Program-made: the position numbers and the translations under genes
Shown: positions 1-64,000 of the stretch, piece by piece
Position numbering within the stretch: the stretch's first letter is position 1
How the letters are laid out: every line of letters starts with the position of its first letter
The notes under the pieces: model-generated
Database searches by the model: none
What the model saw: the letters and a program-made list of their open reading frames with translations, nothing else
What the model was told of the DNA's origin: nothing
Virus record (IMG/VR): IMGVR_UViG_3300045988_091566
Source: a virus
DNA length: 64,000 nucleotides
Direction: 5' to 3' (one strand)

Positions 1-349
1 TACTGAAATATTAAATTACTTAGACAATGAAAATAATTATAAATAATATCTTACCTCCAAAAGGTTTTAAATGTATAAATTTATTTGGTATATTATTCTG
101 TAGAAGAATACTAAATAAAATAGATATAAATCATGAAACTATACATACTAAATAGATGCAAGAATTGTTATATATATTCTTTTATTTATGGTATATAATA
201 GAATATTTAATTAGATTAATTATATATAGAGATACTAAATTAGCTTATAAAAATATCTCCTTTGAAAGAGAAGCTTATTAGAATTAGGGTGATTTAAATT
301 ATTTAAGTAATAGAAAACATTATAGTTGGTTTAGTTATATTAAGAAGAT

Positions 350-466
350 ATGAAACAAATGATTAAAACTGGAAAAGGATTACTATGGAAAATAGAACAC
401 CCAGTAGAAATAGCATATTCTGAGATTACTCTAGATTCTTTATTAAAACTATGTGAAAAAATATGA
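350..466 (+). CDS. small hypothetical protein (38 aa); its stop overlaps the next gene's start in an ATGA motif
   Basis: ATG at 350, TGA at 464-466, in frame 2. No in-frame stop. Overlaps the ATG at 463 of the downstream gene, which suggests translational coupling. Confidence 0.3.
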   Translation: MKQMIKTGKGLLWKIEHPVEIAYSEITLDSLLKLCEKI

Positions 467-1818
467 AATGGATACCTAAATATTAGAAAGCAGGTAAATT
501 AAATTTTAAAACTTCTGGATTGTCTTGGCAACAATCTAAATAGGATTAGGAAGTGACAAGACATACTCAATCTATAGGAATTCTGAATCCTACTAATTTA
601 AAAAGAAGATTATAGACAGCTTCTAAAAATTTAAAAGCTAAATATAATAATCTATCAACTAAAGAGAGAATAGCTTTAGCTAAGAGGAGTGTGCCTCATA
701 GTGAGATAGTTACAGTAAGGGATTAGTAGGGAAATACTAAAACTAGTACTAATCCTCAATCAGGAGCTATGTCAGGAGCAGATCCAGTAGGAGAATTTGT
801 AGTAGGAACTGCTGCAGGAAATTTAGGATTAGGTTTAGGTAAAATGGCTCTTTCTAAAATGGGTTAGAATGCAGTTTCCCATTGGGCAAGAAATAGTTTA
901 CTTAATGAGACCGCTGGAAATTTAACTAAGAATTTAAATAATCCATTAATTGAATCTGAAGCAGTACCTTTAGAAGATGGTTTTGTTTACAGAACATTCA
1001 CTCCCTCACATGGAGGATTTGTAAAAAACAATCGAATATATAATAGAAGCTACGGAATAGGAGATGTAAAAGTTCAGAATGGAAAATACTATTCTGTCAG
1101 ATAGGCTCATTTTAATAATCCTGATAAATTATGGTGGGATAAATTTGGACATAATAGAAGACAAGTAGTATAGGTAACTAAAGAATCTAACACATAGTCT
1201 TTATAGGATGCAGCTAATAACGGATTTAATTTAGGTTATGGATATTATACAAAAGGATATAAATTATCAGATCCTATAGAAATTGATAAAGTTATAAATT
1301 ATAAATTAGATCCTATAACCAACACCATGGTTCCTAGTATACCAGAAAAAATTATAAATAATAAACAAACTCCTTCTGAAATATTAAGTACTTCAGTAGA
1401 GGATAATCCTATTATGCAGTTATCTTATTACAAACCTACTAGAAAAGCTTGGAGTACTGGAAAAGCCGAAGGAAATGAAGCTACTTCTTATTTCTTTAAA
1501 CAATAGCCTAATCAAAGATTTGAATTAGTAAAGGACGTTGAACCTAATAATTATTCAATTCATTTTAAAACAGATAGAGATGGTTTAAGCTATGATAATA
1601 AAATGTAGCTATTTGCTAAGGTTGCAGATGAAGTACCTGAAGGTGCTAATCTCTCTACTTGGGGTTCTATATCTAGAGGAGGTATTCATGGTATAAATAG
1701 ATTTGGTAAAGACTTCGGATTTATCTAGAATGGAACTAGGCAACTTACTATGAAGGGAACTAAAGAACCTGTTAATATTCCAATATTTTAGAAACCTTTG
1801 TCTAGTTCCTTAAAATAA
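463..1818 (+). CDS. hypothetical late/structural protein (451 aa), TAG-recoded (about 15 in-frame TAG codons)
   Basis: Hand translation of frame 1 gives a continuous, protein-like sequence (MKWIPKY*KAGKLNFKTSGLSWQQSK...) from ATG 463 to TAA 1816-1818 when TAG is read as sense. There is no in-frame TAA or TGA. The standard-code ORF track shows nothing here. Confidence 0.6.
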
Positions 1819-1830
1819 ATTATTTAGAGA

Positions 1831-2046
1831 ATGAAATAGTTTTTAATTAAATTAATAACAGCGCATACTGGAATAAGTAGTAAAAGAGTGTGTGGAATAT
1901 TAGGATGGGTAATTAGTTTAGTTATTTTAATATACTGTTCTGTTAGTTAGATACAAGCTCCTGATATGATAGATACAGTTTTATATTGTTGTATGGGATT
2001 ACTAGGTATAGATAGCATAACTAGTATATGGAAAAATAAAGTATAA
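1831..2046 (+). CDS. small membrane protein (71 aa) with two predicted TM segments; holin-like candidate; contains 2 in-frame TAG
   Basis: Frame 1 reads M K * F L I K L I T A H T G I S S K R V C G I L G W V I S L V I L I Y C S V S * I Q A P D M I D T V L Y C C M G L L G I D S I T S I W K N K V, then TAA. There are two hydrophobic stretches. It sits in the late block. Confidence 0.35.
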
Positions 2047-2048
2047 AT

Positions 2049-2345
2049 ATGCCAAGAGGAATTAATGGAGAATATTATAATTATAGAATGCCCTTTGGAG
2101 GGAATTATTCGAATCCTTTAATATCTATATATAGTACAATAATACATTCTATAGATAATAAAAATCCTTATTTAATTACTAAAATTTACCAAACTCCAAC
2201 AAAATCAATACTATTTAATCCTAATATTATAGATGGAAAAGGAACAATGCATATTGATTGGAATAATTTAGATATATTTAAAAGTTTAACTCCAATAATA
2301 GGAAGTGCTTATGTTTATAAGAAGAGTAGGAACATTAATAGATGA
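2049..2345 (+). CDS. hypothetical protein (98 aa)
   Basis: ORF track, frame 3. The start context ATAAATATGCCAAGAG is repeated at 2642. Confidence 0.4.
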   Translation: MPRGINGEYYNYRMPFGGNYSNPLISIYSTIIHSIDNKNPYLITKIYQTPTKSILFNPNIIDGKGTMHIDWNNLDIFKSLTPIIGSAYVYKKSRNINR

Positions 2346-2658
2346 AAGTTTATATAATAGATGTATTGATTTAAGTAAAGATTATTTTGATAGAGATTAT
2401 TATAAATACCCTGAATTATAGCAATGGGCTGAAACTACTAGAAGGTATATTATTCAGGTATGGAGATTACAAAATCAATTAAAATACTATAAAGATAATA
2501 TAGACTTAAATAATTTTAAGAATTATAATCATTATAAATACGGAAAATCTCTTTTAGAGAGTTTTATAGGAAATGTTTTTGATTGGAAATTTATAGATTA
2601 TTCCAATAATGTAACTTATACCCATAATATAAAACATAAATATGCCAAGAGTAGATGA
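2311..2658 (+). CDS. hypothetical protein (about 115 aa) with one in-frame TAG; overlaps the previous ORF in another frame
   Basis: Frame 1 reads ATG 2311 ... TTA TAG CAA TGG GCT ... AGA TGA at 2656-2658. The translation MFIRRVGTLIDESLYNRCIDLSKDYFDRDYYKYPEL*QWAETTRRYIIQVWRLQNQLKYYKDN... looks protein-like. Confidence 0.35.
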
Positions 2659-3778
2659 AAGTAAACAAAATAAAGGAGTAAATAATAATACTCGGAATAA
2701 ATAGATGGCTATAGATATGGAATATTATAATAGATTAAATTATCCTAGGTTTAAATCTCCATATCTTGGTGCTAAATATTAGTAGAGAGTTATTCCAGTT
2801 AGAACTTTAAATGGGATACGAGATGTATTTGTAGATAATAGAGGAACTATAAAATAGGGAGGACATACTCATTCTAAATTATATAATTATAGTAATAAGA
2901 ATAGAACCCATCCTATAAAAGGAGCATATGCTAGAGAAGTAGATAGTTGGAATAATAATACTAGTCCTATTAAAGCATTAGTTAATTCAGGAATAGGTTA
3001 TGCTTTAGCTCCAGCTGCTTAGGCAGTATATGATTATACTAAAGGTGCTTTAGATATATCTAAGAATCCAACTAAAGCTAGTAATTATTTAGTAATGCTT
3101 CCTGTAATAGGATATGCTGTAAAAGCTCCTTTAAAACGTGGAGTAGAAGTAGCTATGAGAACTTCTAATGATGCAAATCCTATAGAAGACATAGTATATA
3201 ATATGCATAAAGCAAGTCCTAAAAAGCATGTTGGAGTATTATCTTATATATCAACTGGTGTAGGTTACAATACTTATGCTCCTGAAGCATATACTGGATT
3301 TTAGAAAGCAGCTAAAGGTAATGATATGATTGATGCTTATTTATATAATAAAACTATAAATCCTTCTTATGGAGTAAAGAAAATAAATGTAGATTATGGT
3401 CCACATGAGAATTATATAAGAAAGATATATCCATATAAAGATATTCCTGTATATGAAAATACTGAAACTTTAGATTTCTTTACTAAGAAACCTATGTAGA
3501 AAGCTTCTAATATAACTAATAAAACTCCTTGGAAAGGTGCTAATAATAATCTAGACTTTGGAGATAATGGAGTTGATGCTGCTGGACATTTAGTTTAGGA
3601 AGGAATATCTAATGGTAAGAAAGTATATAGAGCACAAGATATTTGGAAGTTTAATCCTGATGAATATAAGTAGAAATGGAGTTCATATGATTTAGACAGT
3701 AAAGCTGTATTAGGATTAAAAATATTAGATAAATTAGGAACTCCAGTAATAGTAAGAACACCATGGCTGTATAGGTAA
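2642..3778 (+). CDS. hypothetical late/structural protein (378 aa), TAG-recoded (about 9 in-frame TAG)
   Basis: Frame 2 is continuous from ATG 2642 to TAA 3776-3778 if TAG is read as sense. The ORF-track fragment 3095..3304 lies in the same frame. No in-frame TAA or TGA. Confidence 0.55.
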
Positions 3779-4899
3779 TTACTAACAATGATTCAATATA
3801 TGATTATTGGTATGAAGATGGGTAGTTGTATGGTAGAAGAAAATCAAATAAAGTCCCTTTTAAAATTAATTCTGATAAAGCTAATAGTATAATATTTCCA
3901 TAGGTTTAGGCTAAAGGAGTAGATCCTACTAAACCAACATCTACCTTAGTATACCATCCTGCAAAATATAAAGAAATGCCCACTGCTAAAAAAATATCTA
4001 TTCCTAAATAGGAAAAAGAAACAATATGGGAACGTGGTAAATAGTTGATTAATTTAGTAGGAAATGGATTAAGTAGAAAACTATAGTTATTTTTTGATTC
4101 AGAACCTGAGCATACTAGTAAAAGAATTAAAATTTCTAATAAAAAAATAACTAAAAATAAGAGGAGAGAAAATTTAGAAATAGAAATATCTCCAAATAGT
4201 TATACTATAAATGATACTACTAAAATAAACTCTAGAAGATATCGTATACCAGAATCCATAAATTTAACAAAGCATACTTTTGGTTATAGAAATAGAGGTG
4301 ATTATACTCCTATAAATAGTGTAGCAGCTCCTATTACTGCTTTTTCTAATTTCAAATCTAAAGAAAGCATATCTCCTAATAATTAGAATTATATAGGTAT
4401 AGATTCTATTGGTAAATTTGTTTTTGGTAAATATTCAGATATTCCTAATGGAAGTATGATTTCTCCAACATTTAAAAATACAGTTACTGGTTTTAAAACA
4501 GATTCTAAAGATAATGTATTATTCATGGAAAGTAATTCTAATGGTTCTAGAAAAAGTCCTATATTAAATGCTATAGTAAATGGTAAATCAGTAAATAACA
4601 GACTAAATTTCTTAGCTAATAATAATAGAACTGATGAATATGGTTCTATAGCTGGAGGAAGAATAATTATATAGGCGGGTAAAGAAGTTCGTTTAGTTTC
4701 CGGAAGTATAGATAATATTAGAGATGAGATAGAAGCTATGAAATCTAGAAACAATGTTAAAACAGTAGATTTATATACTTTAGATAATGGTACTTATCAT
4801 TCAGGATTAAGAACTTTTGATAAAATATTTACTAGAGATGACTTACTAAAATATGATGCTCAAAATACGGGCGGAGGAAATTTTTTATATATAAAATAA
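3763..4899 (+). CDS. hypothetical late/structural protein (378 aa), TAG-recoded (about 9 in-frame TAG)
   Basis: Frame 1 is continuous from ATG 3763 to TAA 4897-4899 with TAG as sense (MAVQVITNNDSIYDYWYEDG*LYGRRKSNKVPFK...). The ORF-track fragment 4456..4674 lies in the same frame. Confidence 0.55.
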
Positions 4900-4908
4900 T
4901 TAAAACCA

Positions 4909-4954
4909 CAATAGCCGAAGTTTCTCAAATGAGAAGCCTCGGCTATTTTTTTAA
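4909..4954. terminator. bidirectional intrinsic terminator between the convergent + late block and the minus-strand block
   Basis: Long hairpin ATAGCCGAAGTTTCTC-AAAT-GAGAAGCCTCGGCTAT followed by TTTTTTT. The revcomp also ends in a T-run. Confidence 0.6.
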
Positions 4955-5141
4955 ATTAATAAATATCCATCCCCAAATATTTATTAATAAGTAACAGATA
5001 ATTCATTTAACTTATCACAAAAATCAAGAGTTAATTGATTATCTTGTAAATCATTATCTCCTATAGTATCAATAATCTACTGTACTTCATTAAGTACTTT
5101 GTTCATTTTAGACTTTAAGTCTTTTAATTCTTTGTTAGTCA

Positions 5142-5423
5142 TTAATCAATTTTTATATAACCATTAACATCTAGATTATCATATATAGAAGTCATTGTAT
5201 ATCCTGTGATTGGATTTCTATAATGATATTTTTTAATTTCTATATCTTTTTCTGAATTAGAATTTATATTTTGGTTGTCTTTAATCCATTGGTCTAAATC
5301 AGCTTCTGTTCCATTCTCTAATTGAAATAGAATCTTAGGTTCTGATTTTAATCGTTTTAATTTTTTAGTAAGATTAGTTGTTTTTAAAATCTTACCATTT
5401 AATTCATAAATTGCTGCTATCAT
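5142..5423 (-). CDS. hypothetical protein (93 aa)
   Basis: ORF track. A GGGAGA motif lies upstream of its ATG. Confidence 0.45.
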   Translation of the reverse strand: MIAAIYELNGKILKTTNLTKKLKRLKSEPKILFQLENGTEADLDQWIKDNQNINSNSEKDIEIKKYHYRNPITGYTMTSIYDNLDVNGYIKID

Positions 5424-5630
5424 GTTCTCCCACTAGAATTCGAATCCAGACTAAAAGATTTCATTTTAACACCTCTGTAGAGGATTAGACTATCACATCC
5501 AGTCCTAGGACCAGTCTCTTTATTTAGTCGTTCACGCTGTATTTAAACTTGCGCCCTGTCACTTTATACTAAGTATATACGCTTCCAAGTCGATTAAAAG
5601 AGATTCTACTTAAAGATTATGGATTATCCT
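5424..5630 (-). other. structured non-coding region 3' of the HNH gene; contains a tRNA T-arm-like fragment (minus strand CTGGATTCGAATTCTAG) and several hairpins
   Basis: About 200 nt with no ORF. The minus-strand reading contains GGATTCGAA (a T-loop-like motif) and the palindromes GTCCTAGGAC and CCTCTACAGAGG. No complete cloverleaf could be built by hand. Confidence 0.25.
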
Positions 5631-6449
5631 TTAAGCATCCAATATTTCAAAGTAATAGTTTTTCCAAAGAATGCCAACATTTCTATTTAGAGTTGCTCTA
5701 CAAGTTTTCATTAATTTAGTAGTTACTAAATTATTATCCATTAACCATTGACAACATTCTGCTATACACCCAAATCTTCTTATTTCATTATGAGAAGAGT
5801 CATATTGTATAACATACTTTTGATTTTGTTTAGTTAATCCAGCTTCTGATAAAACTTGTTTTACTGCTTTAGGATTTAAATTATATCTATCAGCAACTTT
5901 CTTTTGATTTTTTAATTCTATATAAGAACTAATAATTAAATTCTTTAATTCATCAGAAAGTTCGTATTTAGATTCTACTTTTTGTTTATTTTTAGCACCA
6001 TAAGTAGTGGTTTGACTATGACAATTAGGACACAAAAATCTTAGATTTTCTATTCTATTATCATTATTTACACCATTAATATGGTCTAATTCTAGAGATA
6101 AAGTCTTACCCTGCCATTCTGTAATTCCACATATTGCACATGTATAAGGAAGTAATTTGTTTCTTAATATATAGCTTCTTAATATATTACGTGCGTGTTT
6201 TGAATTTTCACATAATAATTTAGAAGCATCTATTTCTTTCTTTTCATTACAGTCGACTATAGCTGATTTGCCTCTAAAATCTTTACCTGATAAATTTAAA
6301 TCTTGCATTCTTTGTTTAACTTGTGAATATCCCCAACTGTTTCCAACAGTAGTATATCCAAGTTTAAATAAAACTTCTGAGATATTCAGACTTGACTTAA
6401 CTAAGTCTGAAAACTCTTTATCCGTAAGTTTATAAATTTTATTTTCCAT
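5631..6449 (-). CDS. HNH homing endonuclease (272 aa)
   Basis: Contains the motif CAICGITEW...LELDHINGVNNDNRIENLRFLCPNCHSQ, a canonical HNH (His-Asn-His) signature, plus a C-terminal helix-turn-helix-like domain. Confidence 0.8.
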   Translation of the reverse strand: MENKIYKLTDKEFSDLVKSSLNISEVLFKLGYTTVGNSWGYSQVKQRMQDLNLSGKDFRGKSAIVDCNEKKEIDASKLLCENSKHARNILRSYILRNKLLPYTCAICGITEWQGKTLSLELDHINGVNNDNRIENLRFLCPNCHSQTTTYGAKNKQKVESKYELSDELKNLIISSYIELKNQKKVADRYNLNPKAVKQVLSEAGLTKQNQKYVIQYDSSHNEIRRFGCIAECCQWLMDNNLVTTKLMKTCRATLNRNVGILWKNYYFEILDA

Positions 6450-6508
6450 ACTTTAAAATTTTTAAGAGTCTTCTGTGCTAACCATTACACCATAGGAGAA
6501 TATTATCT

Positions 6509-6721
6509 TTATAGATAACTACTAATACTAAAAGGATTTGTAGTAGAAGTAGTTTTATTATTACTAGTGTTTATTGCAATAAACCCATTATGTGGTATAT
6601 CTTTTAAAACCATATTGTCTATAGTTAATTTAGGTCCATTAATAATATTTACTAGTTCTATTAATTGAGATACTGTAAGATTAGGAACTATCTTATTAAT
6701 TTTTTGTAATGTTTCTATCAT
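6509..6721 (-). CDS. hypothetical protein (70 aa)
   Basis: ORF track. Confidence 0.35.
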   Translation of the reverse strand: MIETLQKINKIVPNLTVSQLIELVNIINGPKLTIDNMVLKDIPHNGFIAINTSNNKTTSTTNPFSISSYL

Positions 6722-6905
6722 TTAAAAAATCAACTATGTGTTTAAATTCTTGTTTATATTTTTTATATTTAGAATTATCTAAATTAGAAGAAAAATCTTC
6801 TAAAGATATATCTGAGATAATTCCAAATATTAGACAAGCATTGTTAAATGTTTCATCATCTAATTTACTACAATATTCTTCAAATTCATCTACCTTTTTA
6901 GTCAT
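6696..6905 (-). CDS. hypothetical protein (69 aa)
   Basis: ORF track. Confidence 0.35.
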   Translation of the reverse strand: MTKKVDEFEEYCSKLDDETFNNACLIFGIISDISLEDFSSNLDNSKYKKYKQEFKHIVDFLNDRNITKN

Positions 6906-7115
6906 GGTTATATGAATTACATTATCAATAACCTATAAATTTATATTATACTAATCAGGAAGGTCTTTAATACTTTGTATTAGTTGTTCTTTATTCATTT
7001 AATATTTCTTTTTGATTACACGAGTAATATAGTCGAGGTAGAGAATATTAAAAGTTAATTTTTGTAAAAGTTAATATTTTAAGAAATTAAAATTAAAATT
7101 TTAAAAATCCAATTA

Positions 7116-7595
7116 CTAAATAAACTTATACTCAATTATATTTTTTATAATTTGAGTTCTATCAGATATTTTACCTTTAAAAAAGTATTCAGGATTTAAA
7201 TAGTAAACAGCTTTATATCTAGAATCTTTTAATAACATCTTTTTCTTTACTAAAGAAGTAATAGTATTACGTATAGTTCCAGCAGCTAAGTTAGTTTTAA
7301 TTTTAATAGTATCTCTAAGTTCTTCATCTAAAGAAATCTTATTTCCTGGAAGTGCCCTATCTTTATCTTCATAATAATTAGAAGTATACCATAAAACAGC
7401 TAATACATTAGACTCTGCTTTAGATAACTTATAAAATTCTTCATTATCTCTTAAATATATCTGGCAGAATTGTTCAGCACTAACAGTTTTAATAGTTTTA
7501 ACTTCAGCTGATAATATCTCTCCACCCACTCCAACTTTAATTGACTCTATTTGTTTCATATTAACATTTGTTTTAATTAAAATTAATTTATTCAT
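7116..7595 (-). CDS. hypothetical protein (159 aa), possible DNA-binding regulator
   Basis: ORF track. It is the first gene of the minus-strand unit and lies next to the divergent promoter region. Confidence 0.45.
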   Translation of the reverse strand: MNKLILIKTNVNMKQIESIKVGVGGEILSAEVKTIKTVSAEQFCQIYLRDNEEFYKLSKAESNVLAVLWYTSNYYEDKDRALPGNKISLDEELRDTIKIKTNLAAGTIRNTITSLVKKKMLLKDSRYKAVYYLNPEYFFKGKISDRTQIIKNIIEYKFI

Positions 7596-7998
7596 TTTTT
7601 ATATGATTCAAAATAAATTCACAAAAATTATGTCACAAAAATTATGAATAGAACAAATGTAGGAATGAATGAAGTGAATCCTCCAATGAATAAAATAAAT
7701 CTGTGAGTGCATAAAAAATTTGTAAGTGTCTGATAATCAAGGAGTTATGAAAATACTCTTCTTATCTTATACGTGAAAAATATTTTACATTTTTAAAATT
7801 TTAAAATTTTTAAGGTTACTTTATATATTCCCCCCCCCGTTATTTTTTAGGAACTGTTACATTAATGGCTTTATTGAAGTAGTTAATTTTTAAATTAAAT
7901 TAAGCTATTTGTTCGGGAGTAGACTACCTCCTTAGTCCCCCCACCATATTTAGTCAAAAAACAAAACAAAAAATTAATAATAATTAAACATTAAGATT
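7596..7998. promoter_or_regulatory. divergent intergenic control region: tandem direct repeat CACAAAAATTATG x2 (about 7621-7650), C9 homopolymer (7832-7840), A-rich leader
   Basis: 403 nt with no ORF between divergently oriented genes. The direct repeats and the homopolymer are read directly from the sequence. Confidence 0.35.
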
Positions 7999-8469
7999 AT
8001 GAAAGGTACAAACAATGAAATCAGTCTCAGCCTTTTAGGCTTGGAGAAAATGTACAAGGCTGACTTAGGTGAAGCCTTAGTAGAAAACACTGAGTTTGCT
8101 GTCAGCTTCCCTGACAGTGTAGAGCTCACGACACGTCAGATGTCCCGTGAACTCACTGCTGATGAGCAGCTCTTGCAACGCACTCATCAGTTAGGAATAG
8201 AGTTGACACCTGACGGGCGTGTTCCAAATGGTGAAGCTCCAATCTTAGTGGGGGTAGGTTTCACTAAGGATGATGACGGCAACGTAGTCTTCGGCGGCGG
8301 TAACCACGTAATGATTGCCGGCAACTTTGCAACAGTTTTCGCCGGTAAGACTTGCAAAGAGTGCGCGGAGGCTTATGATAAAGCCGTTAAGGACAACAAG
8401 AAAGTAGTAATGAAAGCTACTAAGTCCGCTAGAGGTAAGATTTGGTCGGAGTTTAGTATCAAGAAGTAA
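7999..8469 (+). CDS. hypothetical protein (156 aa) with markedly elevated GC and codon bias
   Basis: ORF track. The sequence, for example GGCGGCGGTAACCACGTAATGATTGCCGGCAAC, is far more GC-rich than its flanks. A strong terminator follows it. Confidence 0.65.
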   Translation: MKGTNNEISLSLLGLEKMYKADLGEALVENTEFAVSFPDSVELTTRQMSRELTADEQLLQRTHQLGIELTPDGRVPNGEAPILVGVGFTKDDDGNVVFGGGNHVMIAGNFATVFAGKTCKECAEAYDKAVKDNKKVVMKATKSARGKIWSEFSIKK

Positions 8470-8474
8470 TTAAA

Positions 8475-8497
8475 GGGGACTTTGTCCCCTTTTTTTA
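8475..8497 (+). terminator. intrinsic terminator
   Basis: GGGGAC-TTT-GTCCCC hairpin followed by T8. Confidence 0.6.
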
Positions 8498-8528
8498 CTG
8501 TTTCTATTTATTTTTTTGTAGTGTTTGT

Positions 8529-8771
8529 ATGTTTAAGACATTTTATGGATTAGCATTTAAACATTATTTCATTAACTCTGAAACATTAGAACTTTATCGT
8601 AATAAATATATTTCAAATATTGTTTATGGTTGGTTTTTAATTGTCTCGGTTGATGGAGGAGCTACATGGGAAGAAGTGAAACATGTTAGTAGTGGAATCT
8701 TGGAAATAAGATATAAAAACTATCTTATTGGATTAATTTCCGATGTTGAGGAATCTAAAGAGATAAAGTAG
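8529..8771 (+). CDS. hypothetical protein (80 aa)
   Basis: ORF track. Confidence 0.35.
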   Translation: MFKTFYGLAFKHYFINSETLELYRNKYISNIVYGWFLIVSVDGGATWEEVKHVSSGILEIRYKNYLIGLISDVEESKEIK

Positions 8772-9131
8772 GGGAGCAGACTAACTCCCAAAACTCAATC
8801 TCCAATTTCCAACAAATCTCAAATATTCACTACAAATTCATATCTAAAATCACTTTTAAACCATATTACAAATTCAATATTTATCACAAAATACAACACT
8901 TTATTATTTTATTTTAAATATTGAGTTAAACTAAAATCAAAACAACACAAATAAAAATAAACAAATGTTTTGTTTAATGACTTTTAAGGTTGAAATCCCT
9001 GTCTAAAGTTTACTTTAGACAAAATCCTATATCATAGAGCATACCTCAACGTGGTTTATAGGTCTTAAAACTAAAGTGCTTAATATTCATTTAAAAACCT
9101 CGCGATAGTATAAGGTAAATCGTATAAAGTT
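8772..9131 (+). other. strand-biased A/C-rich non-coding region (nearly G-free for about 200 nt) with a GTCTAAAGT-TTAC-TTTAGAC hairpin
   Basis: No ORFs in any frame. Low-complexity CA-rich repeats (CAAAACTCAATCTCCAATTTCCAACAAATCTCAAAT...). Palindrome at about 9001-9022. Confidence 0.3.
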
Positions 9132-9434
9132 ATGCAGTATTTTTATATTGTAGTATACACAATTGTTGGTGATGATTTGACAATGTGTAAAATAGGACTC
9201 AATCCTCATCAACTAACTAAATGGGGAAGAAGAGAGGCTACAAAATATCCTGAACGTAGTTATAAACTATACAGACAGTCTATAACACATACTGGTAAAA
9301 TTACATTCTATAAACAACTTAAATCATATGCAACTGAAGTAGAGCATAGTTTAAAAGTTATAAAAGAAGGTTTTGACTGGGATGCATTTGAGGCAAGTCG
9401 AGGGGCTGATATGGATATTGATATTCGTAGATAA
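9132..9434 (+). CDS. hypothetical protein (100 aa)
   Basis: ORF track. Confidence 0.4.
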   Translation: MQYFYIVVYTIVGDDLTMCKIGLNPHQLTKWGRREATKYPERSYKLYRQSITHTGKITFYKQLKSYATEVEHSLKVIKEGFDWDAFEASRGADMDIDIRR

Positions 9435-9501
9435 CTACAAACACCTGAGCATGTGTATAAACTGCTCTTAACTAGATTATTAACTCTTTAACATTAAAAT
9501 T

Positions 9502-9723
9502 ATGGATAGAAATGTATTAAATGATATAGTAAATATCTTATGTGCAAATATTGAGAAAGTACATGGAGTTATTATCACTCATAACGGCGTTATAACTAAT
9601 GCTTATGGAATGAATAAATATGAGTATCTTGATAGAATAGTATTTAGTAATGAATACATGAATAATATTATTCTTGAATATAAAGATATTAAATCCATAA
9701 CCATTGTTGGTAATGAACAATAA
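9502..9723 (+). CDS. hypothetical protein (73 aa)
   Basis: ORF track. Confidence 0.4.
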   Translation: MDRNVLNDIVNILCANIEKVHGVIITHNGVITNAYGMNKYEYLDRIVFSNEYMNNIILEYKDIKSITIVGNEQ

Positions 9724-9734
9724 TAACATTAAAT

Positions 9735-9917
9735 ATGAAAGCAATAATCGAAAAAGGAAAAGCAGATAATAATATTCAAAGCTGCTTTATATCAGAATGT
9801 GGAATTGAAATAATATTTCATAATAATGACTTGGCAGATAAATTTGCTAAATCATTAGATCCATTTCATATCTCATATGTAAAGAATGGAAATAAAATAA
9901 CTATATCACATAATTAA
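9735..9917 (+). CDS. hypothetical protein (60 aa)
   Basis: ORF track. Confidence 0.35.
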   Translation: MKAIIEKGKADNNIQSCFISECGIEIIFHNNDLADKFAKSLDPFHISYVKNGNKITISHN

Positions 9918-9935
9918 ATTTAACACATTAACAAT

Positions 9936-10445
9936 ATGGAAAAGAATATCGTAAAAAATGGAACTAAAGTAATCCTCTTTGCATTAGATACAGAGGATAC
10001 AAGTGTGACTGGTGTTATTACTGGTCATTGGTCAACTATGTATGGCAAACTCATGTATAAGTGTCACTATAAAGAGCTTGATGGTATTGAAGGAGATCTT
10101 GATAACCTCATGAGAGAAAACTTTGAGGTTGTTCCTAATAAGTTCATTAACTTAACACCTCACACCATCACTCTCAATAATGGTACAGAATACCATGCAT
10201 CAGGTAAAGTTGCTCGTGTCACTAACAAGTTCAGCAATTTTTGCTGTGGTATTTCCACAGTGTTCTATGGTGAGATTGAGAATCTCCCAGAGCCTGAAGA
10301 AGGTACAATCTATATAGTATCAGCAATGGTACTAGCAGCTGCTAAAAACAAAGGCAGAACGGATGTAGTTGCTCCTGCAACAGGTCATCCAGATTGTATC
10401 CGAAAGGACGGATTTATCGTATCCGTTCCAGGATTCGTAAGATAA
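9936..10445 (+). CDS. hypothetical protein (169 aa)
   Basis: ORF track. Confidence 0.5.
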   Translation: MEKNIVKNGTKVILFALDTEDTSVTGVITGHWSTMYGKLMYKCHYKELDGIEGDLDNLMRENFEVVPNKFINLTPHTITLNNGTEYHASGKVARVTNKFSNFCCGISTVFYGEIENLPEPEEGTIYIVSAMVLAAAKNKGRTDVVAPATGHPDCIRKDGFIVSVPGFVR

Positions 10446-10476
10446 TTATTCATTATAACTCCAGTAAATAAAAGCA

Positions 10477-10719
10477 TTGTATCAGGGTTGTAACCTGACT
10501 GGAGTTCTATTGTTTAACACATTAACACATAAAAAAATGATAAAAGTATTGTTTAAATCAGAGGAATTGCTCATAGCAGCAGACTCTGAGAGTGCGGTGG
10601 TTTACGGAAACACCACAAAAAATACCGTAATAGAGTACCTCAGCAATCTTACTCCAAAGAATGGTGAAGAAGCGATGAGCATTATTATGCTTTACTCGCT
10701 ACAAGTAAGTATGTGGTAG
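10477..10719 (+). CDS. hypothetical protein (80 aa)
   Basis: ORF track. Confidence 0.35.
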   Translation: MYQGCNLTGVLLFNTLTHKKMIKVLFKSEELLIAADSESAVVYGNTTKNTVIEYLSNLTPKNGEEAMSIIMLYSLQVSMW

Positions 10720-10904
10720 CTAAACACATTAAAGTTACCACTAAAACAGAAGTGGTTGTAAAAACAGCTAAATCTTCAGTAGTTAAGACTGATGAGGATG
10801 CACTTCGTATTGCTGATAAGTTCGGTCTTAAAGCAGAAGTGCAAAGAGAACTTGATAATGGCGCCACGCCACTAAAAGCTCTTAAAGAGTGGGATATCAT
10901 TTGA
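10713..10904 (+). CDS. hypothetical protein (63 aa)
   Basis: ORF track. Confidence 0.4.
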   Translation: MVAKHIKVTTKTEVVVKTAKSSVVKTDEDALRIADKFGLKAEVQRELDNGATPLKALKEWDII

Positions 10905-11100
10905 TGATTGTTTTAGTCCTGAGTAAGACTTTAAACTGCTCACTTTTTATTAGTTAAAAATTTAAATGGCAATAAAGGATAGAGTTGTAAAATAATATGG
11001 TTGCAGTATCACCCGATGTGGCAACTAGTAGTATTATGCAATGAAATACTAATTAAGGTAGTGGGTTATCAACTCTATCCCAATTAAACACTTTACAGGA

Positions 11101-11352
11101 ATGAAAAAGAATATCTTTGTAATCTCTACTATTTTTTTAGGGATAGTAGTTGTAGCATTATTATTTACAATAGCTACTCTTCAGTCAGAAAATTCTGACT
11201 TACGTAATGTAGTACGTAATCAGGCTAATCAAATTAGCGAAGCCGATAGATACTACAACAATGTTGTAGCTAGAGGTATGTATGCTGATGATCCTGTGTA
11301 TAAAGCATTGGATAGAAGCAATACAAAAATCCAAGTAAATATGAATAAATAA
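11101..11352 (+). CDS. small membrane protein (83 aa) with an N-terminal TM helix
   Basis: ORF track. Hydrophobic N-terminus ISTIFLGIVVVALLFTIATL. Confidence 0.45.
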   Translation: MKKNIFVISTIFLGIVVVALLFTIATLQSENSDLRNVVRNQANQISEADRYYNNVVARGMYADDPVYKALDRSNTKIQVNMNK

Positions 11353-11363
11353 TTCCATATAAT

Positions 11364-11663
11364 ATGTTAACAGGTCGATCAAGTCTCTTGCAGGTACATC
11401 AATTGTATCTGCGAGAGATAAAAAGTAAAGAACACTTACATTGGCGTAAACAAGTCATTAAAACACATAATATGGCTGTAGCCAATCGTAAATCTCATAA
11501 TTATGCAGTCCAACTTTTGGTAAAAGCTACTAATATTCCATATTCAGCAGAATTAGCTAAGTTGATGAATCTTATAATTAATGGGAAATTTACACAACGA
11601 AAAATGTATTATGTATCTATTGATACTGCAATATTTAAACTTATAAATAATTTAACTATTTAA
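11364..11663 (+). CDS. hypothetical protein (99 aa)
   Basis: ORF track. Confidence 0.4.
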   Translation: MLTGRSSLLQVHQLYLREIKSKEHLHWRKQVIKTHNMAVANRKSHNYAVQLLVKATNIPYSAELAKLMNLIINGKFTQRKMYYVSIDTAIFKLINNLTI

Positions 11664-11668
11664 ATAAA

Positions 11669-12133
11669 ATGAAGAAATACAACATTTGGAATAAAATTTT
11701 CCATAAAAGGGAATTAAACAAGAATGTTGCGGATTATAAACTTCAACAAGGTCTTGTTAATAGTTATGAGTGTTGGCTTACTAAAATTGGTAATGCCAAT
11801 ACTCTATCTGAGTGTATGATACTCCATAAAAGAATTTGGCGTAAAGGGTTTCGTAATGCTAACCTTGGTCCAGATAAATATGGAATGTTTAGAACTAAAG
11901 ATATAAACCTTATGACAATAAATGAGGTTTATATTGGAGGAATCTATGGTCTTAATACTCTAACTATCGCACAATGGGAAGATTCTAAAGAAGAACCATA
12001 TGATTCTACACAGACATGCTATGACATTGTCTTATGTGCGTATAAAAGATTGTTAAAATCTAATATTATAGCACTTGCAGATAATGCTAAGTTATTAGTA
12101 GCAGAGTACCAACAAAATAATTATAAGTTATGA
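11669..12133 (+). CDS. hypothetical protein (154 aa)
   Basis: ORF track. Confidence 0.45.
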   Translation: MKKYNIWNKIFHKRELNKNVADYKLQQGLVNSYECWLTKIGNANTLSECMILHKRIWRKGFRNANLGPDKYGMFRTKDINLMTINEVYIGGIYGLNTLTIAQWEDSKEEPYDSTQTCYDIVLCAYKRLLKSNIIALADNAKLLVAEYQQNNYKL

Positions 12134-12215
12134 TATTCTTACAAAATATTATTTTAATTACTCTCCTTATAGGAATGGGTAAAATAGCATACGATGATTT
12201 TAAAGAAATGAATTT

Positions 12216-12677
12216 ATGATAAATGTATTTCAAAATGAGAAGGAATATACAATTTCTGTGACTATTCCTATTAAAAAAGTAAATTTCTCTGAAACTCCAT
12301 CAAAAAGAGATTTCAAGAAGTTTGCAGAAGAAGTATTTGAGGCTTATACTAATATTATAGTAGAAGCTTTGGAAGCTCGAATGAATGCTTGTGTTAATGG
12401 TCTTATTAAGCATTCAGATGATGTAAAGTATTGTGATAGTAAATATATTACATACACTAGAAAATCTGGTGGAGAACATACTTTCTCTTATAATGCTTAT
12501 GATACTATGCAAAGATTAGTTAAAAAAATTCAGCAATATAAGTTGGGTGAATTAACTAAGTCTGAACTCAAACAGATTGCTAAAGCTCTTTATTGGGTTG
12601 AAGATAAATCAGATATTGGAAAATATACATTCCAGGACTTAATTGATGTAATCGATGAATACCGAGAGTTTAAATAA
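12216..12677 (+). CDS. hypothetical protein (153 aa)
   Basis: ORF track. Confidence 0.45.
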   Translation: MINVFQNEKEYTISVTIPIKKVNFSETPSKRDFKKFAEEVFEAYTNIIVEALEARMNACVNGLIKHSDDVKYCDSKYITYTRKSGGEHTFSYNAYDTMQRLVKKIQQYKLGELTKSELKQIAKALYWVEDKSDIGKYTFQDLIDVIDEYREFK

Positions 12678-13029
12678 AAAAATTGTATCAGGTTGTGAGA
12701 GTCTTGCCGGTAAAGCTCTCACAATAGATCATGATGCTAGAACTTATCACATTGGTGATAGAGTAATTCCATTTTCTTCTTGTGTTATTAAAGAAGGTAA
12801 AATTTATTACTTGACACCAATGTGTAAAGTTCTTGTTGATATGGGTTTTAAAGGCGTAGCAGATTTTACCTCTAATACAGTTATTTGTACTAGTTTTGAT
12901 AATTGTAATCGCAATATTAAAACTGTAGGACTTGTAACTATCGACGACAGAGTCTTTATTAAGATTACTCTTAATTCAGAATTTCCAATGTATGAAGGTT
13001 ACGAATCTTTAAGAAGTGAAGTTTATTAG
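12655..13029 (+). CDS. hypothetical protein (124 aa); ends TAG followed immediately by TAA
   Basis: ORF track. The terminal codons are TAT TAG TAA. Confidence 0.4.
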   Translation: MNTESLNKKIVSGCESLAGKALTIDHDARTYHIGDRVIPFSSCVIKEGKIYYLTPMCKVLVDMGFKGVADFTSNTVICTSFDNCNRNIKTVGLVTIDDRVFIKITLNSEFPMYEGYESLRSEVY

Positions 13030-13184
13030 TAAAAAAAGAATGAAGCTGCACTCTAGTACTATAGAGTATAATAAATAGTTGACATCTTGGAAAGAAAATT
13101 GGTTAATCATAAGACAAGACTTATGTATTTTTAAAATAAAATAGTTATCAACAATATACAGTTTAGATCATTTTCGCTAGTTCG

Positions 13185-13199
13185 GTCTGTGATAGATAG
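13185..13199 (+). repeat. copy 1 of the conserved loop motif GTCTGTGRWAGATAG
   Basis: GTCTGTGATAGATAG in a 350-nt non-coding region. Confidence 0.5.
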
Positions 13200-13259
13200 G
13201 GCTAGTTACTTTAGTAATCTATTATGTCCATAAGCACAATAGATTACAAAGACAAATAT

Positions 13260-13290
13260 TAGAGTTCAGTCTGTGGTAGATAGAACTCTA
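13260..13290 (+). repeat. copy 2: hairpin TAGAGTTC-[AGTCTGTGGTAGATA]-GAACTCTA
   Basis: 8-bp stem with the conserved loop motif. Confidence 0.55.
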
Positions 13291-13381
13291 AGTGTAAACC
13301 TACATCCTGCATATCCAAAGTAGCAGACTCTTAATGAGAAAGGTGATGGCACATTATTAATAATTAAATAGTTTAAAAAAA

Positions 13382-13552
13382 ATGGAGACAAAAGACATTA
13401 TTAAGATTACAGCATTAGTCTTTTCTAAAAAGAAAACTATTGCACAAGTAAGTAAGGAGTACAAAGCTATTCATGGTAAAGAACTTCCAATCAAGAGTGA
13501 CTTAGAAACATTACAAGCACAATTATCTTTGGGAGGAATTTATCAATGGTGA
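13382..13552 (+). CDS. small hypothetical protein (56 aa); ATGA overlap with the next gene
   Basis: Hand translation: METKDIIKITALVFSKKKTIAQVSKEYKAIHGKELPIKSDLETLQAQLSLGGIYQW*. Confidence 0.3.
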   Translation: METKDIIKITALVFSKKKTIAQVSKEYKAIHGKELPIKSDLETLQAQLSLGGIYQW

Positions 13553-13905
13553 CAATGAATCACAATACTCTGGGAGAATTAGTAATAATGCTCTCAGCAC
13601 AGATTGATGCAGAGTACAATATTTCTAAGACTACACATGCTAACTATGCTAATGCTTTCAATAAGAAATATCAATATCTTAATAATACATTAAGAATTAT
13701 TTCTGGAGAAAGTATAAAGGGAGGAACATTTGCAGCATATATTAGAAATCCTTTGTTAGTATTATCGGGACTGATTATGGATAAGTACAAGAAAATATTA
13801 TTTACAGATATAAAAGGTAACACTTTTGTTGTGAATAATGTCAAATGGCTTTACCAATATATGAGTTCTAAAAACATTAATACAGAACCAAGAATATATG
13901 GATAA
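13546..13905 (+). CDS. hypothetical protein (119 aa)
   Basis: ORF track. Confidence 0.45.
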   Translation: MVTMNHNTLGELVIMLSAQIDAEYNISKTTHANYANAFNKKYQYLNNTLRIISGESIKGGTFAAYIRNPLLVLSGLIMDKYKKILFTDIKGNTFVVNNVKWLYQYMSSKNINTEPRIYG

Positions 13906-14296
13906 AGGTTTGCTAGGAATTGTTATACTTGCTTTTATTTTATGTATGATTTGGATTATTGCCAGTCATAATAAAGTAATGAAACAAGTAAAACTTAATC
14001 AGCTAAGAGATATAAGAAGCAGTATAAATAATGCTTTAAGTCTCTACGATTGTTTGTATATACATATTAATATGTATAATAAAGGATTTACTGAAAGTAA
14101 ATCTTTGACATTTGATGGAATAATAGTTCTATCAAATAACTTATCATCTAAAACTGTAATGTTCAAAGAGGGAACTTTAGAATATATCGAAGGTCATTAT
14201 GAAGCTGACTCTGAAACTTATAAAACAGCATTAGCTACATATAAATCTAGATTAATTTCTGAAGTTGATCTTGAACTAGATAGATATAACTATTAA
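13898..14296 (+). CDS. hypothetical membrane protein (132 aa) with an N-terminal TM helix
   Basis: ORF track. Hydrophobic N-terminus LLGIVILAFILCMIWIIA. Confidence 0.45.
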   Translation: MDKGLLGIVILAFILCMIWIIASHNKVMKQVKLNQLRDIRSSINNALSLYDCLYIHINMYNKGFTESKSLTFDGIIVLSNNLSSKTVMFKEGTLEYIEGHYEADSETYKTALATYKSRLISEVDLELDRYNY

Positions 14297-14307
14297 TTTT
14301 AAAAATT

Positions 14308-14703
14308 ATGGAATTATTATTTAATGTTAAACAGAAAAATGTTGTGGCTAAGATTGGTGAAGATTACTTCTTTCTTAGCAAGAAACCAAAGAAACTAGAG
14401 TTTGCTGATTCCGTGCATAAGACTTTAGTCTTAAAGCATTTTAAAGCTCTGAAACCAACTATTGAAGAACATTCAGTTATTGATGAGTCATTAACTGTAG
14501 ATGAGTGGAAAGATTTTCCAGTATGGTTAGAGAATGAATCTAATGGCGCTGAAGGAAATCTTGAGATTACTAAATTTACTTATGGTAATATTAAACTATA
14601 TGTAAATGGTGGATGCCTTTGTGGAAATGTTCCAGAATATGCTTTAAAAGGCATCATTAAATTGTTCAAACAATCTAAAACGAAAGAAAATGCAGACAAT
14701 TAA
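14308..14703 (+). CDS. hypothetical protein (131 aa)
   Basis: ORF track. Confidence 0.45.
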   Translation: MELLFNVKQKNVVAKIGEDYFFLSKKPKKLEFADSVHKTLVLKHFKALKPTIEEHSVIDESLTVDEWKDFPVWLENESNGAEGNLEITKFTYGNIKLYVNGGCLCGNVPEYALKGIIKLFKQSKTKENADN

Positions 14704-15205
14704 GAAAGTAAAGTACAGCATTGAGAGAGTTGGTAACAGTACGTTTTGTACTATGTCTTGTGATTTAGAGTACATAATGGATTACTTAGAAGGAGCTAAT
14801 ATAAAAGTTTCAAGTGCTGATACTTCTGTATTCCTTAAAATTGCGACTTCTAAAGAAAGAAAGATTTTCATTAAAAACCTTGCTTCTTGGGGACTTACTG
14901 TTGATAATTCTACTGTAACAGTCGTTTCTAAAATTACTTTAAGTAAAAATGATAAGGACGACCAGGTAGTAGCTAATCGAATTGTGAGAGATAAAGCTAT
15001 GCATACTATGTGTAAAGTTATTGCAAACGCTTTAAATCAGGCTTTGGATTCTACTTATAATAGATTAGCTAAAGTAAACAATATTATTAATAAGTTAGAG
15101 CACATTGCTTATCATTCAAAATATAATGAGGATGATACAACATGTGATATTGAAGATTATCCAGATCCAGAAGATGATGATGTGGATATTGCAGACATAC
15201 TATAA
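14690..15205 (+). CDS. hypothetical protein (171 aa) with an acidic C-terminus
   Basis: ORF track. Confidence 0.45.
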   Translation: MQTIKKVKYSIERVGNSTFCTMSCDLEYIMDYLEGANIKVSSADTSVFLKIATSKERKIFIKNLASWGLTVDNSTVTVVSKITLSKNDKDDQVVANRIVRDKAMHTMCKVIANALNQALDSTYNRLAKVNNIINKLEHIAYHSKYNEDDTTCDIEDYPDPEDDDVDIADIL

Positions 15206-15321
15206 AATTGTCTTTGTATCGTATTAAAAGTTTAAAATTTGCAAAATATAATGATTTAAACTATAAAGTTTGAAATTAACAAATTTTTACTTTTACAATG
15301 GATATTTGAAACTATAGTAGA

Positions 15322-15585
15322 GTGTTGTTGAGAAACAATGCTCTATATACTATTAACTTTATAAAAATTATAATTATGAAAGTTTTAAGAAAGATATATA
15401 ATGTTATTAATAATAGCATTCAGTCTCGTGTAGTCAATTCTAAAGAAGAGGCTAACAAATACATTATTTCGCTCAATAGAACTTTAGAAAATAAAGTATC
15501 TCTTGAGACAGTAAATAATAAACAGGTAGAAGCCGTTAAAATTAATGGTAAATGGTGTATATCTGAAACTGAAATAATAGAGTAA
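15322..15585 (+). CDS. hypothetical protein (87 aa)
   Basis: ORF track. Confidence 0.4.
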   Translation: MLLRNNALYTINFIKIIIMKVLRKIYNVINNSIQSRVVNSKEEANKYIISLNRTLENKVSLETVNNKQVEAVKINGKWCISETEIIE

Positions 15586-15602
15586 TTCTGTAAAGTTCAT
15601 AT

Positions 15603-15634
15603 ATATTGTTGGCAACTAGCAGATAATTAGTTGC
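15603..15634 (+). repeat. conserved 31-nt element TATTGTTGGCAACTAGCAGATAATTAGTTGC (hairpin GCAACTA/TAGTTGC) immediately upstream of tRNA array 1
   Basis: A near-identical copy lies at 18051-18081, upstream of tRNA array 2. Confidence 0.6.
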
Positions 15635-15638
15635 ACTT

Positions 15639-15711
15639 GGTCCTGTAGCTCAGTGTATAGAGCAGGAATCTTCTAAATTCCGGGTCGTGAGTTAGATTCT
15701 CACCAGGACCA
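15639..15711 (+). tRNA. tRNA-Arg (anticodon TCT)
   Basis: Hand-folded cloverleaf: acceptor GGTCCTG/CAGGACC, D arm GCTC-AGTGTATA-GAGC, anticodon arm GGAAT-CTTCTAA-ATTCC, T arm GTGAG-TTAGATT-CTCAC. 73 nt. Confidence 0.7.
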
Positions 15712-15716
15712 CACAT

Positions 15717-15796
15717 GCGGAGTTAGCTTAATGGCTAGAGCACCTTACTTCCACAATTCATGAGAGGTTATATTGGTTCGAATCCTTTACTCCGTA
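15717..15796 (+). tRNA. atypical tRNA-like gene (80 nt); anticodon arm not canonical, isotype undetermined
   Basis: Acceptor GCGGAGT/ACTCCGT and D arm GCTT-AATGGCTA-GAGC are clear, and it contains GGTTCGAATCC. Positions 26-52 form only a stem (ACCTT/GAGGT) around a 17-nt loop. The T stem is weak. Confidence 0.4.
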
Positions 15797-15812
15797 CTAA
15801 CATTTAAAAAGA

Positions 15813-16172
15813 TTGAGTAATATGAAAAAGATTATTTTATTAATGAGTTTTATTGTATTAACTACAATAGCTCATGCGTTTAATTATGGTTCTATCACTG
15901 TTTATCAAGATGGTGAATGGAGTGATCCATTTTACATTAAAACTTCAGTAGTATATAATGAAGCTAGAAAAACTATTACTTTTAGTAATAGTAAGTTTGG
16001 TAAAATGGTATTAAAAATATACTCTTCTGAAATGAAGGATGGAGTAGAAATCCATAATTGTGGAGAGGTTAATACAGGAAGACGCTTTGTTGTCTTTATT
16101 ACAGTAAGAAATAAAATTCCTTACGTAACTCTTAGTACTTCCGCAGATACCATGTTTTCATTTGGCTTTTAA
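15813..16172 (+). CDS. secreted hypothetical protein (119 aa) with a Sec signal peptide
   Basis: ORF track. N-terminus MSNMKKIILLMSFIVLTTIAHA is a typical signal peptide. The gene is embedded between tRNA genes. Confidence 0.5.
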   Translation: MSNMKKIILLMSFIVLTTIAHAFNYGSITVYQDGEWSDPFYIKTSVVYNEARKTITFSNSKFGKMVLKIYSSEMKDGVEIHNCGEVNTGRRFVVFITVRNKIPYVTLSTSADTMFSFGF

Positions 16173-16227
16173 GTTTCCATAATAATGTGTTAACGTTTTA
16201 CTAGTTTTCCGATATAAACTAGTACTT

Positions 16228-16311
16228 ACGGTAGTAGCTCAGTGGTTAGAGCATCTCTTTTTATAATAGGTCATTTCGAGAAGGTCATTGGTTCGAATCC
16301 TTTCTACCGTA
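16228..16311 (+). tRNA. atypical tRNA-like gene (84 nt); anticodon arm not canonical, isotype undetermined
   Basis: Acceptor ACGGTAG/CTACCGT and D arm GCTC-AGTGGTTA-GAGC are clear. The region ending ATTGGTTCGAATCCTTT is identical to the corresponding region of the 15717 gene. The middle 34 nt fold only as a TCTC/GAGA stem around a 20-nt loop. Confidence 0.4.
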
Positions 16312-16419
16312 CAAATTTAATTTGATATATTGTTAGTGTGTTTGGATAAATCCTGACTAATAAATTTATTAGTATAGGTAGGTGTTACCACTATTCTCCT
16401 TTATAGAAATGTGGGCTAT

Positions 16420-16489
16420 GGAGATATAGCTCAGAAGGTCAGAGCACGGTGAAAATCCCGAGGTTGTGGTTCAATTCCACGTATCTCCA
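16420..16489 (+). tRNA. atypical tRNA-like gene (70 nt); no canonical anticodon stem found
   Basis: Acceptor GGAGATA/TATCTCC, D arm GCTC-AGAAGGTCA-GAGC, T arm TGTGG-TTCAATT-CCACG. The 19 nt in between (ACGGTGAAAATCCCGAGGT) do not form a 5/7/5 arm. Confidence 0.35.
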
Positions 16490-16522
16490 CTATATACAAG
16501 AATAAAATTCTTATGCAGATTA

Positions 16523-16593
16523 GCTCTCTAAGCTTTAAGGTGAAGCACGAAACTTTTAATTTCGGGAAGACAGGTCAGTACTGTCAGGGAGCA
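16523..16593 (+). tRNA. tRNA-Lys (anticodon TTT); genomically encoded CCA follows at 16594-16596
   Basis: Acceptor GCTCTCT/AGGGAGC, D arm GCTT-TAAGGTG-AAGC, anticodon arm CGAAA-CTTTTAA-TTTCG, T arm GACAG-GTCAGTA-CTGTC, discriminator A, then CCA. Confidence 0.65.
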
Positions 16594-16637
16594 CCATTAA
16601 TTTTTAATTTATTAAAAGTATTCATTTGTAATACACG

Positions 16638-16667
16638 AGATTCTCAGTCTGTGAAGATAGAGAATCT
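16638..16667 (+). repeat. copy 3 of the hairpin motif: AGATTCTC-[AGTCTGTGAAGATA]-GAGAATCT
   Basis: 8-bp stem with the conserved loop, between the tRNA-Lys and tRNA-Glu genes. Confidence 0.55.
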
Positions 16668-16671
16668 ACTT

Positions 16672-16744
16672 GGCACTATCGTCTAGCTGGTCAGGACGTA
16701 ACTTTTTCAAAGTTATAAGGCGATTTCGAGCATCGCTAGTGCTA
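16672..16744 (+). tRNA. tRNA-Glu (anticodon TTC)
   Basis: Acceptor GGCACTA/TAGTGCT (G1-U72 wobble), anticodon arm TAACT-TTTTCAA-AGTTA, T arm GCGAT-TTCGAGC-ATCGC. Confidence 0.65.
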
Positions 16745-16825
16745 CTCTTCCATATTTAAAAAACTAATACGATTAATGTTTAAAATATAAAGTCAGCGGA
16801 CTTTATAACGTTAAAGAGTTGTTAG

Positions 16826-16851
16826 GCTTCTTGTCTGTGAAGATAGGGAGC
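16826..16851 (+). repeat. copy 4 of the hairpin motif: GCTTC-[TTGTCTGTGAAGATAG]-GGAGC
   Basis: Conserved loop immediately upstream of the tRNA-Ser gene. Confidence 0.5.
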
Positions 16852-16857
16852 TTTATT

Positions 16858-16945
16858 GGAGAAATGACTGAGTGGTCGAAAGTGGCACCCTGCTAAGGTG
16901 TTAGTCATATTACATGGCTCGAAGGTTCGAATCCTTCTTTCTCCG
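16858..16945 (+). tRNA. tRNA-Ser (anticodon GCT), type II with a long variable arm
   Basis: Acceptor GGAGAAA/TTTCTCC, anticodon arm GCACC-CTGCTAA-GGTGT, long variable arm, T arm GAAGG-TTCGAAT-CCTTC. 88 nt. Confidence 0.65.
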
Positions 16946-16990
16946 CTTTATTCATACTTGTAATTATAAAATATGGTTCGTGAGAATAGT

Positions 16991-17063
16991 ATTTTATTCG
17001 GAGGATTAGTGTAACGGTTTCACACGAGGGACTTTGACTCCCTAATAGGCAGTCCGACTCTGC
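16991..17063 (+). tRNA. tRNA-Gln (anticodon TTG)
   Basis: Acceptor GGAGGAT/ATCCTCT, D arm GTGT-AACGGTTTC-ACAC, anticodon arm AGGGA-CTTTGAC-TCCCT, T arm GGCAG-TCCGACT-CTGCC. Confidence 0.65.
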
Positions 17064-17263
17064 CATCCTCTACTAATTAATACATAGGTACTAAACAACT
17101 CTCAGTAACTCTGTTAAATAGCGTAATTACCTTAAAATTAATCATTTGGGTTAAAAAGAAAAAGAACGTTAGATAACTGAGGACAATGGAATAGTTTAAA
17201 TATAACCAGTGAAAATCGCCTATTATTTAAATAGATTATTAACACATTAATTATAGATAAATT

Positions 17264-17653
17264 ATGACAAGACAAGATTATTTTATTAGTAAAACCAATT
17301 TAATAGCACAAATAGAAAGTGCTAAGAAATTTGGTTGTAAACATGTACTCAAGTGTGCAAAGTTAAATTTAGCTGAACTTGAAAAGAGGTACAAAAAAGA
17401 ACATCTTTCTAATCCTCTGTTCAGTTACATGGTAACTGATGAAGAAATGGACGAACTTATTAGAAATGATGAAAAACCTACATTTAAAATCAAAGTAACT
17501 TTTAAAAGTGGAGAAGCTTATGATTTGATGTTTTATCATGAACTTAAAAGTGGAGTTAAACATTCTGATGTTGTGAAATGGGCGATGATAGGATTAACTA
17601 AAACTATTCATCATCCTGAAAATATTGTAGATGCTCGTTTTATTATGGGTTAA
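17264..17653 (+). CDS. hypothetical protein (129 aa)
   Basis: ORF track. Confidence 0.45.
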   Translation: MTRQDYFISKTNLIAQIESAKKFGCKHVLKCAKLNLAELEKRYKKEHLSNPLFSYMVTDEEMDELIRNDEKPTFKIKVTFKSGEAYDLMFYHELKSGVKHSDVVKWAMIGLTKTIHHPENIVDARFIMG

Positions 17654-17658
17654 AAGAT

Positions 17659-18018
17659 ATGGAAGTAAAAACAATACAGATTGACTCTGATACATTTTTA
17701 GTGTTTAAGGGACGAGAGTACAGACAGATAAACATAAATGATATTGTATGTATAAAAACATCTGGTAAATATAGTACTATAATAGATGTTCATGGCAATA
17801 GTATTATTGTGTGTTGCTCATTAAAAAATATTTCACGTGTTTTATGTATTGATTTTATTCTTGCAACACAAGGATTTTTAATAAATCATAAATACATATC
17901 TGAAATAACTAGAAAGAATGATGAAAATAATACATATATCTTAAAATTAAATGATGATATTCATACAACTGTGAACATTTCATTATACGTAGCTACAAAT
18001 ATGTTAAAACAACTGTAA
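17659..18018 (+). CDS. hypothetical protein (119 aa)
   Basis: ORF track. Confidence 0.45.
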   Translation: MEVKTIQIDSDTFLVFKGREYRQININDIVCIKTSGKYSTIIDVHGNSIIVCCSLKNISRVLCIDFILATQGFLINHKYISEITRKNDENNTYILKLNDDIHTTVNISLYVATNMLKQL

Positions 18019-18050
18019 TACCATAATAGTTATAGGATTTATAAAATAAA

Positions 18051-18081
18051 TATTGTTAGCAACTAGCAGATAATTAGTTGC
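18051..18081 (+). repeat. second copy of the 31-nt element TATTGTTAGCAACTAGCAGATAATTAGTTGC upstream of tRNA array 2
   Basis: One mismatch relative to the copy at 15603-15634. Confidence 0.6.
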
Positions 18082-18087
18082 TTATTA

Positions 18088-18171
18088 ACCCCTTTATCCG
18101 AACAGGTATAGGAGATGGTCTTAAACACCATTTGGCATAAGCCAGTCTGGGTTCGAGTCCCAGAAGGGGTA
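18088..18171 (+). tRNA. tRNA-Leu (anticodon TAA), type II
   Basis: Anticodon arm ATGGT-CTTAAAC-ACCAT, variable hairpin GGC-ATAA-GCC, T arm CTGGG-TTCGAGT-CCCAG, acceptor ACCCCTT/AAGGGGT. 84 nt. Confidence 0.6.
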
Positions 18172-18367
18172 CTAAATTATGACAAAAAATGGTTATTTAA
18201 GTATTTATGAATATTTTTAAACTCATACTAATCATTAATTTGTGAAAATTAATGAATTTCTTGTAATTACCTATATTTAGTCGAGAGTGACTAAAAGCTA
18301 ACTCACATTGCTTGCGAAAGTAGTATGAGTTTTAAATAAGGCTATATAGCAATACTAGTATATATAG

Positions 18368-27555: not shown

Positions 27556-28182
27556 ATGTATTTAGAAGGAGATAAATGGAAAAATTGGCACACTAGATGT
27601 TCTGATGCTGCCATTAAAAGGAACAAAGATGAAGAAGATACTAAATTAAATACTATATCAGTGTCTAAATTACTTGAGTATGCACATACTGCATTGCATC
27701 ATTGTGAGATTAATAATTTAGACCCTTATAAAGTTCCAGTATTTCTTACATTAGAGCGTGATAATAATTTGTATTCTAATATTGGTTTAGGTATATGTTG
27801 TAGTAGTCAGTTAGATACTTATGTAACTTTAGGGTCTTCAGACTATTATAAAATGTTCTATGTTGCTCCAGATTCTAAACCTGAAGTTGGTGAATATTGG
27901 AGAAGTAGAGGTGTAGGTTATGATTTATCTGGTTTTGTAGTATCTAAACTAGCTGGAGAACGTTTAACTAGACTAGTTAAATATGTACTAAATACAGATG
28001 AACCTCGGTCTCATCTAGATTACAGAGAATTTGAACCTAATTGGATTCAATTTAAGTTTCAAAAAGAAGAATTTAATCTAGAATTACTAGATAAACTCGC
28101 AAGAGCAAATGATAATATAGTTAATGAAGCTATATTAAGACAATGTATGATAAATGATTCCGAAAAAGAAACAGATTTATAA
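27556..28182 (+). CDS. hypothetical protein (208 aa)
   Basis: ORF track. Confidence 0.5.
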   Translation: MYLEGDKWKNWHTRCSDAAIKRNKDEEDTKLNTISVSKLLEYAHTALHHCEINNLDPYKVPVFLTLERDNNLYSNIGLGICCSSQLDTYVTLGSSDYYKMFYVAPDSKPEVGEYWRSRGVGYDLSGFVVSKLAGERLTRLVKYVLNTDEPRSHLDYREFEPNWIQFKFQKEEFNLELLDKLARANDNIVNEAILRQCMINDSEKETDL

Positions 28183-28483
28183 TTTCTTTGACGATGGTAA
28201 ATGTTCGCCAAGTAGGTTATATAAAGCTTATGTAAAGAAAGTAATTCCTTTTAATAAGGCTGACATACATCTAAAGATACATTTAGTTAATAGTGCTCTT
28301 GATTATGATTGGATATGGAATGGAGATACTGATTATTTCATAGGTTGTTATATTCCTAAGTATGACAATCATCTTATTTGGTTTGCAAGAACTAAATATG
28401 GTACATGGTTTAGTATGGATATTCAATCTAATTGGCAAGGAGGATTATTAGATGTCAATAGAGATGTTCAATTTAGTTTTTAA
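28154..28483 (+). CDS. hypothetical protein (109 aa)
   Basis: ORF track. Confidence 0.45.
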   Translation: MIPKKKQIYNFFDDGKCSPSRLYKAYVKKVIPFNKADIHLKIHLVNSALDYDWIWNGDTDYFIGCYIPKYDNHLIWFARTKYGTWFSMDIQSNWQGGLLDVNRDVQFSF

Positions 28484-28584
28484 CATTAATTAAGTTTTAA
28501 ATTATGGGTAATGAAGATAGAATAGATCCAGATGATTGGTATGATATGGGTTTTCCATATAGCCGAAGAATCAGAAGATATTAA

Positions 28585-29097
28585 AGAGTTCTAAATTAGA
28601 ACTCTTTTAAGTATGGGGCATTCGTGGTTTTGATTGTATAGGAGATAAGAAGCACAGCAAAGACAGTTGGAAAGACAACAAAACAATAAATGCTAGAGTT
28701 ATCAATATGACTTCTGTTTCTTACGCTATTGCAGCCTAAGAAACCGAGCAGCACTTGCTTAGGAACAGAAAGGTGCACTATTTTCCATTTCTTTTAAGTT
28801 CTCTGTATACTTTAGGAACAGAGTGGTGGAAGTTGACAGTATATTAATCCTGTCAACCCTAACAGACAAGGACAGTCTTTAAAACCTATGCTGTAAGAAC
28901 GTTTTGATGCAAATATGCAAGACTGGAGTTTAATTTCGGACTCGGTATAGAGTGATTTATACAATAATTAATCGGATGAATTCAGGGAACGCTAAAAATA
29001 ATGCTTAGCTAGAACTAACATTATTCATGCCAATCCTGAGCTAAGCATATAGTACACTATATGAAAGTGCAGAGACTACTGGAGAGATTTAGTTCTC
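28585..29097. other. about 510-nt GC-elevated non-coding region immediately 3' of the minus-strand HNH gene; multiple hairpins; candidate structured RNA or intron-like element
   Basis: No credible ORF. Minus-strand hairpins GTTGACAG..CTGTCAAC, CCTAAG..CTTAGG and GCTTAGCT..AGCTAAGC. Confidence 0.3.
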
Positions 29098-29727
29098 TTA
29101 ATTACCAGCTTGAGCGTCCGACCCTTCATTAGAAGGTGATGATATAGTCCACTCCTCATCGAAAGATGAGGTATAGGAAGATATTAGTTTTAAAAACTTT
29201 TTAGTATCTAAATCAGACATTTCAGATTTCATAAAATTTATTGGAGTAGATATAAATTGTACATTTCCTTTGATATAGCCTTTAGAAGAATCTATCCTAT
29301 CAAGAGAGGCTCTGTAAATAAAAGGAATTTTTTTTAGATTTCCATAAGTAGGGAGAATAAGGTCTAGTCCTGTGTAAGGACATTTACCATTTTGTTTTTC
29401 CCATACTTCTTTTAAATATTCTAAATCTATATCAACTTCCTTAAATCTTTTTTTAGCATTTCTAAGGGAATATCTAAAAGGTGTATATTCATCTTCATGA
29501 TTATTACATATATTTAATAGGTGTTCTCTTTGTTTATCTGAAATTGGTCTGCCAGCTCTACTTTTATTATTAAATTTAGCTGCACATGATCTAGAACAAA
29601 AATTATGTCTTCCTAATCTAACATTTCTTTTGTACTCGGATTCAGGTTTCTGAAATTCCTTACCACAACAATCACAAGTGATTGTAACTAACTTTCTACC
29701 AATACAATACTTTTTTAATTCTGTCAT
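29098..29727 (-). CDS. HNH homing endonuclease (HNH_3-like; 209 aa)
   Basis: N-terminal Cys-rich region CDCCGKEF..CSRSCAAKF. C-terminal NGKCPYTGLDL...SLDRIDSSKGYIKGNVQFIS, matching the LDRIDNxKGY HNH_3-type signature. Confidence 0.75.
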   Translation of the reverse strand: MTELKKYCIGRKLVTITCDCCGKEFQKPESEYKRNVRLGRHNFCSRSCAAKFNNKSRAGRPISDKQREHLLNICNNHEDEYTPFRYSLRNAKKRFKEVDIDLEYLKEVWEKQNGKCPYTGLDLILPTYGNLKKIPFIYRASLDRIDSSKGYIKGNVQFISTPINFMKSEMSDLDTKKFLKLISSYTSSFDEEWTISSPSNEGSDAQAGN

Positions 29728-30009
29728 AGATTTAAATTTTAACTATACAATTATAGTTTAGTATTGTGGAATTGCAAAGTTAAGAAATGTTAATAGGCGA
29801 CTCTCCAATGCTCCACTAGTTCATAGAACTGTTTTTTATTATTTGTTTTTAATCCCTGGGCTATTATTATAGTTCAGGGATTTTTGTTTAATTTTAACTG
29901 TTAATTATGGAAGAATATATTAATAACTCTATTAAAATAATTGATGATATGTTACACAACATAGACATTCTTATAAATTTATTAAAGTAATTATTAAACA
30001 TTTATCAAA

Positions 30010-31161
30010 ATGGATAAACAAATTTGGTTGCAAGATGGCAACGTTTTTAGTCAGGGTAGTGCGACAACAGTATCTCATCCTGAAGGATTACCGAAAGGTG
30101 TTTATGAAGTAAAAGTCTCAATGACTGGATTTTACTTAAGTAAAATTGCAGAGTCTTTTACATTTGGTTACAAATTATATGATCTAAATCAAAAATTTAT
30201 AAATCATGTCTTAAAGACATACAAGAATACTACAGGAAATTTAGGTATTCTGCTTAATGGAATCAAAGGAACTAGTAAAACAGTTACTGCAAAGGAACTT
30301 TGTAATCATTTACAGCTTCCTGTGATCTTAGTGCAATCAATGGGTGATTCTAATGATAAATTAATAAACTATTTATCTACAACTATTAATTTTGATTGCA
30401 TCTTCTTCTTTGATGAATATGAAAAAGAATTTAAAGATTCTTCTGATGTTCTCTCTTTTATGGATGGTACTTATAATTCTATTTATCGTAAGGTATTTTT
30501 ACTTACTACTAATGAGTTAAAGGTAGATCCAAATCTTCTTGGTAGACCTTCTAGAATAAGATATAAAAAGTCTTTCGGTAATCTTTCCGAGGAAGTTACT
30601 AGAGAGATTCTTAACGATATCTTAGAAGATAAAACTGCTATAGAGAAGGTTATAGAGTTAACTCATTCTATGAATATTATTACTATAGACTTAATTAAGG
30701 CTATAGCAACTGAAATTAATATTCATGGGGTGGAAGCTCTTTCTGATATTAAAGAAACCTTTAATATTGAGTTCTCTAAGTTTACTTATTTGTATAGAGA
30801 AGTGCGAATCAGTCATTGTGACTTGAAATTTACTTCTGAAAATATAAATAATCTATTGAAAATTTATAATAAATATAAAGAACTTAAAAAGAAAGCCTGG
30901 GAAAATCGTTCTCTCGAAGAAAAAGAATTCTATAACGAATGGTCTTCTAAGTTCGATGAGGATTATGGTTCTACTATGGAAGATAAAGAATTGAAATACC
31001 TAGAGCCTGGAGACTATTTTGAAGATGATCGTATATTAATGGTAAATGTTGCAGAAAAGTATGTAATAACTATGACTGATTATGGATATATTAAAATATA
31101 TTTAATTAATAGTTGCTATTCTGCAAGTAAAGCTACAGGTCTTGTAAATTACAAATTATAA
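30010..31161 (+). CDS. AAA+/P-loop ATPase (383 aa)
   Basis: Walker A-like LLNGIKGTSKT. Walker B CIFFFDEYEK (hhhhDE). Confidence 0.5.
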   Translation: MDKQIWLQDGNVFSQGSATTVSHPEGLPKGVYEVKVSMTGFYLSKIAESFTFGYKLYDLNQKFINHVLKTYKNTTGNLGILLNGIKGTSKTVTAKELCNHLQLPVILVQSMGDSNDKLINYLSTTINFDCIFFFDEYEKEFKDSSDVLSFMDGTYNSIYRKVFLLTTNELKVDPNLLGRPSRIRYKKSFGNLSEEVTREILNDILEDKTAIEKVIELTHSMNIITIDLIKAIATEINIHGVEALSDIKETFNIEFSKFTYLYREVRISHCDLKFTSENINNLLKIYNKYKELKKKAWENRSLEEKEFYNEWSSKFDEDYGSTMEDKELKYLEPGDYFEDDRILMVNVAEKYVITMTDYGYIKIYLINSCYSASKATGLVNYKL

Positions 31162-31243
31162 AAAAAAAATAAATGCCCCCTTGGAATTAACATCAGTTAG
31201 TTCTTAGATATTTAATTTTTATTATTTAAACATTTACAAATTT

Positions 31244-32797
31244 ATGGAACATTTAGTTCTTATTGGTGTTATCGCAGTCGTTATTATTGTACTGCTTGTT
31301 ATTATTGCTACAATGTATGTTAAAGCTCCTCCTTCGATGGCGTACATTCTTTCAGGTTTTCGTAAAGAACCACGAGTACTTATCGGTGGTGGTGGAGTAA
31401 AAATTCCTGTACTTGAACGATTAGATAAAGTATATCTTGGTCAAGTAACAGTTGATGTTAAGACTTCACAACCAGTTCCTACTCATGATTTCTTAGATGT
31501 AATGGTAGATGCCGTATGTAAAGTTAGGGTAAAACCTGATACAGAAGGTACTAGACTTGCAGCTAAGAACTTCTTAAATATGAATTCTGCTCAGATTGCT
31601 GCTCAGGTGAAAGATTCTTTGGAGGGTAATATGCGTGAAGTAGTAGGTTCTCTCGACTTAATTAAAATTAACACTGATAGAGATGCATTTTCTGATGAAA
31701 TTCAGAAGAAGGCAGCTCCTGATATGGCTAAGTTAGGTCTTGAGATTTTGTCTTGCAATATTCAGAATATTACTGATGAAAAGGGCTTGATCCGTGATTT
31801 GGGTGCTGATAATACAGCAGCTATTCAGAAGAATGCTAAGATTACCCGTGCTAATGCTGATAGAGATGTAGCTAAGGCTCAGGCTGAGGCTGACAATGCA
31901 GCTAACGAAGCACGAGTAAAGGCTGATACTATTATTGCTGAACGTAATAATGAATTAGCTATTAAGAAAGCTGAACTGAAGAGATTGTCTGATATTAAGA
32001 AGGCTGAATCTGATGCTGCATATAAAATTCAGCAGCAGGAGCAGCAGAAAACTATTAACATCAAAACTGTAGATGCTGATATTGAGAAAACTCGTAAAGA
32101 ACAGACCTTGTCTGAGGAGAAGATTAAAATTAAGCAGAATGAGTATCTTGCAGATGTAAATGCTAAGGCTGATGCTGATAAGTATCAGACAGAAATTGAT
32201 GCTCAGGCTGCTCTGGAGAAACAGAAACGTGAGGCTGAAGCTGAAGCTTATAAGGCAGAGCAAACTGCTAAAGCTGTAAAGGCTAAGGCTGAAGCTAATC
32301 GTTATTCTCAGGAGCAGGAAGCAGCAGGTATTCGTGCTAAGGGTGAAGCTGAAGCATATGCTACTCAGCAGACCTTGACTGCGGAAGCTGAAGGTACTAA
32401 AGCTAAACTTTTGGCAGAAGCTGAAGGTGTAAAGGCTAAGGGTCTTGCAGAAGCTGAAGCTATGCAGAAGAAGGCTGAAGCATACAGTAAGTATGGTTCT
32501 ATTGCTGTAATTGACATGCTTTCTAAACTTAATGAGAAAGTTCTTCCTGATATGGCTAAGTATATTGCTGAACCTATGAGTAAGATTGGCAATATGACAG
32601 TTTATGGAACTAATGGTTCTGAAGCTTCTGGTATTTCTGGTAATGTGCCTGCTATTATCAAACAAACTCGTGACATTGTAAAAGATGCTACAGGTGTAGA
32701 TATGGCAGACATTATGAAGGCTAACACTATTGATGCTAAGGTTAACAAGAATGTTAATGTTAATGGCGACGTAGAAAACACCAACGTAAATGTGTAA
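31244..32797 (+). CDS. SPFH/band-7 flotillin-like membrane protein (517 aa) with an N-terminal TM helix and a long EA-rich coiled coil
   Basis: N-terminal TM helix IGVIAVVIIVLLVIIATMYV. SPFH-type core (PSMAYILSGF...KIPVLERL...VDVKT). Long AEAEAxKAKAEA repeats typical of FloT/YqiK flotillins. GC is elevated relative to its flanks. Confidence 0.75.
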   Translation: MEHLVLIGVIAVVIIVLLVIIATMYVKAPPSMAYILSGFRKEPRVLIGGGGVKIPVLERLDKVYLGQVTVDVKTSQPVPTHDFLDVMVDAVCKVRVKPDTEGTRLAAKNFLNMNSAQIAAQVKDSLEGNMREVVGSLDLIKINTDRDAFSDEIQKKAAPDMAKLGLEILSCNIQNITDEKGLIRDLGADNTAAIQKNAKITRANADRDVAKAQAEADNAANEARVKADTIIAERNNELAIKKAELKRLSDIKKAESDAAYKIQQQEQQKTINIKTVDADIEKTRKEQTLSEEKIKIKQNEYLADVNAKADADKYQTEIDAQAALEKQKREAEAEAYKAEQTAKAVKAKAEANRYSQEQEAAGIRAKGEAEAYATQQTLTAEAEGTKAKLLAEAEGVKAKGLAEAEAMQKKAEAYSKYGSIAVIDMLSKLNEKVLPDMAKYIAEPMSKIGNMTVYGTNGSEASGISGNVPAIIKQTRDIVKDATGVDMADIMKANTIDAKVNKNVNVNGDVENTNVNV

Positions 32798-32859
32798 ACA
32801 TTAAATATCACAGAGGGAGGGAATAATCTCTCCCTCTTTTTCTAATTTTTAAAAATTTT

Positions 32860-34893
32860 ATGGAATACTTAGATTTTAGAAATCTTGTTACAGAAGCATG
32901 TAATAAGATGATTAAAGAGAACAAGCATCTCTTTATTCTTGACACTCAAAAAGAATTTTTATGGATGGCTTATATGGAATCTTTCCCTGAAGGAGCCGTA
33001 CGTCAAGAATTTAACTGTGTAAATTGTAAACATTTCATTACTCGCTATGGAGCATTAGTTTCTGTAGATGAGAATTATAAAATACATTCTTACTGGGAGG
33101 ATGTTCACGCTGAAGGAATGTTTGCTAAAGTTGTAGACAATATGTTACAAGTGCTTAAAAATACTAAAATTAGGAATGCATTTGTTACGGAAGAGACTAC
33201 GATGGGTTGTAAATGTAATCAGCAGATATTACCTTCTAAAGAAATAATTACTTGGAATCATTTTTATGCTACTCCTACAAGTAATTTAATTATGGATAAG
33301 TCTCAGACTCCAACATTCCGTGCAGGTGCTAAATCTTCACATGATGTATGGATAAGAACTTTATCTGAAATTAACTATAATTCTGTACAAACAGTATTAG
33401 ACTTAATTGCAGATGATAACCTCTATAGAGGTGACACTTATCTACGTCAAGTGAATGCTTTAAAGACTGCTCTTGATACAATAGAGAATAAGCACTTGGA
33501 AGGTTTTGAGTTAGATAATTATGCTTGGATATCTTCTTGTGTACTTCCTGATGCTGTAACACATATATTTAATAGTGCTATAGGTCAGCTTCTTAAAGAC
33601 ATAACTGATACTAACAATGTTGAAAGTTCAGTTAGGAAGTTTGAAGCTATGGTTGCTCCTTATAATTATAAGAGACCTAAAGGTATTATCACTAAAACTC
33701 AGGTAGAAAATGCTTATAAAACTGTAGTAGAACTTGGTTATGAAGATTCTTTAGAGCGTCGTCATGCTAAAGTAGAAGATATATCTATTGAAGATGTTAT
33801 CTTTGTAAATAGAGAAACTCGTAAGAGAATGTTAGGAGGATTTGATTCTCTTATGAATGAAACTTCTAATACTAGCAAAACTGCTACAGACTTTGAGAAG
33901 ACTGCGATTCCAACAACTATGGAAGAGTTCCTTAATAATATTGTTTCTAAGGCTAGTAAGCTTGAATTATTCTTTGACAATAAGTTAAATAATAATTTAG
34001 TAACTCTTACTGCCCCAGTTAATAAAGAAGCTCCTTCTATGTTTAAATGGAGTAATGGTTTTGCTTGGGCATATAATGGTAATATCTCTGACGCTATTAA
34101 ACAACGTGTTAAAGAAGTAGGAGGTAAGGTAGATGGCTATATGAGAATCTCTCTTCATTGGTACAACTACGATGATTTGGATTTACATATGAATAGTCCT
34201 TATGGACACATTCATTATAGTAATAAAGCAGACCTTCTTGATGTAGATATGAATGCCTGTGGAGGTAGTGCTTTTGAAGAACGTAATAATCCTAAGAAAT
34301 TCTCTCGCAATGCTGTAGAAAATATCATTTTTTCAGAAATTCCTAAAGCAGGTACTTATAAAGTATTTGTTAACAACTATGCTAAAGTTGAAAATATTGA
34401 TTTAGGATTTGAAGTAGAAGTAGAACTTAATGGAGTTGTTCATACTTATGTGTATGATAAAAACGTCCCTCATAAGAGCGATGTTCCAGTATTAGACTTT
34501 ACTTCTAATGGACGTGAAGTTATCTTTACTAAAGAACATTTAAGTAGTACTACAGCATCTAAAGAAATTTGGGGAGTAAAGACTCAGAACTTCATTGAAG
34601 TATCTGCTATATGCTTATCTCCAAATTACTGGGGAAATAATAAGGTAGGTGCTAAGCACTATTTCTTTATGCTGAAGGATTGTAAGAATCCAGATGCTGT
34701 TCGTGGATATTTTAATGAGTATCTTAAAGACGAACTCACTAAAAATCATAAGAGAGTATTTGAAGTATTAGCATCTAAAGCTTTGACTCCTTATGATGAT
34801 AATCAGATGAGTGGTTTAGGATTTATAGCTACTTCTCGTAATTCACTTATGGTTAGAGTAGATTCAGGTAAAATTTATAAAGTAAATATTTAA
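32860..34893 (+). CDS. large hypothetical protein (677 aa)
   Basis: ORF track. No motif recognised by eye. Confidence 0.55.
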   Translation: MEYLDFRNLVTEACNKMIKENKHLFILDTQKEFLWMAYMESFPEGAVRQEFNCVNCKHFITRYGALVSVDENYKIHSYWEDVHAEGMFAKVVDNMLQVLKNTKIRNAFVTEETTMGCKCNQQILPSKEIITWNHFYATPTSNLIMDKSQTPTFRAGAKSSHDVWIRTLSEINYNSVQTVLDLIADDNLYRGDTYLRQVNALKTALDTIENKHLEGFELDNYAWISSCVLPDAVTHIFNSAIGQLLKDITDTNNVESSVRKFEAMVAPYNYKRPKGIITKTQVENAYKTVVELGYEDSLERRHAKVEDISIEDVIFVNRETRKRMLGGFDSLMNETSNTSKTATDFEKTAIPTTMEEFLNNIVSKASKLELFFDNKLNNNLVTLTAPVNKEAPSMFKWSNGFAWAYNGNISDAIKQRVKEVGGKVDGYMRISLHWYNYDDLDLHMNSPYGHIHYSNKADLLDVDMNACGGSAFEERNNPKKFSRNAVENIIFSEIPKAGTYKVFVNNYAKVENIDLGFEVEVELNGVVHTYVYDKNVPHKSDVPVLDFTSNGREVIFTKEHLSSTTASKEIWGVKTQNFIEVSAICLSPNYWGNNKVGAKHYFFMLKDCKNPDAVRGYFNEYLKDELTKNHKRVFEVLASKALTPYDDNQMSGLGFIATSRNSLMVRVDSGKIYKVNI

Positions 34894-34905
34894 TAATTAA
34901 CAACA

Positions 34906-35274
34906 ATGTACAAAGAAGCATTACAAAAGAAATTACGTTTTAAGACAAACAAGGGTATGATTACTACAGAAGATTTGTTCGACTTATCTCTGCAGAATCT
35001 TAACACTTTAGCTATTATGCTGGATAAGAAAATTAGTGAGGCTCCTAAGAAGTCTTTCATTGAAGAGCTCCCAGCTGAAGAAAATGATGATGAACTTCGT
35101 TTCAGCATTGTAAAAGATGTAATCAATATTAAATTAAAGGCTCGTAAAGACAATATTGATAAAGCACAGATTGATGCTCGTAACAAACGTATTGCTGAGC
35201 TTATCGCAAAGAAAGAGGACGAAGCTCTTGAGAATAAATCTATTGAAGAGCTTCGTGCTATGATTCAGAATTAA
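34906..35274 (+). CDS. hypothetical coiled-coil protein (122 aa)
   Basis: ORF track. Confidence 0.45.
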   Translation: MYKEALQKKLRFKTNKGMITTEDLFDLSLQNLNTLAIMLDKKISEAPKKSFIEELPAEENDDELRFSIVKDVINIKLKARKDNIDKAQIDARNKRIAELIAKKEDEALENKSIEELRAMIQN

Positions 35275-35402
35275 AATTTTTAAGATTTTATTTTTAGAAA
35301 AAAAATTCACAACTATAATAACCTCAGTAATAAGGAATACTTATTGAACGTTGTGAAACGTGAATTATAGTCGTGATAATTAAAAGGAAACTCAATCTTT
35401 TG

Positions 35403-35436
35403 AGGGGACTCTATTTAGAGTTCCCTCTTTTGGTTT
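35403..35436 (+). terminator. intrinsic terminator
   Basis: GGGGACTCT-ATTT-AGAGTTCCCTC hairpin followed by TTTTGGTTT. Confidence 0.5.
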
Positions 35437-35439
35437 ATT

Positions 35440-35661
35440 ATGACTAGCAAATTTAAATTGTATGAAAGTATTGTTTTAGACAATATCAAATTTACAGTTA
35501 TTAATATTAGTGTAATTCCACAATGTGCTCAATATATAGATAATAAATTTGTCTATTTATTTGATTTTAATTATTCTTTAAGTTATGGGGATTACAAGAT
35601 AGAACTCACAGAGACAGAAATAAATAATTTAATTAAAAATAATAAAGTAAACAAAAATTAA
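35440..35661 (+). CDS. hypothetical protein (73 aa)
   Basis: ORF track. Confidence 0.35.
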   Translation: MTSKFKLYESIVLDNIKFTVINISVIPQCAQYIDNKFVYLFDFNYSLSYGDYKIELTETEINNLIKNNKVNKN

Positions 35662-35832
35662 CTTTTATAATTTTTATAGTTAAATTATATTTATATCACA
35701 AACGGGTTAGGACTGTTATAGTTACGAATTTCACGATTAACCTGATTCCCAGATGTATATATCTATAAATATACTGACTTTTTTGAAGATTTCAACATGA
35801 AATTGGAAGGGTCGTACTTACCTTAGTACACA

Positions 35833-35867
35833 GAACCGAGAATTGGGAAGTTCTCGGTTCATTTTTA
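35833..35867 (+). terminator. intrinsic terminator
   Basis: 10-bp stem GAACCGAGAA/TTCTCGGTTC followed by ATTTTT. Confidence 0.55.
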
Positions 35868-35941
35868 AATTTTATTAAAATTATATTTTGAATAATAAAA
35901 TTTAGATTTATAATAGTCAATACGATAAAAAAGAATAAAAA

Positions 35942-36097
35942 ATGAAGAAATTACTTGTATTTAGTGTGTTATTTACACTCTTGAGTTGTTCTACTGGTTC
36001 AAATAATTCAGTAAATTCAACTTCAAATGATTCTATTAATGTTGATACTACAGTAGTTGATACTACTGCTATTGATTCAACTGTATGTCCTGATTAA
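35942..36097 (+). CDS. small lipoprotein (51 aa) with a lipobox
   Basis: Hand translation MKKLLVFSVLFTLLSCSTGSNNS... contains a signal peptide and an LLSC lipobox. Missed by the ORF track because it is under 60 aa. Confidence 0.45.
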   Translation: MKKLLVFSVLFTLLSCSTGSNNSVNSTSNDSINVDTTVVDTTAIDSTVCPD

Positions 36098-36108
36098 TCA
36101 GGACTTTC

Positions 36109-36181
36109 GCCTAGGTAGTTCAGTGGTTAGAACGCGAAACTGTTAATTTCGATGTCGGGAGTTCGATTCTCTCCCTTGGCG
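36109..36181 (+). tRNA. tRNA-Asn (anticodon GTT)
   Basis: D arm GTTC-AGTGGTTA-GAAC, anticodon arm CGAAA-CTGTTAA-TTTCG, T arm GGGAG-TTCGATT-CTCTC. One U-U mismatch in the acceptor stem. Confidence 0.6.
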
Positions 36182-36252
36182 CAATAATATATGCCTCTTA
36201 TTTCTAAGGTTAGCTGCCTTCTCGAAAAGAAATGTGTACACAAGAAGCGCCT

Positions 36253-36329
36253 AGAGTATTAAGCCCTGTTGGTAAGGGAACTAGACTATCACTCTAGTAA
36301 AACTAAGGGTTCGAGTCCCTTATATTCCG
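36253..36329 (+). tRNA. tRNA-Asp-like with A34: anticodon loop CTATCAC (anticodon ATC) where Asp tRNAs normally carry CTGTCAC
   Basis: T arm AAGGG-TTCGAGT-CCCTT, anticodon arm CTAGA-CTATCAC-TCTAG, D stem CCC/GGG, acceptor AGAGTAT/ATATTCC (one mismatch). Confidence 0.4.
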
Positions 36330-36353
36330 CAACTAATTAAAAAAATAAATAAT

Positions 36354-36830
36354 ATGAAAGAAACTTTTAATTATCAATCTGACGCAAACTTTTATGATAA
36401 AAAGGATTTTATTATAGCTGTTTTAAAAAGCAAAATAAATAGTTTTAAAGAGTATGATGCTGAAAGAAAAAAGCATTATGCGGGACTAGAACAAAAAATC
36501 GGAGAATTAGAATCCTATATAGATGAATTAGAAAATGGGCTTAATATAGATTCTTTAAATAATAAGATTCAATCTTTAGAAAATAAGATTGAAAAACAAA
36601 AACTTAAAATTAAAGAATTACAAGCTAAAGTTAATATATCTTTATTTGATGATACTAAGTCTTTTAAAGAGTTAGAATCTATAGCAAATAATTTAAAGAA
36701 CTTTAATAGCATGAAATTAGCTAATAAAGCCCTCAAAAAACATCTTAAAGATAATAAAAAAACTATATCTGATTTAGTATATGAATTAACACAAGCTAAA
36801 CTTAAAATAAAACAATTAACTGGAGAGTAA
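36354..36830 (+). CDS. hypothetical coiled-coil protein (158 aa)
   Basis: ORF track. Confidence 0.45.
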   Translation: MKETFNYQSDANFYDKKDFIIAVLKSKINSFKEYDAERKKHYAGLEQKIGELESYIDELENGLNIDSLNNKIQSLENKIEKQKLKIKELQAKVNISLFDDTKSFKELESIANNLKNFNSMKLANKALKKHLKDNKKTISDLVYELTQAKLKIKQLTGE

Positions 36831-36840
36831 TCTCCAATTT

Positions 36841-36914
36841 GGGCTCGTAGTTCAGTTGGCTAGAACGCTACTTTTGCAAGGTAGATGTCGTGGGTTCGAG
36901 TCCCACCGTGGTCC
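36841..36914 (+). tRNA. tRNA-Ala(TGC)-like with a degenerate acceptor stem (possible pseudo-tRNA)
   Basis: D arm GTTC-AGTTGGCTA-GAAC, anticodon arm CTACT-TTTGCAA-GGTAG, T arm GTGGG-TTCGAGT-CCCAC. Acceptor GGGCTCG vs CGTGGTC has 2 mismatches, and there is a G3-G70 pair rather than the G3-U70 Ala identity pair. Confidence 0.35.
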
Positions 36915-36933
36915 ACTATTAAATTAAATATTT

Positions 36934-37272
36934 ATGAAAATAACTATTGATACAGACAATTTAGAAACATTAAAGTATAAAACTGAAGATGTTCCTATTT
37001 TAATGAAGACTTTCCAACAATTAATAAATAAATTAATGTATGAAGTAATAGGGGATTATTATTCTGTAGACAATGTTCCTGAAGATACTCCAAAATGGGT
37101 AAAAGAAGAACTACTTAATGTAGGAAAAACCTGTTATATGGATGGGCATATGAATAAAGAATATGTCTTTAAAGGTATTCAAGAAACATTTGAGGATTAT
37201 TATTATATATTAGAAGACAATAATAAAAAAATTTCTTATTCTTCATGCGTTGGAAAGATATCTTATAAATAA
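36934..37272 (+). CDS. hypothetical protein (112 aa)
   Basis: ORF track. Confidence 0.45.
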   Translation: MKITIDTDNLETLKYKTEDVPILMKTFQQLINKLMYEVIGDYYSVDNVPEDTPKWVKEELLNVGKTCYMDGHMNKEYVFKGIQETFEDYYYILEDNNKKISYSSCVGKISYK

Positions 37273-37503
37273 TGTAATGATATTTCATATAACATAAAAA
37301 GCTAAATCAGAGTAATTACCTGACTATGGGAGTTTTACTGTTCTCCTGCTTTTTATGTAAATTTTAAACAGTAATTAAAAAAATAGTACAATATGAAGAA
37401 ATTCAAAGAATGCACCAGTGAAGAAATTAAATTAGCTATATCAAATAGCGAAAGTTTAAATTAGGTTTGTAAGTAGTTATTATGTACCAATAATACTTAC
37501 AAT

Positions 37504-38109
37504 ATGAATAAAATAAAAGATTTTATTAAATCAAATAATTTAAGTATAAAACATTTTAAAACTAGATATTCTAAGGAATCATACGATAAAAATCCTAAAG
37601 TATGTAAATACTGTGGAAAAATTATTCCTTATGAAAAACGAGTTAATGATTTTTGTAATCATTCTTGTGCAACTAGTTATAATAATATTGGAGTAGTACG
37701 CAATAAACCATCTTTACCTACTTATTCACTCTGTTTAAACTGTGGAAAAGAAATTACTAAAGGAAATAAATATTGTAATAATACATGTAAAGCAGAATAT
37801 GAAAGAAAGGAGTATATTAAAAGATGGAAAGCAGGGAAAGAATCAGGTATTATTGGAAAAGATAAAATAGCTACAGCAGTAAAAATATATTTAAGAGAAA
37901 AATTTAATAATTCTTGCCAAAAATGTGGGTGGAATTAGGTAAATTATTTCACAGGTTTAGTACCATTGCAAATTCATCATATTGATGGGGACTGTTTAAA
38001 TAATAAAGAATCTAACCTTTAGTTATTATGTCCTAATTGTCATGCTTTAACAGAAAATTTTGGTTCTAGAAATAAAAATTGTACTAGAATTGATAAAAGA
38101 ATACGGTAA
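37504..38109 (+). CDS. HNH homing endonuclease with N-terminal Zn-ribbon repeats; contains 2 in-frame TAG codons (37939, 38020). Either TAG-recoded or a pseudogene
   Basis: The ORF-track segment 37504..37938 ends at TAG. The same frame continues VNYFTGLVPLQIHHIDGDCLNNKESNL*LLCPNCHALTEN... to TAA 38107-38109. The HNH motif (HHID...N...CPNCH) lies downstream of the first TAG. Confidence 0.55.
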
Positions 38110-38508
38110 TGATAAAGCTCTAGAATACTAGTTACAGGAGCAACGTAACTTATAGGGTGCCTCTCAACGATGCATACTCGCCTATTAGGTGTCGTAGAAC
38201 CTACGAACTGGAATGATTCGATGGTTTTTTGCATTCCTACAGAATCCTAAATAATAAAAATAGAGACCATGTCTCTAACAGGGGTAATTTACCTGGGATT
38301 CTTAATTTTTTAAACTCTCCTCCTAGATATTTTATAAGTTAAACTTTAAATTTGATTTATTATGATGAAAATTTTAAAAAGAACTTTAAAAGCATTTAAG
38401 AAGGGTTGGATTTGGTATGCTAATCAGTATTGTAGATTATACATGCCTCCAATTATTTAATCTTATTATTTAATTTGTAAGTACCAAAGGGGTACTTACT
38501 GATGTTGA

Positions 38509-38534
38509 GTCGGGCAATAAGCTCGACTTTTTTT
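38509..38534 (+). terminator. intrinsic terminator
   Basis: GAGTCGGGC-AATAA-GCTCGAC hairpin followed by T7. The 9-bp hairpin GTAAGTACC/GGTACTTAC lies just upstream. Confidence 0.55.
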
Positions 38535-38565
38535 GTTTGTATACATTTTAAAAATTTTATATATT

Positions 38566-38934
38566 ATGGGAATAATTAACACAATTAAAACAACATTAAA
38601 TGGTATTAATGGTGCTACTTGGATTAACAATGTTAAAATAGAAGGAGCACAAACCATTAGTATTAATAATGGTAAAATTTATGTAAATGGAAATTTAAGA
38701 GAAGGTCTTGAAAGTCCATCTATAGAAGTAAAAATAGAAGGTAATGTAGCTAGTGTACGTACTGATAGTGGGAATGTCTCAATTACAGGAGATGTTTCAA
38801 CTGTTAATACAGCTAGTGGTGATGTATCCTGTAAAGACGTTAAAGGTGGGGTATTAACAATGAGTGGTGATGTTACTTGTGGTAATGTTGGTGGAAATGT
38901 TAGTACTATGAGTGGTAATATATACCATAACTAA
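38566..38934 (+). CDS. hypothetical Gly/Asn/Val-repeat protein (about 122 aa); the ORF-track start at 38533 overlaps the terminator T-run, so the start is placed at the internal Met
   Basis: ORF track 38533..38934. Repeats of the type GNVS..SGDV.. Confidence 0.4.
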   Translation: MGIINTIKTTLNGINGATWINNVKIEGAQTISINNGKIYVNGNLREGLESPSIEVKIEGNVASVRTDSGNVSITGDVSTVNTASGDVSCKDVKGGVLTMSGDVTCGNVGGNVSTMSGNIYHN

Positions 38935-38948
38935 AAAGATTATTTATA

Positions 38949-39332
38949 ATGAGAAGATTTAAATTTATATTAATATTATTATGTTTCTTATGCGCTAAAA
39001 GTGTTGCTCAAACTGTAACTCATGTAACTCTTACTTGTTATCAACCAGTAAAGAGTCAGTGTGATAATAAACCATTAATTACAGCTGATGGTTCTAAAAT
39101 AAATTTACACCATTTAAAACATAATAAAATCAAGTGGTGTGCTATATCTCGTGATTTACTTTATTTATTTCCAAAGAATAAACCTAAAAAAGTGTTTATA
39201 GAAGGCTTTGGAATATATGAAGTTAGGGATGTCATGAATAAAAGACATAAACATCGTATTGATATATTAATACACCCCAAAAACTCTAAACGAATCAGTA
39301 TAAAACATGTAAAAGTTAAAATTCTTAAATAA
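38949..39332 (+). CDS. secreted hypothetical protein (127 aa) with a signal peptide
   Basis: N-terminus MRRFKFILILLCFLCAKSVAQ. Confidence 0.45.
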   Translation: MRRFKFILILLCFLCAKSVAQTVTHVTLTCYQPVKSQCDNKPLITADGSKINLHHLKHNKIKWCAISRDLLYLFPKNKPKKVFIEGFGIYEVRDVMNKRHKHRIDILIHPKNSKRISIKHVKVKILK

Positions 39333-39760
39333 TGTGTTTATATTTGCGATATAAAGAAGAATGTGTAGCTACTTCTAACATATATGTATGGAAAGCTCTA
39401 ATAAATTATGGTAGGTTAGGTTATTATTCACCAATATTTAATTATAGATATAATATAGGAGAAACTTATACATCATACTTAGACGGAAATAAGAATAGTG
39501 AATTTATAGATGTAGGACTACATTCTTTTGGATATAATATAAAGATAGTAAGTCCTTATGCTGGAAGATATGAATGTCGTGGAGATACACATAATAGTTT
39601 TGATATTGATGAATCTATTGATACTATAGGGTTATTTATAATTCCTGAAGGAAGTCACTATTATACTGATGGATATTTCTACGCAAGTGATACTTTAAAA
39701 TTATTAAGAACTCTTCCAAAAAATAAATTTTTTAATTATATGATGAACAGACGACATTAA
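39332..39760 (+). CDS. MC-family paralog 4 (142 aa), about 18 kb away from the other three
   Basis: Begins MCL. Conserved VWK, GLHS and IIPEGSHYYTDG blocks. Confidence 0.5.
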   Translation: MCLYLRYKEECVATSNIYVWKALINYGRLGYYSPIFNYRYNIGETYTSYLDGNKNSEFIDVGLHSFGYNIKIVSPYAGRYECRGDTHNSFDIDESIDTIGLFIIPEGSHYYTDGYFYASDTLKLLRTLPKNKFFNYMMNRRH

Positions 39761-39862
39761 AAGAAATTGTAGAAGCCTTTGATGGCAAAAAGAAAGGGAC
39801 TAGTAAGTTTATCTTATTAGTCCCTATTTTTGTATTAGCATTACTAATATTTATTAATTTAA

Positions 39863-40063
39863 ATGGTTAAGTATAAAAAGTGTGGGGCATTACGAATTAG
39901 AATAGATGGTAATAAATGTATTGTAGTAAATCTTAGATTACCTTCTATTACTAGTCGTAGTACTTCATATTTAGGGTTTTTAAGAGAAACTATTTTAGAT
40001 AGTAATAAGCAAGAGTTTAATAATGCTGTAGAAACAATCTGTACTAGGATTAAATCTTTATAG
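39863..40063 (+). CDS. hypothetical protein (66 aa)
   Basis: ORF track. Confidence 0.35.
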   Translation: MVKYKKCGALRIRIDGNKCIVVNLRLPSITSRSTSYLGFLRETILDSNKQEFNNAVETICTRIKSL

Positions 40064-40129
40064 TATTATATTATCTTACTTATCATAACGCAGATGATTA
40101 TTAATAGAAAATTATTAATATGATTAAAT

Positions 40130-40312
40130 GTGTTTATTGATTTAACATTAGACAATGATAATATTAATAGAAGATATTTAATAGCCGTAGATGATATTTC
40201 CTTAGTAGAAGAAGTTGGTGAAAGCTCTTACATTATGTTAAAGAGTGGAGGCTGCTTATCTGTGAAGGAATCTATTGATTATATAAAGTCTTTATTAAAT
40301 GTTGTCAAATGA
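40130..40312 (+). CDS. hypothetical protein (60 aa)
   Basis: ORF track. Confidence 0.35.
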   Translation: MFIDLTLDNDNINRRYLIAVDDISLVEEVGESSYIMLKSGGCLSVKESIDYIKSLLNVVK

Positions 40313-40526
40313 TAAGATAAATGTAAATTTAGGATGTGGAGGATGGGTTATTCCAGTAACTTTTATTATTTTATTAGTTGCTAAAGTTATTCTACATTCA
40401 GATATTTCATGGTTAGTTGTTCTTAGCCCATTCTTAATAGGAATAGGACTCATAATTATACTCTGTATTATATTGTTAATTTTATATTGTATACCTGATG
40501 GAAGATCTAACAGACATTATAGATGA
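40299..40526 (+). CDS. small membrane protein (75 aa) with two TM segments
   Basis: Hydrophobic stretches VIPVTFIILLVAKVIL and VVLSPFLIGIGLIIILCIILLILYCI. Confidence 0.4.
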   Translation: MLSNDKINVNLGCGGWVIPVTFIILLVAKVILHSDISWLVVLSPFLIGIGLIIILCIILLILYCIPDGRSNRHYR

Positions 40527-40562
40527 CCTAGATGATTATTGGAATGATCTAGAAGCAGACTA

Positions 40563-40748
40563 TTGGAATTCCTTAGAAAAAGAAGGATTATGAATTCAGA
40601 TACTCTTGAAATAAAAGTAAATAAAGCTTGGAAAACATTAATTGCAGAGTCTCCTATATATCTATTAATGTTTAATAGAGAGTTAGGAAAGTGTAAAGAC
40701 TTTTTTATTCTAGGATATTATACAGCAATTATAGATTCTCACTTATGA
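40563..40748 (+). CDS. hypothetical protein (61 aa)
   Basis: ORF track. Confidence 0.35.
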   Translation: MEFLRKRRIMNSDTLEIKVNKAWKTLIAESPIYLLMFNRELGKCKDFFILGYYTAIIDSHL

Positions 40749-40972
40749 AGTATCAAAAAGCTAGTCAAGTATCTTTATTAGTAGAATTAATTAAATCTTC
40801 TGAAATAGTGTCTAAAGAATATTCTGAAGCACATATATCAGAAGATTTAATTTCTAATATAAAGATATTGTGTATGAAAGATAGTAGTTTTAGAAGAAGT
40901 TTCTATAATATAATGCAGAAACTTGGAAAGAAATATTCAGATATTTATATAAATAAATTATCAGAGTTATAA
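40745..40972 (+). CDS. hypothetical protein (75 aa)
   Basis: ORF track. Confidence 0.35.
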   Translation: MKYQKASQVSLLVELIKSSEIVSKEYSEAHISEDLISNIKILCMKDSSFRRSFYNIMQKLGKKYSDIYINKLSEL

Positions 40973-41026
40973 ACTTAGTTTGGTTGAAATTAATAAAACG
41001 AATTTTAATTCTTTAATTTATAAATT

Positions 41027-41836
41027 ATGCAACAATTAAATTTAGTACATCTAGAAGATAGTGATATTAAATATTCTATCTCTAGATTCCCTGATGGAGA
41101 AGTTCAAATTTCATTAGAAGAATTCAGCCATAAGGAGCAAGTATTAGTAAAATGTAGAATTACTAATGCTGAAGACTTATTTATACTTATGCAAGTTTTA
41201 GATATCCTTGATAGACATGAAGTTCTATATAAAATAAATATCTATTACTTAATGAGTATGAGAATGGATCGAGTAATGGTTTTCAATAGACCATTTACTT
41301 TAAAAATAGTCTTAAATGTATTAAAAAATTGTAATGCAGAGACTATTGAAATTTTAGAACCTCATTCTGATGTTTATTATGATCCTAGATTCGGAGTTAA
41401 ATTCATGCCTCTTTACGCTGAAAAGAATCCATCTAATAATACTTGGAAAGAATTTCAATTAGTTTTCCCAGATGCTGGAGCTGAGAAGAGAAATGAATTC
41501 AGATATAATCGTAAAGCAATTACTTGTAGTAAAGTTCGAGATTTAACTACTGGAAGAATCTTAGAGATTAAAATAGACAATCCTGAAATAATTAGTGATA
41601 AACCATTATTAATTCTTGATGATTTATGTGATGGTGGAGGCACTTTTTGTGGTATTGCTAAAGCATTTAATATTTTAGGTGTTCCTAAGGAACGTTTGAA
41701 TATCGCAGTTACTCATATGGTAAATCCTAAGGGTATAAAGAATCTATCAGAAAACTTTAATCACGTATGGTTTACTAATTCTTATAAAGACTGGGACAAT
41801 CTTCCTGAGAATGTTACAATGTTTAAGGTTATCTAA
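41027..41836 (+). CDS. ribose-phosphate pyrophosphokinase (PRPP synthetase)-like phosphoribosyltransferase (269 aa)
   Basis: N-terminal RFPDGEVQISLEE resembles the Prs FSDGE motif. LLILDDLCDGGGT matches the type-I PRTase PRPP-binding loop (hhhhDDhhxTGGT). Confidence 0.55.
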   Translation: MQQLNLVHLEDSDIKYSISRFPDGEVQISLEEFSHKEQVLVKCRITNAEDLFILMQVLDILDRHEVLYKINIYYLMSMRMDRVMVFNRPFTLKIVLNVLKNCNAETIEILEPHSDVYYDPRFGVKFMPLYAEKNPSNNTWKEFQLVFPDAGAEKRNEFRYNRKAITCSKVRDLTTGRILEIKIDNPEIISDKPLLILDDLCDGGGTFCGIAKAFNILGVPKERLNIAVTHMVNPKGIKNLSENFNHVWFTNSYKDWDNLPENVTMFKVI

Positions 41837-41977
41837 TGTATATTTTGGGACTTATTATAACTATTATTTTGGTAATAATTATAATTGATCCAAGATTAGA
41901 TATTACAGATAACCAATGTATATTGTGGTATTCAAATTTAGAAGGAGAACGTTGTTATTTAATACTTTGGAATAAAA

Positions 41978-42304
41978 ATGATCATTATAAATAAAAATGA
42001 ATTAGACCCTGACTTAATTCATGACATTAATTTAGAGTTAGAAGCATTATTTACAAATAATAGAACTTGGGAAATTAGTTCTAGTACTGGAGATTTAGAT
42101 GATGCTTCAGATATACGAATTGTTATTAAAGGTGAGGGACATTGCTATATTTCCACAATAAGTGATACTGAAGAATACGTCAGAGATTTATTAAATGGTT
42201 ATAGAAAAGCTCATAGTTTTGATACTTTTTGTATGTCTACAACGTATTTTGATCCTGAAAAGAACGGAATAGTATTTGAATATGCAGATTACATATCTTT
42301 ATAA
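41978..42304 (+). CDS. hypothetical protein (108 aa)
   Basis: ORF track. Confidence 0.45.
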   Translation: MIIINKNELDPDLIHDINLELEALFTNNRTWEISSSTGDLDDASDIRIVIKGEGHCYISTISDTEEYVRDLLNGYRKAHSFDTFCMSTTYFDPEKNGIVFEYADYISL

Positions 42305-42306
42305 TT

Positions 42307-42720
42307 ATGTTACAGATTTATACTGATGGTGCTTATAAATCTTCTATTGACCAGGGAGGTATTGGAATAGTATGGATGAAGGATGATGAAGTATTTAAAA
42401 AATACTCTAAAGGCTTTAAACATACTACTAATAATAAAATGGAATTAATTGCTATGCTATGTGCTTTTAAGTCCATTAAAACTCCAATAGATGAAGTAGA
42501 ATTTATAAGTGACAGTCAATATGTATTAGGATGTCTTACTAAAGGGTGGAAGAAAAAAAAGAATGTAGAGCTTTGGAATATTTTAGATAAAGAATATGAA
42601 AGAATTAAATCTTTAATAAAAAATATTAAATTTACCCATGTTAGGGGACATCAAGATTGTTTTGGTAATAATCTAGCGGATGAATTAGCTAGTAATGCTA
42701 GTTTAGAATTATTAGAATAA
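42307..42720 (+). CDS. rnhA: ribonuclease H (RNase HI family; 137 aa)
   Basis: IYTDGAY...GIGIV...ELIAML...ISDSQYV...THVRGHQDCFGNNLADELA reproduces the RNase H DEDD catalytic layout (TDGS...E...D...H..GN..AD). Confidence 0.7.
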   Translation: MLQIYTDGAYKSSIDQGGIGIVWMKDDEVFKKYSKGFKHTTNNKMELIAMLCAFKSIKTPIDEVEFISDSQYVLGCLTKGWKKKKNVELWNILDKEYERIKSLIKNIKFTHVRGHQDCFGNNLADELASNASLELLE

Positions 42721-42935
42721 TGTATTTAGTTATATCAATAATAATTGTTGCAGGTATAACTATTTATATTAGATCTGCATTTGCTGTTATAGACAGATGG
42801 ACTGAAATTAATGTTCCTACTAATATAATAACAATATTAATATTAGTATGTCCAATTATAAATACGTTATTAGCACTGTATTACCTGTATCCTGAATTAA
42901 CAGAAACTTTAAGTAAAATTTTTAAAAATAATTAA
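42720..42935 (+). CDS. small membrane protein (71 aa)
   Basis: Two hydrophobic segments. Confidence 0.4.
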   Translation: MYLVISIIIVAGITIYIRSAFAVIDRWTEINVPTNIITILILVCPIINTLLALYYLYPELTETLSKIFKNN

Positions 42936-43394
42936 TTATGGCTAAAGAAATTGTAAAAGCAACAGTGGACACTATTACTATTTATCGTACTACTGGTGGT
43001 AAAATTGCGGTAAAACGTAGTGACCGATTAAAACCAAGTAGATATTTCGATGATATCAAAGATGCTCGTAAGTATGCTGATGAGCACTTTGAAGGTAATG
43101 TCTCAGAGTCTCTCTAAGACATTTTCATTTCTAGAGTGATAAATTGTTCATGATTCTAAATTTAGAAGTTTGTAGGCTATTCTAGACGTGTCTATGACTA
43201 AATTATGGTATTTTACCTAGATAATTTTGATATTATACAGATGATTAATTTTCTTTTAATTTTCAATTCTAGTTAAAATGAAGTATAAGGCAAAGCTTGA
43301 AAGACTTCGTCAGAAGCAGGTATGGTGGGATAAGCTCCCTCAAACAGTAAAGAATGCAACAACAAGACCTGGTGGTATTGGATCAAAGTAATCT

Positions 43395-43712
43395 ATGATA
43401 ATTAAAGAGTCTGATTTTGAATTAAGATCTTCAACAAATGATGAAAGTTGTCCTCATTGGGATTTATATATTATGAAGACCATTAATGCCAAATCTAAAA
43501 CTAGAGAGGCTAGAGAGGAACTTACTTTAGCAGGATATGGATTAACCTTATCTGGAGCTATGGCATCAATTGCTAGATATAGAGTAGCTAAAGCTAATTC
43601 TGAAAAGGCTTTAACTATGCAGCAATATTTAGATTCCTATACAAAAGAACTTCATAGATTATATGATATTGTGGGGGAAACTCCTAACAATACTACTTTG
43701 ATGGAAGAATGA
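43395..43712 (+). CDS. hypothetical protein (105 aa)
   Basis: ORF track. Confidence 0.45.
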   Translation: MIIKESDFELRSSTNDESCPHWDLYIMKTINAKSKTREAREELTLAGYGLTLSGAMASIARYRVAKANSEKALTMQQYLDSYTKELHRLYDIVGETPNNTTLMEE

Positions 43713-43978
43713 TTAAGTCCATTCCTATAACTACTTGGAGAGACGAACATCATAGAGACATTACAGTTTCTAAGATGTTCGTCTATGAACTTACAGCATA
43801 TGCTCACTATAAAGATAGAGAGGAATTGTTAGGTAGTAAGTTCATATCTTCAAGTAAACCTCTTAAAGAGAGGATACAAGTTACTAAAAAGATTGGATAT
43901 AGAATTATAAAATCCATTGACTTAGTATCAGCTCCTCTAGATTATATTATTAATAATTCCAAATTTAAAAAATTATGA
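43709..43978 (+). CDS. hypothetical protein (89 aa)
   Basis: ORF track. Confidence 0.4.
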   Translation: MIKSIPITTWRDEHHRDITVSKMFVYELTAYAHYKDREELLGSKFISSSKPLKERIQVTKKIGYRIIKSIDLVSAPLDYIINNSKFKKL

Positions 43979-44409
43979 CAAACACTAAGCAGAAACTTGT
44001 AGATTACAGAGAAGGTAATTTTGTAGACTTTGAAGGTAAAGATCATTACTTTGTAGTATGCGCTGTTCTCAGAGAAAATGCTATATTTGAAAATCCTACT
44101 AGAATTCTTAGTTTTGGAGTATCTTTCTGTAATCCAGTAGATAAACATAACAATGAACTTGGTAAGAAAATTGCTTATGGTAAAAGTATTAGTGATAGAA
44201 ATACCAATGTACTATTAGGTAGAGCAGGACTTCTTAATATTGAGACTGTGAAATACATACTCGATAATGAAGTAAATCACGTAAAACAATATCCTGAACA
44301 GTATAGTGTGGCATATGCTAAAGCTAAAGATAAATATGAAAAAGCTAAAGAAAAAACTAAAGCTTTAGCTCAAAAAGCAGCTTTATATAATAAGGCAGTA
44401 GCAGATTAA
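43975..44409 (+). CDS. hypothetical protein (144 aa)
   Basis: ORF track. Confidence 0.45.
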   Translation: MTNTKQKLVDYREGNFVDFEGKDHYFVVCAVLRENAIFENPTRILSFGVSFCNPVDKHNNELGKKIAYGKSISDRNTNVLLGRAGLLNIETVKYILDNEVNHVKQYPEQYSVAYAKAKDKYEKAKEKTKALAQKAALYNKAVAD

Positions 44410-44741
44410 TGAAACTTTTAGATAGATTAATTTTAATATTAATTTTTATTACTATTATAGGAGCTACTATCTTTTTATATAAAGGGTTTAAATCTACTAC
44501 TGTAATACCTACAGATACCTTAGAAAGAAAAATAGACTCATTAAATAGTGAGAAAAATTCTATTAAAGTTGATATCAATAAGTGTGATACTGCTATCTAC
44601 TATAATAAAACTATCTATGTTAAAAAGAAGGACAATATTATTAAGCAGTCTCCTGATAGCGACATGCAGTTTTTCACAAACTACGTTCAAGAAGTCGGGA
44701 GAAAACTTCTTATTGACACCGTATCAATTAAAAATAACTAA
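44409..44741 (+). CDS. hypothetical membrane-anchored protein (110 aa)
   Basis: N-terminal TM segment LILILIFITIIGATIFL. Confidence 0.4.
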   Translation: MKLLDRLILILIFITIIGATIFLYKGFKSTTVIPTDTLERKIDSLNSEKNSIKVDINKCDTAIYYNKTIYVKKKDNIIKQSPDSDMQFFTNYVQEVGRKLLIDTVSIKNN

Positions 44742-45190
44742 TCTTATTTTTAATGAGCATAAATATTTACTAGTAAATGATAGTCTACAAAAAATTCAAA
44801 TAAATAACTATAAATCTTTAGTAAATACACTGGATAGTACACTAATACATAAAGATTATCAAATAAAGGTTCAATCTGATAAAAATAATGAATTGTATAT
44901 ACAAAATAAAAAATTATCAAAATTGAATTATTTATTTGGAGGTATAAGTATATTATCTATAATATGTGCTCTAATACATTAGATACTTACATAAAGGATA
45001 CTGACGGTAAGAAATTTAAATTTCCAGATAGAGATTGTAAGAATTGTAAAAGATATAAATGCTTAGTAAATATGGACATGCTTAAATGTAATTTTGCTAA
45101 GTATGGATGCAGAAATTATAATCCTAGATAACTAAAATTACTAAAAATTGATAAATAATATTTACGCCTTGAAAAAGGATTACCATATTA

Positions 45191-45529
45191 TTGCGGAAAT
45201 TTATTTATCAATTAATGGTTGTTTATAGTAAATTACTTGAGAAATTTAATGATAGCTTAGGCTATGTGATATATGTATTCGAATTGTTAGATAATGAGGA
45301 TAAGCTTAGAGAAAAAACTAAATACCTTATGTGTACCCAACCTCCTAATTGGAGTGCTGCTACTATAAATTATGGTGATATTGGTTATCTCGAAGTGAAG
45401 CCTGTAATAGCAGGGATAGATGAATGGTACGATGGAGACACACAACAGAAATACAGATATAATAATGTCTGGTTTATTAAGTTTGTCCCTCAGAGACCTA
45501 AAAACGTAGATGATATAATAATACAATAA
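45191..45529 (+). CDS. hypothetical protein (112 aa)
   Basis: ORF track. Confidence 0.45.
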   Translation: MRKFIYQLMVVYSKLLEKFNDSLGYVIYVFELLDNEDKLREKTKYLMCTQPPNWSAATINYGDIGYLEVKPVIAGIDEWYDGDTQQKYRYNNVWFIKFVPQRPKNVDDIIIQ

Positions 45530-45545
45530 ATAATCTTTAAGATTT

Positions 45546-46532
45546 ATGACAACAGTTTTAGGTGATAAACTCAATCAAGCTTTTGAAGCTAAGAATAATG
45601 ATGTAGAAACATTTCTCTGGAAAGGTTCCAGAAAAATTGTAGATGGTGAACGTGTTCAGTCTTCCATGAAAATGGTAGATATGACTGAAGAAGAATTACG
45701 TAAAGCATATAAACATTGTGAATCAATGCTTTATAGTGACAACTATGAAAATCCTGGACGACGAGTTTTGTTGGAACAGATTGAAGATCAAAGAACTCGC
45801 TGTAATGCTGAGTTGTTCTTAATTTGGCTATTGTACCCAGGTGAAGGTAGTACTAGACAAGGTATTGTAAGAACTAGTTTCTTTAATATGCTCAATCAGC
45901 AGATTACTGCTCAGGCAGAACAGTTTGCTAAAGAGAATGCAGAAAGTGGTGAGGGCGAGACAAATGTTAGTGCTATTGCAGAGACTCTCTTTAAAGAGTG
46001 GACTCTTAATGATATTATGAATAGTGATGAAGATTCATTTACCATGTTTGCTTCATTACCATTATATATCGTTAGAGAAGCTTGTTTATCTGCTTTAGGT
46101 AAATGTGTCCGTAAACACATTACTCTTACATTTATTACTGAGCTTGGATTGTGGTTTACACGTTCTGAGTTATTAGAATTAAATAAAAAAGACGAGAATG
46201 GTCGTTTAGTAGATAGAATTAAGCAAGTTGCTGAACTTCTAAATATTAAACTGAAAGACCCTAAGAATCCTGAAGACCGGAAAGGTCTTGTTTTAAAAAT
46301 TGATGATAGAAAAGGCTTAACTCTAAAAGAGTTTAGCGCAATGCTTACCTTCCGTAAGGATAAATATGATAAGCGTTATAATGATCTGACTAAAGTACAA
46401 TTGGAAACCTTAAGAGATAAAGTTTTACTGCATCTCGAAAATAAGGTTAGATGGCAAGCTTCAGAGTGGGAGAAGCGTATTAAACAAATCAAAGCAGTAG
46501 CTGATTACAATGGCTACAAACTCTCTGATTGA
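45546..46532 (+). CDS. hypothetical protein (328 aa), GC-elevated
   Basis: ORF track. Confidence 0.5.
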   Translation: MTTVLGDKLNQAFEAKNNDVETFLWKGSRKIVDGERVQSSMKMVDMTEEELRKAYKHCESMLYSDNYENPGRRVLLEQIEDQRTRCNAELFLIWLLYPGEGSTRQGIVRTSFFNMLNQQITAQAEQFAKENAESGEGETNVSAIAETLFKEWTLNDIMNSDEDSFTMFASLPLYIVREACLSALGKCVRKHITLTFITELGLWFTRSELLELNKKDENGRLVDRIKQVAELLNIKLKDPKNPEDRKGLVLKIDDRKGLTLKEFSAMLTFRKDKYDKRYNDLTKVQLETLRDKVLLHLENKVRWQASEWEKRIKQIKAVADYNGYKLSD

Positions 46533-46815
46533 AGGAGAACTATTTCATAAAATCACTAGAGATGAACGACAAGAAGAGTGTCGTAGAAAATGGATAAAAA
46601 ATCGTTGTGTAGGGACAATAGTTGCGTCTACTGGCTTTGGTACTGTAAAAGCGGGTCATATACCTGTTAATTACGATGCCGTTTCGATAGAGGAATCTTC
46701 GAAATTATTATCGAGCAAAATCGGTAGAAGCCCTATAGAGGGTAATACCGAGGTAATAGAAGAAATTAAAGAATCTTCTACACCGTACAGCATAGAGAAT
46801 GAAACTAATAAATAG
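46510..46815 (+). CDS. hypothetical protein (101 aa); possible degenerate N-terminal (motif I) fragment of the downstream SF2 helicase
   Basis: ASTGFGTVKAG resembles a degraded AxTGxGKT Walker A motif. A terminator-like hairpin follows. Confidence 0.35.
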   Translation: MATNSLIEGELFHKITRDERQEECRRKWIKNRCVGTIVASTGFGTVKAGHIPVNYDAVSIEESSKLLSSKIGRSPIEGNTEVIEEIKESSTPYSIENETNK

Positions 46816-46840
46816 TCTAGTTAATAGCTAGACTATTTTC
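46813..46840 (+). terminator. putative terminator hairpin
   Basis: TAGTCTAG-TTAATAG-CTAGACTA followed by TTTTC. Confidence 0.4.
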
Positions 46841-46996
46841 ATTAGAATATAATTTCTCCACGAGTGTTCGATGCCCCAACTGAAATAAGTGGGTAAAAAT
46901 TTATGCGGGACTTACTAGTAATAATAAGAAGTATAGATAAAAAACTATACGATAACAAAATCGAAATCCAGAATAGGACTAAACTGTATTAAAACA

Positions 46997-48121
46997 GTGC
47001 TAAAACACTTTCCACAATATCGAGTACTAATAATTGTGCCAACAGAAACTTTACAAAAACAATGGTGTGGTCATATAGATTCTAATGGGCTAGGATTAAG
47101 TTGTGATGTACAAATAATAAACACTGTAATAAAACATCCTGCCAAATATGATCTTTTAGTACTGGATGAAGCGCATAGATATGCAGCTGAGACTTTTGTA
47201 AGATTATTTGAAGTAGTAAAATACCAATTTATCTTAGGTCTTACAGCTACTTTCGAGCGTCTTGATGGTAGGGATAAAATATTAGCAAAATACTGCCCAG
47301 TAATTGATACTATTGATATTAATACTTGTCTTGCAAATGGTTGGGTTAGTCCATATAAAGAATATCTAGTCTTAGTAAATGTTGATGATTTAGAAGAATA
47401 TGAAAAAATAAATAAAGAATTCATTTCTCATTTTGAATTCTTCGGATTCTCTTGGGAGTTAGTTAATAAATTAGCTGGTCCTATGGGTTGGCGAAATAAA
47501 CTACTCCTAAGAGATTCTATGTGTAGTGATCCTAATAAAAAATCTGAAGTACTACAAAGTATAAATTATCATGCTATCAGATTTTGGTCTACTATGCATG
47601 AGAAAAAAGCTTTCATAAATAATCATCCAAAGAAAATTGAAATAGTAAAGAAAATTATAGAAGCTAGAAAGGATAAAAAAATAATAACTTTTGCTAATAA
47701 TATTAAAATGGCAGAAAAAATTCCTAATGCTACTGTATATTCTAGTAGAACTTCTAAGAAAAGAAGTGCTACAGCTATTGAAGATTTTAACTCTGGAAAG
47801 GTAACTTTATTATCTACAGTAAAAAAAGCTGATGAAGGACTTGATGTAAAAGGTCTTTCTGTAGCTATTATATTTGGATTAGATAGTTCAACTACTAGAG
47901 CTTGTCAACGGAGAGGAAGATCAATCCGCTTTGAAAAAGGTAAGACAGCAGAAATATTCAATATAGTATTAAATAGAACTCAAGAAACTAAGTGGTTTTA
48001 TGATTCTCATAAGGGAGATTCTTTTATAACTATAGACGAATCAGAATTGGATAAAGTATTACAAGGTAAAGACTTTACCCCAGGTGAAAAGATAGTTCCT
48101 AAATTTGATTTTAGATTCTGA
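46997..48121 (+). CDS. SF2 (DEAH-box-type) helicase core lacking an N-terminal motif I (374 aa)
   Basis: Motif Ia IIVPTETL, motif II VLDEAHRY, motif III GLTATFER, motif VI QRRGRSIRF. No GxGKT in this ORF. Confidence 0.55.
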   Translation: MLKHFPQYRVLIIVPTETLQKQWCGHIDSNGLGLSCDVQIINTVIKHPAKYDLLVLDEAHRYAAETFVRLFEVVKYQFILGLTATFERLDGRDKILAKYCPVIDTIDINTCLANGWVSPYKEYLVLVNVDDLEEYEKINKEFISHFEFFGFSWELVNKLAGPMGWRNKLLLRDSMCSDPNKKSEVLQSINYHAIRFWSTMHEKKAFINNHPKKIEIVKKIIEARKDKKIITFANNIKMAEKIPNATVYSSRTSKKRSATAIEDFNSGKVTLLSTVKKADEGLDVKGLSVAIIFGLDSSTTRACQRRGRSIRFEKGKTAEIFNIVLNRTQETKWFYDSHKGDSFITIDESELDKVLQGKDFTPGEKIVPKFDFRF

Positions 48122-48199
48122 ATCTATGTATTAATATCGCTCTGAGAAGAGATTAACTTAATTACAGTATGGAAGACTTTTAATTATCCGAATTACTGT

Positions 48200-48811
48200 A
48201 TGTTTGATTTAAACATTGATGAAGAAATAACAATTTTAGAAAAATATAATATTACTCCTACTGAATTATTTGTTATTAAAGCTATTAATGCTTATATAGA
48301 AGATTATTCAGAAGATTATCTTCGTAGGTATTTGGCTATTGATAAAAAGTATGTAGGAAGTTTTATAGATATACTTAAATCTTTACAAGATAAAGGTCTT
48401 ATCCTTAAAAGTTATAAAATTATTCCAGGAATGAAACTAGTTCCTGAAGAGATACCATTTAATAAAAACTTCCTAAAATGTTTAGCTAAGAGTTCCTTTG
48501 AAATGGGAAAAGAACTTAGAGAACATTATCCTAGATTTAGAAATATTAATGGATGCTTAACTAGTATGCTAGGTGTTTCTAAAAAGTTTAATAGTCTTGA
48601 AGATGCTTATAGAACTTATGGAAAGAAAATCCATTGGAATGAAGAACTTCATAAAAAGATTATTGATTTACTAGATTGGGAAGCTAATACTGATAATGGT
48701 ATTATTAATTATAGCTTAGCTACATTTATTGTAGATGAAAAATGGGAAGACCTTGAAGCTTTAAAGAATGGAGATTCAGGTATGAATTATAATTCAATCA
48801 CCACTCTGTGA
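48200..48811 (+). CDS. hypothetical protein (203 aa)
   Basis: ORF track. Confidence 0.5.
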   Translation: MFDLNIDEEITILEKYNITPTELFVIKAINAYIEDYSEDYLRRYLAIDKKYVGSFIDILKSLQDKGLILKSYKIIPGMKLVPEEIPFNKNFLKCLAKSSFEMGKELREHYPRFRNINGCLTSMLGVSKKFNSLEDAYRTYGKKIHWNEELHKKIIDLLDWEANTDNGIINYSLATFIVDEKWEDLEALKNGDSGMNYNSITTL

Positions 48812-49890
48812 GTTTAGAAAGTTTTAAACGTTCGATAGAGCTTGGTAGACAAGGATTTAATCAAGGATTTAGTATGGGTCTTCCTAAATTGGAAGAATTA
48901 ATAGGAGGTATTACTAAAAGTACCATGACTCTTTTATTTGCGAGTTCAGGACAAGGTAAAAGTTCATGTGTATTATATTCTTACATATATGCTCCTTTAA
49001 AAGAACATTTAGAAGATAATAAATTAAAAATTATTTTCTTTGCTCTTGAAATGAAAGAAGACTTTATTATAGCTAAATTATTAAGTACCTATTTATATGA
49101 TACCTATCATATTGTTGTAACTGCTAAACAAATATTATCTATAGGTAAAGATTATATTTTACCTGATGATTTATATGAGTATGTACAACTAGGATATGAT
49201 TGGCTAGAAAAAGTATATAAAGTACTAACTATATACGAAGGCTCTTTTAATTCTGATAAGCTCATAAAAGTTACAATGGAAGAGCTTAAAAAAGAAGGAG
49301 AATTTACAGAGAATAAATATATTCCGAAAGACCCTGAAAAAGTAATACTTTCAGTAACTGACCATGTTGGATTGATCCAACCATCCAATGGAAGGAACAG
49401 AAAAGGAGAAATTGATGATTATACTAATAAATTAGTTATCATTAGAAATAAAACAGGATTATCTCCAATTATTGTTATGCAATCCAATAGAGCAGTGGCT
49501 AACATGGAAAGAAAAAAGAATGAAGCTTTCATGGAGCCAATGGTGGAGGATATTAAGGAAACATCCACTGTTTCAGAGAATTCTGAAATTATTTTAGCTG
49601 TATATAATCCTCAAGTTGATAAAAGAACAACTTATAGAGGTTACCAAGTTAAAGAAATGGGCTATAGGTTTCGAAGTATTCTTGTACTAAAGTCAAGATA
49701 TGGAGAAAACCAAGTAGCTGATTGCTGTTTCTTTGACGGAGCAGTAAATAAGTGGATGGAAATGCCTAAGCCAGAAGAAATCTTTGATTATTCTAGATAT
49801 CGAGCTACAAATAACAGTTCAACAGATAATACAATAAAGAATGAAGATAAAGATGAAAAAGTGAAAAGTAAATTAGACTATAGTTTATGA
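48808..49890 (+). CDS. DnaB-family replicative helicase (RecA-like C-terminal domain; 360 aa)
   Basis: Walker A LLFASSGQGKSS. FFALEMKEDFIIAKLL matches the DnaB SLEMs..ql motif. ILSVTDHVGLIQ is the Walker B region. IIVMQSNRAVANMERKKN...EDIKETSTVSENSEIILAVYNP matches the DnaB C-terminal QLNR...LReSG.IEQDADvv signature. Confidence 0.65.
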   Translation: MSLESFKRSIELGRQGFNQGFSMGLPKLEELIGGITKSTMTLLFASSGQGKSSCVLYSYIYAPLKEHLEDNKLKIIFFALEMKEDFIIAKLLSTYLYDTYHIVVTAKQILSIGKDYILPDDLYEYVQLGYDWLEKVYKVLTIYEGSFNSDKLIKVTMEELKKEGEFTENKYIPKDPEKVILSVTDHVGLIQPSNGRNRKGEIDDYTNKLVIIRNKTGLSPIIVMQSNRAVANMERKKNEAFMEPMVEDIKETSTVSENSEIILAVYNPQVDKRTTYRGYQVKEMGYRFRSILVLKSRYGENQVADCCFFDGAVNKWMEMPKPEEIFDYSRYRATNNSSTDNTIKNEDKDEKVKSKLDYSL

Positions 49891-50642
49891 TTATTGGTTT
49901 AGCAGGTTTGAGTGGTACCGGAAAAAGCACTTCTTTGCGTTATTTAGATTATAAATCAACATTTATCATTAGTTGTACTAACAAGCAACTTCAAATTCCT
50001 GGATTTAGACGTAAGTACAAGAAAGCTGAAGTTGTAAATAAGAAGCCAGTTGGAAATTGGCTTGTGTCTAATGATTATACTACTATTGGTAAGTGGTTAA
50101 AGATTATTGATAAATTACGTTCTGATATTAAGACAGTAGTCGTAGATGATGCTAACTATTGTCTTTCAAATAATATAATGGATTCTGCCCTTGAAAAAGG
50201 TTGGGATAAGCACGTTGTGTTTGCTAAAAATTACTATGATTTAATCATGGAAGCTAGTGAACTGCGTGAAGATCTTAATGTAGTATTCATTAGTCATATT
50301 ATTAATGCTGGTACTGACCTCGATGAACATTGGCAGTTATATTCTAGTGGTAAAATGTTGGATAGAACTGTAAATATTGATGGTTTATTTTCTTATATTT
50401 TATATACTGAACGTCAGGTTGATGATGAGGGCAATATTAGTTATTTCTTTAGAACCAAAACCAATGGTAACGATACTTGTCGTAGTGTTGATGGATGTTT
50501 TAAAGATAAACTGATTGAACCTAATATGCAGAAGGTTTTAGATACTATCCATAATTTTGAATATGGTGAGGAAGAAGAAGAAATCGCAGATGACCATAAT
50601 GAAACCAATAATGATGACAATATTTTAAATGAAGCTAATTAA
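49887..50642 (+). CDS. P-loop ATPase (251 aa; possibly a helicase loader or Sak4-like)
   Basis: N-terminal Walker A GLAGLSGTGKST. Walker B-like VVVDDANY. Confidence 0.45.
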   Translation: MIIGLAGLSGTGKSTSLRYLDYKSTFIISCTNKQLQIPGFRRKYKKAEVVNKKPVGNWLVSNDYTTIGKWLKIIDKLRSDIKTVVVDDANYCLSNNIMDSALEKGWDKHVVFAKNYYDLIMEASELREDLNVVFISHIINAGTDLDEHWQLYSSGKMLDRTVNIDGLFSYILYTERQVDDEGNISYFFRTKTNGNDTCRSVDGCFKDKLIEPNMQKVLDTIHNFEYGEEEEEIADDHNETNNDDNILNEAN

Positions 50643-51234
50643 AATGACAATTAAGTCCGAGTGGCTTAATGAAGAAACTGGAGAAATTTTTACTGATACA
50701 CGTGAATTGAAGGATGATTCTGTAAAGAAGCCGTCTACTCGTAAGTCTTCTTCTAAAAAGAAAGATTCAGAAGTAGATGATACAAATCCTAATCCACTAT
50801 TAATTCTTGAGGAGAATAAGTATATTCTTAATAAGGCTGCTGTTGAGGCTCTTGGTGTAGAACCAGGAGATAAGGTAGACATTAAACAGCAGAAACTTAA
50901 TAAGAAGGAGTGCTTAGTTATCGGAGCTGCTGAAACATTTGGTACGCAGTCAGGTAATAAATTAACTCAGAAGAATGCAGTTTCATATAGAGGAAAGAAT
51001 AACCAGAACCTTGCTGAGCATGGTAATGAGTTTACTTTTACTCCACATCCTAAAATTGATGGATTGTTTATATTAACAGGTAATCGAGAGCCTGAGATTA
51101 AAGAAGATGTAGTTCCTGAAGCAGAGGATATTGCATCAGAAGATGAATTAGATGACGAAATGGCTAGTCTTATTGACGGCAACGCAGATGATACAGAAAT
51201 CTCAGATAATGATTTTAATTTCGATAATCTTTAA
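50629..51234 (+). CDS. hypothetical protein (201 aa) with a strongly acidic C-terminal tail; SSB-like candidate
   Basis: C-terminus DDEMASLIDGNADDTEISDNDFNFDNL. Lys-rich N-terminal region. Confidence 0.3.
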   Translation: MKLIKMTIKSEWLNEETGEIFTDTRELKDDSVKKPSTRKSSSKKKDSEVDDTNPNPLLILEENKYILNKAAVEALGVEPGDKVDIKQQKLNKKECLVIGAAETFGTQSGNKLTQKNAVSYRGKNNQNLAEHGNEFTFTPHPKIDGLFILTGNREPEIKEDVVPEAEDIASEDELDDEMASLIDGNADDTEISDNDFNFDNL

Positions 51235-51246
51235 TAATATAGCAAT

Positions 51247-52017
51247 ATGAATTTAAATTTTGGTGGTCTTGGTGATATTAATCCTACAAGTAAGAAAGGT
51301 CTTCGTCCTTATGGAATTTATCTTGTTCAGTTAAAAAGTGTAGAAACTAAGGAAGGTCAAGGTAAACAAGACCCTAGTACAACTTGGAAATCTCTGGTAC
51401 TTCATTTTGAAGGAGAGCAAGGAACTTATCAAGAATCATTGTTTTATCCTAATGAAAGTTCTGCTAAAAGATATGAGGGTAAGAGAAAGGATTCTAAGGG
51501 TGTAGAATTCCCATATGTACTTCCTTCAGCATTTGAACAGCTTAAAGGTTTTATGCTGCATATTATAACAGTAGTAGGTGGTGATAAAGCTAAAGAATTG
51601 TTTATAACTAAAACTCCTGCTTGTAAGAGTACTGACCAATTCATGCAGCTTTTCCAGGCAGTATTAACTAAGCATTGTATGAATAAAAACTTTTATTTAA
51701 AGCTTAGCGGTCGTAAGGAAAAGAAAAAGGATGAAAAGGGAATCTCAAAGGAAACTGGCAATGTATTTGCTAAGATTCCTGATATTGGAGCTATTAATAG
51801 TGATGGACAGTTCTATATCCGTGATAATTTTGCTAGCTTAGAGGAAGATAAATTGTCATTCTTTAGTTATGAGATTAAGCAGAAAGAGGATATGGAGAAG
51901 CGTAAGCCTACTGCTCCTATGCCAGCAGCTGATTCAGAAGAGGCTAAATCTATTGACTCTACTGAAGGCAAGGAGGCTCAAGATGAAGACTTCGATGCTA
52001 TGCTGGCAGATATGTAG
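51247..52017 (+). CDS. putative ssDNA-binding protein (T7 gp2.5-like?) with an acidic C-terminal tail ending in an aromatic residue (256 aa)
   Basis: C-terminus EAQDEDFDAMLADM. Located in the replication module, upstream of the primase. Confidence 0.35.
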   Translation: MNLNFGGLGDINPTSKKGLRPYGIYLVQLKSVETKEGQGKQDPSTTWKSLVLHFEGEQGTYQESLFYPNESSAKRYEGKRKDSKGVEFPYVLPSAFEQLKGFMLHIITVVGGDKAKELFITKTPACKSTDQFMQLFQAVLTKHCMNKNFYLKLSGRKEKKKDEKGISKETGNVFAKIPDIGAINSDGQFYIRDNFASLEEDKLSFFSYEIKQKEDMEKRKPTAPMPAADSEEAKSIDSTEGKEAQDEDFDAMLADM

Positions 52018-52040
52018 TAATTATAAAGTAAGTAGTTTTT

Positions 52041-53051
52041 ATGGAATTAGATTTTTCTTATAAACCAGATATTACTAAGGACTACTTACTTAAATATAAC
52101 ACAGAGGAAGCCTATATGGAGTATTATCTTGGCGTAAAAGTTTCAAAAAAATTAATTTGTAATCCTTTACGTAAAGATAAAAATCCTACGGCTTCCTTTT
52201 TTCGTAACTCTAAAGGAGAACTTATATTCCATGATTTTAATGGGAGCTTTTATGGAAACTTTATATCAGTAGTTATGACTAAATATGCTTGTAAATATCA
52301 TCAAGCATTAGATATTATAGCTAAAGATTTTGGCTTATTAAAAGGACAAAATAATTATCATTCTGTAATACAATCAAGCACTTCTTTTGTTAAAACAAAT
52401 GAGCCAGCAGATATACGAGTAGAAATAAAAGATTTCTCAGAAGATGAATTAAAATGGTGGGGTAAACAAGGAGTTTCTTTAGAATTACTAAATAAATATA
52501 AAGTATATTCTTGTCGTACTGTATTTTTAAATGGTAATATTCAAACTATAAAGACCAAAGATAACTTTATCTTCGGATATTATGGAGGAACAATGCAAGG
52601 TAAAGAATTGTGGAGAATTTATTATCCTAAACGTAAAGAATATAGATTTCTAACAAATTGGCCCTCTAAAAAGGTTCAGGGCTATAGTCAGTTACCTAAA
52701 AAAGGTAATTTATTAGTCATAACTAAAAGTATGAAAGATACTATGTGTTTAAGAGGTTTAGGTGTAACAGCCTGTGCTCCAAATAGTGAAACACAATGGT
52801 TATCTGAAAACATGTTAAATGATCTAAAAGAAAGATTTACTTATATAGTAACTTTTTATGATAATGATAGACCTGGAATGTTTAATATGGCTAAGATAAG
52901 AAAAAATCATCCAGAATTACTTTATTTCTTTATACCTCATAAATTCAAAGTAAAAGATATAAGTGATTTTTATAAAAAATATGGTCGACAGAATACTTTA
53001 AAATTTATAAAGTATTATATAAAAAAATTAAGTAACTATGTCAAAAAGTAA
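52041..53051 (+). CDS. DNA primase (DnaG/TOPRIM-like; 336 aa)
   Basis: Degenerate N-terminal Zn-binding region CNPLRKDKNPTASFFRN...FHDFNGSFYGNF. TOPRIM-like LLVITKSMKDTMCLRGLG (E...) and FYDNDRPG (DxD). Confidence 0.5.
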   Translation: MELDFSYKPDITKDYLLKYNTEEAYMEYYLGVKVSKKLICNPLRKDKNPTASFFRNSKGELIFHDFNGSFYGNFISVVMTKYACKYHQALDIIAKDFGLLKGQNNYHSVIQSSTSFVKTNEPADIRVEIKDFSEDELKWWGKQGVSLELLNKYKVYSCRTVFLNGNIQTIKTKDNFIFGYYGGTMQGKELWRIYYPKRKEYRFLTNWPSKKVQGYSQLPKKGNLLVITKSMKDTMCLRGLGVTACAPNSETQWLSENMLNDLKERFTYIVTFYDNDRPGMFNMAKIRKNHPELLYFFIPHKFKVKDISDFYKKYGRQNTLKFIKYYIKKLSNYVKK

Positions 53052-53097
53052 TTAGAATCTGAATACTGCTATTAGAATAACATATAAGAACGGCGAT

Positions 53098-53595
53098 GTG
53101 CACGATTATACATCTATAGAGGAATGCTCTGAGAAAACTAAAATAAGTCAAGCAGCTCTTAAAATTAGATGTAATAAATCTGGAAAAATGGCTGATGGCA
53201 CTTTATATGAATGGATAGATAGCCATACTAAGAAGAGTTATCAAGCTAAAAAATCTAGAAATAAAGGTCATAAATATGAATTAGATGTTATAAAGGAACT
53301 TACTGATTTAGGTTATAAAGGATTAGTTAGTTCTAGATCACAAAATCGTAATTTAGATAATGCAAAAATAGATATAGCAGAAACAGAGGATCATTTAAGT
53401 TGTTATGTTCAGTGTAAAGCCACAGCTAATATTCCAAACGTAGCAAAAATAAATGCTGAAGTTGGTTATACTGACAGACCTCTTGCTATTTTTTGGAAAA
53501 AACAAAATGTAACAACTGGATTAAAAGAATTTGTGATTATACCAAAAACTTATTTTTATAGTTTATTAGAGCATGACAAGGTTAACAACAAGTGA
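53098..53595 (+). CDS. hypothetical protein (165 aa)
   Basis: ORF track. Confidence 0.45.
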   Translation: MHDYTSIEECSEKTKISQAALKIRCNKSGKMADGTLYEWIDSHTKKSYQAKKSRNKGHKYELDVIKELTDLGYKGLVSSRSQNRNLDNAKIDIAETEDHLSCYVQCKATANIPNVAKINAEVGYTDRPLAIFWKKQNVTTGLKEFVIIPKTYFYSLLEHDKVNNK

Positions 53596-54613
53596 ATTTA
53601 TAAAATAGGCTAAAAATGCTCATGGTGATAAATATGACTATTCTAAGGTAATTTATAAAACAAAAAAAGATAAGGTTTGTATAATATGTCATAATAAAGA
53701 TGAGAATGGAATAGAGCATGGAGAATTTTGGTAGACTCCAGATCAACATTCTAGAGGACAAGGTTGCCCTAAATGTAAATTTGAAAAATTATCTAAAGAT
53801 AGGGCTGATACTAAAGAAACTTTTATTGAAAAAGCTAATAAAGTTCATAATAATAAATATAATTATGATAAAGTAGTTTATAAAAATAGATATTAGAAAG
53901 TTATTATAACTTGCCCTATTCATGGAGACTTTATTCAAGATCCTAATAATCATCTTAGTGGTAAAGGTTGTCCAATATGCGGAAGAATAAGTGCTGCTAA
54001 AACGCACACTATGTCTAACGATGAATATATAAGAAGAGTCCAAATTACTCATCCTGAATATGATTATTCTATTACTAATTATACAGGAATAAATAATTCA
54101 ATTCAATATATTTGTCCTAGTCATGGTGTAATAACTCAAAGTGCTCATGACCATTTATATAATCAAGCTGGATGCCCTAAATGTAATCAATCTCATGGCG
54201 AAAAAGCTATACTTCAATATCTTAAAAATAAAGATATTTGGGTAATTCCTCAATATGACATTCCTATAGATACTAATATTAATTATACCGGTAAAGCTTA
54301 TATAGATTTTTATTTACCTGAATATAATGTATTTATAGAATATAATGGAATACAACATTATACGCCTGTGAAACACTTTGGAGGTAAAATACAGTTTGAA
54401 AAACAAAGACTTAGAGATAATGCTATAAGAAAATATTGCTCTATAGAAAATATAAAACTTATTGAAATTCCTTGGAATATAAATTTAAAATTAATACCTG
54501 ATATTTTAGATTATTCTTTACAAAACTTAGATAAGCCTTCTATAGCATTTGTAGGAATGGATTTCTTCTATACTTTATTAGAATGTTATTCTAAAAGTAA
54601 TAATTTAATATGA
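53573..54613 (+). CDS. putative homing-type endonuclease: repeated CPxHG..GCPxC Zn-ribbon modules plus a C-terminal DUF559/Vsr-like PD-(D/E)xK nuclease domain; 3 in-frame TAG (53606, 53732, 53894)
   Basis: Frame 2 is continuous from ATG 53573 to 54613 if TAG is sense. The ORF-track piece 54011..54613 is in the same frame. Repeats KYDYSKV.YK...KV.IICP.HGEFW*TP..H..G.GCPKC. C-terminal IDFYLPEYNVFIEYNGIQHY. Paralog at 61575. Confidence 0.55.
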
Positions 54614-54798
54614 GGGAATTATTAATCTTAGGAGTAATAGATTTTATAATAAGTATAATATTAATTTTACTTAAGATTTTTGGAATATTGTTATGGAGTT
54701 GGGTAACATTAGCAGTGGTAATATTTTTATCACTCCCAATCACCATAATGATATTATTTATTATTATAATGATAATTATATATAACAATACCAAATGA
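54610..54798 (+). CDS. small membrane protein (62 aa)
   Basis: Almost entirely hydrophobic. Confidence 0.35.
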   Translation: MRELLILGVIDFIISIILILLKIFGILLWSWVTLAVVIFLSLPITIMILFIIIMIIIYNNTK

Positions 54799-55040
54799 AT
54801 AATTATATTTTTGCAATTTGTCAGAGTAATAAAAATAAACTTCATAAGTTAACAGCATCTTCATATGAGGAAGCTGTTGAAAAGGCTAAAGAAGAAGTTG
54901 ATAAGTACTTAAATTTAGACGATGATACATATGCTATTCTTGATAACAATGATAGCTGGATAAATATCAGAGCTGAATTGGCTAAGAAAGGTATTGGGGT
55001 AACATATATAAGAGATATTGAGGAATTATTTAATCTATGA
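54795..55040 (+). CDS. hypothetical protein (81 aa)
   Basis: ORF track. Confidence 0.4.
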   Translation: MNNYIFAICQSNKNKLHKLTASSYEEAVEKAKEEVDKYLNLDDDTYAILDNNDSWINIRAELAKKGIGVTYIRDIEELFNL

Positions 55041-55573
55041 AATTAAGAATTGGTTTAGATTTAGATGATACATTAAATGAGTTTATGAATCCATATTTAA
55101 AAAGATTTGGATATCCTAAGTCTGATGGAGAAATAACAAAAAATGTACAACAAGTTTTAATAAAAGACAGAGAATGGTGGATAAATCTTCCAGTAAAAAA
55201 TAAAATAAACTTTATACCTGAATTATATTGTACTAAAAGAGTATGCAATAAAGACTATAGTAAAACATGGCTAAAGAATAATGGTTATCCTAATAAACCT
55301 GTTTATCAAGTCTTATATCAGCGTGCTAATAAAGCTCGGTATATAAAAGGTAGAGTTGATATTTTCATTGATGATTCTATTAGTAATTTTATTCAGATGA
55401 ATCTAGCAGGATTGCCTTGCTTATTAATAGCTTCTAAATCTAATGAAAAATGGGGTCCTTATGGTAAGATTTATAGTTTAGATAAAGAAGAGATAGAATA
55501 TGGATATGAATGTATAAAAGAGTCGGAAGACTTTAACAATTACTTACGTGAAATTAAGTCAAATTTCTATTAA
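55037..55573 (+). CDS. HAD-superfamily phosphatase, 5'(3')-deoxyribonucleotidase-like (178 aa)
   Basis: HAD motif I IGLDLDDTL (DxDxT). Motif III-like VDIFIDDS. Confidence 0.5.
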   Translation: MKLRIGLDLDDTLNEFMNPYLKRFGYPKSDGEITKNVQQVLIKDREWWINLPVKNKINFIPELYCTKRVCNKDYSKTWLKNNGYPNKPVYQVLYQRANKARYIKGRVDIFIDDSISNFIQMNLAGLPCLLIASKSNEKWGPYGKIYSLDKEEIEYGYECIKESEDFNNYLREIKSNFY

Positions 55574-56594
55574 ACCTCTGATAGAGACTTTAAGAGTTGA
55601 AGATATTGATGATAATACTTATTTCTCAGAAAAGTATAATAATTATATCTCAAACTCTAGATTATCTAAGATAAATCCAGATCAAGATGGTTCTCCAACA
55701 GAGTTCTTTGATAATTGGGGTAAGACTAAGTTAAATACAACTAGCTTGGAATTTGGTAGTTGGTTGCATACTTTAGTTTTACAACCTGATGACTTCTTTC
55801 TAACAGATGTTAACAGACCTACTGCTAAAATGGGGGCAATGGCAGATTATATTTATAAGAAAACACAAGGTATCAATGTTACTAATGATATTATATTAGA
55901 AGCATCTGATAAATGTGATTATTATAAAGATAAAATGTCAGATAAAAAAATAGAAAAAGTGTTAGCAGACTGTGCTCAATACTGGTGTGATAGAAAAGCT
56001 TTTGAAAAAGAAAATAATGATGCTAGAACACCAATATTTACAGACCCTAAAAATCATGCTAAACTGAAAGTCTGTCTAGAGTCTCTAGATAGTGATACAC
56101 AAATTCAATCTTTACTAAACCCTGAAGGATTACTAGAACAACCAATTATTGGTAATGAGATAGCTTTCCTTATAGATGTTTTAGTAGAGGCTCCAGAGCA
56201 TAAACCTTTTATACTAAAAATTAAGTCTAAACTTGATAATTATAGTATAGATAAAGAAGAAGGAATAATCACTGTAAATGATTTAAAAACCACAGGAGAT
56301 TTAATAAATAACTTTGCTAAAGGAGCTCTTATTAAATATCACTATTATAGAGAGATGGCTTTATATAGTTGGTTATTAACTATGGCTGCTAAGAAGAATT
56401 ATAACATTGAGAATCCTAAAATTAGAAGTAATTTCTTAGTAGTAGAAACTATTCCAAATTTTAATACTAAAGTAGTTCCTATGACTAGAGAACTTTTTAA
56501 TAAAGGATTTAAAGAGTTTACTCACCTTCTTAAATTAGTAGCATTCTATTGTATGCATGGTTATGAGGGATTCGGAATTACTCAAGAGACCTGA
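55548..56594 (+). CDS. hypothetical protein (348 aa); possible PD-(D/E)xK-type exonuclease
   Basis: FLIDVLVE ... ILKIKSK / VNDLKTTGD is compatible with D...E.K nuclease motifs. Weak. Confidence 0.3.
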   Translation: MKLSQISIKPLIETLRVEDIDDNTYFSEKYNNYISNSRLSKINPDQDGSPTEFFDNWGKTKLNTTSLEFGSWLHTLVLQPDDFFLTDVNRPTAKMGAMADYIYKKTQGINVTNDIILEASDKCDYYKDKMSDKKIEKVLADCAQYWCDRKAFEKENNDARTPIFTDPKNHAKLKVCLESLDSDTQIQSLLNPEGLLEQPIIGNEIAFLIDVLVEAPEHKPFILKIKSKLDNYSIDKEEGIITVNDLKTTGDLINNFAKGALIKYHYYREMALYSWLLTMAAKKNYNIENPKIRSNFLVVETIPNFNTKVVPMTRELFNKGFKEFTHLLKLVAFYCMHGYEGFGITQET

Positions 56595-56916
56595 TTATAC
56601 TAAACTTTCCGATTTATATCGTAAATACTTTAGTTTAGGGTCTTTAGGGGAAAGTATAAATTTAAAATTTGCACTTATATCGTTACTTGGATATATGGTA
56701 AATTCTATGAAGAAGAAAAAACCTGGAGTTACTTATTATGAAGTAACTGCTAAATTAGCAGAAAAAACAGGTCTTGATGAAGATACAATACAAGCTATTG
56801 CTATCATCACTGAGGATTTTTCATATGGATGTACCGATTTTCCAACATTTGGCGTGCAACCAAAAGATATGCCAACAAAAATAAGAGAATTAATGGGAAA
56901 ATTTCTTCCATTCTAA
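56557..56916 (+). CDS. hypothetical protein (119 aa)
   Basis: ORF track. Confidence 0.4.
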   Translation: MVMRDSELLKRPDYTKLSDLYRKYFSLGSLGESINLKFALISLLGYMVNSMKKKKPGVTYYEVTAKLAEKTGLDEDTIQAIAIITEDFSYGCTDFPTFGVQPKDMPTKIRELMGKFLPF

Positions 56917-57008
56917 AAAAATTAATTTTTTTATAATTTTCTTTTTGGAGGCAAAAAATATAGATTATATTAGCATTACAAAGATAAAGAAAAAACATCG
57001 CAGATGAT

Positions 57009-57689
57009 TTGATAATAAGAATTAATGTTAATATATTTTTGAAAATGAGTGAAATTTTTAATTTTAAGAGTTTTGAAGTAAGTGCAGAAACAAAGGAAGC
57101 AGCAGTAGCACAGGTAGAGAAAGAGAATTTCCATATTAATGGTGATGCAACACAGGCATGGAAGAAGTTCCATGAGAAGAATGCTAAAGTAACTTCTAAT
57201 GATGAGAAGGAGTTTAAGCTGGAGTATTTGAAGAAAAAGACTAAGAATGCTCCTGGTAGTGGTTTCATTGTAACTCTTTCTAGTGCTGTTGTAAGTACAC
57301 GTGAGCGTCCTTGGAAGGTTGTTGATATTAAGACTGAGGGTAAGCGTGATACTCAGAAGAAGTTTGATTTGGTAGACCACGATACAAAGGAAGTGCTGAA
57401 GACTTTGAAGTCTGAGCGTGTAAAGAACGAGAAGGCTGGCGAGCCAATTCTTGATAAGGATGGTAACGATACTGGTCGTGTTGAACCAGATACAAAGGTT
57501 ATTCGTCCTACTAAGACCGCAGCTAAGGAAATGGCTAAGGAACTTATTAAGAAGGGCTTTAAGGGTCAGATCGATATCGTTCAGGGTAAGGAGTCTATTG
57601 GCTCTGACCCAGTAGTAGCTACTGTAACTTATACTCCATCTAAGAGTACTCGTAATGGAAGATGGATGGTTTTTGGTTTGGAATTTTAA
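57009..57689 (+). CDS. hypothetical protein (226 aa), GC-elevated, Lys/Glu-rich
   Basis: ORF track. A terminator follows. Confidence 0.5.
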   Translation: MIIRINVNIFLKMSEIFNFKSFEVSAETKEAAVAQVEKENFHINGDATQAWKKFHEKNAKVTSNDEKEFKLEYLKKKTKNAPGSGFIVTLSSAVVSTRERPWKVVDIKTEGKRDTQKKFDLVDHDTKEVLKTLKSERVKNEKAGEPILDKDGNDTGRVEPDTKVIRPTKTAAKEMAKELIKKGFKGQIDIVQGKESIGSDPVVATVTYTPSKSTRNGRWMVFGLEF

Positions 57690-57712
57690 TTTTATTCATA
57701 ATTTTTAAAGTA

Positions 57713-57746
57713 AGGCAGGTGCTCGCGAGAGTATCTGCCTTTTTTA
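57713..57746 (+). terminator. intrinsic terminator
   Basis: AGGCAG-16nt-CTGCCT hairpin followed by TTTTTT. Confidence 0.55.
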
Positions 57747-57819
57747 ATTTAGATACCTTTTATTTTACTAGATACTTTTATTTATAAAGGCGTAACAGCT
57801 ATCTAATTTTTAAAAAAGT

Positions 57820-59346
57820 ATGAAACAAACAACAAAATCTTCTTATATTAAATTCTTTAATGATGCAATTAATAATAATCGTTCTTTAAAAGCTCAGTGT
57901 ACTATATCAGGAAAAAATATAAATACTGTATATATAACAATGAGAAATCTTAGAAAGAAAGAAAATAAAGATGAAGATGATAAGAAGATATTGGAATTAT
58001 ATGACAGACTAAAGGATACTAAGAAAAAAGAAGTAAAGAAAGATACAGATGATGCTTCTAATACTTGGGAAATAAGAGACGAAGAGACTGGTAAAATTAC
58101 TGGATATAAGTTTGAGATTTTCAGAAGAAATAAGCCCGCAATCACAGGAGTCTTTACTAGAAACGAAATGAATAGTGTATATAGAATGTATACTTATTAT
58201 GGTTCTGGTTTAACCCAGCAGATTGTCAGCAGATATTTCCCAGACTATTCTCTTATTGACTTTAAAAGAATTTTACGAGCTTTTAATATTACTAAAGCAT
58301 CCTCTCCATTTGCCCCTCATATGTATGAAGAATATACTGAGGATGAATTAAAAGAAATGCATCTTAGAGAAAAAGAGAATGATTTCTTAAAAAGAATAGA
58401 GAAAGATGAAGTAAAGGATTTAAGAGCTTTAGTTACTAAGTTAACTAAGGAAACCTCTAAGTCTTTAAATAAGGAACTTATAGAAGATACTATTAAAAAT
58501 ACAGTAAAGGATTATAAAGAGCTTCCAGTAAACATTAATAATAAAGAAGCAAAATATCCTGATTTAATTATATGGTTATCTGATTTACATATCGGAGCTT
58601 ATAATGCTAAATATAGTAGTTTTGTACAGTTACCTTCTTATGATGTTCAAGAAATTAAATCTAGATTATCTAGAATTGTGGAATCTTTTGTGGGACAAGA
58701 ATATCATTCTGTATATGTAGTTAATCTTGGAGATTCTATTGATGGATTTAATAAAGAAACTACTAGAGGAGGTCATGAACTTCCTGAGATTCTTGATAAT
58801 AAAGAAATTAGTGAAGCATTTATAGAGTGTATGATGGAATTCTTTGCTACTCTTACAGTGAAAGTAAAAAGTAAAGATTTTAATTATCTCTCTATAGGAG
58901 AATCTAATCATGGTGGGGATTTTGAATGGTTAAATCAGAAACTTTTAGCTGCATATTTAACTAAATATAATGTTAAGAGTTATATTAGTAACTATCCTAT
59001 TGATAATTTCATCATTGGAGATCATCAATTCCTATATGCTCATGGTAAAGATAATAATTCTCAGACTAGACAATTTCCTCTTACTTTAAATCCTCAGACT
59101 GAATTATTCTTTGCTAATTATATAGCAGAAAAAGGTATATGTAGTCCTCATATTTATGTAGTAAAAGGTGATTTACATAATTATGCTTATACTACTGGTA
59201 AGCAGTTTGACTATATATCAGTAGGTAGTATGTATGGTAGTAGTAATTATATTACAGCTAATTTTGGACATACTAAATGGAGTATTAATTATACTATTGT
59301 AAAAGATAAAGATATTTTGATGGGAATTATTAAAGGAAATAATTAA
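57820..59346 (+). CDS. calcineurin-like metallophosphoesterase (possible Mre11/SbcD-like nuclease) with a charged N-terminal extension (508 aa)
   Basis: Motifs LSDLHIG (D.H), NLGDSIDG (GD..D), GESNHGG (GNH). HAHGKD lies downstream. Confidence 0.5.
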   Translation: MKQTTKSSYIKFFNDAINNNRSLKAQCTISGKNINTVYITMRNLRKKENKDEDDKKILELYDRLKDTKKKEVKKDTDDASNTWEIRDEETGKITGYKFEIFRRNKPAITGVFTRNEMNSVYRMYTYYGSGLTQQIVSRYFPDYSLIDFKRILRAFNITKASSPFAPHMYEEYTEDELKEMHLREKENDFLKRIEKDEVKDLRALVTKLTKETSKSLNKELIEDTIKNTVKDYKELPVNINNKEAKYPDLIIWLSDLHIGAYNAKYSSFVQLPSYDVQEIKSRLSRIVESFVGQEYHSVYVVNLGDSIDGFNKETTRGGHELPEILDNKEISEAFIECMMEFFATLTVKVKSKDFNYLSIGESNHGGDFEWLNQKLLAAYLTKYNVKSYISNYPIDNFIIGDHQFLYAHGKDNNSQTRQFPLTLNPQTELFFANYIAEKGICSPHIYVVKGDLHNYAYTTGKQFDYISVGSMYGSSNYITANFGHTKWSINYTIVKDKDILMGIIKGNN

Positions 59347-59612
59347 TGAGAGACATAAGACTTCCAGAAATATCCGATAAATTTATAGATATTTCTGATA
59401 TAAATGAGAATACTTCGGGTATTATTTTAGCATACAAATGTAATAAACCAGTTGGATTCATTGGCTATAACAATGAAGATATTACATGGGAATATTTCGA
59501 TGATATTACTATAGATTGTAGTTTTAAATGTAATGAAAATTTACTAGCATTACTAAAAGCTATAATGTCAAATAATTACGCCGATAGTTTTAAATTAATT
59601 GATTTTAAATAA
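59346..59612 (+). CDS. hypothetical protein (88 aa); tandem paralog of the next ORF
   Basis: Shares SDINENTSGIILAYKCNKPVGFIGY ... FKLIDFK with the 59612 ORF. Confidence 0.45.
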   Translation: MRDIRLPEISDKFIDISDINENTSGIILAYKCNKPVGFIGYNNEDITWEYFDDITIDCSFKCNENLLALLKAIMSNNYADSFKLIDFK

Positions 59613-59896
59613 TGAAATATATTACTATTCCTAAAAGTAGTGATACTACTATAGATTTAGCAGCTATTACTAATAATTATAAAGGTATAATTATCGCTTA
59701 TAAAGAAGGTATGGCTGTAGGAAGCATTTCATATTGTTCAGATACCGATCTGTGGTATTTTTGTGACAATATAGATAGTAATCAATTTGATACATGTAAA
59801 GGTACATTATTAGAAGTAGTCAATGAATTAATAGATACTAAACATATAGCAGATAATTTTAGATTATTAGAATTTTATACTAACAACGATGATTAG
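59612..59896 (+). CDS. hypothetical protein (94 aa); tandem paralog of the previous ORF
   Basis: AAITNNYKGIIIAYKEGMAVGSISY ... FRLLEFY. Confidence 0.45.
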   Translation: MKYITIPKSSDTTIDLAAITNNYKGIIIAYKEGMAVGSISYCSDTDLWYFCDNIDSNQFDTCKGTLLEVVNELIDTKHIADNFRLLEFYTNNDD

Positions 59897-60509
59897 TAGA
59901 GAAGACGTTTTACAAGAAGCTTTACATAAGTGTTTTGTAGAAATGTATAGATGGGCTCAACCTTCTATAGATTTGGATGAGCTTATTAAAAATGGATTTA
60001 AAGATAGTGAAAAAGATCCTTTATATGCTAGACATTATTTATCTCAAGATAATTTTAAGTATATAAGAGATACTTATATGGATGCATATGGTATTAAGGA
60101 TACTTGGGATGATACTTTTGAAATATTAATTAAGCAACTCTTAGAAGGAGGTATAGAAGATGACTATAAAGAAGCTACTCCTGATAAACCTGCTTATAGA
60201 GATTATAAAAAAGTTCTCCCATTAAAAGAAGTTATTACTTGCCCAGGAGAAGTTAATACTATTATTGACTATATAAAGAAATGTCAAAACTTTTATAAAG
60301 GGCATTGCTATGAAACTAATAAATTTTCTTGTAGTATTGCATTAGGTCCTAGTCCCAATTGTAATGCAAAACATGTTACAGAATATTGGCATAGTCATGG
60401 CAAACCAGAGTTTAAAATAGTAGAATATAATATCTCAGATGTTATTTACGGAGATGGAGATTTTGAAGAAGTATCTGATGAAGAATTCCTCGCTACATTA
60501 AAATGGTAA
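59889..60509 (+). CDS. hypothetical protein (206 aa)
   Basis: ORF track. Confidence 0.5.
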   Translation: MISREDVLQEALHKCFVEMYRWAQPSIDLDELIKNGFKDSEKDPLYARHYLSQDNFKYIRDTYMDAYGIKDTWDDTFEILIKQLLEGGIEDDYKEATPDKPAYRDYKKVLPLKEVITCPGEVNTIIDYIKKCQNFYKGHCYETNKFSCSIALGPSPNCNAKHVTEYWHSHGKPEFKIVEYNISDVIYGDGDFEEVSDEEFLATLKW

Positions 60510-60739
60510 CTAATGAAATTACTAAAGATAACAAGACACTACTTATCTGCTATAAAAATTCATATCCCTATGGGCAAATATTATACAACGGGAGTAAGTG
60601 GATATATATTACTAGTGTAGATATAAATAAAGTTAATTATGCGGAAGATACTCCTCATAATTTAGTACAAAAATTATTAGATAAAGAAATTATTGATAAC
60701 ATAATGTTTTTCACATATAATGGAGAGAATGCCAACTGA
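60503..60739 (+). CDS. hypothetical protein (78 aa)
   Basis: ORF track. Confidence 0.4.
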   Translation: MVTNEITKDNKTLLICYKNSYPYGQILYNGSKWIYITSVDINKVNYAEDTPHNLVQKLLDKEIIDNIMFFTYNGENAN

Positions 60740-61514
60740 ATTTACTTTAGAAGAAGTATTAAAAGGAAAAGCTACTAGTATTAAGGGTAAAGATTATCTT
60801 CCTACTAGAGGATATATTGAGCCTTTCCTAGAAAGAGTTCAAAAATTAACTTCTGATATTAGAGTACATGTAAAATTACCTGATCAAATTACTTATAATA
60901 AAAATGGTGATATAGATACTGCTGATTTAACTTTTAATAGAGTATGGTTAGAAGCAGTATTACCAAATGAATATTCAGTAGATAATCATAAAGAAACTAT
61001 AAATATGTTATATGGATTAGATACTAGAAAACCTATAATAAAGTTTTTTAGAACAGGATTAAATATGGCATGTTTAAATATGTGTGTATTTAATCCTAGT
61101 TATATAAGAGTTTCTGAATTATCTCCTGATAAACCTGTGGATTATTCTCCTGTAAAAACTTTAGTAGAAGCTACTGACTCATTGGGAATTTTCCTTAAAA
61201 CTTTGAAAAATACTGAATTTAATACCTCAGAATCTAACATAAATATCAGTTTAGGATATTGGGTAAGACAAGCTATAACTGAATTTGAAGATAATGGTTT
61301 TGGTAAAATAAAGTTAGCTACTTCTGAAGTTATAGCTTCTTATAAACGTATGTTTGAAGATTCTAAATCTGATTATTATATAGGAATTAATGGAGAAGCT
61401 TCAATGTTTGATGTTTATAATAGTTTTACAGAAGGTATTTCAAATGATAATAATAAGGATATTATGAATAAATTTGAAAAATGTGTATTACTTAAAAAAA
61501 TTTTAAATTTGTAA
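60720..61514 (+). CDS. hypothetical protein (264 aa)
   Basis: ORF track. Confidence 0.5.
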   Translation: MERMPTEFTLEEVLKGKATSIKGKDYLPTRGYIEPFLERVQKLTSDIRVHVKLPDQITYNKNGDIDTADLTFNRVWLEAVLPNEYSVDNHKETINMLYGLDTRKPIIKFFRTGLNMACLNMCVFNPSYIRVSELSPDKPVDYSPVKTLVEATDSLGIFLKTLKNTEFNTSESNINISLGYWVRQAITEFEDNGFGKIKLATSEVIASYKRMFEDSKSDYYIGINGEASMFDVYNSFTEGISNDNNKDIMNKFEKCVLLKKILNL

Positions 61515-61574
61515 AAATTTATTTGCTTCTTGTACAAATCTATATATAGTCATCTTAACTAAATCATAATACAG

Positions 61575-62906
61575 ATGAATAAAGAATATTTTATTAAAAA
61601 AGCTCAAGAAATTCATGGAAATAAGTATGATTATTCCCTAGTAGAAGTTTCTAGATCAAAAGATAAAGTTAAGATAATATGTCCTATTCATGGAGTGTTT
61701 GTGCAAGAAGCAAATTCACATTTATAGGGACGAGGTTGTGCTATTTGTTCAGGTAAAAAATTTGATTTAGATACCTTTATACGAAAAGCAAATAAAATTT
61801 GGAATAATAAATATGATTATTCCAAAGTAGTCTATACGGGTACTAATAACAAAGTATGTATCATATGTCCTGAACATGGAGAATTTTGGCAAACAGTTAG
61901 TAATCATTTAAAAGGACAATGTGCTTGTAAGGAATGCCGAGGAAAAAGTAAAGATTTTAAAGTAATTAGATCCAAAGAGGATTTTGTAAAAGCTGCTAAT
62001 GAAAAGTATAATTATAAATTTGATTATTCAAAAGTAGATTTTAAAGGTAGTAGAGAAAAAGTTTGTATTATATGCCCTGAACATGGAGAATTTTGGTAGT
62101 TACCTTATCAGCATTTAAATTGTAAAAATGGATGTCCTAAATGTACTAATACTTTCAGATTTACTCAAGATGAATTTATTAAAGAATGTGAGAAAATTCA
62201 TCCCGAATATACTACAAATAAAACTGTTTATACTGGAATAACTAATTCAGTAATTTTAACTTGCCCAAAACATGGAGATTTTAGCATATTAGCATCAACT
62301 TTAATATACCATCATGGATATTGTCCAGATTGTGCTATAGAATCTTATACTTTAACTAAAGAAGATTTTATAAAAAAAGCTAGAGAAGTTCATGGTTGGA
62401 AATACGATTATAGTGAAGTTAATTATATAAATTATAAAACTCCAATTACTATCATTTGCCCAAAACATGGTAAATTTGAGCAATCACCAGGTAATCATTT
62501 AAAAGGGTGTAAATGCCCTGAATGTGCTAGAGAACAAATAGAGCCTAGTAAAGGAGAATTATTTATAAAAAATTTATTAAATAAATATCATTGTAAATAT
62601 AAATTTCAATATGAGATAAAGACTAAAGAAATAGCACGTAATTCTAATAAAATTATAGTAGATTTCATAGTAAAACATAATGATTGTATTTATATAATAG
62701 AATATAATGGAAAACAACATTATGAATTTATACCATTTTTTCATAATAGCCAAGAAGATTTTCAAAAACAAATTAGAAGAGATAATTTATTAAGAAAAAT
62801 ATGTAGTAAACATCCTGGAAAATTAGAATTGATAGAAATTCCTTATAATTATTCTAATTCTAAAATAATAGATACACTCTCTTTTTTAGATGAAACAAAA
62901 ATTTAA
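61575..62906 (+). CDS. paralog of the 53573 gene: Zn-ribbon-repeat plus DUF559-like endonuclease with 2 in-frame TAG (61725, 62097)
   Basis: Frame 3 is continuous from ATG 61575 to TAA 62904-62906 if TAG is sense. Repeats KYDYS.V.Y.....KV.IICPEHGEFW*LPYQHL...GCPKC. C-terminal IVDFIVKHNDCIYIIEYNGKQHY. Invisible in the ORF track. Confidence 0.55.
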
Positions 62907-63006
62907 TTTTGAAATAACTATATAAGCACTATATTATTAGTTCAGTACTAGTATTATAGTGCTTATTTCGTAGATGATTTAAAATGTTAATTTATAAATG
63001 TTATTT

Positions 63007-64000
63007 ATGGTAATAAAGAGAGACGGAACTAAAGAAGAATTTAACAGAAACAAAATTAGAGATGCTGTACTAAAGGCTTTTGGAGTTACCCAAAATTCTA
63101 GTAAGACAATGGACGAAGATATTTACAGAGCAGTTACTGAGATAACTAATTCTGTAGTAGAAACTGAAGATCAATCTATTGAGGATATTCAAGATCAAAT
63201 TGAAGAACTCTTAATGGATTTAGGATATTACAACGTAGCTAAAAAATATATTTTATATCGTAAAGAACGTGAAGATATTAGAAATCATGCTACTAGGGAT
63301 ATTAAATTTATTCATAATTTTGTAAAGTCTGATAATACTGCTAATGCTACTATTGATGATAATAGTAATGTAGGAACTAAAGGTATTGGAGTATTAAACG
63401 CTGAAATACATAAAGTCGATAATAAACTTACTAATACAGAATGGTGGGAAAGTTTTGTAAAGAAGAGAGACCCTAACTTTAATATAAAAGTTATGAGGAA
63501 TGACTTTAAAACTATTTTGTATCCTCATGACTCATCTTCTCAAGTAGGAGAACCATATTGTATGGCAGCTTCTATGTATCCTTTCTTGTTGTTTGGATTA
63601 GAGAAATTAGGAGGTAAATCAGCTGTTCCAAAGAACCTTGATTCATTTTGTGGTATTTATGTAAATTTAAACTTTGCATTAGCCTCTGAAATTAAAGGAG
63701 CAGTAGCTACTCCTGAGTTTCTGATGTATATGGATTATTTCTGTAGAAAAGAATGGGGAAATAATTATTATCTCAAACCAAGTGTAAAAATAACTACAGA
63801 TTATTGTATAAAACAGAAAACTATTGGCAGTCAAATTGATCAATATTTCCAACAGGTAACTTATTCCATTAATCAAATAGCAGGAGCTAGAGGAATGCAG
63901 TCCCCATTTACAAATTTTTCATTCTTCGATAAATATTTCTTTGAAGGTATGTTTGGAGAATTTGTATTTCCAGATGGAACAAAGCCAGAATGGAATTCTA
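63007..64000 (+). CDS. nrdD: anaerobic ribonucleoside-triphosphate reductase NrdD (class III RNR), N-terminal part; runs off the window end
   Basis: N-terminal ATP-cone VIKRDGTKEEFNRNKIRDAVLKA. The segment ILYPHDSSSQVGEPYCMAASMYPFLL...VPKNLDSFCGIYVNLNFALASEIKGAVATPEF parallels, from memory of the E. coli NrdD sequence, IHYHDLDYSPFFPMFNCML...PPKSISTATAV...QVASHIYGGTT. The frame is open from ATG 63007 to position 64000. Confidence 0.7.
   Translation, partial: MVIKRDGTKEEFNRNKIRDAVLKAFGVTQNSSKTMDEDIYRAVTEITNSVVETEDQSIEDIQDQIEELLMDLGYYNVAKKYILYRKEREDIRNHATRDIKFIHNFVKSDNTANATIDDNSNVGTKGIGVLNAEIHKVDNKLTNTEWWESFVKKRDPNFNIKVMRNDFKTILYPHDSSSQVGEPYCMAASMYPFLLFGLEKLGGKSAVPKNLDSFCGIYVNLNFALASEIKGAVATPEFLMYMDYFCRKEWGNNYYLKPSVKITTDYCIKQKTIGSQIDQYFQQVTYSINQIAGARGMQSPFTNFSFFDKYFFEGMFGEFVFPDGTKPEWNS

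Follow-up and report, generated by a model that had tools for sequence, protein, structure and literature searches.

A near-invariant box-and-hairpin element at the heads of tRNA arrays in a family of large crAss-like phages

Large crAss-like phages of the gut encode many tRNAs, and in some of their genes TAG is read as a sense codon. The locus described here, from one such crAss-like phage, raises the question of what is done by a short hairpin element that stands almost unchanged at the head of two tRNA arrays. The initial annotation of the window (the whole stretch of DNA analysed, 64,000 nt) had described two near-identical 31-nt copies, each heading a tRNA array and each containing the 7-bp inverted repeat GCAACTA/TAGTTGC, and both the copies and the repeat were borne out. 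A search with the pattern TATTGTTRGCAACTAGCAGATAATTAGTTGC, allowing up to three mismatches, returned exactly two matches in the window, both on the + strand, and the same pattern had no match in 100 dinucleotide shuffles. Copy 1 (15603..15634, + strand, 32 nt, with the 31-nt pattern at 15604-15634) is composed of a 5' box (ATATTGTTG, 15603-15611), an 8-bp stem (15612-15619 with 15627-15634, G15619.U15627 included) and the loop CAGATAA (15620-15626). Copy 2 (18050..18081, + strand, 32 nt, pattern at 18051-18081) has its box (ATATTGTTA) at 18050-18058, its stem at 18059-18066 and 18074-18081 and its loop at 18067-18073. A single base distinguishes them, the G at pattern position 8 of copy 1 being A in copy 2 (position 18058). 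Because an A, mostly with A or T before it, is also conserved ahead of TATTG, the conserved block is 32-34 nt, longer than first stated. The full element occurs nowhere else in the window, as had been claimed; the 5' box alone recurs once (ATATTGTTAG, 16327..16336, + strand) in the interior of array 1, just 3' of the tRNA at 16228-16312, and this lone box is kept in the same place in approximately 37 related loci.

The close spacing to the first tRNA of each array that had been described was likewise found: 4 nt ('actt') separate copy 1 from tRNA-Arg(UCU) (15639..15712, + strand), and 6 nt ('ttatta') separate copy 2 from tRNA-Leu(UAA) (18088..18172, + strand), both tRNAs being identified by ARAGORN and Rfam. 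The claim that the element precedes the tRNA arrays held for these two arrays, but not for a third tRNA cluster in the window (36109-36914), which has no element, so that the element is not ahead of every array. Upstream of copy 1 lies a 69-aa ORF (15376..15585, + strand), whose stop codon is 18 nt ahead of the element, with no terminator between them. Upstream of copy 2 lies a gene for a stand-alone LytTR DNA-binding domain protein of 119 aa (17659..18018, + strand; Pfam PF04397, scoring 31.7 bits where the cut-off is 22.6), with 33 nt between its stop codon and the element; a search for solved structures related to the LytTR profile gave no match at E <= 1. The small ORFs adjoining the element had neither Pfam matches nor an arginine-rich N-terminus. 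For both window copies, the interval from the upstream ORF to the element contained neither a terminator nor a promoter consensus, and a terminator-like hairpin with a T-run closes array 2 (18750..18784, + strand).

A search of related phages for the element ahead of their tRNA arrays, as proposed in the initial annotation, found 125 copies in 89 loci from crAss-like phages of approximately 170-190 kb, with one or two copies per locus and a maximum of two per contig, and every one of these copies headed a tRNA array, in sense orientation, at its 5' edge. The copies are identical over 32 nt in 94 of the 125 cases, and the 5' box ATATTGTT, the inner stem and the loop are near-invariant throughout, the variable positions being G8->A in the box and T->C in the loop. 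The stand-alone LytTR gene is syntenic with the element in 89 of 89 loci, and in 42 loci the element showed 0 changes in 32 positions, versus 64% DNA identity (52% at third codon positions) in the adjacent LytTR coding sequence. Purifying selection on the element is very strong, and the element, being almost unchanged in approximately 90 related contigs, is a real signal marking the heads of tRNA arrays. In most loci it lies 4-6 nt from the tRNA, and it is intact even where a 58-nt insert, an RNA of approximately 155-190 nt, or 87 nt intervene before the first tRNA; the tRNA so displaced carries its own hairpin. Many related loci also have a T-rich stretch a few nucleotides upstream of the element. 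When viral contigs were searched with the stem left free (TATTGTTR-N7-GCAGAYAAT), the matches were mostly due to chance, with one new true variant (L065). A host origin of the element was rejected, since a degenerate pattern covering all variants had 0 matches in 185,579 bacterial and archaeal genomes. The element is a specific marker for the phage family of approximately 170-190 kb that carries it.

It is possible, but not probable, that the element functions as duplex DNA, as a promoter and/or an operator for a phage-specific factor (the LytTR protein being the obvious candidate), with transcription starting approximately where the element ends on its 3' side. The proximity of the LytTR gene to copy 2 and its presence at every related locus are consistent with this, as are two occurrences of TWGTTGS at element positions 3-9 and 25-31 (TTGTTGG and TAGTTGC, offset by 22 bp), joined in many loci by a third, ATGTTGG, approximately 21 bp further upstream. 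These repeats recall LytTR sites, in which 9-bp direct repeats stand 11-13 bp apart (PMC6193735). A duplex-DNA role would also accord with the independence of the element from the distance to the first tRNA, with the end of homology on both flanks exactly at the element, and with the loop sequence GATAAT, which would put the start at about the last base of the element. However, no sigma-70 or Bacteroidetes -33/-7 arrangement is present at the element. A sigma-70 scan (-35 and -10 hexamers 16-18 bp apart) found no site at either copy and a window total equal to the shuffled expectation, and the Bacteroidetes expression TTG.{17,21}TA..TTTG matched the window only at 44087 and 59734; TATTGTTG is one mismatch from TAnnTTTG, and its final G is variable or deleted. 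A sigma-54 reading (TGGCA...TTGC) was rejected by eye, the spacing being 10 bp too long and the GG being gone in copy 2. Furthermore, LytTR activators sit approximately 10 bp upstream of the -35 element (PMC6193735), and a tRNA that starts 4-6 nt after the element is too close for classical LytTR activation and leaves no room for a promoter. The changes in the 3' repeat core in loci L116, L182 and L135 are matched in the inverted arm only and not in the manner of a LytTR-style direct repeat, the spacing from the upstream ATGTTGG changes with the length of the T-run, the divergence of the LytTR protein (36-100% aa) does not parallel that of the element, and each genome of approximately 180 kb holds only one or two copies. 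We found nothing directly relevant in the literature on crAss promoters, or on LytTR linked with phage tRNAs.

Folded as RNA, the 7-bp repeat and an added G.U pair form an 8-bp stem with a 7-nt loop (-6.7 kcal/mol), a hairpin of moderate stability (z = -1.8) that folds equally well on the minus strand. Across the related loci, the outer four stem pairs vary through compensatory substitutions or G.U steps, with compensatory change at two stem positions: pair 10-30 goes from C-G to U-A in L135 and in the distant L182 and L183 (and to U.G in L176), and pair 11-29 goes from A-U to U-A in L116 and to G-C in L182, while pair 9-31 goes from G-C to G.U in several lineages. Paired cells amount to 98.6% overall, a value reached by 12 of 500 shuffles, and an A.C mismatch is present in copy 2 of one lineage. 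Substitutions in the 3' repeat (GTTG to GTAG, GTCA or GTTA) are mirrored in the inverted arm and absent from the 5' direct repeat. The stem is maintained by compensatory change. In the clade of L178 the basal stem has decayed and the sequence core has been retained, which fits recognition of DNA sequence as well. The initial annotation had offered a promoter, an operator or an RNase processing hairpin as options; the hairpin has proved real and selected, the promoter gains no support from the known consensus sequences, though one for a phage-specific polymerase or factor is possible, and the operator has gained a candidate LytTR gene but is at odds with the preservation of the inverted repeat and with the closeness of the element to the tRNA.

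No Rfam family matched the element, whether the gathering threshold or E <= 5-10 was taken as the limit, and no conserved long-range partner of the 5' box was found within the array in the window. The 5' box may pair with the 58-nt insert, only in the loci having that insert; the box itself is invariant. A terminator or sRNA on the minus strand was rejected, as there is neither a T-run nor a pair of converging genes, and strand asymmetry of folding was rejected as a test of RNA versus DNA function, as it is confounded by base composition.

In the element-bearing phage family, tRNA genes generally stand behind a hairpin that ends approximately 4 nt short of them. In 279 distinct tRNA contexts, the upstream 40 nt folded at -7.5 kcal/mol, versus -4.1 kcal/mol in controls (p = 6e-26), and the 3' ends of the hairpins had a sharp peak 4 nt ahead of the tRNA. 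The window holds such leader hairpins on the + strand at 16199..16224 (3-4 nt ahead of the tRNA at 16228), 16966..16997 (with a GTGA tetraloop, 2 nt ahead of tRNA-Gln), 36087..36104 (4 nt ahead of tRNA-Asn) and 36821..36836 (4 nt ahead of tRNA-Ala), the last two having the stop codon of the upstream ORF in their loops. Class-2 hairpins, found on internal tRNAs, combine a variable, covarying base with a conserved apex of their own, and are represented in the window on the + strand at 16638..16667 (variable basal stem and conserved apex AGTCTGTGAAGATAG, 4 nt ahead of tRNA-Glu) and 16824..16853 (4 nt ahead of tRNA-Ser). The leader hairpins are more stable on the plus strand, but random 40-mers show most of this excess too, so that it is no proof of constraint at the RNA level. 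Lak-C1 seldom shows the layout and the crAss-like cr124_1 shows it only in part, and a general host property was therefore rejected as its origin. That nearly every tRNA of these phages stands behind a hairpin ending approximately 4 nt upstream, in two conserved classes, may outweigh the element itself in importance, and points to a putative organised RNA-processing scheme for phage tRNA arrays, of which we found no description in the literature searched.

A real, selected hairpin and a family-wide arrangement of hairpin, approximately 4 nt and tRNA together favour a reading of the RNA or processing type. We tentatively propose, with somewhat less than even confidence, that the element is a transcribed cis-acting leader, in which a single-stranded box of 9 nt (AUAUUGUUG) is followed by a protein-recognised hairpin of 8 bp, and that it would serve to process the array, to protect it or to ensure antitermination. 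The basal pairs would need pairing alone, and the apex CUAG-CAGAUAA-UUAG would be read sequence-specifically by a protein or RNase. Transcription would enter from the co-directional upstream genes, because no terminator precedes either window copy. RNase P would cut at the tRNA 5' end and leave upstream RNA ending in the hairpin and approximately 4 nt, a tail probably too short for 3' exonucleases, and the conserved box and loop would give the first hairpin of the array an extra role. This role might be that of an entry or cleavage site parting the array from the mRNA, for which AU/AUU would fit the RN/WUU preference of RNase E-type enzymes (the slash marking the cut), or that of a nut-like site keeping RNA polymerase elongating over approximately 1-2.5 kb of untranslated, structured RNA. 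The near-complete freezing of 32 nt nevertheless exceeds the needs of most RNA processing signals, and should the upstream T-rich stretch of many related loci act as a transcription terminator, those loci would require a separate promoter for the element.

The same inverted repeat might instead act as DNA, in the manner of the hairpin promoters of phage N4, extruded on one strand so that a virion RNA polymerase would start a few nucleotides 3' of the stem. We consider this quite unlikely. N4 promoters have conserved stem and loop bases, other stem bases that are free if paired, and few copies (PMC4496689), a design that the element shares, and the distance from stem to tRNA is tightly set at approximately 4 nt. 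The phage is, moreover, crAss-like, and the crAss-type virion polymerase gp66 transcribes ssDNA and not dsDNA in vitro, with no early-promoter motif known (10.1101/2020.03.07.982082). However, the loop of the element is AT-rich and 7 nt long (9 nt without the G.U pair), as opposed to the 3-nt loop in the GC-rich heptamer of N4, which would make extrusion of the hairpin costly, and the crAss polymerase is unrelated to the N4 vRNAP. The other leader hairpins have unrelated sequences, some of them holding stop codons of upstream ORFs, and the adjacent tRNAs without hairpins need processing anyway. Also unlikely is the broader proposal that the element, and perhaps every unit of hairpin, 4 nt and tRNA, is a DNA-hairpin promoter for the crAss virion polymerase, or else that the element is a LytTR switch timing the arrays. 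If the former were true, RNA synthesis would begin on the first base of the tRNA or beside it, and the system would be a functional counterpart of the N4 early promoters; if the latter, the arrays would be timed in this way in a phage for which TAG is a sense codon in part of the genome.

The flanks of the element reassort: one upstream class joins up to six downstream classes, the converse is also seen, and the break falls exactly at the element's 3' end; in addition, a homing-endonuclease-like ORF is inserted directly 3' of the element in L099 and L136. Together with the precedent of the T4-type PeSL (PMC2839356, PMC4122927), this would be expected of an element that is mainly a PeSL-like recombination junction, a conserved linker whose flanking modules are swapped by homologous recombination, and such a role could coexist with one in expression. 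As the main function it is improbable, because recombination use alone does not account for 32 nt kept against saturating divergence and leaves the compensatory stem changes unexplained, because there are one or two copies per genome versus many PeSLs, and because the mosaicism may reflect fast turnover of the first tRNA beside a constrained element. What follows the hairpin also bears on whether the element serves the LytTR gene or the 69-aa ORF upstream of it as an intrinsic terminator, a reading that we regard as highly improbable. In loci with the 58-nt insert or an inserted ORF, (T)CC-T5-7 or GC-T5 comes after the hairpin, which there resembles a terminator by its score, but the window copies have no T-run (ACTTGG and TTATTA come next) and neither was called a terminator. 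Termination at the element would deprive the arrays of any recognisable promoter, and a terminator has no need of a frozen loop and 5' box.

A frozen 32-nt signal at array heads, beside a gene for a DNA-binding protein, offers a concrete handle on the expression and timing of tRNA arrays. It resembles known kinds of signal, while its placement at the heads of tRNA arrays and its strict conservation set it apart from the PeSL (promoter-early stem-loop). Like the element, the PeSL of T4-type phages is a short, conserved intergenic stem-loop module at mosaic junctions (PMC2839356, PMC4122927). It combines a sigma-70 early promoter with a terminator-like stem-loop and is present many times per genome, whereas the element has no promoter consensus, is present in one or two copies, is tied to tRNA-array heads and is conserved far more strictly.

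The lambdoid nut sites and rrn leader antiterminators share with the element a linear box and, 3' of it, a hairpin whose loop is sequence-specific, on the sense strand, in one or two near-identical copies per genome ahead of RNA that the polymerase must traverse. Bacterial stable-RNA operons use this antiterminator logic of boxA and a boxB hairpin. The box of the element differs in having no convincing match to boxA (compared by eye with the consensus), there is no similarity to boxB, and no N-like arginine-rich protein was found among the small ORFs adjoining the element.

The N4 hairpin promoters are alike in having an inverted repeat with both conserved and pairing-only bases, few copies and, 3' of the stem, a single-stranded spacer of short and fixed length (PMC4496689), and differ in having a 3-nt loop in a GC-rich core where the element has 7-9 AT-rich nucleotides, and in that the element belongs to a crAss-like phage with an unrelated polymerase. 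With the LytTR operators of AgrA, ComE and HdrR/BrsR, the element has in common a neighbouring LytTR gene and repeats with a GTT core that recur approximately every 21-22 bp (PMC6193735), but its geometry relative to the transcribed gene is wrong and it is the inverted, not the direct, repeat that is preserved. Finally, tRNA punctuation and the 3' inverted-repeat stabilisers of organelles and bacteria likewise place a hairpin directly upstream of a tRNA, where an RNase P cut would yield a hairpin-protected 3' end, and two hairpins in the window enclose the stop codon of an ORF. Such punctuation hairpins are without sequence conservation, whereas the element has a frozen loop and 5' box.

Both copies of the 31-nt pattern reported in the initial annotation were recovered as exact matches on the + strand of the window, at 15604-15634 (copy 1) and 18051-18081 (copy 2), with a sole difference at position 8 (G versus A). 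No third match was found in the window with up to three mismatches allowed, and 100 shuffles of the window gave 0 matches, in agreement with the claim that the pattern occurs nowhere else in this DNA. The perfect 7-bp inverted repeat, GCAACTA/TAGTTGC, was also confirmed; on RNA folding of the element (a 32-nt 5' box and hairpin), an added G.U pair gave an 8-bp stem with a 7-nt loop (-6.7 kcal/mol), and the complementary strand folded about equally well. As ARAGORN and Rfam placed the starts of tRNA-Arg(UCU) and tRNA-Leu(UAA) at 15639 and 18088, the spacers are 4 and 6 nt, within the annotated 4-7 nt. However, the proposed position at the head of tRNA arrays held for these two arrays but not for the third tRNA cluster (36109-36914), from which the element was absent.

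Between the two arrays lies a gene (17659-18018, + strand) for a stand-alone LytTR DNA-binding domain protein of 119 aa (PF04397, 31.7 bits versus a cut-off of 22.6), which ends 33 nt before copy 2; the literature searched held no description of a LytTR regulator within a phage tRNA region. Nearly all of its ~130 homologues were on contigs from this ~180-kb phage family. The initial annotation had also proposed looking for the element in related phages, and we fetched such loci (28 viral and 60 metagenomic) via the LytTR protein, not via the element. Every locus carried it, always heading a tRNA array and in sense orientation to the tRNAs (125 copies; one copy in 53 loci, two in 36), and more distant LytTR homologues (39-41% at the amino acid level) led to further variants. 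Among viral contigs, 31 stretches carried the 23-nt hairpin core, with no more than two copies on any contig, and a degenerate pattern detected the element in none of 185,579 bacterial and archaeal genomes. The presence of a LytTR gene at every locus with the element, and GTTG cores repeated every 21-22 bp in the manner of LytTR sites (PMC6193735), would suit a promoter or LytTR operator in duplex DNA. We consider this rather unlikely, as no known consensus fits, the tRNA starts 4-6 nt past the site, and the inverted repeat, not a direct repeat, is what evolution keeps.

The element stood 4-6 nt from the first tRNA, tRNA-Arg(UCU) or tRNA-Leu(UAA), 60 times and 10-11 nt from it 8 times; in the remaining loci, a ~58-nt insert, a ~155-190-nt structured RNA or an endonuclease-like ORF intervened. 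In loci L178-180, the core TATTGTT..CAACTAGCAGATAATTAGTT was kept 87 nt upstream of a tRNA-Arg that had its own hairpin 4 nt away. Because it is kept at such varied distances, the element is tied to the array start and not to tRNA contact. The conserved ~58-nt insert (GTCTAAAGGTTGGCAGTAT..CCACTAGAC..ACTGCCAAA; L107:4565-4625 and 20 other contexts, L182:4050-4104) had no Rfam match and could fold as a pseudoknot; GGCAGUAUU of the insert could alternatively pair with the element's 5' box. The longer RNA (GGCTGTATACC...GCCTCAC; L114:4569-4724, L171:4550-4705, L181:1241-1420), likewise unmatched in Rfam, lies 3' of the element in some genomes, stands without it in L181, and showed three compensatory pairs in a three-sequence alignment. 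The ORF, inserted exactly between element and tRNA-Arg at L099:737-1440 and at the same place in L136, resembles a homing endonuclease or HTH zinc-finger protein. In L065 (5055-5075 and 4817-4835, minus strand), AATATATGCGAAAAACT abuts the 5' end of tRNA-Lys and tRNA-Ile; a related sequence, TTATGCGAAAACTT, occurs at ~18513-18530 in array 2 of the window.

Across 42 loci whose LytTR coding sequence was 64% identical to that of the window (52% at third codon positions), the element changed at 0 of 32 nt, and flanking homology stopped at the element on both sides. Freely reassorted flanks that break at the element recall PeSL-like recombination junctions (cf. PMC2839356, PMC4122927), but such a junction, although compatible with the other readings, leaves the conservation unexplained and seems improbable. 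Among the variants, pair 10-30 changed from C-G to U-A in L135 and a second time in the distant loci L182 and L183, and to U.G in L176; pair 11-29 changed from A-U to U-A in L116 and to G-C in L182; pair 9-31 became G.U instead of G-C in several lineages; and copy 2 of one lineage had an A.C mismatch. The four inner stem pairs were unchanged, the loop had a single variable position (T to C in 18 or more copies), and only the last base of the 5' box, ATATTGTTG, varied (G to A in window copy 2 and L126). In the nine distinct element sequences 98.6% of cells were paired, a level reached by 12 of 500 shuffles, and compensatory change was seen at two pairs. As pairing was kept by compensatory change, selection acts on the stem as a helix, and on the apex and 5' box as sequence. 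N4 early promoters (PMC4496689) likewise combine a partly conserved, partly free stem with few copies and a fixed short spacer, and single-stranded DNA is the preferred template of the crAss virion polymerase, whose early promoters have no known motif (10.1101/2020.03.07.982082). A DNA-hairpin promoter of this type is nevertheless highly improbable, given the element's large, AT-rich loop and the lack of relationship between the crAss and N4 polymerases.

When the 60 nt upstream of each window tRNA were folded, a hairpin stopped 2-5 nt short of tRNA-Arg, Glu, Ser, Gln, Leu, Asn and Ala, and likewise of the tRNAs at 16228 and 16420. For 279 distinct contexts across the family, the 40 nt upstream of the tRNA had a mean MFE of -7.5 versus -4.1 kcal/mol in random controls (p = 6e-26). 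The distance from hairpin 3' end to tRNA was flat in controls but peaked at 4 nt in the family, with 66 cases against 29 for 3 nt and 22 for 5 nt. Class-2 hairpins precede internal tRNAs, among them tRNA-Glu, tRNA-Ser and tRNA-Asn, and mostly end 4 nt before the tRNA; they were found at 16638-16667, 16824-16853, 16966-16997, ~18300-18330 and ~18485-18512 and in many related loci. In this class the base of the stem varies and covaries, and the apex, (Y)RGTYTGTGA(W)AGATAG with a GNRA-type tetraloop, is conserved, a design shared with the element. The element's 5' box lay directly 5' of a class-2 hairpin in 14 loci, and also occurred without the element's own hairpin at window 16327, after the tRNA at 16228-16312. 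Two hairpins of the third cluster have the upstream ORF's stop codon inside them. The hairpin-4-nt-tRNA layout was only partly present in a further crAss-like phage and was seldom seen in Lak-C1, which makes it a trait of this family; this scheme and the LytTR association are most worth following up.

In overall character, the window seems to belong to a crAss-like gut phage with a large, partly TAG-recoded genome. Its G+C is 27-35%, almost all genes are on the + strand, its primase is closest to crAss-like phage primases (~35% amino acid identity to cr50_1 and cr10_1), and contigs related to it group around 170-190 kb in length. Long reading frames at 457-1818, 2633-3778, 3733-4899 and 61563-62906 exist only with TAG as sense, so TAG recoding seems to affect part of the genome. 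A tRNA with anticodon CUA was seen in the relative L002 (1260-1332, minus strand). Several window tRNA or tRNA-like genes are atypical (15717-15796, 16228-16312, 16420-16489, 16523-16594 and 18368-18440), with likely introns or unusual anticodon loops; two were found by Rfam alone and one is suggested by a weak antisense match alone, while ARAGORN called one 'Stop (tta)' and assigned another no anticodon. The intergenic stretch 17084-17252, 3' of tRNA-Gln, shares 93-95% identity with Lak megaphages and ~87% with crAss-like cr124_1 and cr7_1. Its counterpart in cr124_1 adjoins tRNA-Met, and the stretch could represent a non-coding RNA element that is mobile or shared. The replication-gene region contains a Group I intron (28915-29171; RF00028, 85.9 bits), and GC skew is reversed (4-8 kb) at an HNH endonuclease gene (5631-6449, minus strand).

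The simplest account of these findings is that the hairpins form in the sense transcript. Between the upstream ORFs and either window copy we found no terminator or promoter consensus, so read-through is plausible. The element as a terminator is very hard to credit: a T-run follows the hairpin in some loci, and the idea fits only those and not the window copies. If RNase P cut at the tRNA, the upstream RNA would end in the hairpin and ~4 nt, a tail that by established enzymology is too short for 3' exonucleases. The frozen box and loop at the first hairpin of an array imply a specific partner. The element may well act as a cleavage or entry site that frees the array from the mRNA and leaves a 5' hairpin, or as a nut-like box and hairpin by which polymerase would keep elongating through long untranslated structured RNA. 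We lean, tentatively, towards this RNA-level family of readings; a processing hairpin was among the roles offered in the initial annotation.

No Rfam family matched the element, and no account of it was found in the literature searched. It can be likened to leader or antiterminator hairpins, to promoter-associated stem-loops and to tRNA-punctuated processing, but it departs from the full definition of each of these known kinds.

Follow-up and report, generated by a model that had tools for sequence, protein, structure and literature searches.

A probable Bacteroidales-derived flotillin gene nested within an older gene cluster of a large gut phage

Flotillins are set apart from stomatin, prohibitin and HflK/C by the Flot domain (PF15975), and the physiological role of the bacterial members is still debated. 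In Bacillus, SPFH proteins and their partners, which include DynA and a link to PspA, have been implicated in membrane stress and in phage-related membrane protection (PMC8581546, PMC8844932). SPFH proteins have already been annotated in phages, as an SPFH-type 'lipoprotein' (phrog_200) and as a 'flotillin family protein' in csAssE-Sib (OR575929.1) and in Vibrio phage KIT04 (LC487410.1). No function of phage-encoded flotillins or SPFH genes was reported in the literature that we searched, in which PMC12379486 has flotillin-associated rhodopsins as its subject, not phages.

We analyzed 64,000 nucleotides of the IMG/VR virus record IMGVR_UViG_3300045988_091566, hereafter called the window. The flotillin encoded there is distant from the other annotated phage SPFH proteins, with 26-30% identity over the SPFH part, and phrog_200 matches its residues 5-243 only (E=3e-10). 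It has in common with bacterial and eukaryotic flotillins (those of Bacteroidales, B. subtilis FloT, human flotillin-1/2 in PDB 9l3g/9bq2) the anchor, the SPFH/Band_7 domain, the Ala/Glu-rich coiled coil and the Flot domain. In contrast with cellular flotillins, it belongs to a large, AT-rich gut phage of virulent type, has the codon composition of a phage and no NfeD-type partner, and its coiled-coil length varies among close relatives.

Four plus-strand open reading frames occupy positions 30010-35274, with exactly the coordinates given in a preliminary description of this DNA that had presented them as a membrane module. The features of the locus are as follows.

30010-31161, plus strand: AAA ATPase gene, 383 aa
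31244-32797, plus strand: flotillin gene, 517 aa
32384-32459, plus strand: 33-nt tandem repeat within the coiled coil (TRF, period 33, 2.3 copies)
32812-32837, plus strand: intrinsic-terminator-like hairpin, 3' of the flotillin stop and 5' of the DUF8224 start (11-bp stem with 6 G-C pairs, T-run; consensus scan)
32860-34893, plus strand: DUF8224 (PF26675) / phrog_1735 gene, 677 aa
34906-35274, plus strand: phrog_2018 gene (E=3e-32), 122 aa, conserved downstream partner of DUF8224
35402-35427, plus strand: terminator-like hairpin at the close of the DUF8224/122-aa unit (consensus scan)

Profile matches identify the 517-aa protein as a true flotillin, as the preliminary description had supposed, and not as the generic coiled-coil protein that it had named as the alternative. 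Band_7 (PF01145) was detected over residues 28-206 (nt 31325-31861; E=2.7e-22, 80 bits, cut-off 23.6) and Flot over residues 380-467 (nt 32381-32644; E=1.6e-10, 41.6 bits, cut-off 27). Human flotillin-1 (9l3g) was matched almost end to end (E=1.1e-43), phage residues 25-336 and 369-505 being aligned, the latter with flotillin-1 residues 298-434. Inspection of the N terminus revealed an uncharged hydrophobic stretch, a putative membrane anchor, at residues 4-24 (nt 31253-31315), LVLIGVIAVVIIVLLVIIATM, and 63% of residues 1-27 are V, I or L. Residues 195-420 (226 aa) are devoid of proline and contain 23% Ala, 15% Lys, 13% Glu and 8% Gln; this composition and the alignment with the flotillin-1 coiled coil indicate a coiled coil over about that region. 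With NCBIfam model NF058507 the protein scored 258.5 bits against an equivalog cut-off of 700, and it is therefore a homolog of Bacillus FloT only, not its ortholog.

The 33-nt repeat encodes an 11-aa unit of the AEAEGxKAKLL type, and alignments of near-identical relatives show that its copies have been gained or lost. Such relatives also have in-frame deletions of about 70-115 aa in the coiled coil, and protein lengths range from 408 to 528 aa. If genuine, and not produced by the assembly, these deletions fit poorly with a fixed cage geometry.

A tblastn search recovered the flotillin in 11 of 50,697 phage records, in keeping with the earlier remark that flotillins are uncommon in phages. Its closest cellular homologs are proteins of Paludibacteraceae/Bacteroidales MAGs, with 62-68% identity, and in NJ trees the phage flotillins formed one clade beside Paludibacteraceae/Bacteroidales flotillins in 100/100 bootstraps. 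These relationships indicate a single capture by the ancestor of a clade of gut phages, from a Paludibacteraceae-like Bacteroidales donor. Other phage flotillins (L113, L114 and L115) have 52-55% identity and never cluster with the window clade. With the SPFH gene of L011 (26% identity) also counted, we conclude that several phage lineages, at least 3-5, captured flotillins independently. Such recurrent capture argues for selection, it strengthens the case for a benefit to the phage, and it offers a tractable test system if a host can be cultured.

The preliminary description had regarded the flotillin and its neighbors as GC elevated and as a recent capture from the host. The elevation was confirmed for the flotillin only, whose GC content of 0.388 ranks about third to fourth among 102 ORFs (per-gene mean of 0.291, SD 0.047); the ATPase gene is average (0.288), the 677-aa and 122-aa genes stand at 0.322 and 0.339, and elsewhere parts of the window are equally or more GC-rich. 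The excess lies at codon position 1, with the highest GC1 of the window (0.562), while GC3 is phage-like, at 0.255 against a window mean of 0.191 (SD 0.074). GC1/GC2/GC3 values are 0.562/0.347/0.255 in the phage gene, compared with 0.558/0.337/0.679 in a bacterial homolog (L007), and an unrelated flotillin of another 30%-GC phage has the same profile as the former (0.568/0.371/0.227). The high GC content is accounted for by the amino-acid composition of the Ala/Glu-rich coiled coil, and since the capture the silent sites have come to match phage composition fully.

Between phage copies, the flotillin dN/dS was 0.063 (dS 0.99), 0.063 (dS 1.5) and 0.108 (dS 1.6), whereas the ATPase gave 0.34-0.36 and DUF8224 0.12-0.30. 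In every relative the flotillin was the best conserved of the four, and purifying selection on it is tighter than on its neighbors. The phage-like GC3, the dS of about 1-1.5 and the dN/dS of 0.06-0.11 together suggest an old capture under strong constraint, so that the Bacteroidota origin proposed earlier holds but its recent date does not. High GC content in one stretch of an AT-rich phage does not by itself mean recent transfer, and to read it so is a common error.

The P-loop/AAA+ ATPase that had been placed upstream was confirmed (PF00004, E=7e-10; phrog_2376 'ATPase', E=2e-47). It is a single-domain AAA protein of the classical clade, with conserved Walker B (FFFDE), TTN and GRPSRIR motifs, and its nearest PDB profile matches are NVL, p97, Cdc48 and NSF (E 1e-7 to 1e-6). 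In its Walker A motif, GIKGTSKT (aa 84-91), Ser replaces the usual Gly, a minority variant among the P-loops of 120 relatives (GTGKT in 107, GTSKT in 9). PF00004 was its sole domain, and no TM or hydrophobic segment and no Peptidase_M41 or other protease domain was found in the 383-aa protein. Det7 gp36, considered as the same ATPase, was rejected as it belongs to phrog_2396. In PADLOC, the flotillin, DUF8224 and the 122-aa protein matched no defence family, and the ATPase gave only a weak match of its P-loop region to IetA (E=1.9e-5, residues 77-146).

The linkage of this ATPase with DUF8224 is restricted to the phage group of the window. The 677-aa and 122-aa proteins form a conserved pair, since DUF8224 and phrog_2018 are adjacent in Det7 (gp39/gp40), in phiCbK (gp273/gp274) and in metagenomic relatives. 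The N-terminal alpha/beta and helical region of DUF8224 has invariant Q49, N52, C53, C56 and H134, and its C-terminal half contains a putative TerD/C2-like beta-sandwich whose likeness to TerD/C2/PLAT domains is at the fold level only. Homology with TerD itself was rejected: comparison with the TerD-family Ca2+-binding beta-sandwich gave no profile-profile signal (hhalign against Klebsiella plasmid TerD/TerE/TerZ/TerA, probability 0.06%, E=0.77), and Pfam TerD matched none of 37 DUF8224 members. A Foldseek search of the PDB with the DUF8224 model yielded nothing at E<=0.001, and a literature search on PF26675/DUF8224 found nothing relevant. DUF8224 and phrog_2018 are a widespread gene pair of large virulent phages, which we flag as conserved and with no assigned role.

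Around the flotillin lie genes for a helicase, a primase, exonucleases, a PRPP-synthetase-like protein and tRNAs. The gene sits in a non-structural, accessory-gene-rich early/middle region, beside replication and nucleotide-metabolism genes, and no lysis or structural gene was recognized in its neighborhood or in those large ORFs of the window that were examined. Upstream of the ATPase gene is a tmRNA gene with the following parts.

28583-29868, plus strand: phage tmRNA gene, exons about 28583-28930 and 29798-29868
29098-29727, minus strand: HNH/EndoVII-like ORF within the tmRNA intron (HNH PHROG matches)
29851-29882: hairpin marking the tmRNA 3' end

The T-loop of the tmRNA is split by an 867-nt group I intron, at 28931-29797 (RF00028, 85.9 bits, gathering score 50, E=5e-22, at 28915-29171). 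Relatives with an intact tmRNA match RF00023 with 49 bits, and ARAGORN gives their tag as ARVINMTPVSYAIAA; the insert is missing in MT835492.1. In intron-bearing relatives, the ATPase gene contains at codon 90 an insertion that was called an intron from its structure and a LAGLIDADG ORF, and an Rfam search of that insertion returned no match.

The four-gene order is kept in the window, in MT835492.1 and in 16 IMG/VR relatives, and dozens of contigs, independent of one another and 95-193 kb long, have the same flotillin junctions. The preliminary description had proposed examining synteny in related phages, and the order was found to break up in L011, L014 and L015. In the L015 lineage the flotillin is intact, and the other genes are reduced to remnants (ATPase aa 1-71, DUF8224 aa 1-38, 122-aa protein aa 27-122); a deletion of this type was found in 8 places, in separate samples. 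L014 has a 77% flotillin ortholog beside OmpA, methyltransferase and GrpE genes, and its homology stops at the CDS. In L011, the ATPase and DUF8224 genes are 1 nt apart, and an unrelated SPFH gene (26% identity) about 730 bp upstream of them could reflect a functional link rather than coincidence. DUF8224 occurs with no adjacent flotillin in L009, L010, Det7 and phiCbK. In 80 bacterial loci, no NfeD-like or other conserved neighbor accompanies the donor-type flotillin. Thus, the flotillin is independent of its neighbors, as it is intact where the ATPase, DUF8224 and 122-aa genes were deleted and has an ortholog in an unrelated context.

From these arrangements, we conclude that the flotillin and its terminator-like hairpin were inserted between the ATPase and DUF8224 genes of a pre-existing cluster that comprises the AAA ATPase, DUF8224 and phrog_2018. 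Terminators and promoters were called from consensus matches only. Positions 28400-36400 contain 13 terminator-like sites, compared with 2.9 +/- 2.0 in shuffles, and the sigma-70-type promoter scan gave 40 sites, with no enrichment over the 38.6 expected by chance. The consensus scan detected no terminator in the gap between ATPase and flotillin, and the promoter scan, which covers sigma-70-type sites and not Bacteroidetes-type promoters, found no convincing promoter in those 82 nt (31162-31243). As no promoter was identified there, the two genes may be co-transcribed. The flotillin resembles host-derived auxiliary genes and morons in being a one-gene cassette that came from a cell and is directly followed by a terminator-like hairpin, in its variable presence and position among related phages, and in being under purifying selection. 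It differs from them in that it encodes a structural membrane scaffold rather than a metabolic enzyme, and the sigma-70-type scan found no promoter of its own.

The view that the ATPase, the flotillin, DUF8224 and the 122-aa protein make up one membrane-remodelling module, in which an SPFH scaffold would, for example, recruit an AAA unfoldase and a Ca2+- or membrane-binding adaptor, draws on the established partnerships of SPFH proteins with AAA proteases such as HflK/C-FtsH. As there, an SPFH gene adjoins an AAA ATPase gene, in an order common to the window, MT835492.1 and the 16 relatives and with no terminator detected between the two; a second, unrelated SPFH gene adjoins the same cluster in L011, and the DUF8224 beta-sandwich is similar to TerD/C2/PLAT domains, a group with many Ca2+- or membrane-binding members. 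However, HflK/C form a cage around an AAA protease, whereas the window ATPase is soluble and single domain, with neither a TM segment nor an M41 or other protease domain, and the pairing breaks down in relatives. The module is further weakened by the flotillin-only lineage of 8 samples and by the orthologous flotillin of L014, and DUF8224 is present in 521 phage records compared with 11 for the flotillin. A terminator-like hairpin separates these two genes, and selective regimes differ between the flotillin and its neighbors. By synteny, hairpin, natural deletions and other contexts, the flotillin is separable, and we consider the module proposed in the preliminary description unlikely. Nor does an artefact, whether a phage contig mis-assembled with a fragment of bacterial DNA or a passenger gene in decay, deserve any real credence: only the cellular ancestry favors it, and it is refuted by the same junctions in dozens of independent contigs, by the phage-like GC3 and by the dN/dS of 0.06-0.11.

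Flotillin scaffolds might also serve counter-defence or exclusion, shielding the membrane of the infected cell from abortive-infection pore-formers of the host or sequestering membrane proteins against superinfecting phages. The independent captures and the strong purifying selection suggest a strong benefit in infection, and the Bacillus precedent and the location in an accessory-gene-rich early/middle region are consistent with such a role. Nevertheless, the case is entirely circumstantial; the flotillin has no PADLOC match, no known anti-defence gene is adjacent and no such role was found in the literature searched; we hold it to be improbable. Control of lysis timing or of virion assembly at the membrane, for instance through the organization of holin rafts, is very unlikely. 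It has in its favor the general role of flotillins in organizing membrane proteins, known from the family, but lysis and structural genes are absent from the neighbors and large ORFs examined, and the flotillins of other phages lie among replication, metabolism and DNA-modification genes.

We lean towards a composite region, in which a captured flotillin with an autonomous, scaffold-type role lies in an older phage cluster, apart from the putative unit of ATPase, DUF8224 and 122-aa protein. The retention of the flotillin where its neighbors were deleted and its stronger purifying selection imply that the phage benefits in infection from this protein by itself, and its complete cellular architecture and the stand-alone donor gene indicate that it most likely acts as flotillins do. 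The phage flotillin would be inserted in the host cytoplasmic membrane and would form oligomers, either alone or mixed with the host flotillin (roughly 65% identity). These SPFH scaffolds or cages would organize or stabilize membrane patches. The protein would thereby sustain or reshape membrane organization and integrity during infection, as an auxiliary gene product that sustains a host function and is presumably neither a virion nor a lysis component. This mechanism is proposed from what is known of the family, and an autonomous membrane scaffold during infection is in our analysis the most likely role. A separate functional unit may tentatively be seen in the 122-aa protein, DUF8224 and the ATPase.

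More speculatively, and in our opinion doubtfully, large gut phages might have converged on flotillin capture as a strategy, the phage-made scaffold shielding or re-organizing the membrane of the infected cell. Premature lysis and abortive-infection effectors that disrupt membranes are examples of what it would protect against, and variation in the number of coiled-coil repeats would adjust the scaffold geometry. If this were true, phage flotillins would constitute a new class of membrane-protection or counter-defence factors, and they would provide a genetic handle on the function of bacterial flotillins.

Profile searches identified the product of ORF2 as a bona fide flotillin, as the preliminary description had proposed, with an AAA+ ATPase encoded upstream. 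The boundaries it gave for the four open reading frames were exact:

30010-31161, + strand, ORF1, AAA ATPase (PF00004, E=7e-10; phrog_2376, E=2e-47)
31244-32797, + strand, ORF2, flotillin (Band_7, E=2.7e-22; Flot, E=1.6e-10)
32860-34893, + strand, ORF3, DUF8224 (PF26675)/phrog_1735 (E=2.9e-200)
34906-35274, + strand, ORF4, phrog_2018 (PHROG match)

The ORF2 protein matched human flotillin-1 (9l3g, E=1.1e-43) along two stretches, residues 25-336 and 369-505, and scored 258 bits against the NCBIfam FloT model, under the equivalog cut-off of 700. Residues 4-24 form a hydrophobic anchor without charge, and residues 195-420 have a coiled-coil composition, with zero proline, 23% Ala, 15% Lys and 13% Glu. 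Because of the matches to Band_7, the flotillin-specific Flot domain and flotillin-1 and of this anchor and composition, a generic coiled-coil protein, which the preliminary description had set as its refutation, was discarded. The top PHROG match was partial, to the SPFH-type phrog_200. Flotillins are indeed uncommon in phages: tblastn detected one in 11 of 50,697 phage records, several of the 11 being short unverified contigs. Distant 'flotillin family proteins' are already annotated in the records of csAssE-Sib and Vibrio phage KIT04, and the phage flotillin belongs to two already-known kinds, host-derived auxiliary gene and phage SPFH protein.

Flotillins otherwise 97-99% identical carried in-frame coiled-coil deletions of ~70-115 aa at varied positions, mainly aa ~215-400, with total lengths of 408-528 aa. 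An 11-aa AEAEGxKAKLL repeat (window 32384-32459) also varied in copy number among near-identical relatives. These differences may be either genuine allelic variation in length or artefacts of short-read assembly.

The top cellular homologs were proteins of Paludibacteraceae and other Bacteroidales metagenome-assembled genomes (MAGs) from herbivore guts (62-68% identity), followed by Prevotellaceae (56-59%) and Lachnospiraceae (about 50%). In neighbor-joining trees, window-type phage flotillins formed one clade (100/100 bootstraps) adjoining Paludibacteraceae-type sequences. This topology indicates that the gene was captured once, from a host in the Bacteroidales, in line with the host origin suggested earlier. 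Two cellular records may be mis-binned. One, a 'Bacteroidales MAG' contig (JAJBUG010000051.1, 194,454 bp), consists of one 194-kb node (91x coverage) whose extreme end carries a flotillin, and may be a phage genome. The other, a 'Bacilli' MAG contig (JAGAYY010000025.1), gave a joint-best cellular match (68%) with a Bacteroidales-type flotillin.

The preliminary description had also called the whole group GC-elevated and taken this to suggest recent capture. Only the flotillin stands out in GC among the four genes (0.388, against a per-gene mean of 0.291, SD 0.047), whereas the ATPase (0.288), DUF8224 (0.322) and 122-aa (0.339) genes do not. Codon positions were compared as follows:

window flotillin: GC1 0.562, GC2 0.347, GC3 0.255
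bacterial homolog (L007): GC1 0.558, GC2 0.337, GC3 0.679
unrelated flotillin of phage L011: GC1 0.568, GC2 0.371, GC3 0.227

GC1 and GC2 are alike in the window gene and the bacterial homolog, the difference being confined to GC3, whose mean across the window is 0.191 (SD 0.074). GC within the gene is maximal in the coiled coil (0.417, GC1 0.597), which is rich in Ala and Glu codons. Because of this match and this peak, the GC excess is attributed to amino-acid composition, and by these values the silent sites are at full equilibrium with phage composition. Among phage copies, dS was about 1.0-1.6 and dN/dS 0.063, 0.063 and 0.108; in the same comparisons dN/dS was 0.34-0.36 in the ATPase, 0.12-0.30 in DUF8224 and 0.12-0.13 in the 122-aa gene. 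Judged from these rates, the capture is old, contrary to the reading from GC, and the gene is under strong constraint. The flotillin was the most conserved of the four genes in all relatives surveyed; in one (L108), identities in gene order were 67%, 94%, 78% and 89%.

The grouping of the four genes into one module did not hold when synteny was checked in related phages. In phage L011, DUF8224 (59% identity to the window), the ATPase (52%) and the 122-aa protein (75%) are present and the ATPase-DUF8224 gap is 1 nt. An SPFH gene with a 603-aa product is instead located on the upstream side of the ATPase gene. Its product shares just 26% identity with the window flotillin, so this is not the same gene, nor is its position the same. 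In the window, terminator-like hairpins are enriched across 28400-36400 (13 versus 2.9 +/- 2.0 expected), among them:

32812-32837, 11-bp stem and T-run, after the flotillin stop and before the DUF8224 start
29851-29882 and 35402-35427, further terminator-like hairpins

A syntenic 193-kb relative (L015) retains only remnants of the neighbors (ATPase residues 1-71, DUF8224 residues 1-38, 122-aa protein residues 27-122), with an intact flotillin, 92% identical to that of the window, between two separate deletions. This arrangement recurs in 8 places from separate samples, which rules out assembly error and identifies a circulating lineage. L014 has a 77% flotillin ortholog in another phage setting, where OmpA-family, methyltransferase and GrpE genes come after it, and its nucleotide homology to the window is confined to the flotillin coding sequence. 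The DUF8224/phrog_2018 pair also occurs elsewhere, and no flotillin adjoins it in Det7, phiCbK or metagenomic relatives with DUF8224 about 43% identical. The best support for a true four-gene module is the second SPFH gene adjoining the same cluster in L011; we consider such a module unlikely. The simplest history would be that the ATPase-DUF8224-phrog_2018 cluster came first and that a flotillin cassette was inserted later and has been autonomous since. Since the other three genes were lost jointly in L015 and are tightly packed in L011, their products may work together, as is weakly suggested. Thus the flotillin, its Bacteroidales origin and the ATPase stand, but recent capture and the module do not.

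The ATPase matched NVL, p97, Cdc48 and NSF (E about 1e-7 to 1e-6) and, from its sequence, is a soluble, single-domain, classical-clade AAA protein. Neither a TM segment nor a protease domain was found in it, and the analogy with HflK/C-FtsH fails because of these features. Its Walker A is GIKGTSKT, against GIKGTGKT in 107/120 relatives. Among the 521 phage records that carry DUF8224, whose hosts are very different, are Ackermannviridae and phages of the phiCbK-like, Bacillus BCP78-like, Cellulophaga and Microcystis groups. The phrog_2018 partner adjoins DUF8224 in Det7 (gp39/gp40), phiCbK (gp273/gp274) and the about 43% identical metagenomic relatives. DUF8224 residues Q49, N52, C53, C56 and H134 near the N-terminus are invariant, as are its LHW..YDDLDLH/LDVDMN motifs in a TerD/C2-like sandwich. 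The pair is a conserved two-gene unit and is worth study for its own sake.

An intron interrupts the tmRNA locus of the window, and an intron-like element the ATPase gene of relatives, as listed here with tRNAs of the window:

28583-29868, tmRNA locus (intron 28931-29797; HNH ORF 29098-29727, minus strand)
ATPase-gene intron-like element in relatives: L005 6612-6941; L100 2636-2965; L103 4707-5035; L097 3727-5035; L012 3381-4537
16228-16312, tRNA with anticodon TTA, 85 nt, first tRNA cluster (Rfam tRNA-like, 53 bits)
18368-18440, tRNA without assignable identity
15717-15796 and 16420-16489, tRNAs listed by Rfam, absent from ARAGORN output

The tmRNA is unbroken in relatives (L005 5815-6148, 334 nt, RF00023 49 bits, tag peptide ARVINMTPVSYAIAA). 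In the window, an 867-nt group I intron (RF00028, 85.9 bits, E=5e-22), whose opposite strand has an HNH/EndoVII-like ORF, splits the T-loop of the 3' tRNA-like domain, and ARAGORN misses the tmRNA for this reason. The ATPase gene of many relatives is broken precisely at the Walker A lysine (window ~30277-30280, codon 90), the 3' exon being intact. The short form of this element (329-337 nt) is strongly structured (MFE -84.4 versus -57.0 +/- 4.4, z=-6.3); the long form (1.15-1.3 kb) has an extra ORF with two LAGLIDADG motifs, in which L097 and L012 have an interrupting stop. An Rfam search of the element gave no match. Uninterrupted alleles (window and relative L004) have GTSKT where GTGKT would be usual, possibly a change in the homing site. 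The TTA-anticodon tRNA would decode UAA as an ochre suppressor, an oddity here as UAA is presumably the chief stop codon.

The window (29.3% G+C) has numerous short + strand ORFs, 11 tRNAs (ARAGORN) and genes for a DnaB-like helicase, primase, exonucleases, a PRPP-synthetase-like protein and HNH endonucleases; it reads as the non-structural portion of a large phage genome. The closest public record is MT835492.1 (95% nucleotide identity), a human-faecal phage scaffold of 121.6 kb without annotation, and contigs of metagenomic relatives reach about 170-193 kb. The ORF at 7999-8469 is the true compositional outlier of the window (GC 0.463 and GC3 0.49, versus means of 0.29 and 0.19), with no Pfam match or Rfam family, and is a better candidate than the flotillin for recent foreign DNA. 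At 6-8 kb downstream of DUF8224 are NAD-related genes that look like phage genes for NAD salvage or reconstitution:

41027-41836, PRPP-synthetase-like protein (phrog_619, E=3e-60; weaker NAMPT-family match)
NAMPT/NAPRTase and NAD synthase genes in relatives: L004 17118-17299; L009 13267-16016

Our analyses established what the flotillin is, its origin, age, constraint and autonomy. No element of a cellular flotillin is missing from it, and across 80 bacterial loci the donor-type gene has no conserved partner; it is for these reasons probably a membrane-inserting scaffold. By analogy with the family, it would insert into the host cytoplasmic membrane and oligomerise into SPFH scaffolds, perhaps together with the host flotillin, to which it is roughly 65% identical, and membrane organisation would be sustained or reshaped during infection. 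We lean slightly toward this composite of an old, singly captured, autonomous flotillin in an older cluster acting as a membrane scaffold; its evolutionary part is near certain, and its mechanistic part, drawn from family knowledge, closer to evenly balanced.

A role in counter-defence or exclusion is about as doubtful as the four-gene module. In Bacillus, membrane-stress responses have been linked to SPFH proteins and to the dynamin DynA, and DynA also to protection against phage (PMC8581546, PMC8844932). That the flotillin controls lysis timing or assembly is less probable still, and an artefactual flotillin is hardly conceivable. In the literature searched, no study addressed what a phage flotillin does.

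Viral contigs L113, L114 and L115 (130-198 kb; viral status taken from the collection and adjacent genes) encode flotillins 52-55% identical to that of the window. Their contexts are unrelated: an NMNAT-like cytidylyltransferase, isochorismatase and metallophosphatase in L113, a Mom-family protein and helicase in L114, and an ATP-dependent DNA ligase in L115. They grouped neither with the window clade (0/100 bootstraps) nor with one another. Added to the clade of the window and to the gene in L011, these sequences are evidence for convergent flotillin capture by phages, which, with the natural deletion lineage, lends the finding its moderate interest.

Follow-up and report, generated by a model that had tools for sequence, protein, structure and literature searches.

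Phage stop-codon recoding is thought to time late functions, for example lysis. The described case closest to the present one is that of Borges et al. (bioRxiv 10.1101/2021.08.26.457843), who reported a group I intron endonuclease, located in an early gene of the TGA-recoded 'Agate' phages, that was preferentially recoded; the in-frame stops were proposed to block the endonuclease until late. Late-only translation of endonucleases is also known from T4-type phages. The ORFs of I-TevI, I-TevII, I-TevIII, and SegB of T4 and of MobE of Aeh1 are carried on early or middle polycistronic transcripts but are translated only late (PMC2988022). Endonuclease ORFs of this type lie beside nrd and replication genes or, as with SegB, in the tRNA cluster, and some of them overlap the upstream ORF (PMC2988022).

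The third related group consists of phages using code 15, in which TAG is read as Gln. In crAss-like and Lak phages (PMC9523058) and in Zeta crAss-like phages (PMC12386605), the late and structural genes are recoded and the replication genes keep the standard code. The same sources indicate that endonuclease content differs between near-identical genomes and that the suppressor tRNA is often undetectable (PMC9523058, PMC12386605). Here we describe a 64,000-nucleotide stretch of phage DNA (IMG/VR record IMGVR_UViG_3300045988_091566; hereafter the window), in which genes of the homing-endonuclease type with in-frame TAG codons lie among standard-code replication genes. Related phages are referred to by handles such as L004.

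Results

Genetic code of the window

The window is AT-rich (29% GC). In its first 4 kb, the coverage by ORFs of at least 100 codons rose from 0.08 to 0.92 once TAG was treated as a sense codon, with little change elsewhere. The plus-strand region at 27-4899, which is the end part of a TAG-recoded late block, was used as the reference for TAG usage. Its seven genes contain 3, 15, 2, 0, 1, 9, and 9 TAG codons (39 TAG in 1599 codons), and TAG accounts for 39 of its 60 Gln-type codons (65%). Late genes were dense in TAG with TAG aligned to Gln, as expected of code 15; for the capsid protein, Gln was found in relatives at only one of the four TAG columns, which makes this protein a weak test of TAG as Gln. 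From about 5 kb to the end of the window, the standard code is used, among others in the genes for an ATPase, a DnaB-like helicase, a primase, an SbcD-like exonuclease, and NrdD. Early genes ending in TAG have a TAA or TGA backup 0-13 codons downstream, which fits a phase of TAG read-through. A minus-strand ORF at 6696-6998 is a possible TAG gene with two possible TAGs. The ORFs at 8529-8924, 20710-21282, 24353-24910, and 24954-25307, considered as further TAG-containing ORFs, seem to reflect ordinary TAG stops or a spurious extension at the 5' end.

Positions 24569-64000 of the window are about 95% identical to MT835492.1 (hereafter MT835492), a human-gut phage record of 121.6 kb. In this record, 1-63 kb, including PolA, is encoded on the plus strand in the standard code, and 64-121 kb carries TAG-recoded structural genes on the minus strand. 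Among the 245 IMG/VR relatives of the capsid family, the clade of the window and a few others are TAG-recoded. Relatives at 60% identity mostly use the standard code, and the family mixes standard-code and TAG-recoded lineages.

The HNH gene of the tRNA cluster

A preliminary description of this DNA had placed an HNH gene with two TAGs at 37504-38109. The HNH type and the presence of in-frame TAGs were borne out, but the gene starts at an upstream ATG and occupies 37393-38109 on the plus strand, with 238 codons and four in-frame TAGs read as Gln. The 37 N-terminal codons gained in this way are conserved in orthologs. When TAG was translated as Gln, the product matched Pfam HNH (PF01844) at 25.9 bits (cutoff 21.4) and also PHROG 1271 at 5.5e-25. 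It contains the His/Asn motif flanked by two Cys pairs that is typical of HNH nucleases, and the pattern CQKC...HHIDGD...NN...NL-q-LLCPNCH (q, TAG) was invariant in seven homologs; the gene is classified as a free-standing HNH homing-endonuclease gene. The catalytic motif HHIDGD...NN...CPNCH (37975-38043, plus strand), whose alignment columns are invariant, had been described as lying downstream of the first TAG, and it in fact lies beyond three TAGs.

The four TAG codons, all on the plus strand, were compared with the corresponding positions of the orthologs. Codon 24 (37462-37464) is also TAG in L004, L005, and L006, and the TAG is found one alignment column upstream in L007 and L009, so that this first TAG is retained, within one column, down to 48% identity. 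Codon 28 (37474-37476) is CAA (Gln) in the L005 ortholog. Codon 182 (CGWN-q-V; 37936-37938) is TAG in five orthologs of the TAG lineage and Gln in the second HNH gene of L008, and at codon 210 (NL-q-LLCPNCH; 38020-38022), L009 and the two HNH genes of L008 have CAA or CAG, which both encode Gln. At other alignment columns, TAG alternates with CAA or with TAT between orthologs. TAG-spanning peptides of the product with TAG as Gln include SESLNQVCK and GWNQVNYFTGLVPLQIHHIDGDCLNNK.

The orthologs come from six IMG/VR phages; they share 48-94% identity and are all full length. Comparison among orthologs gave dN/dS values of 0.13-0.22 overall and of 0.04-0.10 for codons 182-238, at dS of 0.4-1.5, indicating purifying selection across the TAG codons. 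A segment made up of the HNH gene and the ORF at 36934-37272 (36919-38109, plus strand), reaching from just after tRNA-Ala to the HNH stop codon, was missing from MT835492 in blastn comparison. In L007, an HNH variant of 59% identity lies on the opposite side of ORF 36934-37272, and the flanks are 98% identical. Genes of this HNH family are located inside tRNA clusters in all six of six phages, an arrangement that recalls T4 SegB (PMC2988022).

The two DUF723 genes

The other two TAG-containing genes had been described as Zn-ribbon-repeat/DUF559 paralogs with three and two TAGs. The TAG counts proved correct and the DUF559 label did not: gene A (53573-54613; TAGs at 53606, 53732, and 53894) and gene B (61575-62906; TAGs at 61725 and 62097), both on the plus strand and the latter just upstream of nrdD, are DUF723-repeat genes with a PD-(D/E)XK-like domain, classified as homing-endonuclease genes. 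Against DUF723 (PF05265; cutoff 20.9 bits), gene B scored 63.4 bits and gene A 34.9 bits, and gene A matched PHROG 559 at 3e-61. No Pfam match to DUF559 was obtained for the C-terminal domain of either paralog at E<=0.1. This domain carries a D..EYNGxQH motif and weakly matches DUF2726 (20 bits; cutoff 24.7) and PvuRts1I-like_N (16.5 bits), both families of nuclease type. Sequence searches of the PDB with the three nucleases gave no significant match.

The last position of the repeat motif HGxFx[Q] is Gln in 43 of the 54 repeats of 16 distant homologs, and each DUF723 gene has one TAG there, namely TAG 53732 in gene A and the TAG of HGEFWq in gene B. Moreover, SHL-TAG-GRGC of gene B corresponds to SHLQGRGC in L014, a 56% ortholog that has no TAG. 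Together with the NLQLLCPNCH column of the HNH gene, which is Gln in L009 and both L008 HNH genes, these positions put TAGs on Gln columns, which the preliminary description had suggested checking. On the evidence of these alignments, TAG is used as a sense codon for Gln in all three endonuclease genes.

Relative to MT835492 (blastn), the plus-strand region 53267-54557, comprising the diverged 3' part of the upstream Hjc-like gene and gene A, is replaced. The last 18 codons of gene A, MDFFYTLLECYSKSNNLI (54557-54610, plus strand), were originally the C-terminal end of the Hjc-like gene and are now fused in frame to gene A; in MT835492, the Hjc-like gene ends in the identical sequence. The same arrangement was observed in L077 and L202. 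The allele without gene A was present in 16 of the 19 relatives examined. Other DUF723 variants beside the Hjc-like gene contain 11 TAGs (L076/L077), 8 TAGs (L202), and 7 TAGs (L201). Similarly, the plus-strand region 61042-62906 is replaced relative to MT835492 (blastn) and comprises the diverged C-terminal half of the gene at 60720-61514 and gene B. In both resident genes, the end next to the endonuclease gene (the 3' part for 53038-53595, the C-terminal half for 60720-61514) was strongly diverged only in carriers of the endonuclease gene, as expected of flanks that accompany a homing-endonuclease gene as a co-conversion tract or as a target made immune. None of the three endonuclease genes occurs in MT835492, the 95%-identical phage (blastn), as expected of free-standing homing-endonuclease genes, which argues for live genes of this kind rather than pseudogenes. 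The endonuclease-free junctions of MT835492 lie at tRNA-Ala/13889, at the 3' end of 30671-31240, and in the 3' half of 37373-38167.

The Hjc-like nuclease gene

The preliminary description regarded the three nuclease genes as the only TAG-interrupted genes of the standard-code region. This turned out to be wrong, since codon 6 (53053-53055) of the plus-strand gene at 53038-53595 is TAG as well. The gene is a resident nuclease gene and overlaps the 3' end of the primase gene. Its product is predicted to combine a DNA-binding module similar to that of I-HmuI with a putative Hjc-like PD-(D/E)XK domain, and was likened to Hjc-type Holliday-junction resolvases from archaea and phages (PDB 1ob8, 1gef). 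With TAG as Gln, the N-terminus of the protein reads MSKSNQNLNTAIR.

The codon-6 TAG was kept in 19 of 19 IMG/VR relatives and in MT835492. Gln-type codons were also counted at the DNA level in 15 orthologs, which belong to a family sharing 41-81% identity with the window-type protein. In 13 of the 15 orthologs, codons 1-8 contain exactly one Gln-type codon, and this codon is always TAG (at codon 3-7); the residues around it vary, as does their number. The remainder of the gene in these orthologs contains 54 CAA, 14 CAG, and a single TAG. This sole internal TAG belongs to L207, which has lost the N-terminal TAG; in its sister L208, the N-terminal TAG is present and the internal codon is CAA. 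The gene of L206, which may come from a standard-code phage, is TAG-free and begins MRKK-ELNES, as compared with MNKKKqELNTS in L205. By this comparison, the upstream ATG is the true start of the gene. Such a pattern would not be expected of a neutral Gln synonym and looks, to judge from the orthologs, like a selected amber gate on a nuclease of the replication operon. The Hjc-like gene is the strongest evidence for gating, although it lies beyond the coordinates originally flagged.

Recoded stop codons in nuclease genes and their neighbours

TAG occurs in three of three plus-strand homing-endonuclease genes versus one of about 80 other early genes (Fisher 4e-5). As a share of Gln-type codons, TAG amounts to 9/38 in the three endonuclease genes versus at most 1/336 in the other early genes (p = 4e-9). 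Endonuclease genes in the early, standard-code region are thus recoded above their neighbours, as in the case of Borges et al. CAG is scarce among the Gln-type codons of the endonuclease genes (2/38) and of the late genes (3/60) in comparison with the early genes (121/335).

Two minus-strand genes, at 5631-6449 and 29098-29727, had been described as HNH genes without TAG. The absence of TAG was confirmed for both (0 TAG, 17 Gln codons), and the HNH label only for the former, which matches Pfam HNH at 26 bits. The ORF at 29098-29727 is endonuclease-VII-like (PHROGs 3322/1035, zf-FCS domain) and gave no Pfam HNH match. It is held, together with a compact group I intron (28915-29171, plus strand; Rfam Intron_gpI, 85.9 bits), by an insertion at 28923-29810 that is missing from MT835492 (blastn). 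A tmRNA-like region was looked at alongside the intron to place this ORF.

MT835492 has insertions of its own in the standard-code region: the tRNA cluster carries a GIY-YIG gene (4-5 TAGs), the ATPase P-loop carries a LAGLIDADG gene (one TAG), and a second LAGLIDADG gene has its TAG only at the very end. The placement of TAG only late in the last gene counts against gating, as do the two TAG-free minus-strand nucleases. In L008, a phage in which TGA is read as Trp, in-frame TGA codons coincide with alignment columns of invariant Trp (IKR-TGA-K). The only genes of L008 with several in-frame TGAs are a GIY-YIG gene (5) and the two HNH genes (3 and 4); in two further ORFs, a lone TGA falls among the last 10 codons. 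Overall, almost all of the co-oriented homing-endonuclease genes that we examined have recoded stops ahead of their catalytic motifs, with TAG and TGA alike. The 5' bias of the first recoded codon in endonuclease genes was a trend only (combined p = 0.057).

Suppressor tRNA, promoters, and terminators

ARAGORN and Rfam searches, flanking loci included, found no CUA-anticodon tRNA in the window, in the 121.6-kb MT835492, or, in a relative, over the 10 kb that precede the window start; the phage-encoded CUA suppressor tRNA expected of code 15 is therefore missing from these sequences, which cover the genome only partly. The tRNA cluster contains four aberrant tRNA-like genes, at 15.7-18.4 kb. 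The "tRNA-Stop(tta)" called by ARAGORN at 16228 is unlikely to be the suppressor, given indels in the anticodon loop in near-identical relatives and the use of TAA as the main stop of late genes. Sigma-70 and terminator scans, together with inspection of upstream regions by eye, revealed no shared late-promoter motif, and neither a hairpin nor a late promoter comparable to those of T4 was found at the endonuclease genes. The terminator scan detected no plus-strand terminator between the primase gene and 57712.

Discussion

The best explanation for the results is that the mobile endonucleases would be translated to full length only after TAG suppression starts. Jointly with the reading of the three genes as functional, mobile, free-standing homing-endonuclease genes that circulate among close gut phages with TAG as Gln in their late genes, we assign this explanation a probability of roughly 0.65. 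The endonuclease genes point in the same direction as the standard-code replication genes and are nested within their runs. They would probably be co-transcribed with them, given the lack of a plus-strand terminator from the primase gene to 57712 and the overlap of gene A with its upstream neighbour. The first TAGs stand at codon 24 in the HNH gene, codon 12 in gene A, and codon 51 in gene B, ahead of the catalytic motifs. As long as TAG acts as a stop, release would occur at codons 6-51 and yield short, inactive peptides. Once amber suppression is on, which by analogy with published models would be after early-gene expression, full-length nuclease would be made. The Hjc-like gene would carry the same device in its purest form, a lone TAG within the first seven codons. 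A restriction of the nucleases to the suppressor-active phase, as had been proposed in the preliminary description, is consistent with all observations, and it now gains backing from the conserved Hjc-like TAG and from the TGA counterpart in L008.

The preliminary description also considered that the genes might be imports that are now pseudogenes, and that the TAGs might be ordinary stops between small genes. The former was right as to mobility, considering the absence of the genes from the 95%-identical MT835492 and the diverged flanks. Decaying pseudogenes, or real TAG stops dividing the region into small independent genes, would account for the ORFs being broken under code 11 and for the GIY-YIG gene of MT835492 having no ATG start. 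Nevertheless, dN/dS is 0.04-0.25 across and past the TAGs, the catalytic motifs are invariant, and the HNH gene stays full length down to 48-59% identity. With TAA and TGA at a combined frequency of 0.06 per codon over all six frames, the chance of the frames staying free of them is 3e-3 for 37393-38109, 1e-3 for 53573-54613, and 2e-5 for 61575-62906, so that the frames are open far beyond chance. Furthermore, the segments downstream of the TAGs have no starts of their own. Because the TAGs fall on Gln columns and purifying selection extends past them, both possibilities can be set aside as very improbable.

A more serious alternative is that the TAGs are a neutral by-product. Genes with a long residence in a TAG-recoded gene pool, expressed only late or under weak selection, may have drifted from CAG to TAG under AT pressure, and the TAGs would then mark late or relaxed expression and not a timing device. 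The TAGs scattered inside the endonuclease genes could indeed be neutral or tolerated: their share of Gln codons varies from 13% to 67% among these genes, which counts against gating, TAG is swapped with CAA and TAT between orthologs, CAG is depleted as in late genes, the first TAG shows no significant 5' bias, and the L014 ortholog, which may come from a standard-code phage, does without TAG. Against this, the Hjc-like neighbour has a clearly non-neutral, position-specific TAG, which suggests that TAG gating is under selection in the same operon; in addition, the first HNH TAG is kept, within one column, to 48% identity, and the same pattern arose with TGA. Selection for, rather than tolerance of, the TAGs inside the endonuclease genes is put forward here as what we infer, and the neutral origin as rather unlikely. 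If suppression were instead constitutive from the start of infection, for example through an unrecognised tRNA made at once, TAG would hold no timing information and early genes would avoid TAG for other reasons. The failure to find a CUA suppressor and the location of the tRNA cluster in the standard-code region would agree with that. Yet TAG is excluded from about 88 early ORFs while making up 65% of the Gln codons of late genes, early TAG stops are followed by TAA or TGA backups, and a lone conserved TAG at codons 3-7 would be purposeless if TAG were always Gln; we therefore consider constitutive suppression quite improbable.

Under the preferred explanation of full-length translation after the onset of TAG suppression, the timing logic assumed for late functions would apply to nucleases as well, both to several families of selfish homing endonucleases and to the resolvase-like enzyme that resides in the replication operon. 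The conserved lone N-terminal amber codon offers a concrete handle on the code-switch model, which has hitherto been based on codon statistics. The results also suggest that the genetic code of a phage shapes which selfish elements its relatives exchange. A stronger proposal, which we make tentatively and hold to be possible rather than probable, is that this phage family has turned the reassigned stop into a selected gate on translation, dedicated to enzymes that cut DNA, and that recoding at the same time acts as a code barrier. If this is true, recoding would confine the traffic of homing endonucleases to phages of the same code. As a practical matter, annotation pipelines that assume one code per genome break or miss such genes.

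The present locus resembles the case of Borges et al. in that a homing-endonuclease gene in the early, standard-code part of a recoded gut phage is preferentially recoded, and the gating idea is already published for that one related case. The differences are that their case concerns TGA and an intron-encoded endonuclease and was put forward as a one-sentence inference from codon statistics, whereas here TAG is read as Gln and the genes are free-standing. The window and its relatives, moreover, display four endonuclease families, in addition to the resident Hjc-like nuclease with its single conserved N-terminal TAG. In comparison with the T4-type systems, in which translation is blocked by RNA hairpins that sequester the ribosome-binding site, combined with late promoters (PMC2988022), the block proposed here would be an in-frame reassigned stop and would depend on the code switch. 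The papers on code-15 phages (PMC12386605 and PMC9523058) do not tie endonuclease genes to recoding, unlike the present analysis. The extension over the published case covers TAG, free-standing endonucleases from several families, and a resident nuclease whose proposed single gate codon is conserved.

Hjc-like nuclease gene and DUF723 insertion site

The Hjc-like nuclease gene (53038-53595), which overlaps the 3' end of the primase gene, contained an in-frame TAG at 53053-53055. When 15 diverged orthologs were compared (loci L196-L209 from related phages and the window), a single TAG within codons 3-7 was kept in 13; of the remaining two, one had lost it and carried its TAG at codon 38, and the other was free of TAG. 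At their 3' ends, the DUF723 homing-endonuclease ORFs retained in frame a remnant of the Hjc-like gene, namely its original C-terminal residues (...DFFY.LL..Y.K.N.I*), located at 54557-54610 in the window and also present in two relatives' loci, L077 and L202. This remnant marks the insertion site of the DUF723 genes, about 19 codons ahead of the stop of the Hjc-like gene.

Stops and upstream motifs of early genes

TAG was the terminal stop in approximately 9 of 90 early genes of the window, including 7116-7595 (-), 12655-13029, 44617-44982, 46510-46815, and 51247-52017. In these genes, a backup TAA or TGA was located 0-13 codons downstream, directly adjoining the TAG in three cases. A 100-codon ORF at 6696-6998 (-), which adjoins a minus-strand HNH gene, carried two TAGs within its first 22 codons; its true start may lie downstream. 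Many early genes (for example, those at 7999, 9936, 18814, 30010, and 31244) were also preceded, about 5-15 nt upstream of the ATG, by a recurrent motif, TTAAACA(C)(A)TT.

RNA-like elements

Four aberrant tRNA-like genes were observed at 15717-15796, 16228-16311, 16420-16489, and 18368-18440. Two of them had "anticodon loops" of 15-18 nt and shared a T arm with U:U mismatches; an anticodon stem of 3 bp and a 6-nt loop were each seen in one. ARAGORN called one of the four tRNA-Stop(tta), but the loop of this gene showed indel variation between near-identical phages.

A weak tmRNA-like match was obtained in a stretch without ORFs at about 28600-29900, and the reading frame of this match terminated in ...SYAIAA*, resembling a degradation tag. 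The stretch was interrupted by two elements, a group I intron of compact size (28915-29171; Rfam score, 85.9 bits) and an endonuclease-VII-like ORF (-); the entire insertion, 28923-29810, was absent from the human-gut phage MT835492. Another 450 nt without an ORF (38110-38560), between the stop of the HNH gene and the next gene, was conserved in MT835492 and in the related locus L007 and ended with a terminator-like hairpin (38507-38529). An RNA gene may be present there.

Homing-endonuclease genes and recoding in relatives

At 4816-5972 of MT835492, an ATPase gene was broken precisely at the Walker-A (P-loop) motif by a LAGLIDADG gene, and no intron was detected at this site with Rfam at the gathering threshold.

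Among relatives sampled by their major-capsid gene (L081-L160), standard-code and TAG-recoded lineages were both present in one capsid family of 58-99% identity. Recoding therefore originated inside this family, possibly more than once. In a phage with TGA-to-Trp recoding (IMGVR_UViG_3300045988_162375), more than one in-frame TGA was found, across a 12.7-kb locus, only in one GIY-YIG gene and two HNH genes, which lie in a tRNA cluster.

Follow-up and report, generated by a model that had tools for sequence, protein, structure and literature searches.

Two related genes, A and B, lie on the same strand of the 64,000-nucleotide stretch of viral DNA analysed here (IMG/VR record IMGVR_UViG_3300045988_091566; hereinafter, the window). 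The coordinates of the genes, of their parts and of the linked segments of neighbouring genes are collected in Table 1. The product of gene A consists of three zinc modules, a Vsr-like nuclease domain and a tail of 19–25 aa; that of gene B has five such modules followed by a nuclease domain of the same type.

A and B can be aligned from end to end (36% identity, E = 6e-48, BLASTP), and many off-register alignments between the repeats were found besides (1e-20 to 1e-44). Together with the Pfam matches and the module alignment given below, this bears out the preliminary description of A and B as paralogous modular proteins. It had also reported that both ORFs contain TAG, and at the coordinates in Table 1 each of them is indeed open only when TAG is read as a sense codon. 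The proteins matched PHROG families 559, 681, 9084 and 7140 with E values down to 3e-66, the labels of these families being "endonuclease", "homing endonuclease" and "intron encoded nuclease"; an NCBIfam search with genes A and B gave zero matches.

Table 1. Genes A and B, their domains and in-frame TAG codons, and the linked segments of the neighbouring genes (window coordinates).
Feature	Position	Strand	Basis or remark
Resolvase-like gene (RusA/Holliday-junction-resolvase-like; whole gene 53098-53595), diverged 3' two-thirds	53268..53595	+	Linked to gene A
Gene A	53573..54613	+	346-aa homing-endonuclease-like ORF, TAG = Gln, stop TGA
Gene A zinc array	53576..54199	+	Module alignment; Pfam DUF723/DUF4379/CapR
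Module A1	53576-53803	+	Module alignment
Module A2	53804-54007	+	Module alignment
Module A3	54008-54199	+	Module alignment
In-frame TAG, gene A codon 12	53606..53608	+	
In-frame TAG, gene A codon 54	53732..53734	+	EFW-TAG
In-frame TAG, gene A codon 108	53894..53896	+	
Gene A nuclease domain	54185..54538	+	Homology to modelled gene B domain
Remnant of the original 3' end of the resolvase-like gene (...MDFFYTLLECYSKSNNLI, then stop)	54557..54613	+	In-frame fusion to the end of gene A
264-aa gene upstream of B (whole gene 60720-61514), diverged 3' two-thirds	61043..61514	+	Linked to gene B
Gene B	61575..62906	+	443-aa homing-endonuclease-like ORF, TAG = Gln, stop TAA
Gene B zinc array	61575..62549	+	Module alignment
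Module B1	61575-61760	+	Module alignment
Module B2	61761-61964	+	Module alignment
Module B3	61965-62156	+	Module alignment
Module B4	62157-62348	+	Module alignment
Module B5	62349-62549	+	Module alignment
In-frame TAG, gene B codon 51	61725..61727	+	HL-TAG-GRGC; TAG in the L002 orthologue too
In-frame TAG, gene B codon 175	62097..62099	+	EFW-TAG; paralogous B2 codon is CAA
Gene B nuclease domain	62520..62903	+	AF2 model, fold comparison, homologue alignment

Tandem Zinc Modules

The modules of A and B repeat with a period of 62–68 aa (about 65 aa), and the C, HG, C and C of the pattern C..HG..C..C are invariant in all eight of them; module A1 has a 7-aa insert inside the knuckle. The preliminary description had counted two to three copies of about 45 aa, which proves to be the length of the conserved core, while the number of copies is three in A and five in B. 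In Pfam, DUF723 matched gene A with 34.9 bits (1.4e-8) and gene B with 63.4 bits (1.8e-17, five stretches) at a curated cut-off of 20.9 bits, DUF4379 matched gene B with 29.9 bits, above its cut-off of 24.5 bits, and the CapR model matched the modules below threshold (E 0.0058). The DUF723 and DUF4379 matches identify the repeats as real domains and rule out that they are low-complexity sequence. Judging by these profiles and the module alignment, the arrays are CapR/DUF723/DUF4379-type fingers with C-H-C-C as the predicted zinc ligands.

In the full-length model of the gene B protein (pLDDT 86.7, pTM 0.35), single modules are predicted with confidence and their mutual arrangement is not. The modelled modules have a zinc knuckle in a beta-hairpin and a CxxC at the start of a helix, and they look like treble-clef fingers rather than classical zinc ribbons. 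This label is based on the secondary structure of the models and on the Pfam descriptions, because a Foldseek search of the full-length model against the PDB gave no match for the zinc modules and only weak PD-(D/E)xK matches. The earlier name "Zn-ribbon" does not match the finger type that the models suggest.

Nuclease Domain

The C-terminal domain is about 115 aa long in both proteins. Its AF2 model for gene B (pLDDT 92.5) has the order alpha-beta-beta-beta-alpha-beta-alpha, and the best structural match in the fold comparison was the repair enzyme Vsr. The putative catalytic residues are E328, D363, E376, N378, H382 and D403 in gene B and, by homology to it, E210, D245, E256, N258, H262 and D282 in gene A. 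No variation was seen over 21 homologues at D363, E376, G379, Q381, H382 and D403, and almost none at E328; N378 is replaced by Asp in some homologues. The motif xIDF...IEYNGxQHY, noticed at the outset, is present in both genes and (nearly) invariant in the homologues.

The best hhalign alignment of the domain profile with Vsr, which was non-significant (E = 0.35) and serves only as a pointer, pairs these residues with Vsr E25, D51, F62 and H64. The catalytic positions also map onto E170, D196, the acidic residue at the position of Vsr F62, N208, H213 and D222 of I-Bth0305I (PMC3239194); it should be noted that the mapping onto Vsr and the EDxHD enzymes rests on the fold match together with this non-significant alignment. 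On the evidence of the model, the C-terminal domain of A and B is a predicted Vsr-like variant of the PD-(D/E)xK fold and carries the EDxHD motif.

Searches of PDB sequences with the gene B protein and with an 18-sequence domain profile gave only chance-level matches, with nothing below E = 0.7 for the profile; triosephosphate isomerase and Snf1 kinase, which appeared among them, were dismissed as such, and fold comparison was used instead. The lack of significant sequence similarity to characterised EDxHD/Vsr-like members in the profile search of the PDB and in the hhalign comparison with Vsr agrees with the published label of this group as a "distantly related outgroup" (PMC12350094).

The domain had also been called "DUF559-like", which holds for the Vsr/DUF559-type fold and the conserved catalytic positions but not at the family level, since the Pfam DUF559 model (PF04480) matched neither A nor B. 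The DUF2726 model, which gave the one Pfam signal for this domain, matched nine of 18 family members (best E 2.3e-5), the window proteins remaining below the curated cut-off. The nuclease domain alone found 3291 cluster representatives at E <= 0.001 and, by tblastn, 53 records of cultured Bacillus, Staphylococcus, Enterococcus and Lactobacillus phages, several of which are annotated as homing or intron-encoded nucleases.

TAG Codons and Recoding

Four family members together contain 25 in-frame stops (3 + 2 + 10 + 10), and all 25 are TAG. Three TAGs of the L002 orthologue, which is 60% identical, align with CAA or CAG Gln codons of gene B, and at the left end of the window TAG is the main Gln codon, with 9–15 TAGs in each gene. 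Other long genes of the window are likewise open only with TAG as sense. The use of TAG for Gln (code 15) in this phage is thus supported by codon alignment and codon usage. That the TAG lies at the same place in both genes, after EFW, holds for one codon in each (54 in A and 175 in B), and module B2 has CAA at this place; the other three TAGs occupy different positions within the modules.

The distribution of TAG along the window is uneven: 20 replication-region genes checked between 30 and 61.5 kb have none, and the TAG-containing genes recognised within 30–63 kb are A, B and an HNH gene at 37393-38109. A search for tRNAs with a CUA anticodon, run with and without the intron option of ARAGORN, was negative both for the 64-kb window, which is part of the genome, and for the 121.6-kb relative MT835492; in published surveys, a tRNA of this kind was detected for only some 40% of TAG-recoded phages. 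The ARAGORN prediction "tRNA-Stop(tta)" at 16228-16312 was rejected as a TAG decoder, since its anticodon loop is 20 nt long when aligned to the Rfam model; another tRNA-like gene with an expanded anticodon loop lies at 15717-15797.

Occupied and Empty Sites among Related Phages

Genes A and B are mobile: relatives carry both, one or neither. Of 21 close phage genomes, the window carries both genes, one carries A alone, another B alone, 16 carry neither, and one has a swapped A and a scar of B; thus, all four combinations of presence and absence occur, and the breakpoints are identical in the 21 genomes. In MT835492, which is without both genes, they lie at 53267|54557 and 61515|62906. Nineteen IMG/VR relatives were compared, and 16 of them have no match to A or B, among them L018, whose locus stops short of site A. 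The comparison with related phages proposed in the preliminary description therefore gave a positive result at both genes.

The single copy of gene A in L022 is 98.8% identical, and that of gene B in L004 is 98.6% identical. The picture in L005 is more complex: site A holds another family member (A'), which has the 3' end of about 280 bp in common with gene A and different N-terminal modules, and gene B is reduced to a scar, with 61550-62843 deleted and the last ~62 bp kept. A more distant phage has a 60%-identity orthologue at the same place, upstream of nrdD. Co-travelling of the gene B-linked upstream allele with the L002 orthologue was considered and rejected (44% vs 42% identity).

The genes just upstream differ together with the sites. 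Compared with the allele from genomes without gene A, the resolvase-like gene has 96% identity over its first 56 aa and 38% aa identity over the remainder; the 264-aa gene, compared with the allele without gene B, has 100% identity over the first 85 aa and 45% aa identity over the remainder. In each of them, identity drops abruptly where the cassette begins to differ between the genomes. The diverged alleles are confined to genomes that have, or have had, a homing endonuclease gene (HEG) at that site. The remnant fused to the end of gene A is identical to the end of the intact resolvase-like gene in genomes without gene A. Promoter and terminator scans around A and B gave counts at or below the shuffle expectation.

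Discussion

A protein of three to five CapR/DUF4379/DUF723-like domains of about 60 aa followed by a C-terminal EDxHD/Vsr-like nuclease of about 100 aa was described in 2025 (NAR; PMC12350094). A and B, with their 3 and 5 modules and ~115-aa domain, fit that description and are very probably members of this class of HEGs with a CapR/DUF723 array. The published proteins, encoded in phage group II and group I introns, form a large outgroup of EDxHD/Vsr HEGs that has thousands of unannotated relatives (PMC12350094); A and B differ from them in being free-standing, in belonging to a TAG-recoded gut phage and in carrying in-frame TAGs. A study of 2023 (PMC10448857) reported that phage HEGs bind DNA through zinc-finger arrays and that HEGs are situated at boundaries of genetic exchange. 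In view of both publications, the earlier remark that such proteins are poorly characterised is only half true. In the literature we found no activity, target site or homing event for any member of the subfamily of A and B.

Repeated and shuffled zinc-finger modules, as well as a position at exchange boundaries between related phages, are common to A and B and to the T5orf172 (GIY-YIG-like) HEGs with CapR/DUF723/DUF4397 repeats in ICP1 and other phages (PMC10448857), but the catalytic domains are unrelated, being T5orf172 there and Vsr-like PD-(D/E)xK here. The EDxHD family of homing endonucleases includes I-Bth0305I and also Hef of T4-like phages (PMC3239194). A and B have the same constellation as I-Bth0305I (helix-1 Glu, strand-1 Asp, an acidic residue two before Asn, His and Asp), and both are found in neighbourhoods of phage replication or recombination genes; however, I-Bth0305I is intron-encoded and binds DNA via NUMOD/helix-turn-helix, whereas A and B are free-standing and have zinc-finger arrays, the Asn-His spacing is four residues in A and B and five in Vsr and I-Bth0305I, and the profile search of the PDB gave no significant sequence similarity. 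Vsr, DUF559 and DUF2726 share with A and B the core fold as well as the placement of the metal-binding Asp and of the His, but Vsr, unlike A and B, is a mismatch nickase that stands alone and has a zinc site of its own.

Overall, we consider it likely that A and B are two free-standing HEGs of one family which reside in the replication module of a human-gut phage with TAG recoded to Gln. Two features of free-standing HEGs, presence/absence polymorphism at a fixed site and linked divergence of the flanking gene, are found here. According to this model, the tandem zinc modules would bind DNA and give a long, asymmetric recognition site, and when a relative without the HEG infects the same cell, the Vsr-like nuclease would cut its allele within, or close to, the gene immediately upstream. 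The break would then be repaired by recombination with the genome that carries the HEG, so that the HEG is copied along with the adjoining diverged 3' part of the upstream gene; this diverged part would also shield the carrier from cleavage by the enzyme it encodes. Because A and B carry in-frame TAGs and the 20 replication-region genes carry none, the full-length enzyme is expected to appear only after amber suppression has set in, which is probably late in infection. As a counterpoint, upstream segments at 38–45% aa identity appear to reflect import from a distant lineage rather than a few immunity substitutions, and with such divergence ordinary recombination could have brought A and B in as passengers.

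That import bears on a different reading, in which A and B are domesticated site-specific nucleases directed against competitors (co-infecting phages, satellites), or have another host-directed role, and spread by ordinary recombination. HEG-derived nucleases and zinc-finger domains are known to have been co-opted in phage-satellite conflicts (PMC10448857), the linked segments resemble imports from distant lineages, and a distant relative, too, has the site upstream of nrdD occupied. We regard this reading as unlikely, as most close relatives are without both genes, their presence is patchy and independent of each other, and in L005 a different member stands at site A with gene B lost; moreover, insertion beside conserved replication and nucleotide-metabolism genes with replacement of the linked allele is the classic pattern of free-standing HEGs. 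Homing and competitor exclusion are, in addition, not mutually exclusive. Still less probable, in our estimate, is that the proteins are DNA-binding regulators of the type of CapR, a transcriptional repressor (PMC10448857), or Vsr-like mismatch nickases, with a nuclease that is inactive or acts on mismatches instead of homing sites: the sub-threshold CapR match and the structural closeness to Vsr would fit, but all putative catalytic residues are conserved, the zinc site of Vsr (Cys/His-rich HGCFWHHHHC) has no counterpart in the motif of A and B, and the genes are dispensable in close relatives.

The in-frame TAGs could also be taken for nonsense mutations in former endonuclease genes that are decaying and no longer expressed. 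Read with the standard bacterial code, A falls apart into fragments of 11, 41, 53 and 238 codons, and B into fragments of 50, 123 and 268; HEGs often degenerate, and the copy of gene B in L005 has been deleted. We reject this reading as highly improbable because every in-frame stop is TAG, and never TAA or TGA, in a genome of 29% GC where TAA is the commonest of the three triplets. Furthermore, A and B have zero frameshifts, the zinc ligands and the catalytic residues are preserved before and after each TAG, the TAGs of the L002 orthologue fall on Gln codons of gene B, and the need for TAG as sense extends to other long genes of the window.

For the two free-standing HEGs, a further, more tentative idea is that the TAGs are a timing device and more than the outcome of codon drift: the products of A, B and the HNH gene, all three taken as homing endonuclease genes, would be made only after the switch to TAG = Gln. 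Such a family would have adapted together with recoded phages and would drive the wholesale replacement of parts of essential replication genes. We regard this as possible, although rather doubtful; if true, the nucleases would be kept off unreplicated early DNA, and homing would be tied to the period of replication and recombination.

In practical terms, standard-code gene calling will fragment genes of this type, and zinc-finger arrays with a small nuclease may be of some interest as scaffolds for programmable nucleases. Occupied, empty, swapped and scarred sites occur in one near-identical gut-phage population with exact breakpoints, so the empty-site sequences (MT835492 30.6-31.3 kb and 37.6-38.3 kb, equivalent to L001 4000-4700 and 11000-11700) are ready-made candidate substrates. 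The population thus offers a natural experiment on a branch of homing endonucleases that is large but biochemically uncharacterised. The HEG cassettes, by replacing two-thirds of the resolvase-like gene and of the gene beside B, illustrate how mosaic boundaries of phage genomes may arise, and they extend to free-standing HEGs a published idea, according to which recoded stops delay the production of endonucleases.

Reading Frames and Amber Codons of Genes A and B

The GC content of the window is 29.3%. Genes A and B each occupy a single frame, of 346 codons with three interrupting stops and of 443 codons with two, respectively; all five interrupting stops are TAG, and the terminal stop is TGA in gene A and TAA in gene B. 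What the preliminary description had observed in the two genes is confirmed, and its reading of them holds up apart from small corrections.

Features of the window, putative catalytic residues and occupancy of the two sites among related genomes
Feature	Position or state	Strand	Remark
Gene A in-frame TAGs	53606, 53732, 53894	+	single-frame reading
Gene B in-frame TAGs	61725, 62097	+	single-frame reading
Gene A putative catalytic residues	E210, D245, E256-x-N258, H262, D282		
Gene B putative catalytic residues	E328, D363, E376-x-N378, H382, D403		
Left-end ORFs	463-1818, 2642-3778, 3763-4899	+	open only with TAG as sense
tRNA-like genes	15717-15797, 16228-16312, 16420-16489, 18368-18440	+	Rfam tRNA model, 44-54 bits
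Group I intron	28915-29171	+	Rfam RF00028, 85.9 bits
Endo VII/HNH-like endonuclease ORF	29098-29727	-	209 aa
HNH-type HEG-like gene	37393-38109	+	phrog_1271, 5.5e-25
Gene A	53573-54613	+	
Gene B	61575-62906	+	
Inverted repeat	62922-63003		~82 bp
nrdD	62998-64000	+	anaerobic ribonucleotide reductase
Window	A + B		
L022	A only		copy 98.8% identical
L004	B only		copy 98.6% identical
15 loci + MT835492	neither A nor B		L018 locus falls short of site A

With TAG read as sense, ORFs of ≥100 aa cover 53.1 kb instead of 41.1 kb. The three left-end ORFs, presumably late or structural genes, contain 15, 9 and 9 TAGs, and CAA and CAG together number 11, 2 and 1, so that TAG is their main Gln codon; none of them has a PHROG match. 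At both TAG positions of gene B, its closest relatives in the protein collection show Gln, but the DNA they come from itself contains TAG. An independent test is provided by the orthologue of B in L002, a more distant phage (60% identity, ten in-frame TAGs): three of its TAGs fall opposite ordinary Gln codons in gene B (T-Q-DEF, S-Q-EDF and DF-Q-KQ), and a further one stands where gene B itself has TAG (HL-TAG-GRGC). Module 3 of gene B has EFW-TAG where its module 2 has EFW-CAA. These alignments indicate that TAG is a sense codon read as Gln. Random nonsense decay is ruled out, since every in-frame stop is TAG in four members of the family (A, B, the L002 orthologue and the gene at site A of L005; 3 + 2 + 10 + 10 stops).

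A tRNA with a CUA anticodon was found neither in the 64-kb window nor in the 121.6-kb related phage MT835492; in a published survey of recoded phages, a TAG suppressor tRNA was detected in only ~40% of TAG-recoded genomes. The four tRNA-like genes have abnormal anticodon arms (two with 17-20-nt loops, one with a shortened stem and one with a 6-nt loop), and ARAGORN assigns one of the two large-loop genes as tRNA-Stop(tta). The gene at 51247-52017 ends with TAG followed at once by TAA (52015-52020), as does the ORF at 12655-13029; such a tandem could provide a reserve stop in case TAG undergoes suppression late in infection.

Zinc Modules and Nuclease Domain

With Gln at the TAG positions, the A and B proteins can be aligned from one end to the other (36% identity, E = 6e-48), and several off-register alignments (E from 1e-20 to 1e-44) show internal repeats. 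Protein A divides into three modules and protein B into five, all 62-68 aa long, with the consensus ..FI.KA...H..KYDYSKV.Y.....KV.IICP.HG.F.Q.P..HL.G..GCP.C., in which one Cys, the His-Gly pair and two further Cys are invariant in all eight. The 45 aa originally given for the module thus describe the conserved core of a longer unit, and the estimate of two to three copies is too low for gene B. Pfam DUF723 matches A (1.4e-8) and B (1.8e-17, five stretches), DUF4379 ("probable treble clef zinc finger") also matches the modules, and the CapR match is sub-threshold. Both proteins fall into phrog_559 and phrog_681, with E down to 3e-66, and an NCBIfam search with them gave no match.

A full-length model was built on P0001, a protein 98% identical to that of gene B; its domains are confident (pLDDT 86.7) and their mutual arrangement is not fixed (pTM 0.35), so the gene B protein is predicted to resemble beads on a string. 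In the model, the CP.HG knuckle sits in a beta-hairpin of each module and the CxxC of modules 3-5 lies at a helix start, which points to a treble-clef arrangement rather than the classical zinc ribbon first proposed.

In PHROGs, the C-termini of A and B match phrog_9084 ("homing endonuclease") and phrog_7140 ("intron encoded nuclease"). The family to which these ~115 aa belong is very large, with 3291 cluster representatives at E ≤ 0.001; its members usually stand at the C-terminus of 200-650-aa proteins and share the pattern SKGE...(i)DF...IEYNG.QHY...Q..RD...C...L(I)EI.Y. Among cultured Firmicutes phages, 53 records have homologues, several annotated as homing or intron-encoded nucleases. 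Sequence methods barely connect the domain to any named family: the DUF559 model matched neither A, B nor any of 18 domain members in a Pfam profile search, DUF2726 matched 9 of the 18 and stayed below the cut-off for A and B, and the domain profile gave only noise against all PDB sequences.

The structural model gives a clear answer. The AlphaFold2 model of the gene B domain (mean pLDDT 92.5) has the order alpha-beta-beta-beta-alpha-beta-alpha, and in the fold comparison other PD-(D/E)xK nucleases rank after the best three matches. The earlier DUF559/Vsr-like assignment therefore holds for the fold, but not for membership of the DUF559 family. Foldseek found 263 relatives at E ≤ 0.001 among viral models, from phages and giant viruses, with mixed labels ("restriction enzyme", "treble clef zinc finger", "homing endonuclease").

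Across 21 homologues D363, E376, H382 and D403 of gene B are invariant and E328 is nearly so; the N378 position is Asn, or Asp in some. The catalytic set of I-Bth0305I is E170, D196, N208, H213 and D222 (PMC3239194). With hhalign, the comparison to Vsr (sequence identical to 1cw0) was non-significant (E 0.35), its best alignment pairing E328/E25, D363/D51, E376/F62 and N378/H64. The Asn-to-His spacing is four residues in the A/B domain as opposed to five in Vsr and I-Bth0305I.

Occupied and Empty Sites among Relatives

MT835492, from human faeces, is the only phage record matching the region; it lacks A and B and is 94-98% identical on both sides. A further 19 IMG/VR relatives were recovered via the gene upstream of B. 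The breakpoints are identical in all empty genomes (53267/54557 for A; right end of B at 61515/62906), and the left end of the B-linked diverged tract lies at 61042-61096. Thus, the comparison with related genomes called for at the outset shows both genes to be insertions relative to near-identical genomes, with fixed breakpoints.

Site A falls within the 3' end of a RusA/Holliday-junction-resolvase-like gene (phrog_244). The occupied allele has its own, very different 3' two-thirds of this gene (aa 57-165 38% identical to the empty allele, aa 1-56 96%), followed by gene A, whose C-terminus is fused in frame to the final 57 bp of the original gene. Site B falls between nrdD, which lies ~90 bp downstream, and a functionally unassigned 264-aa gene whose stop codon precedes the site by ~6 bp; here aa 1-85 of the upstream gene are 100% identical between the alleles and aa 86-264 only 45%. 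The linked segments are so diverged that they must stem from a distant lineage, which matches the picture of nuclease genes at boundaries of genetic exchange (PMC10448857).

A further state was found in the relative L005. At site A of L005 (1776-2888) there is another family member of ~370 aa with ten TAGs and different N-terminal zinc modules, whose last ~280 bp are common with gene A. At site B of the same locus (9793-9895) the B-linked upstream allele is kept and 61550-62843 is lost, with the leader and the final ~62 bp of gene B left as a scar. In L002, the orthologue of B is found at the position of site B, and the nrdD downstream of it contains an intein. The states observed comprise invasion, occupancy, the swapping of modules, and deletion, the life cycle expected of free-standing HEGs.

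Another mobile element is found nearby: nrdD of relatives (L001 11633-14821; L002 5393-8620) contains an intein with a LAGLIDADG endonuclease, at a position beyond the window end. Since genomes without B also contain it, the inverted repeat between gene B and nrdD is part of the nrdD leader, not of the mobile gene.

Proposed Homing Cycle and Its Timing

In the most likely homing cycle, the zinc modules would bind DNA in series and the Vsr-like domain would cut the naive allele of a co-infecting relative, in or beside the upstream gene. With the HEG-bearing genome as repair template, the HEG would then be copied together with the linked diverged segment, and with this segment the carrier would be immune to the enzyme it encodes.

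TAG is absent from the 20 genes of the replication region that were checked (30-61.5 kb). A third HEG-like gene, of HNH type and located between tRNA genes, has four in-frame TAGs; because of the TAGs in A, B and this gene, the full-length nucleases need amber suppression. The same timing argument is already in the literature for an intron endonuclease of TGA-recoded phages. The Endo VII/HNH-like ORF, which overlaps the 3' end of the group I intron on the opposite strand, has no in-frame TAG.

HEGs combining a CapR/DUF4379/DUF723 array with an EDxHD/Vsr-like domain have been published (NAR 2025, PMC12350094) with the same architecture as A and B. Given this and the many phage homologues, A and B are further members of an already described protein type, a sound result that will not surprise a specialist. 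What the window adds is evidence of mobility at the population level and the free-standing context of both genes, together with replacement cassettes in two replication-module genes and amber codons in the HEGs.
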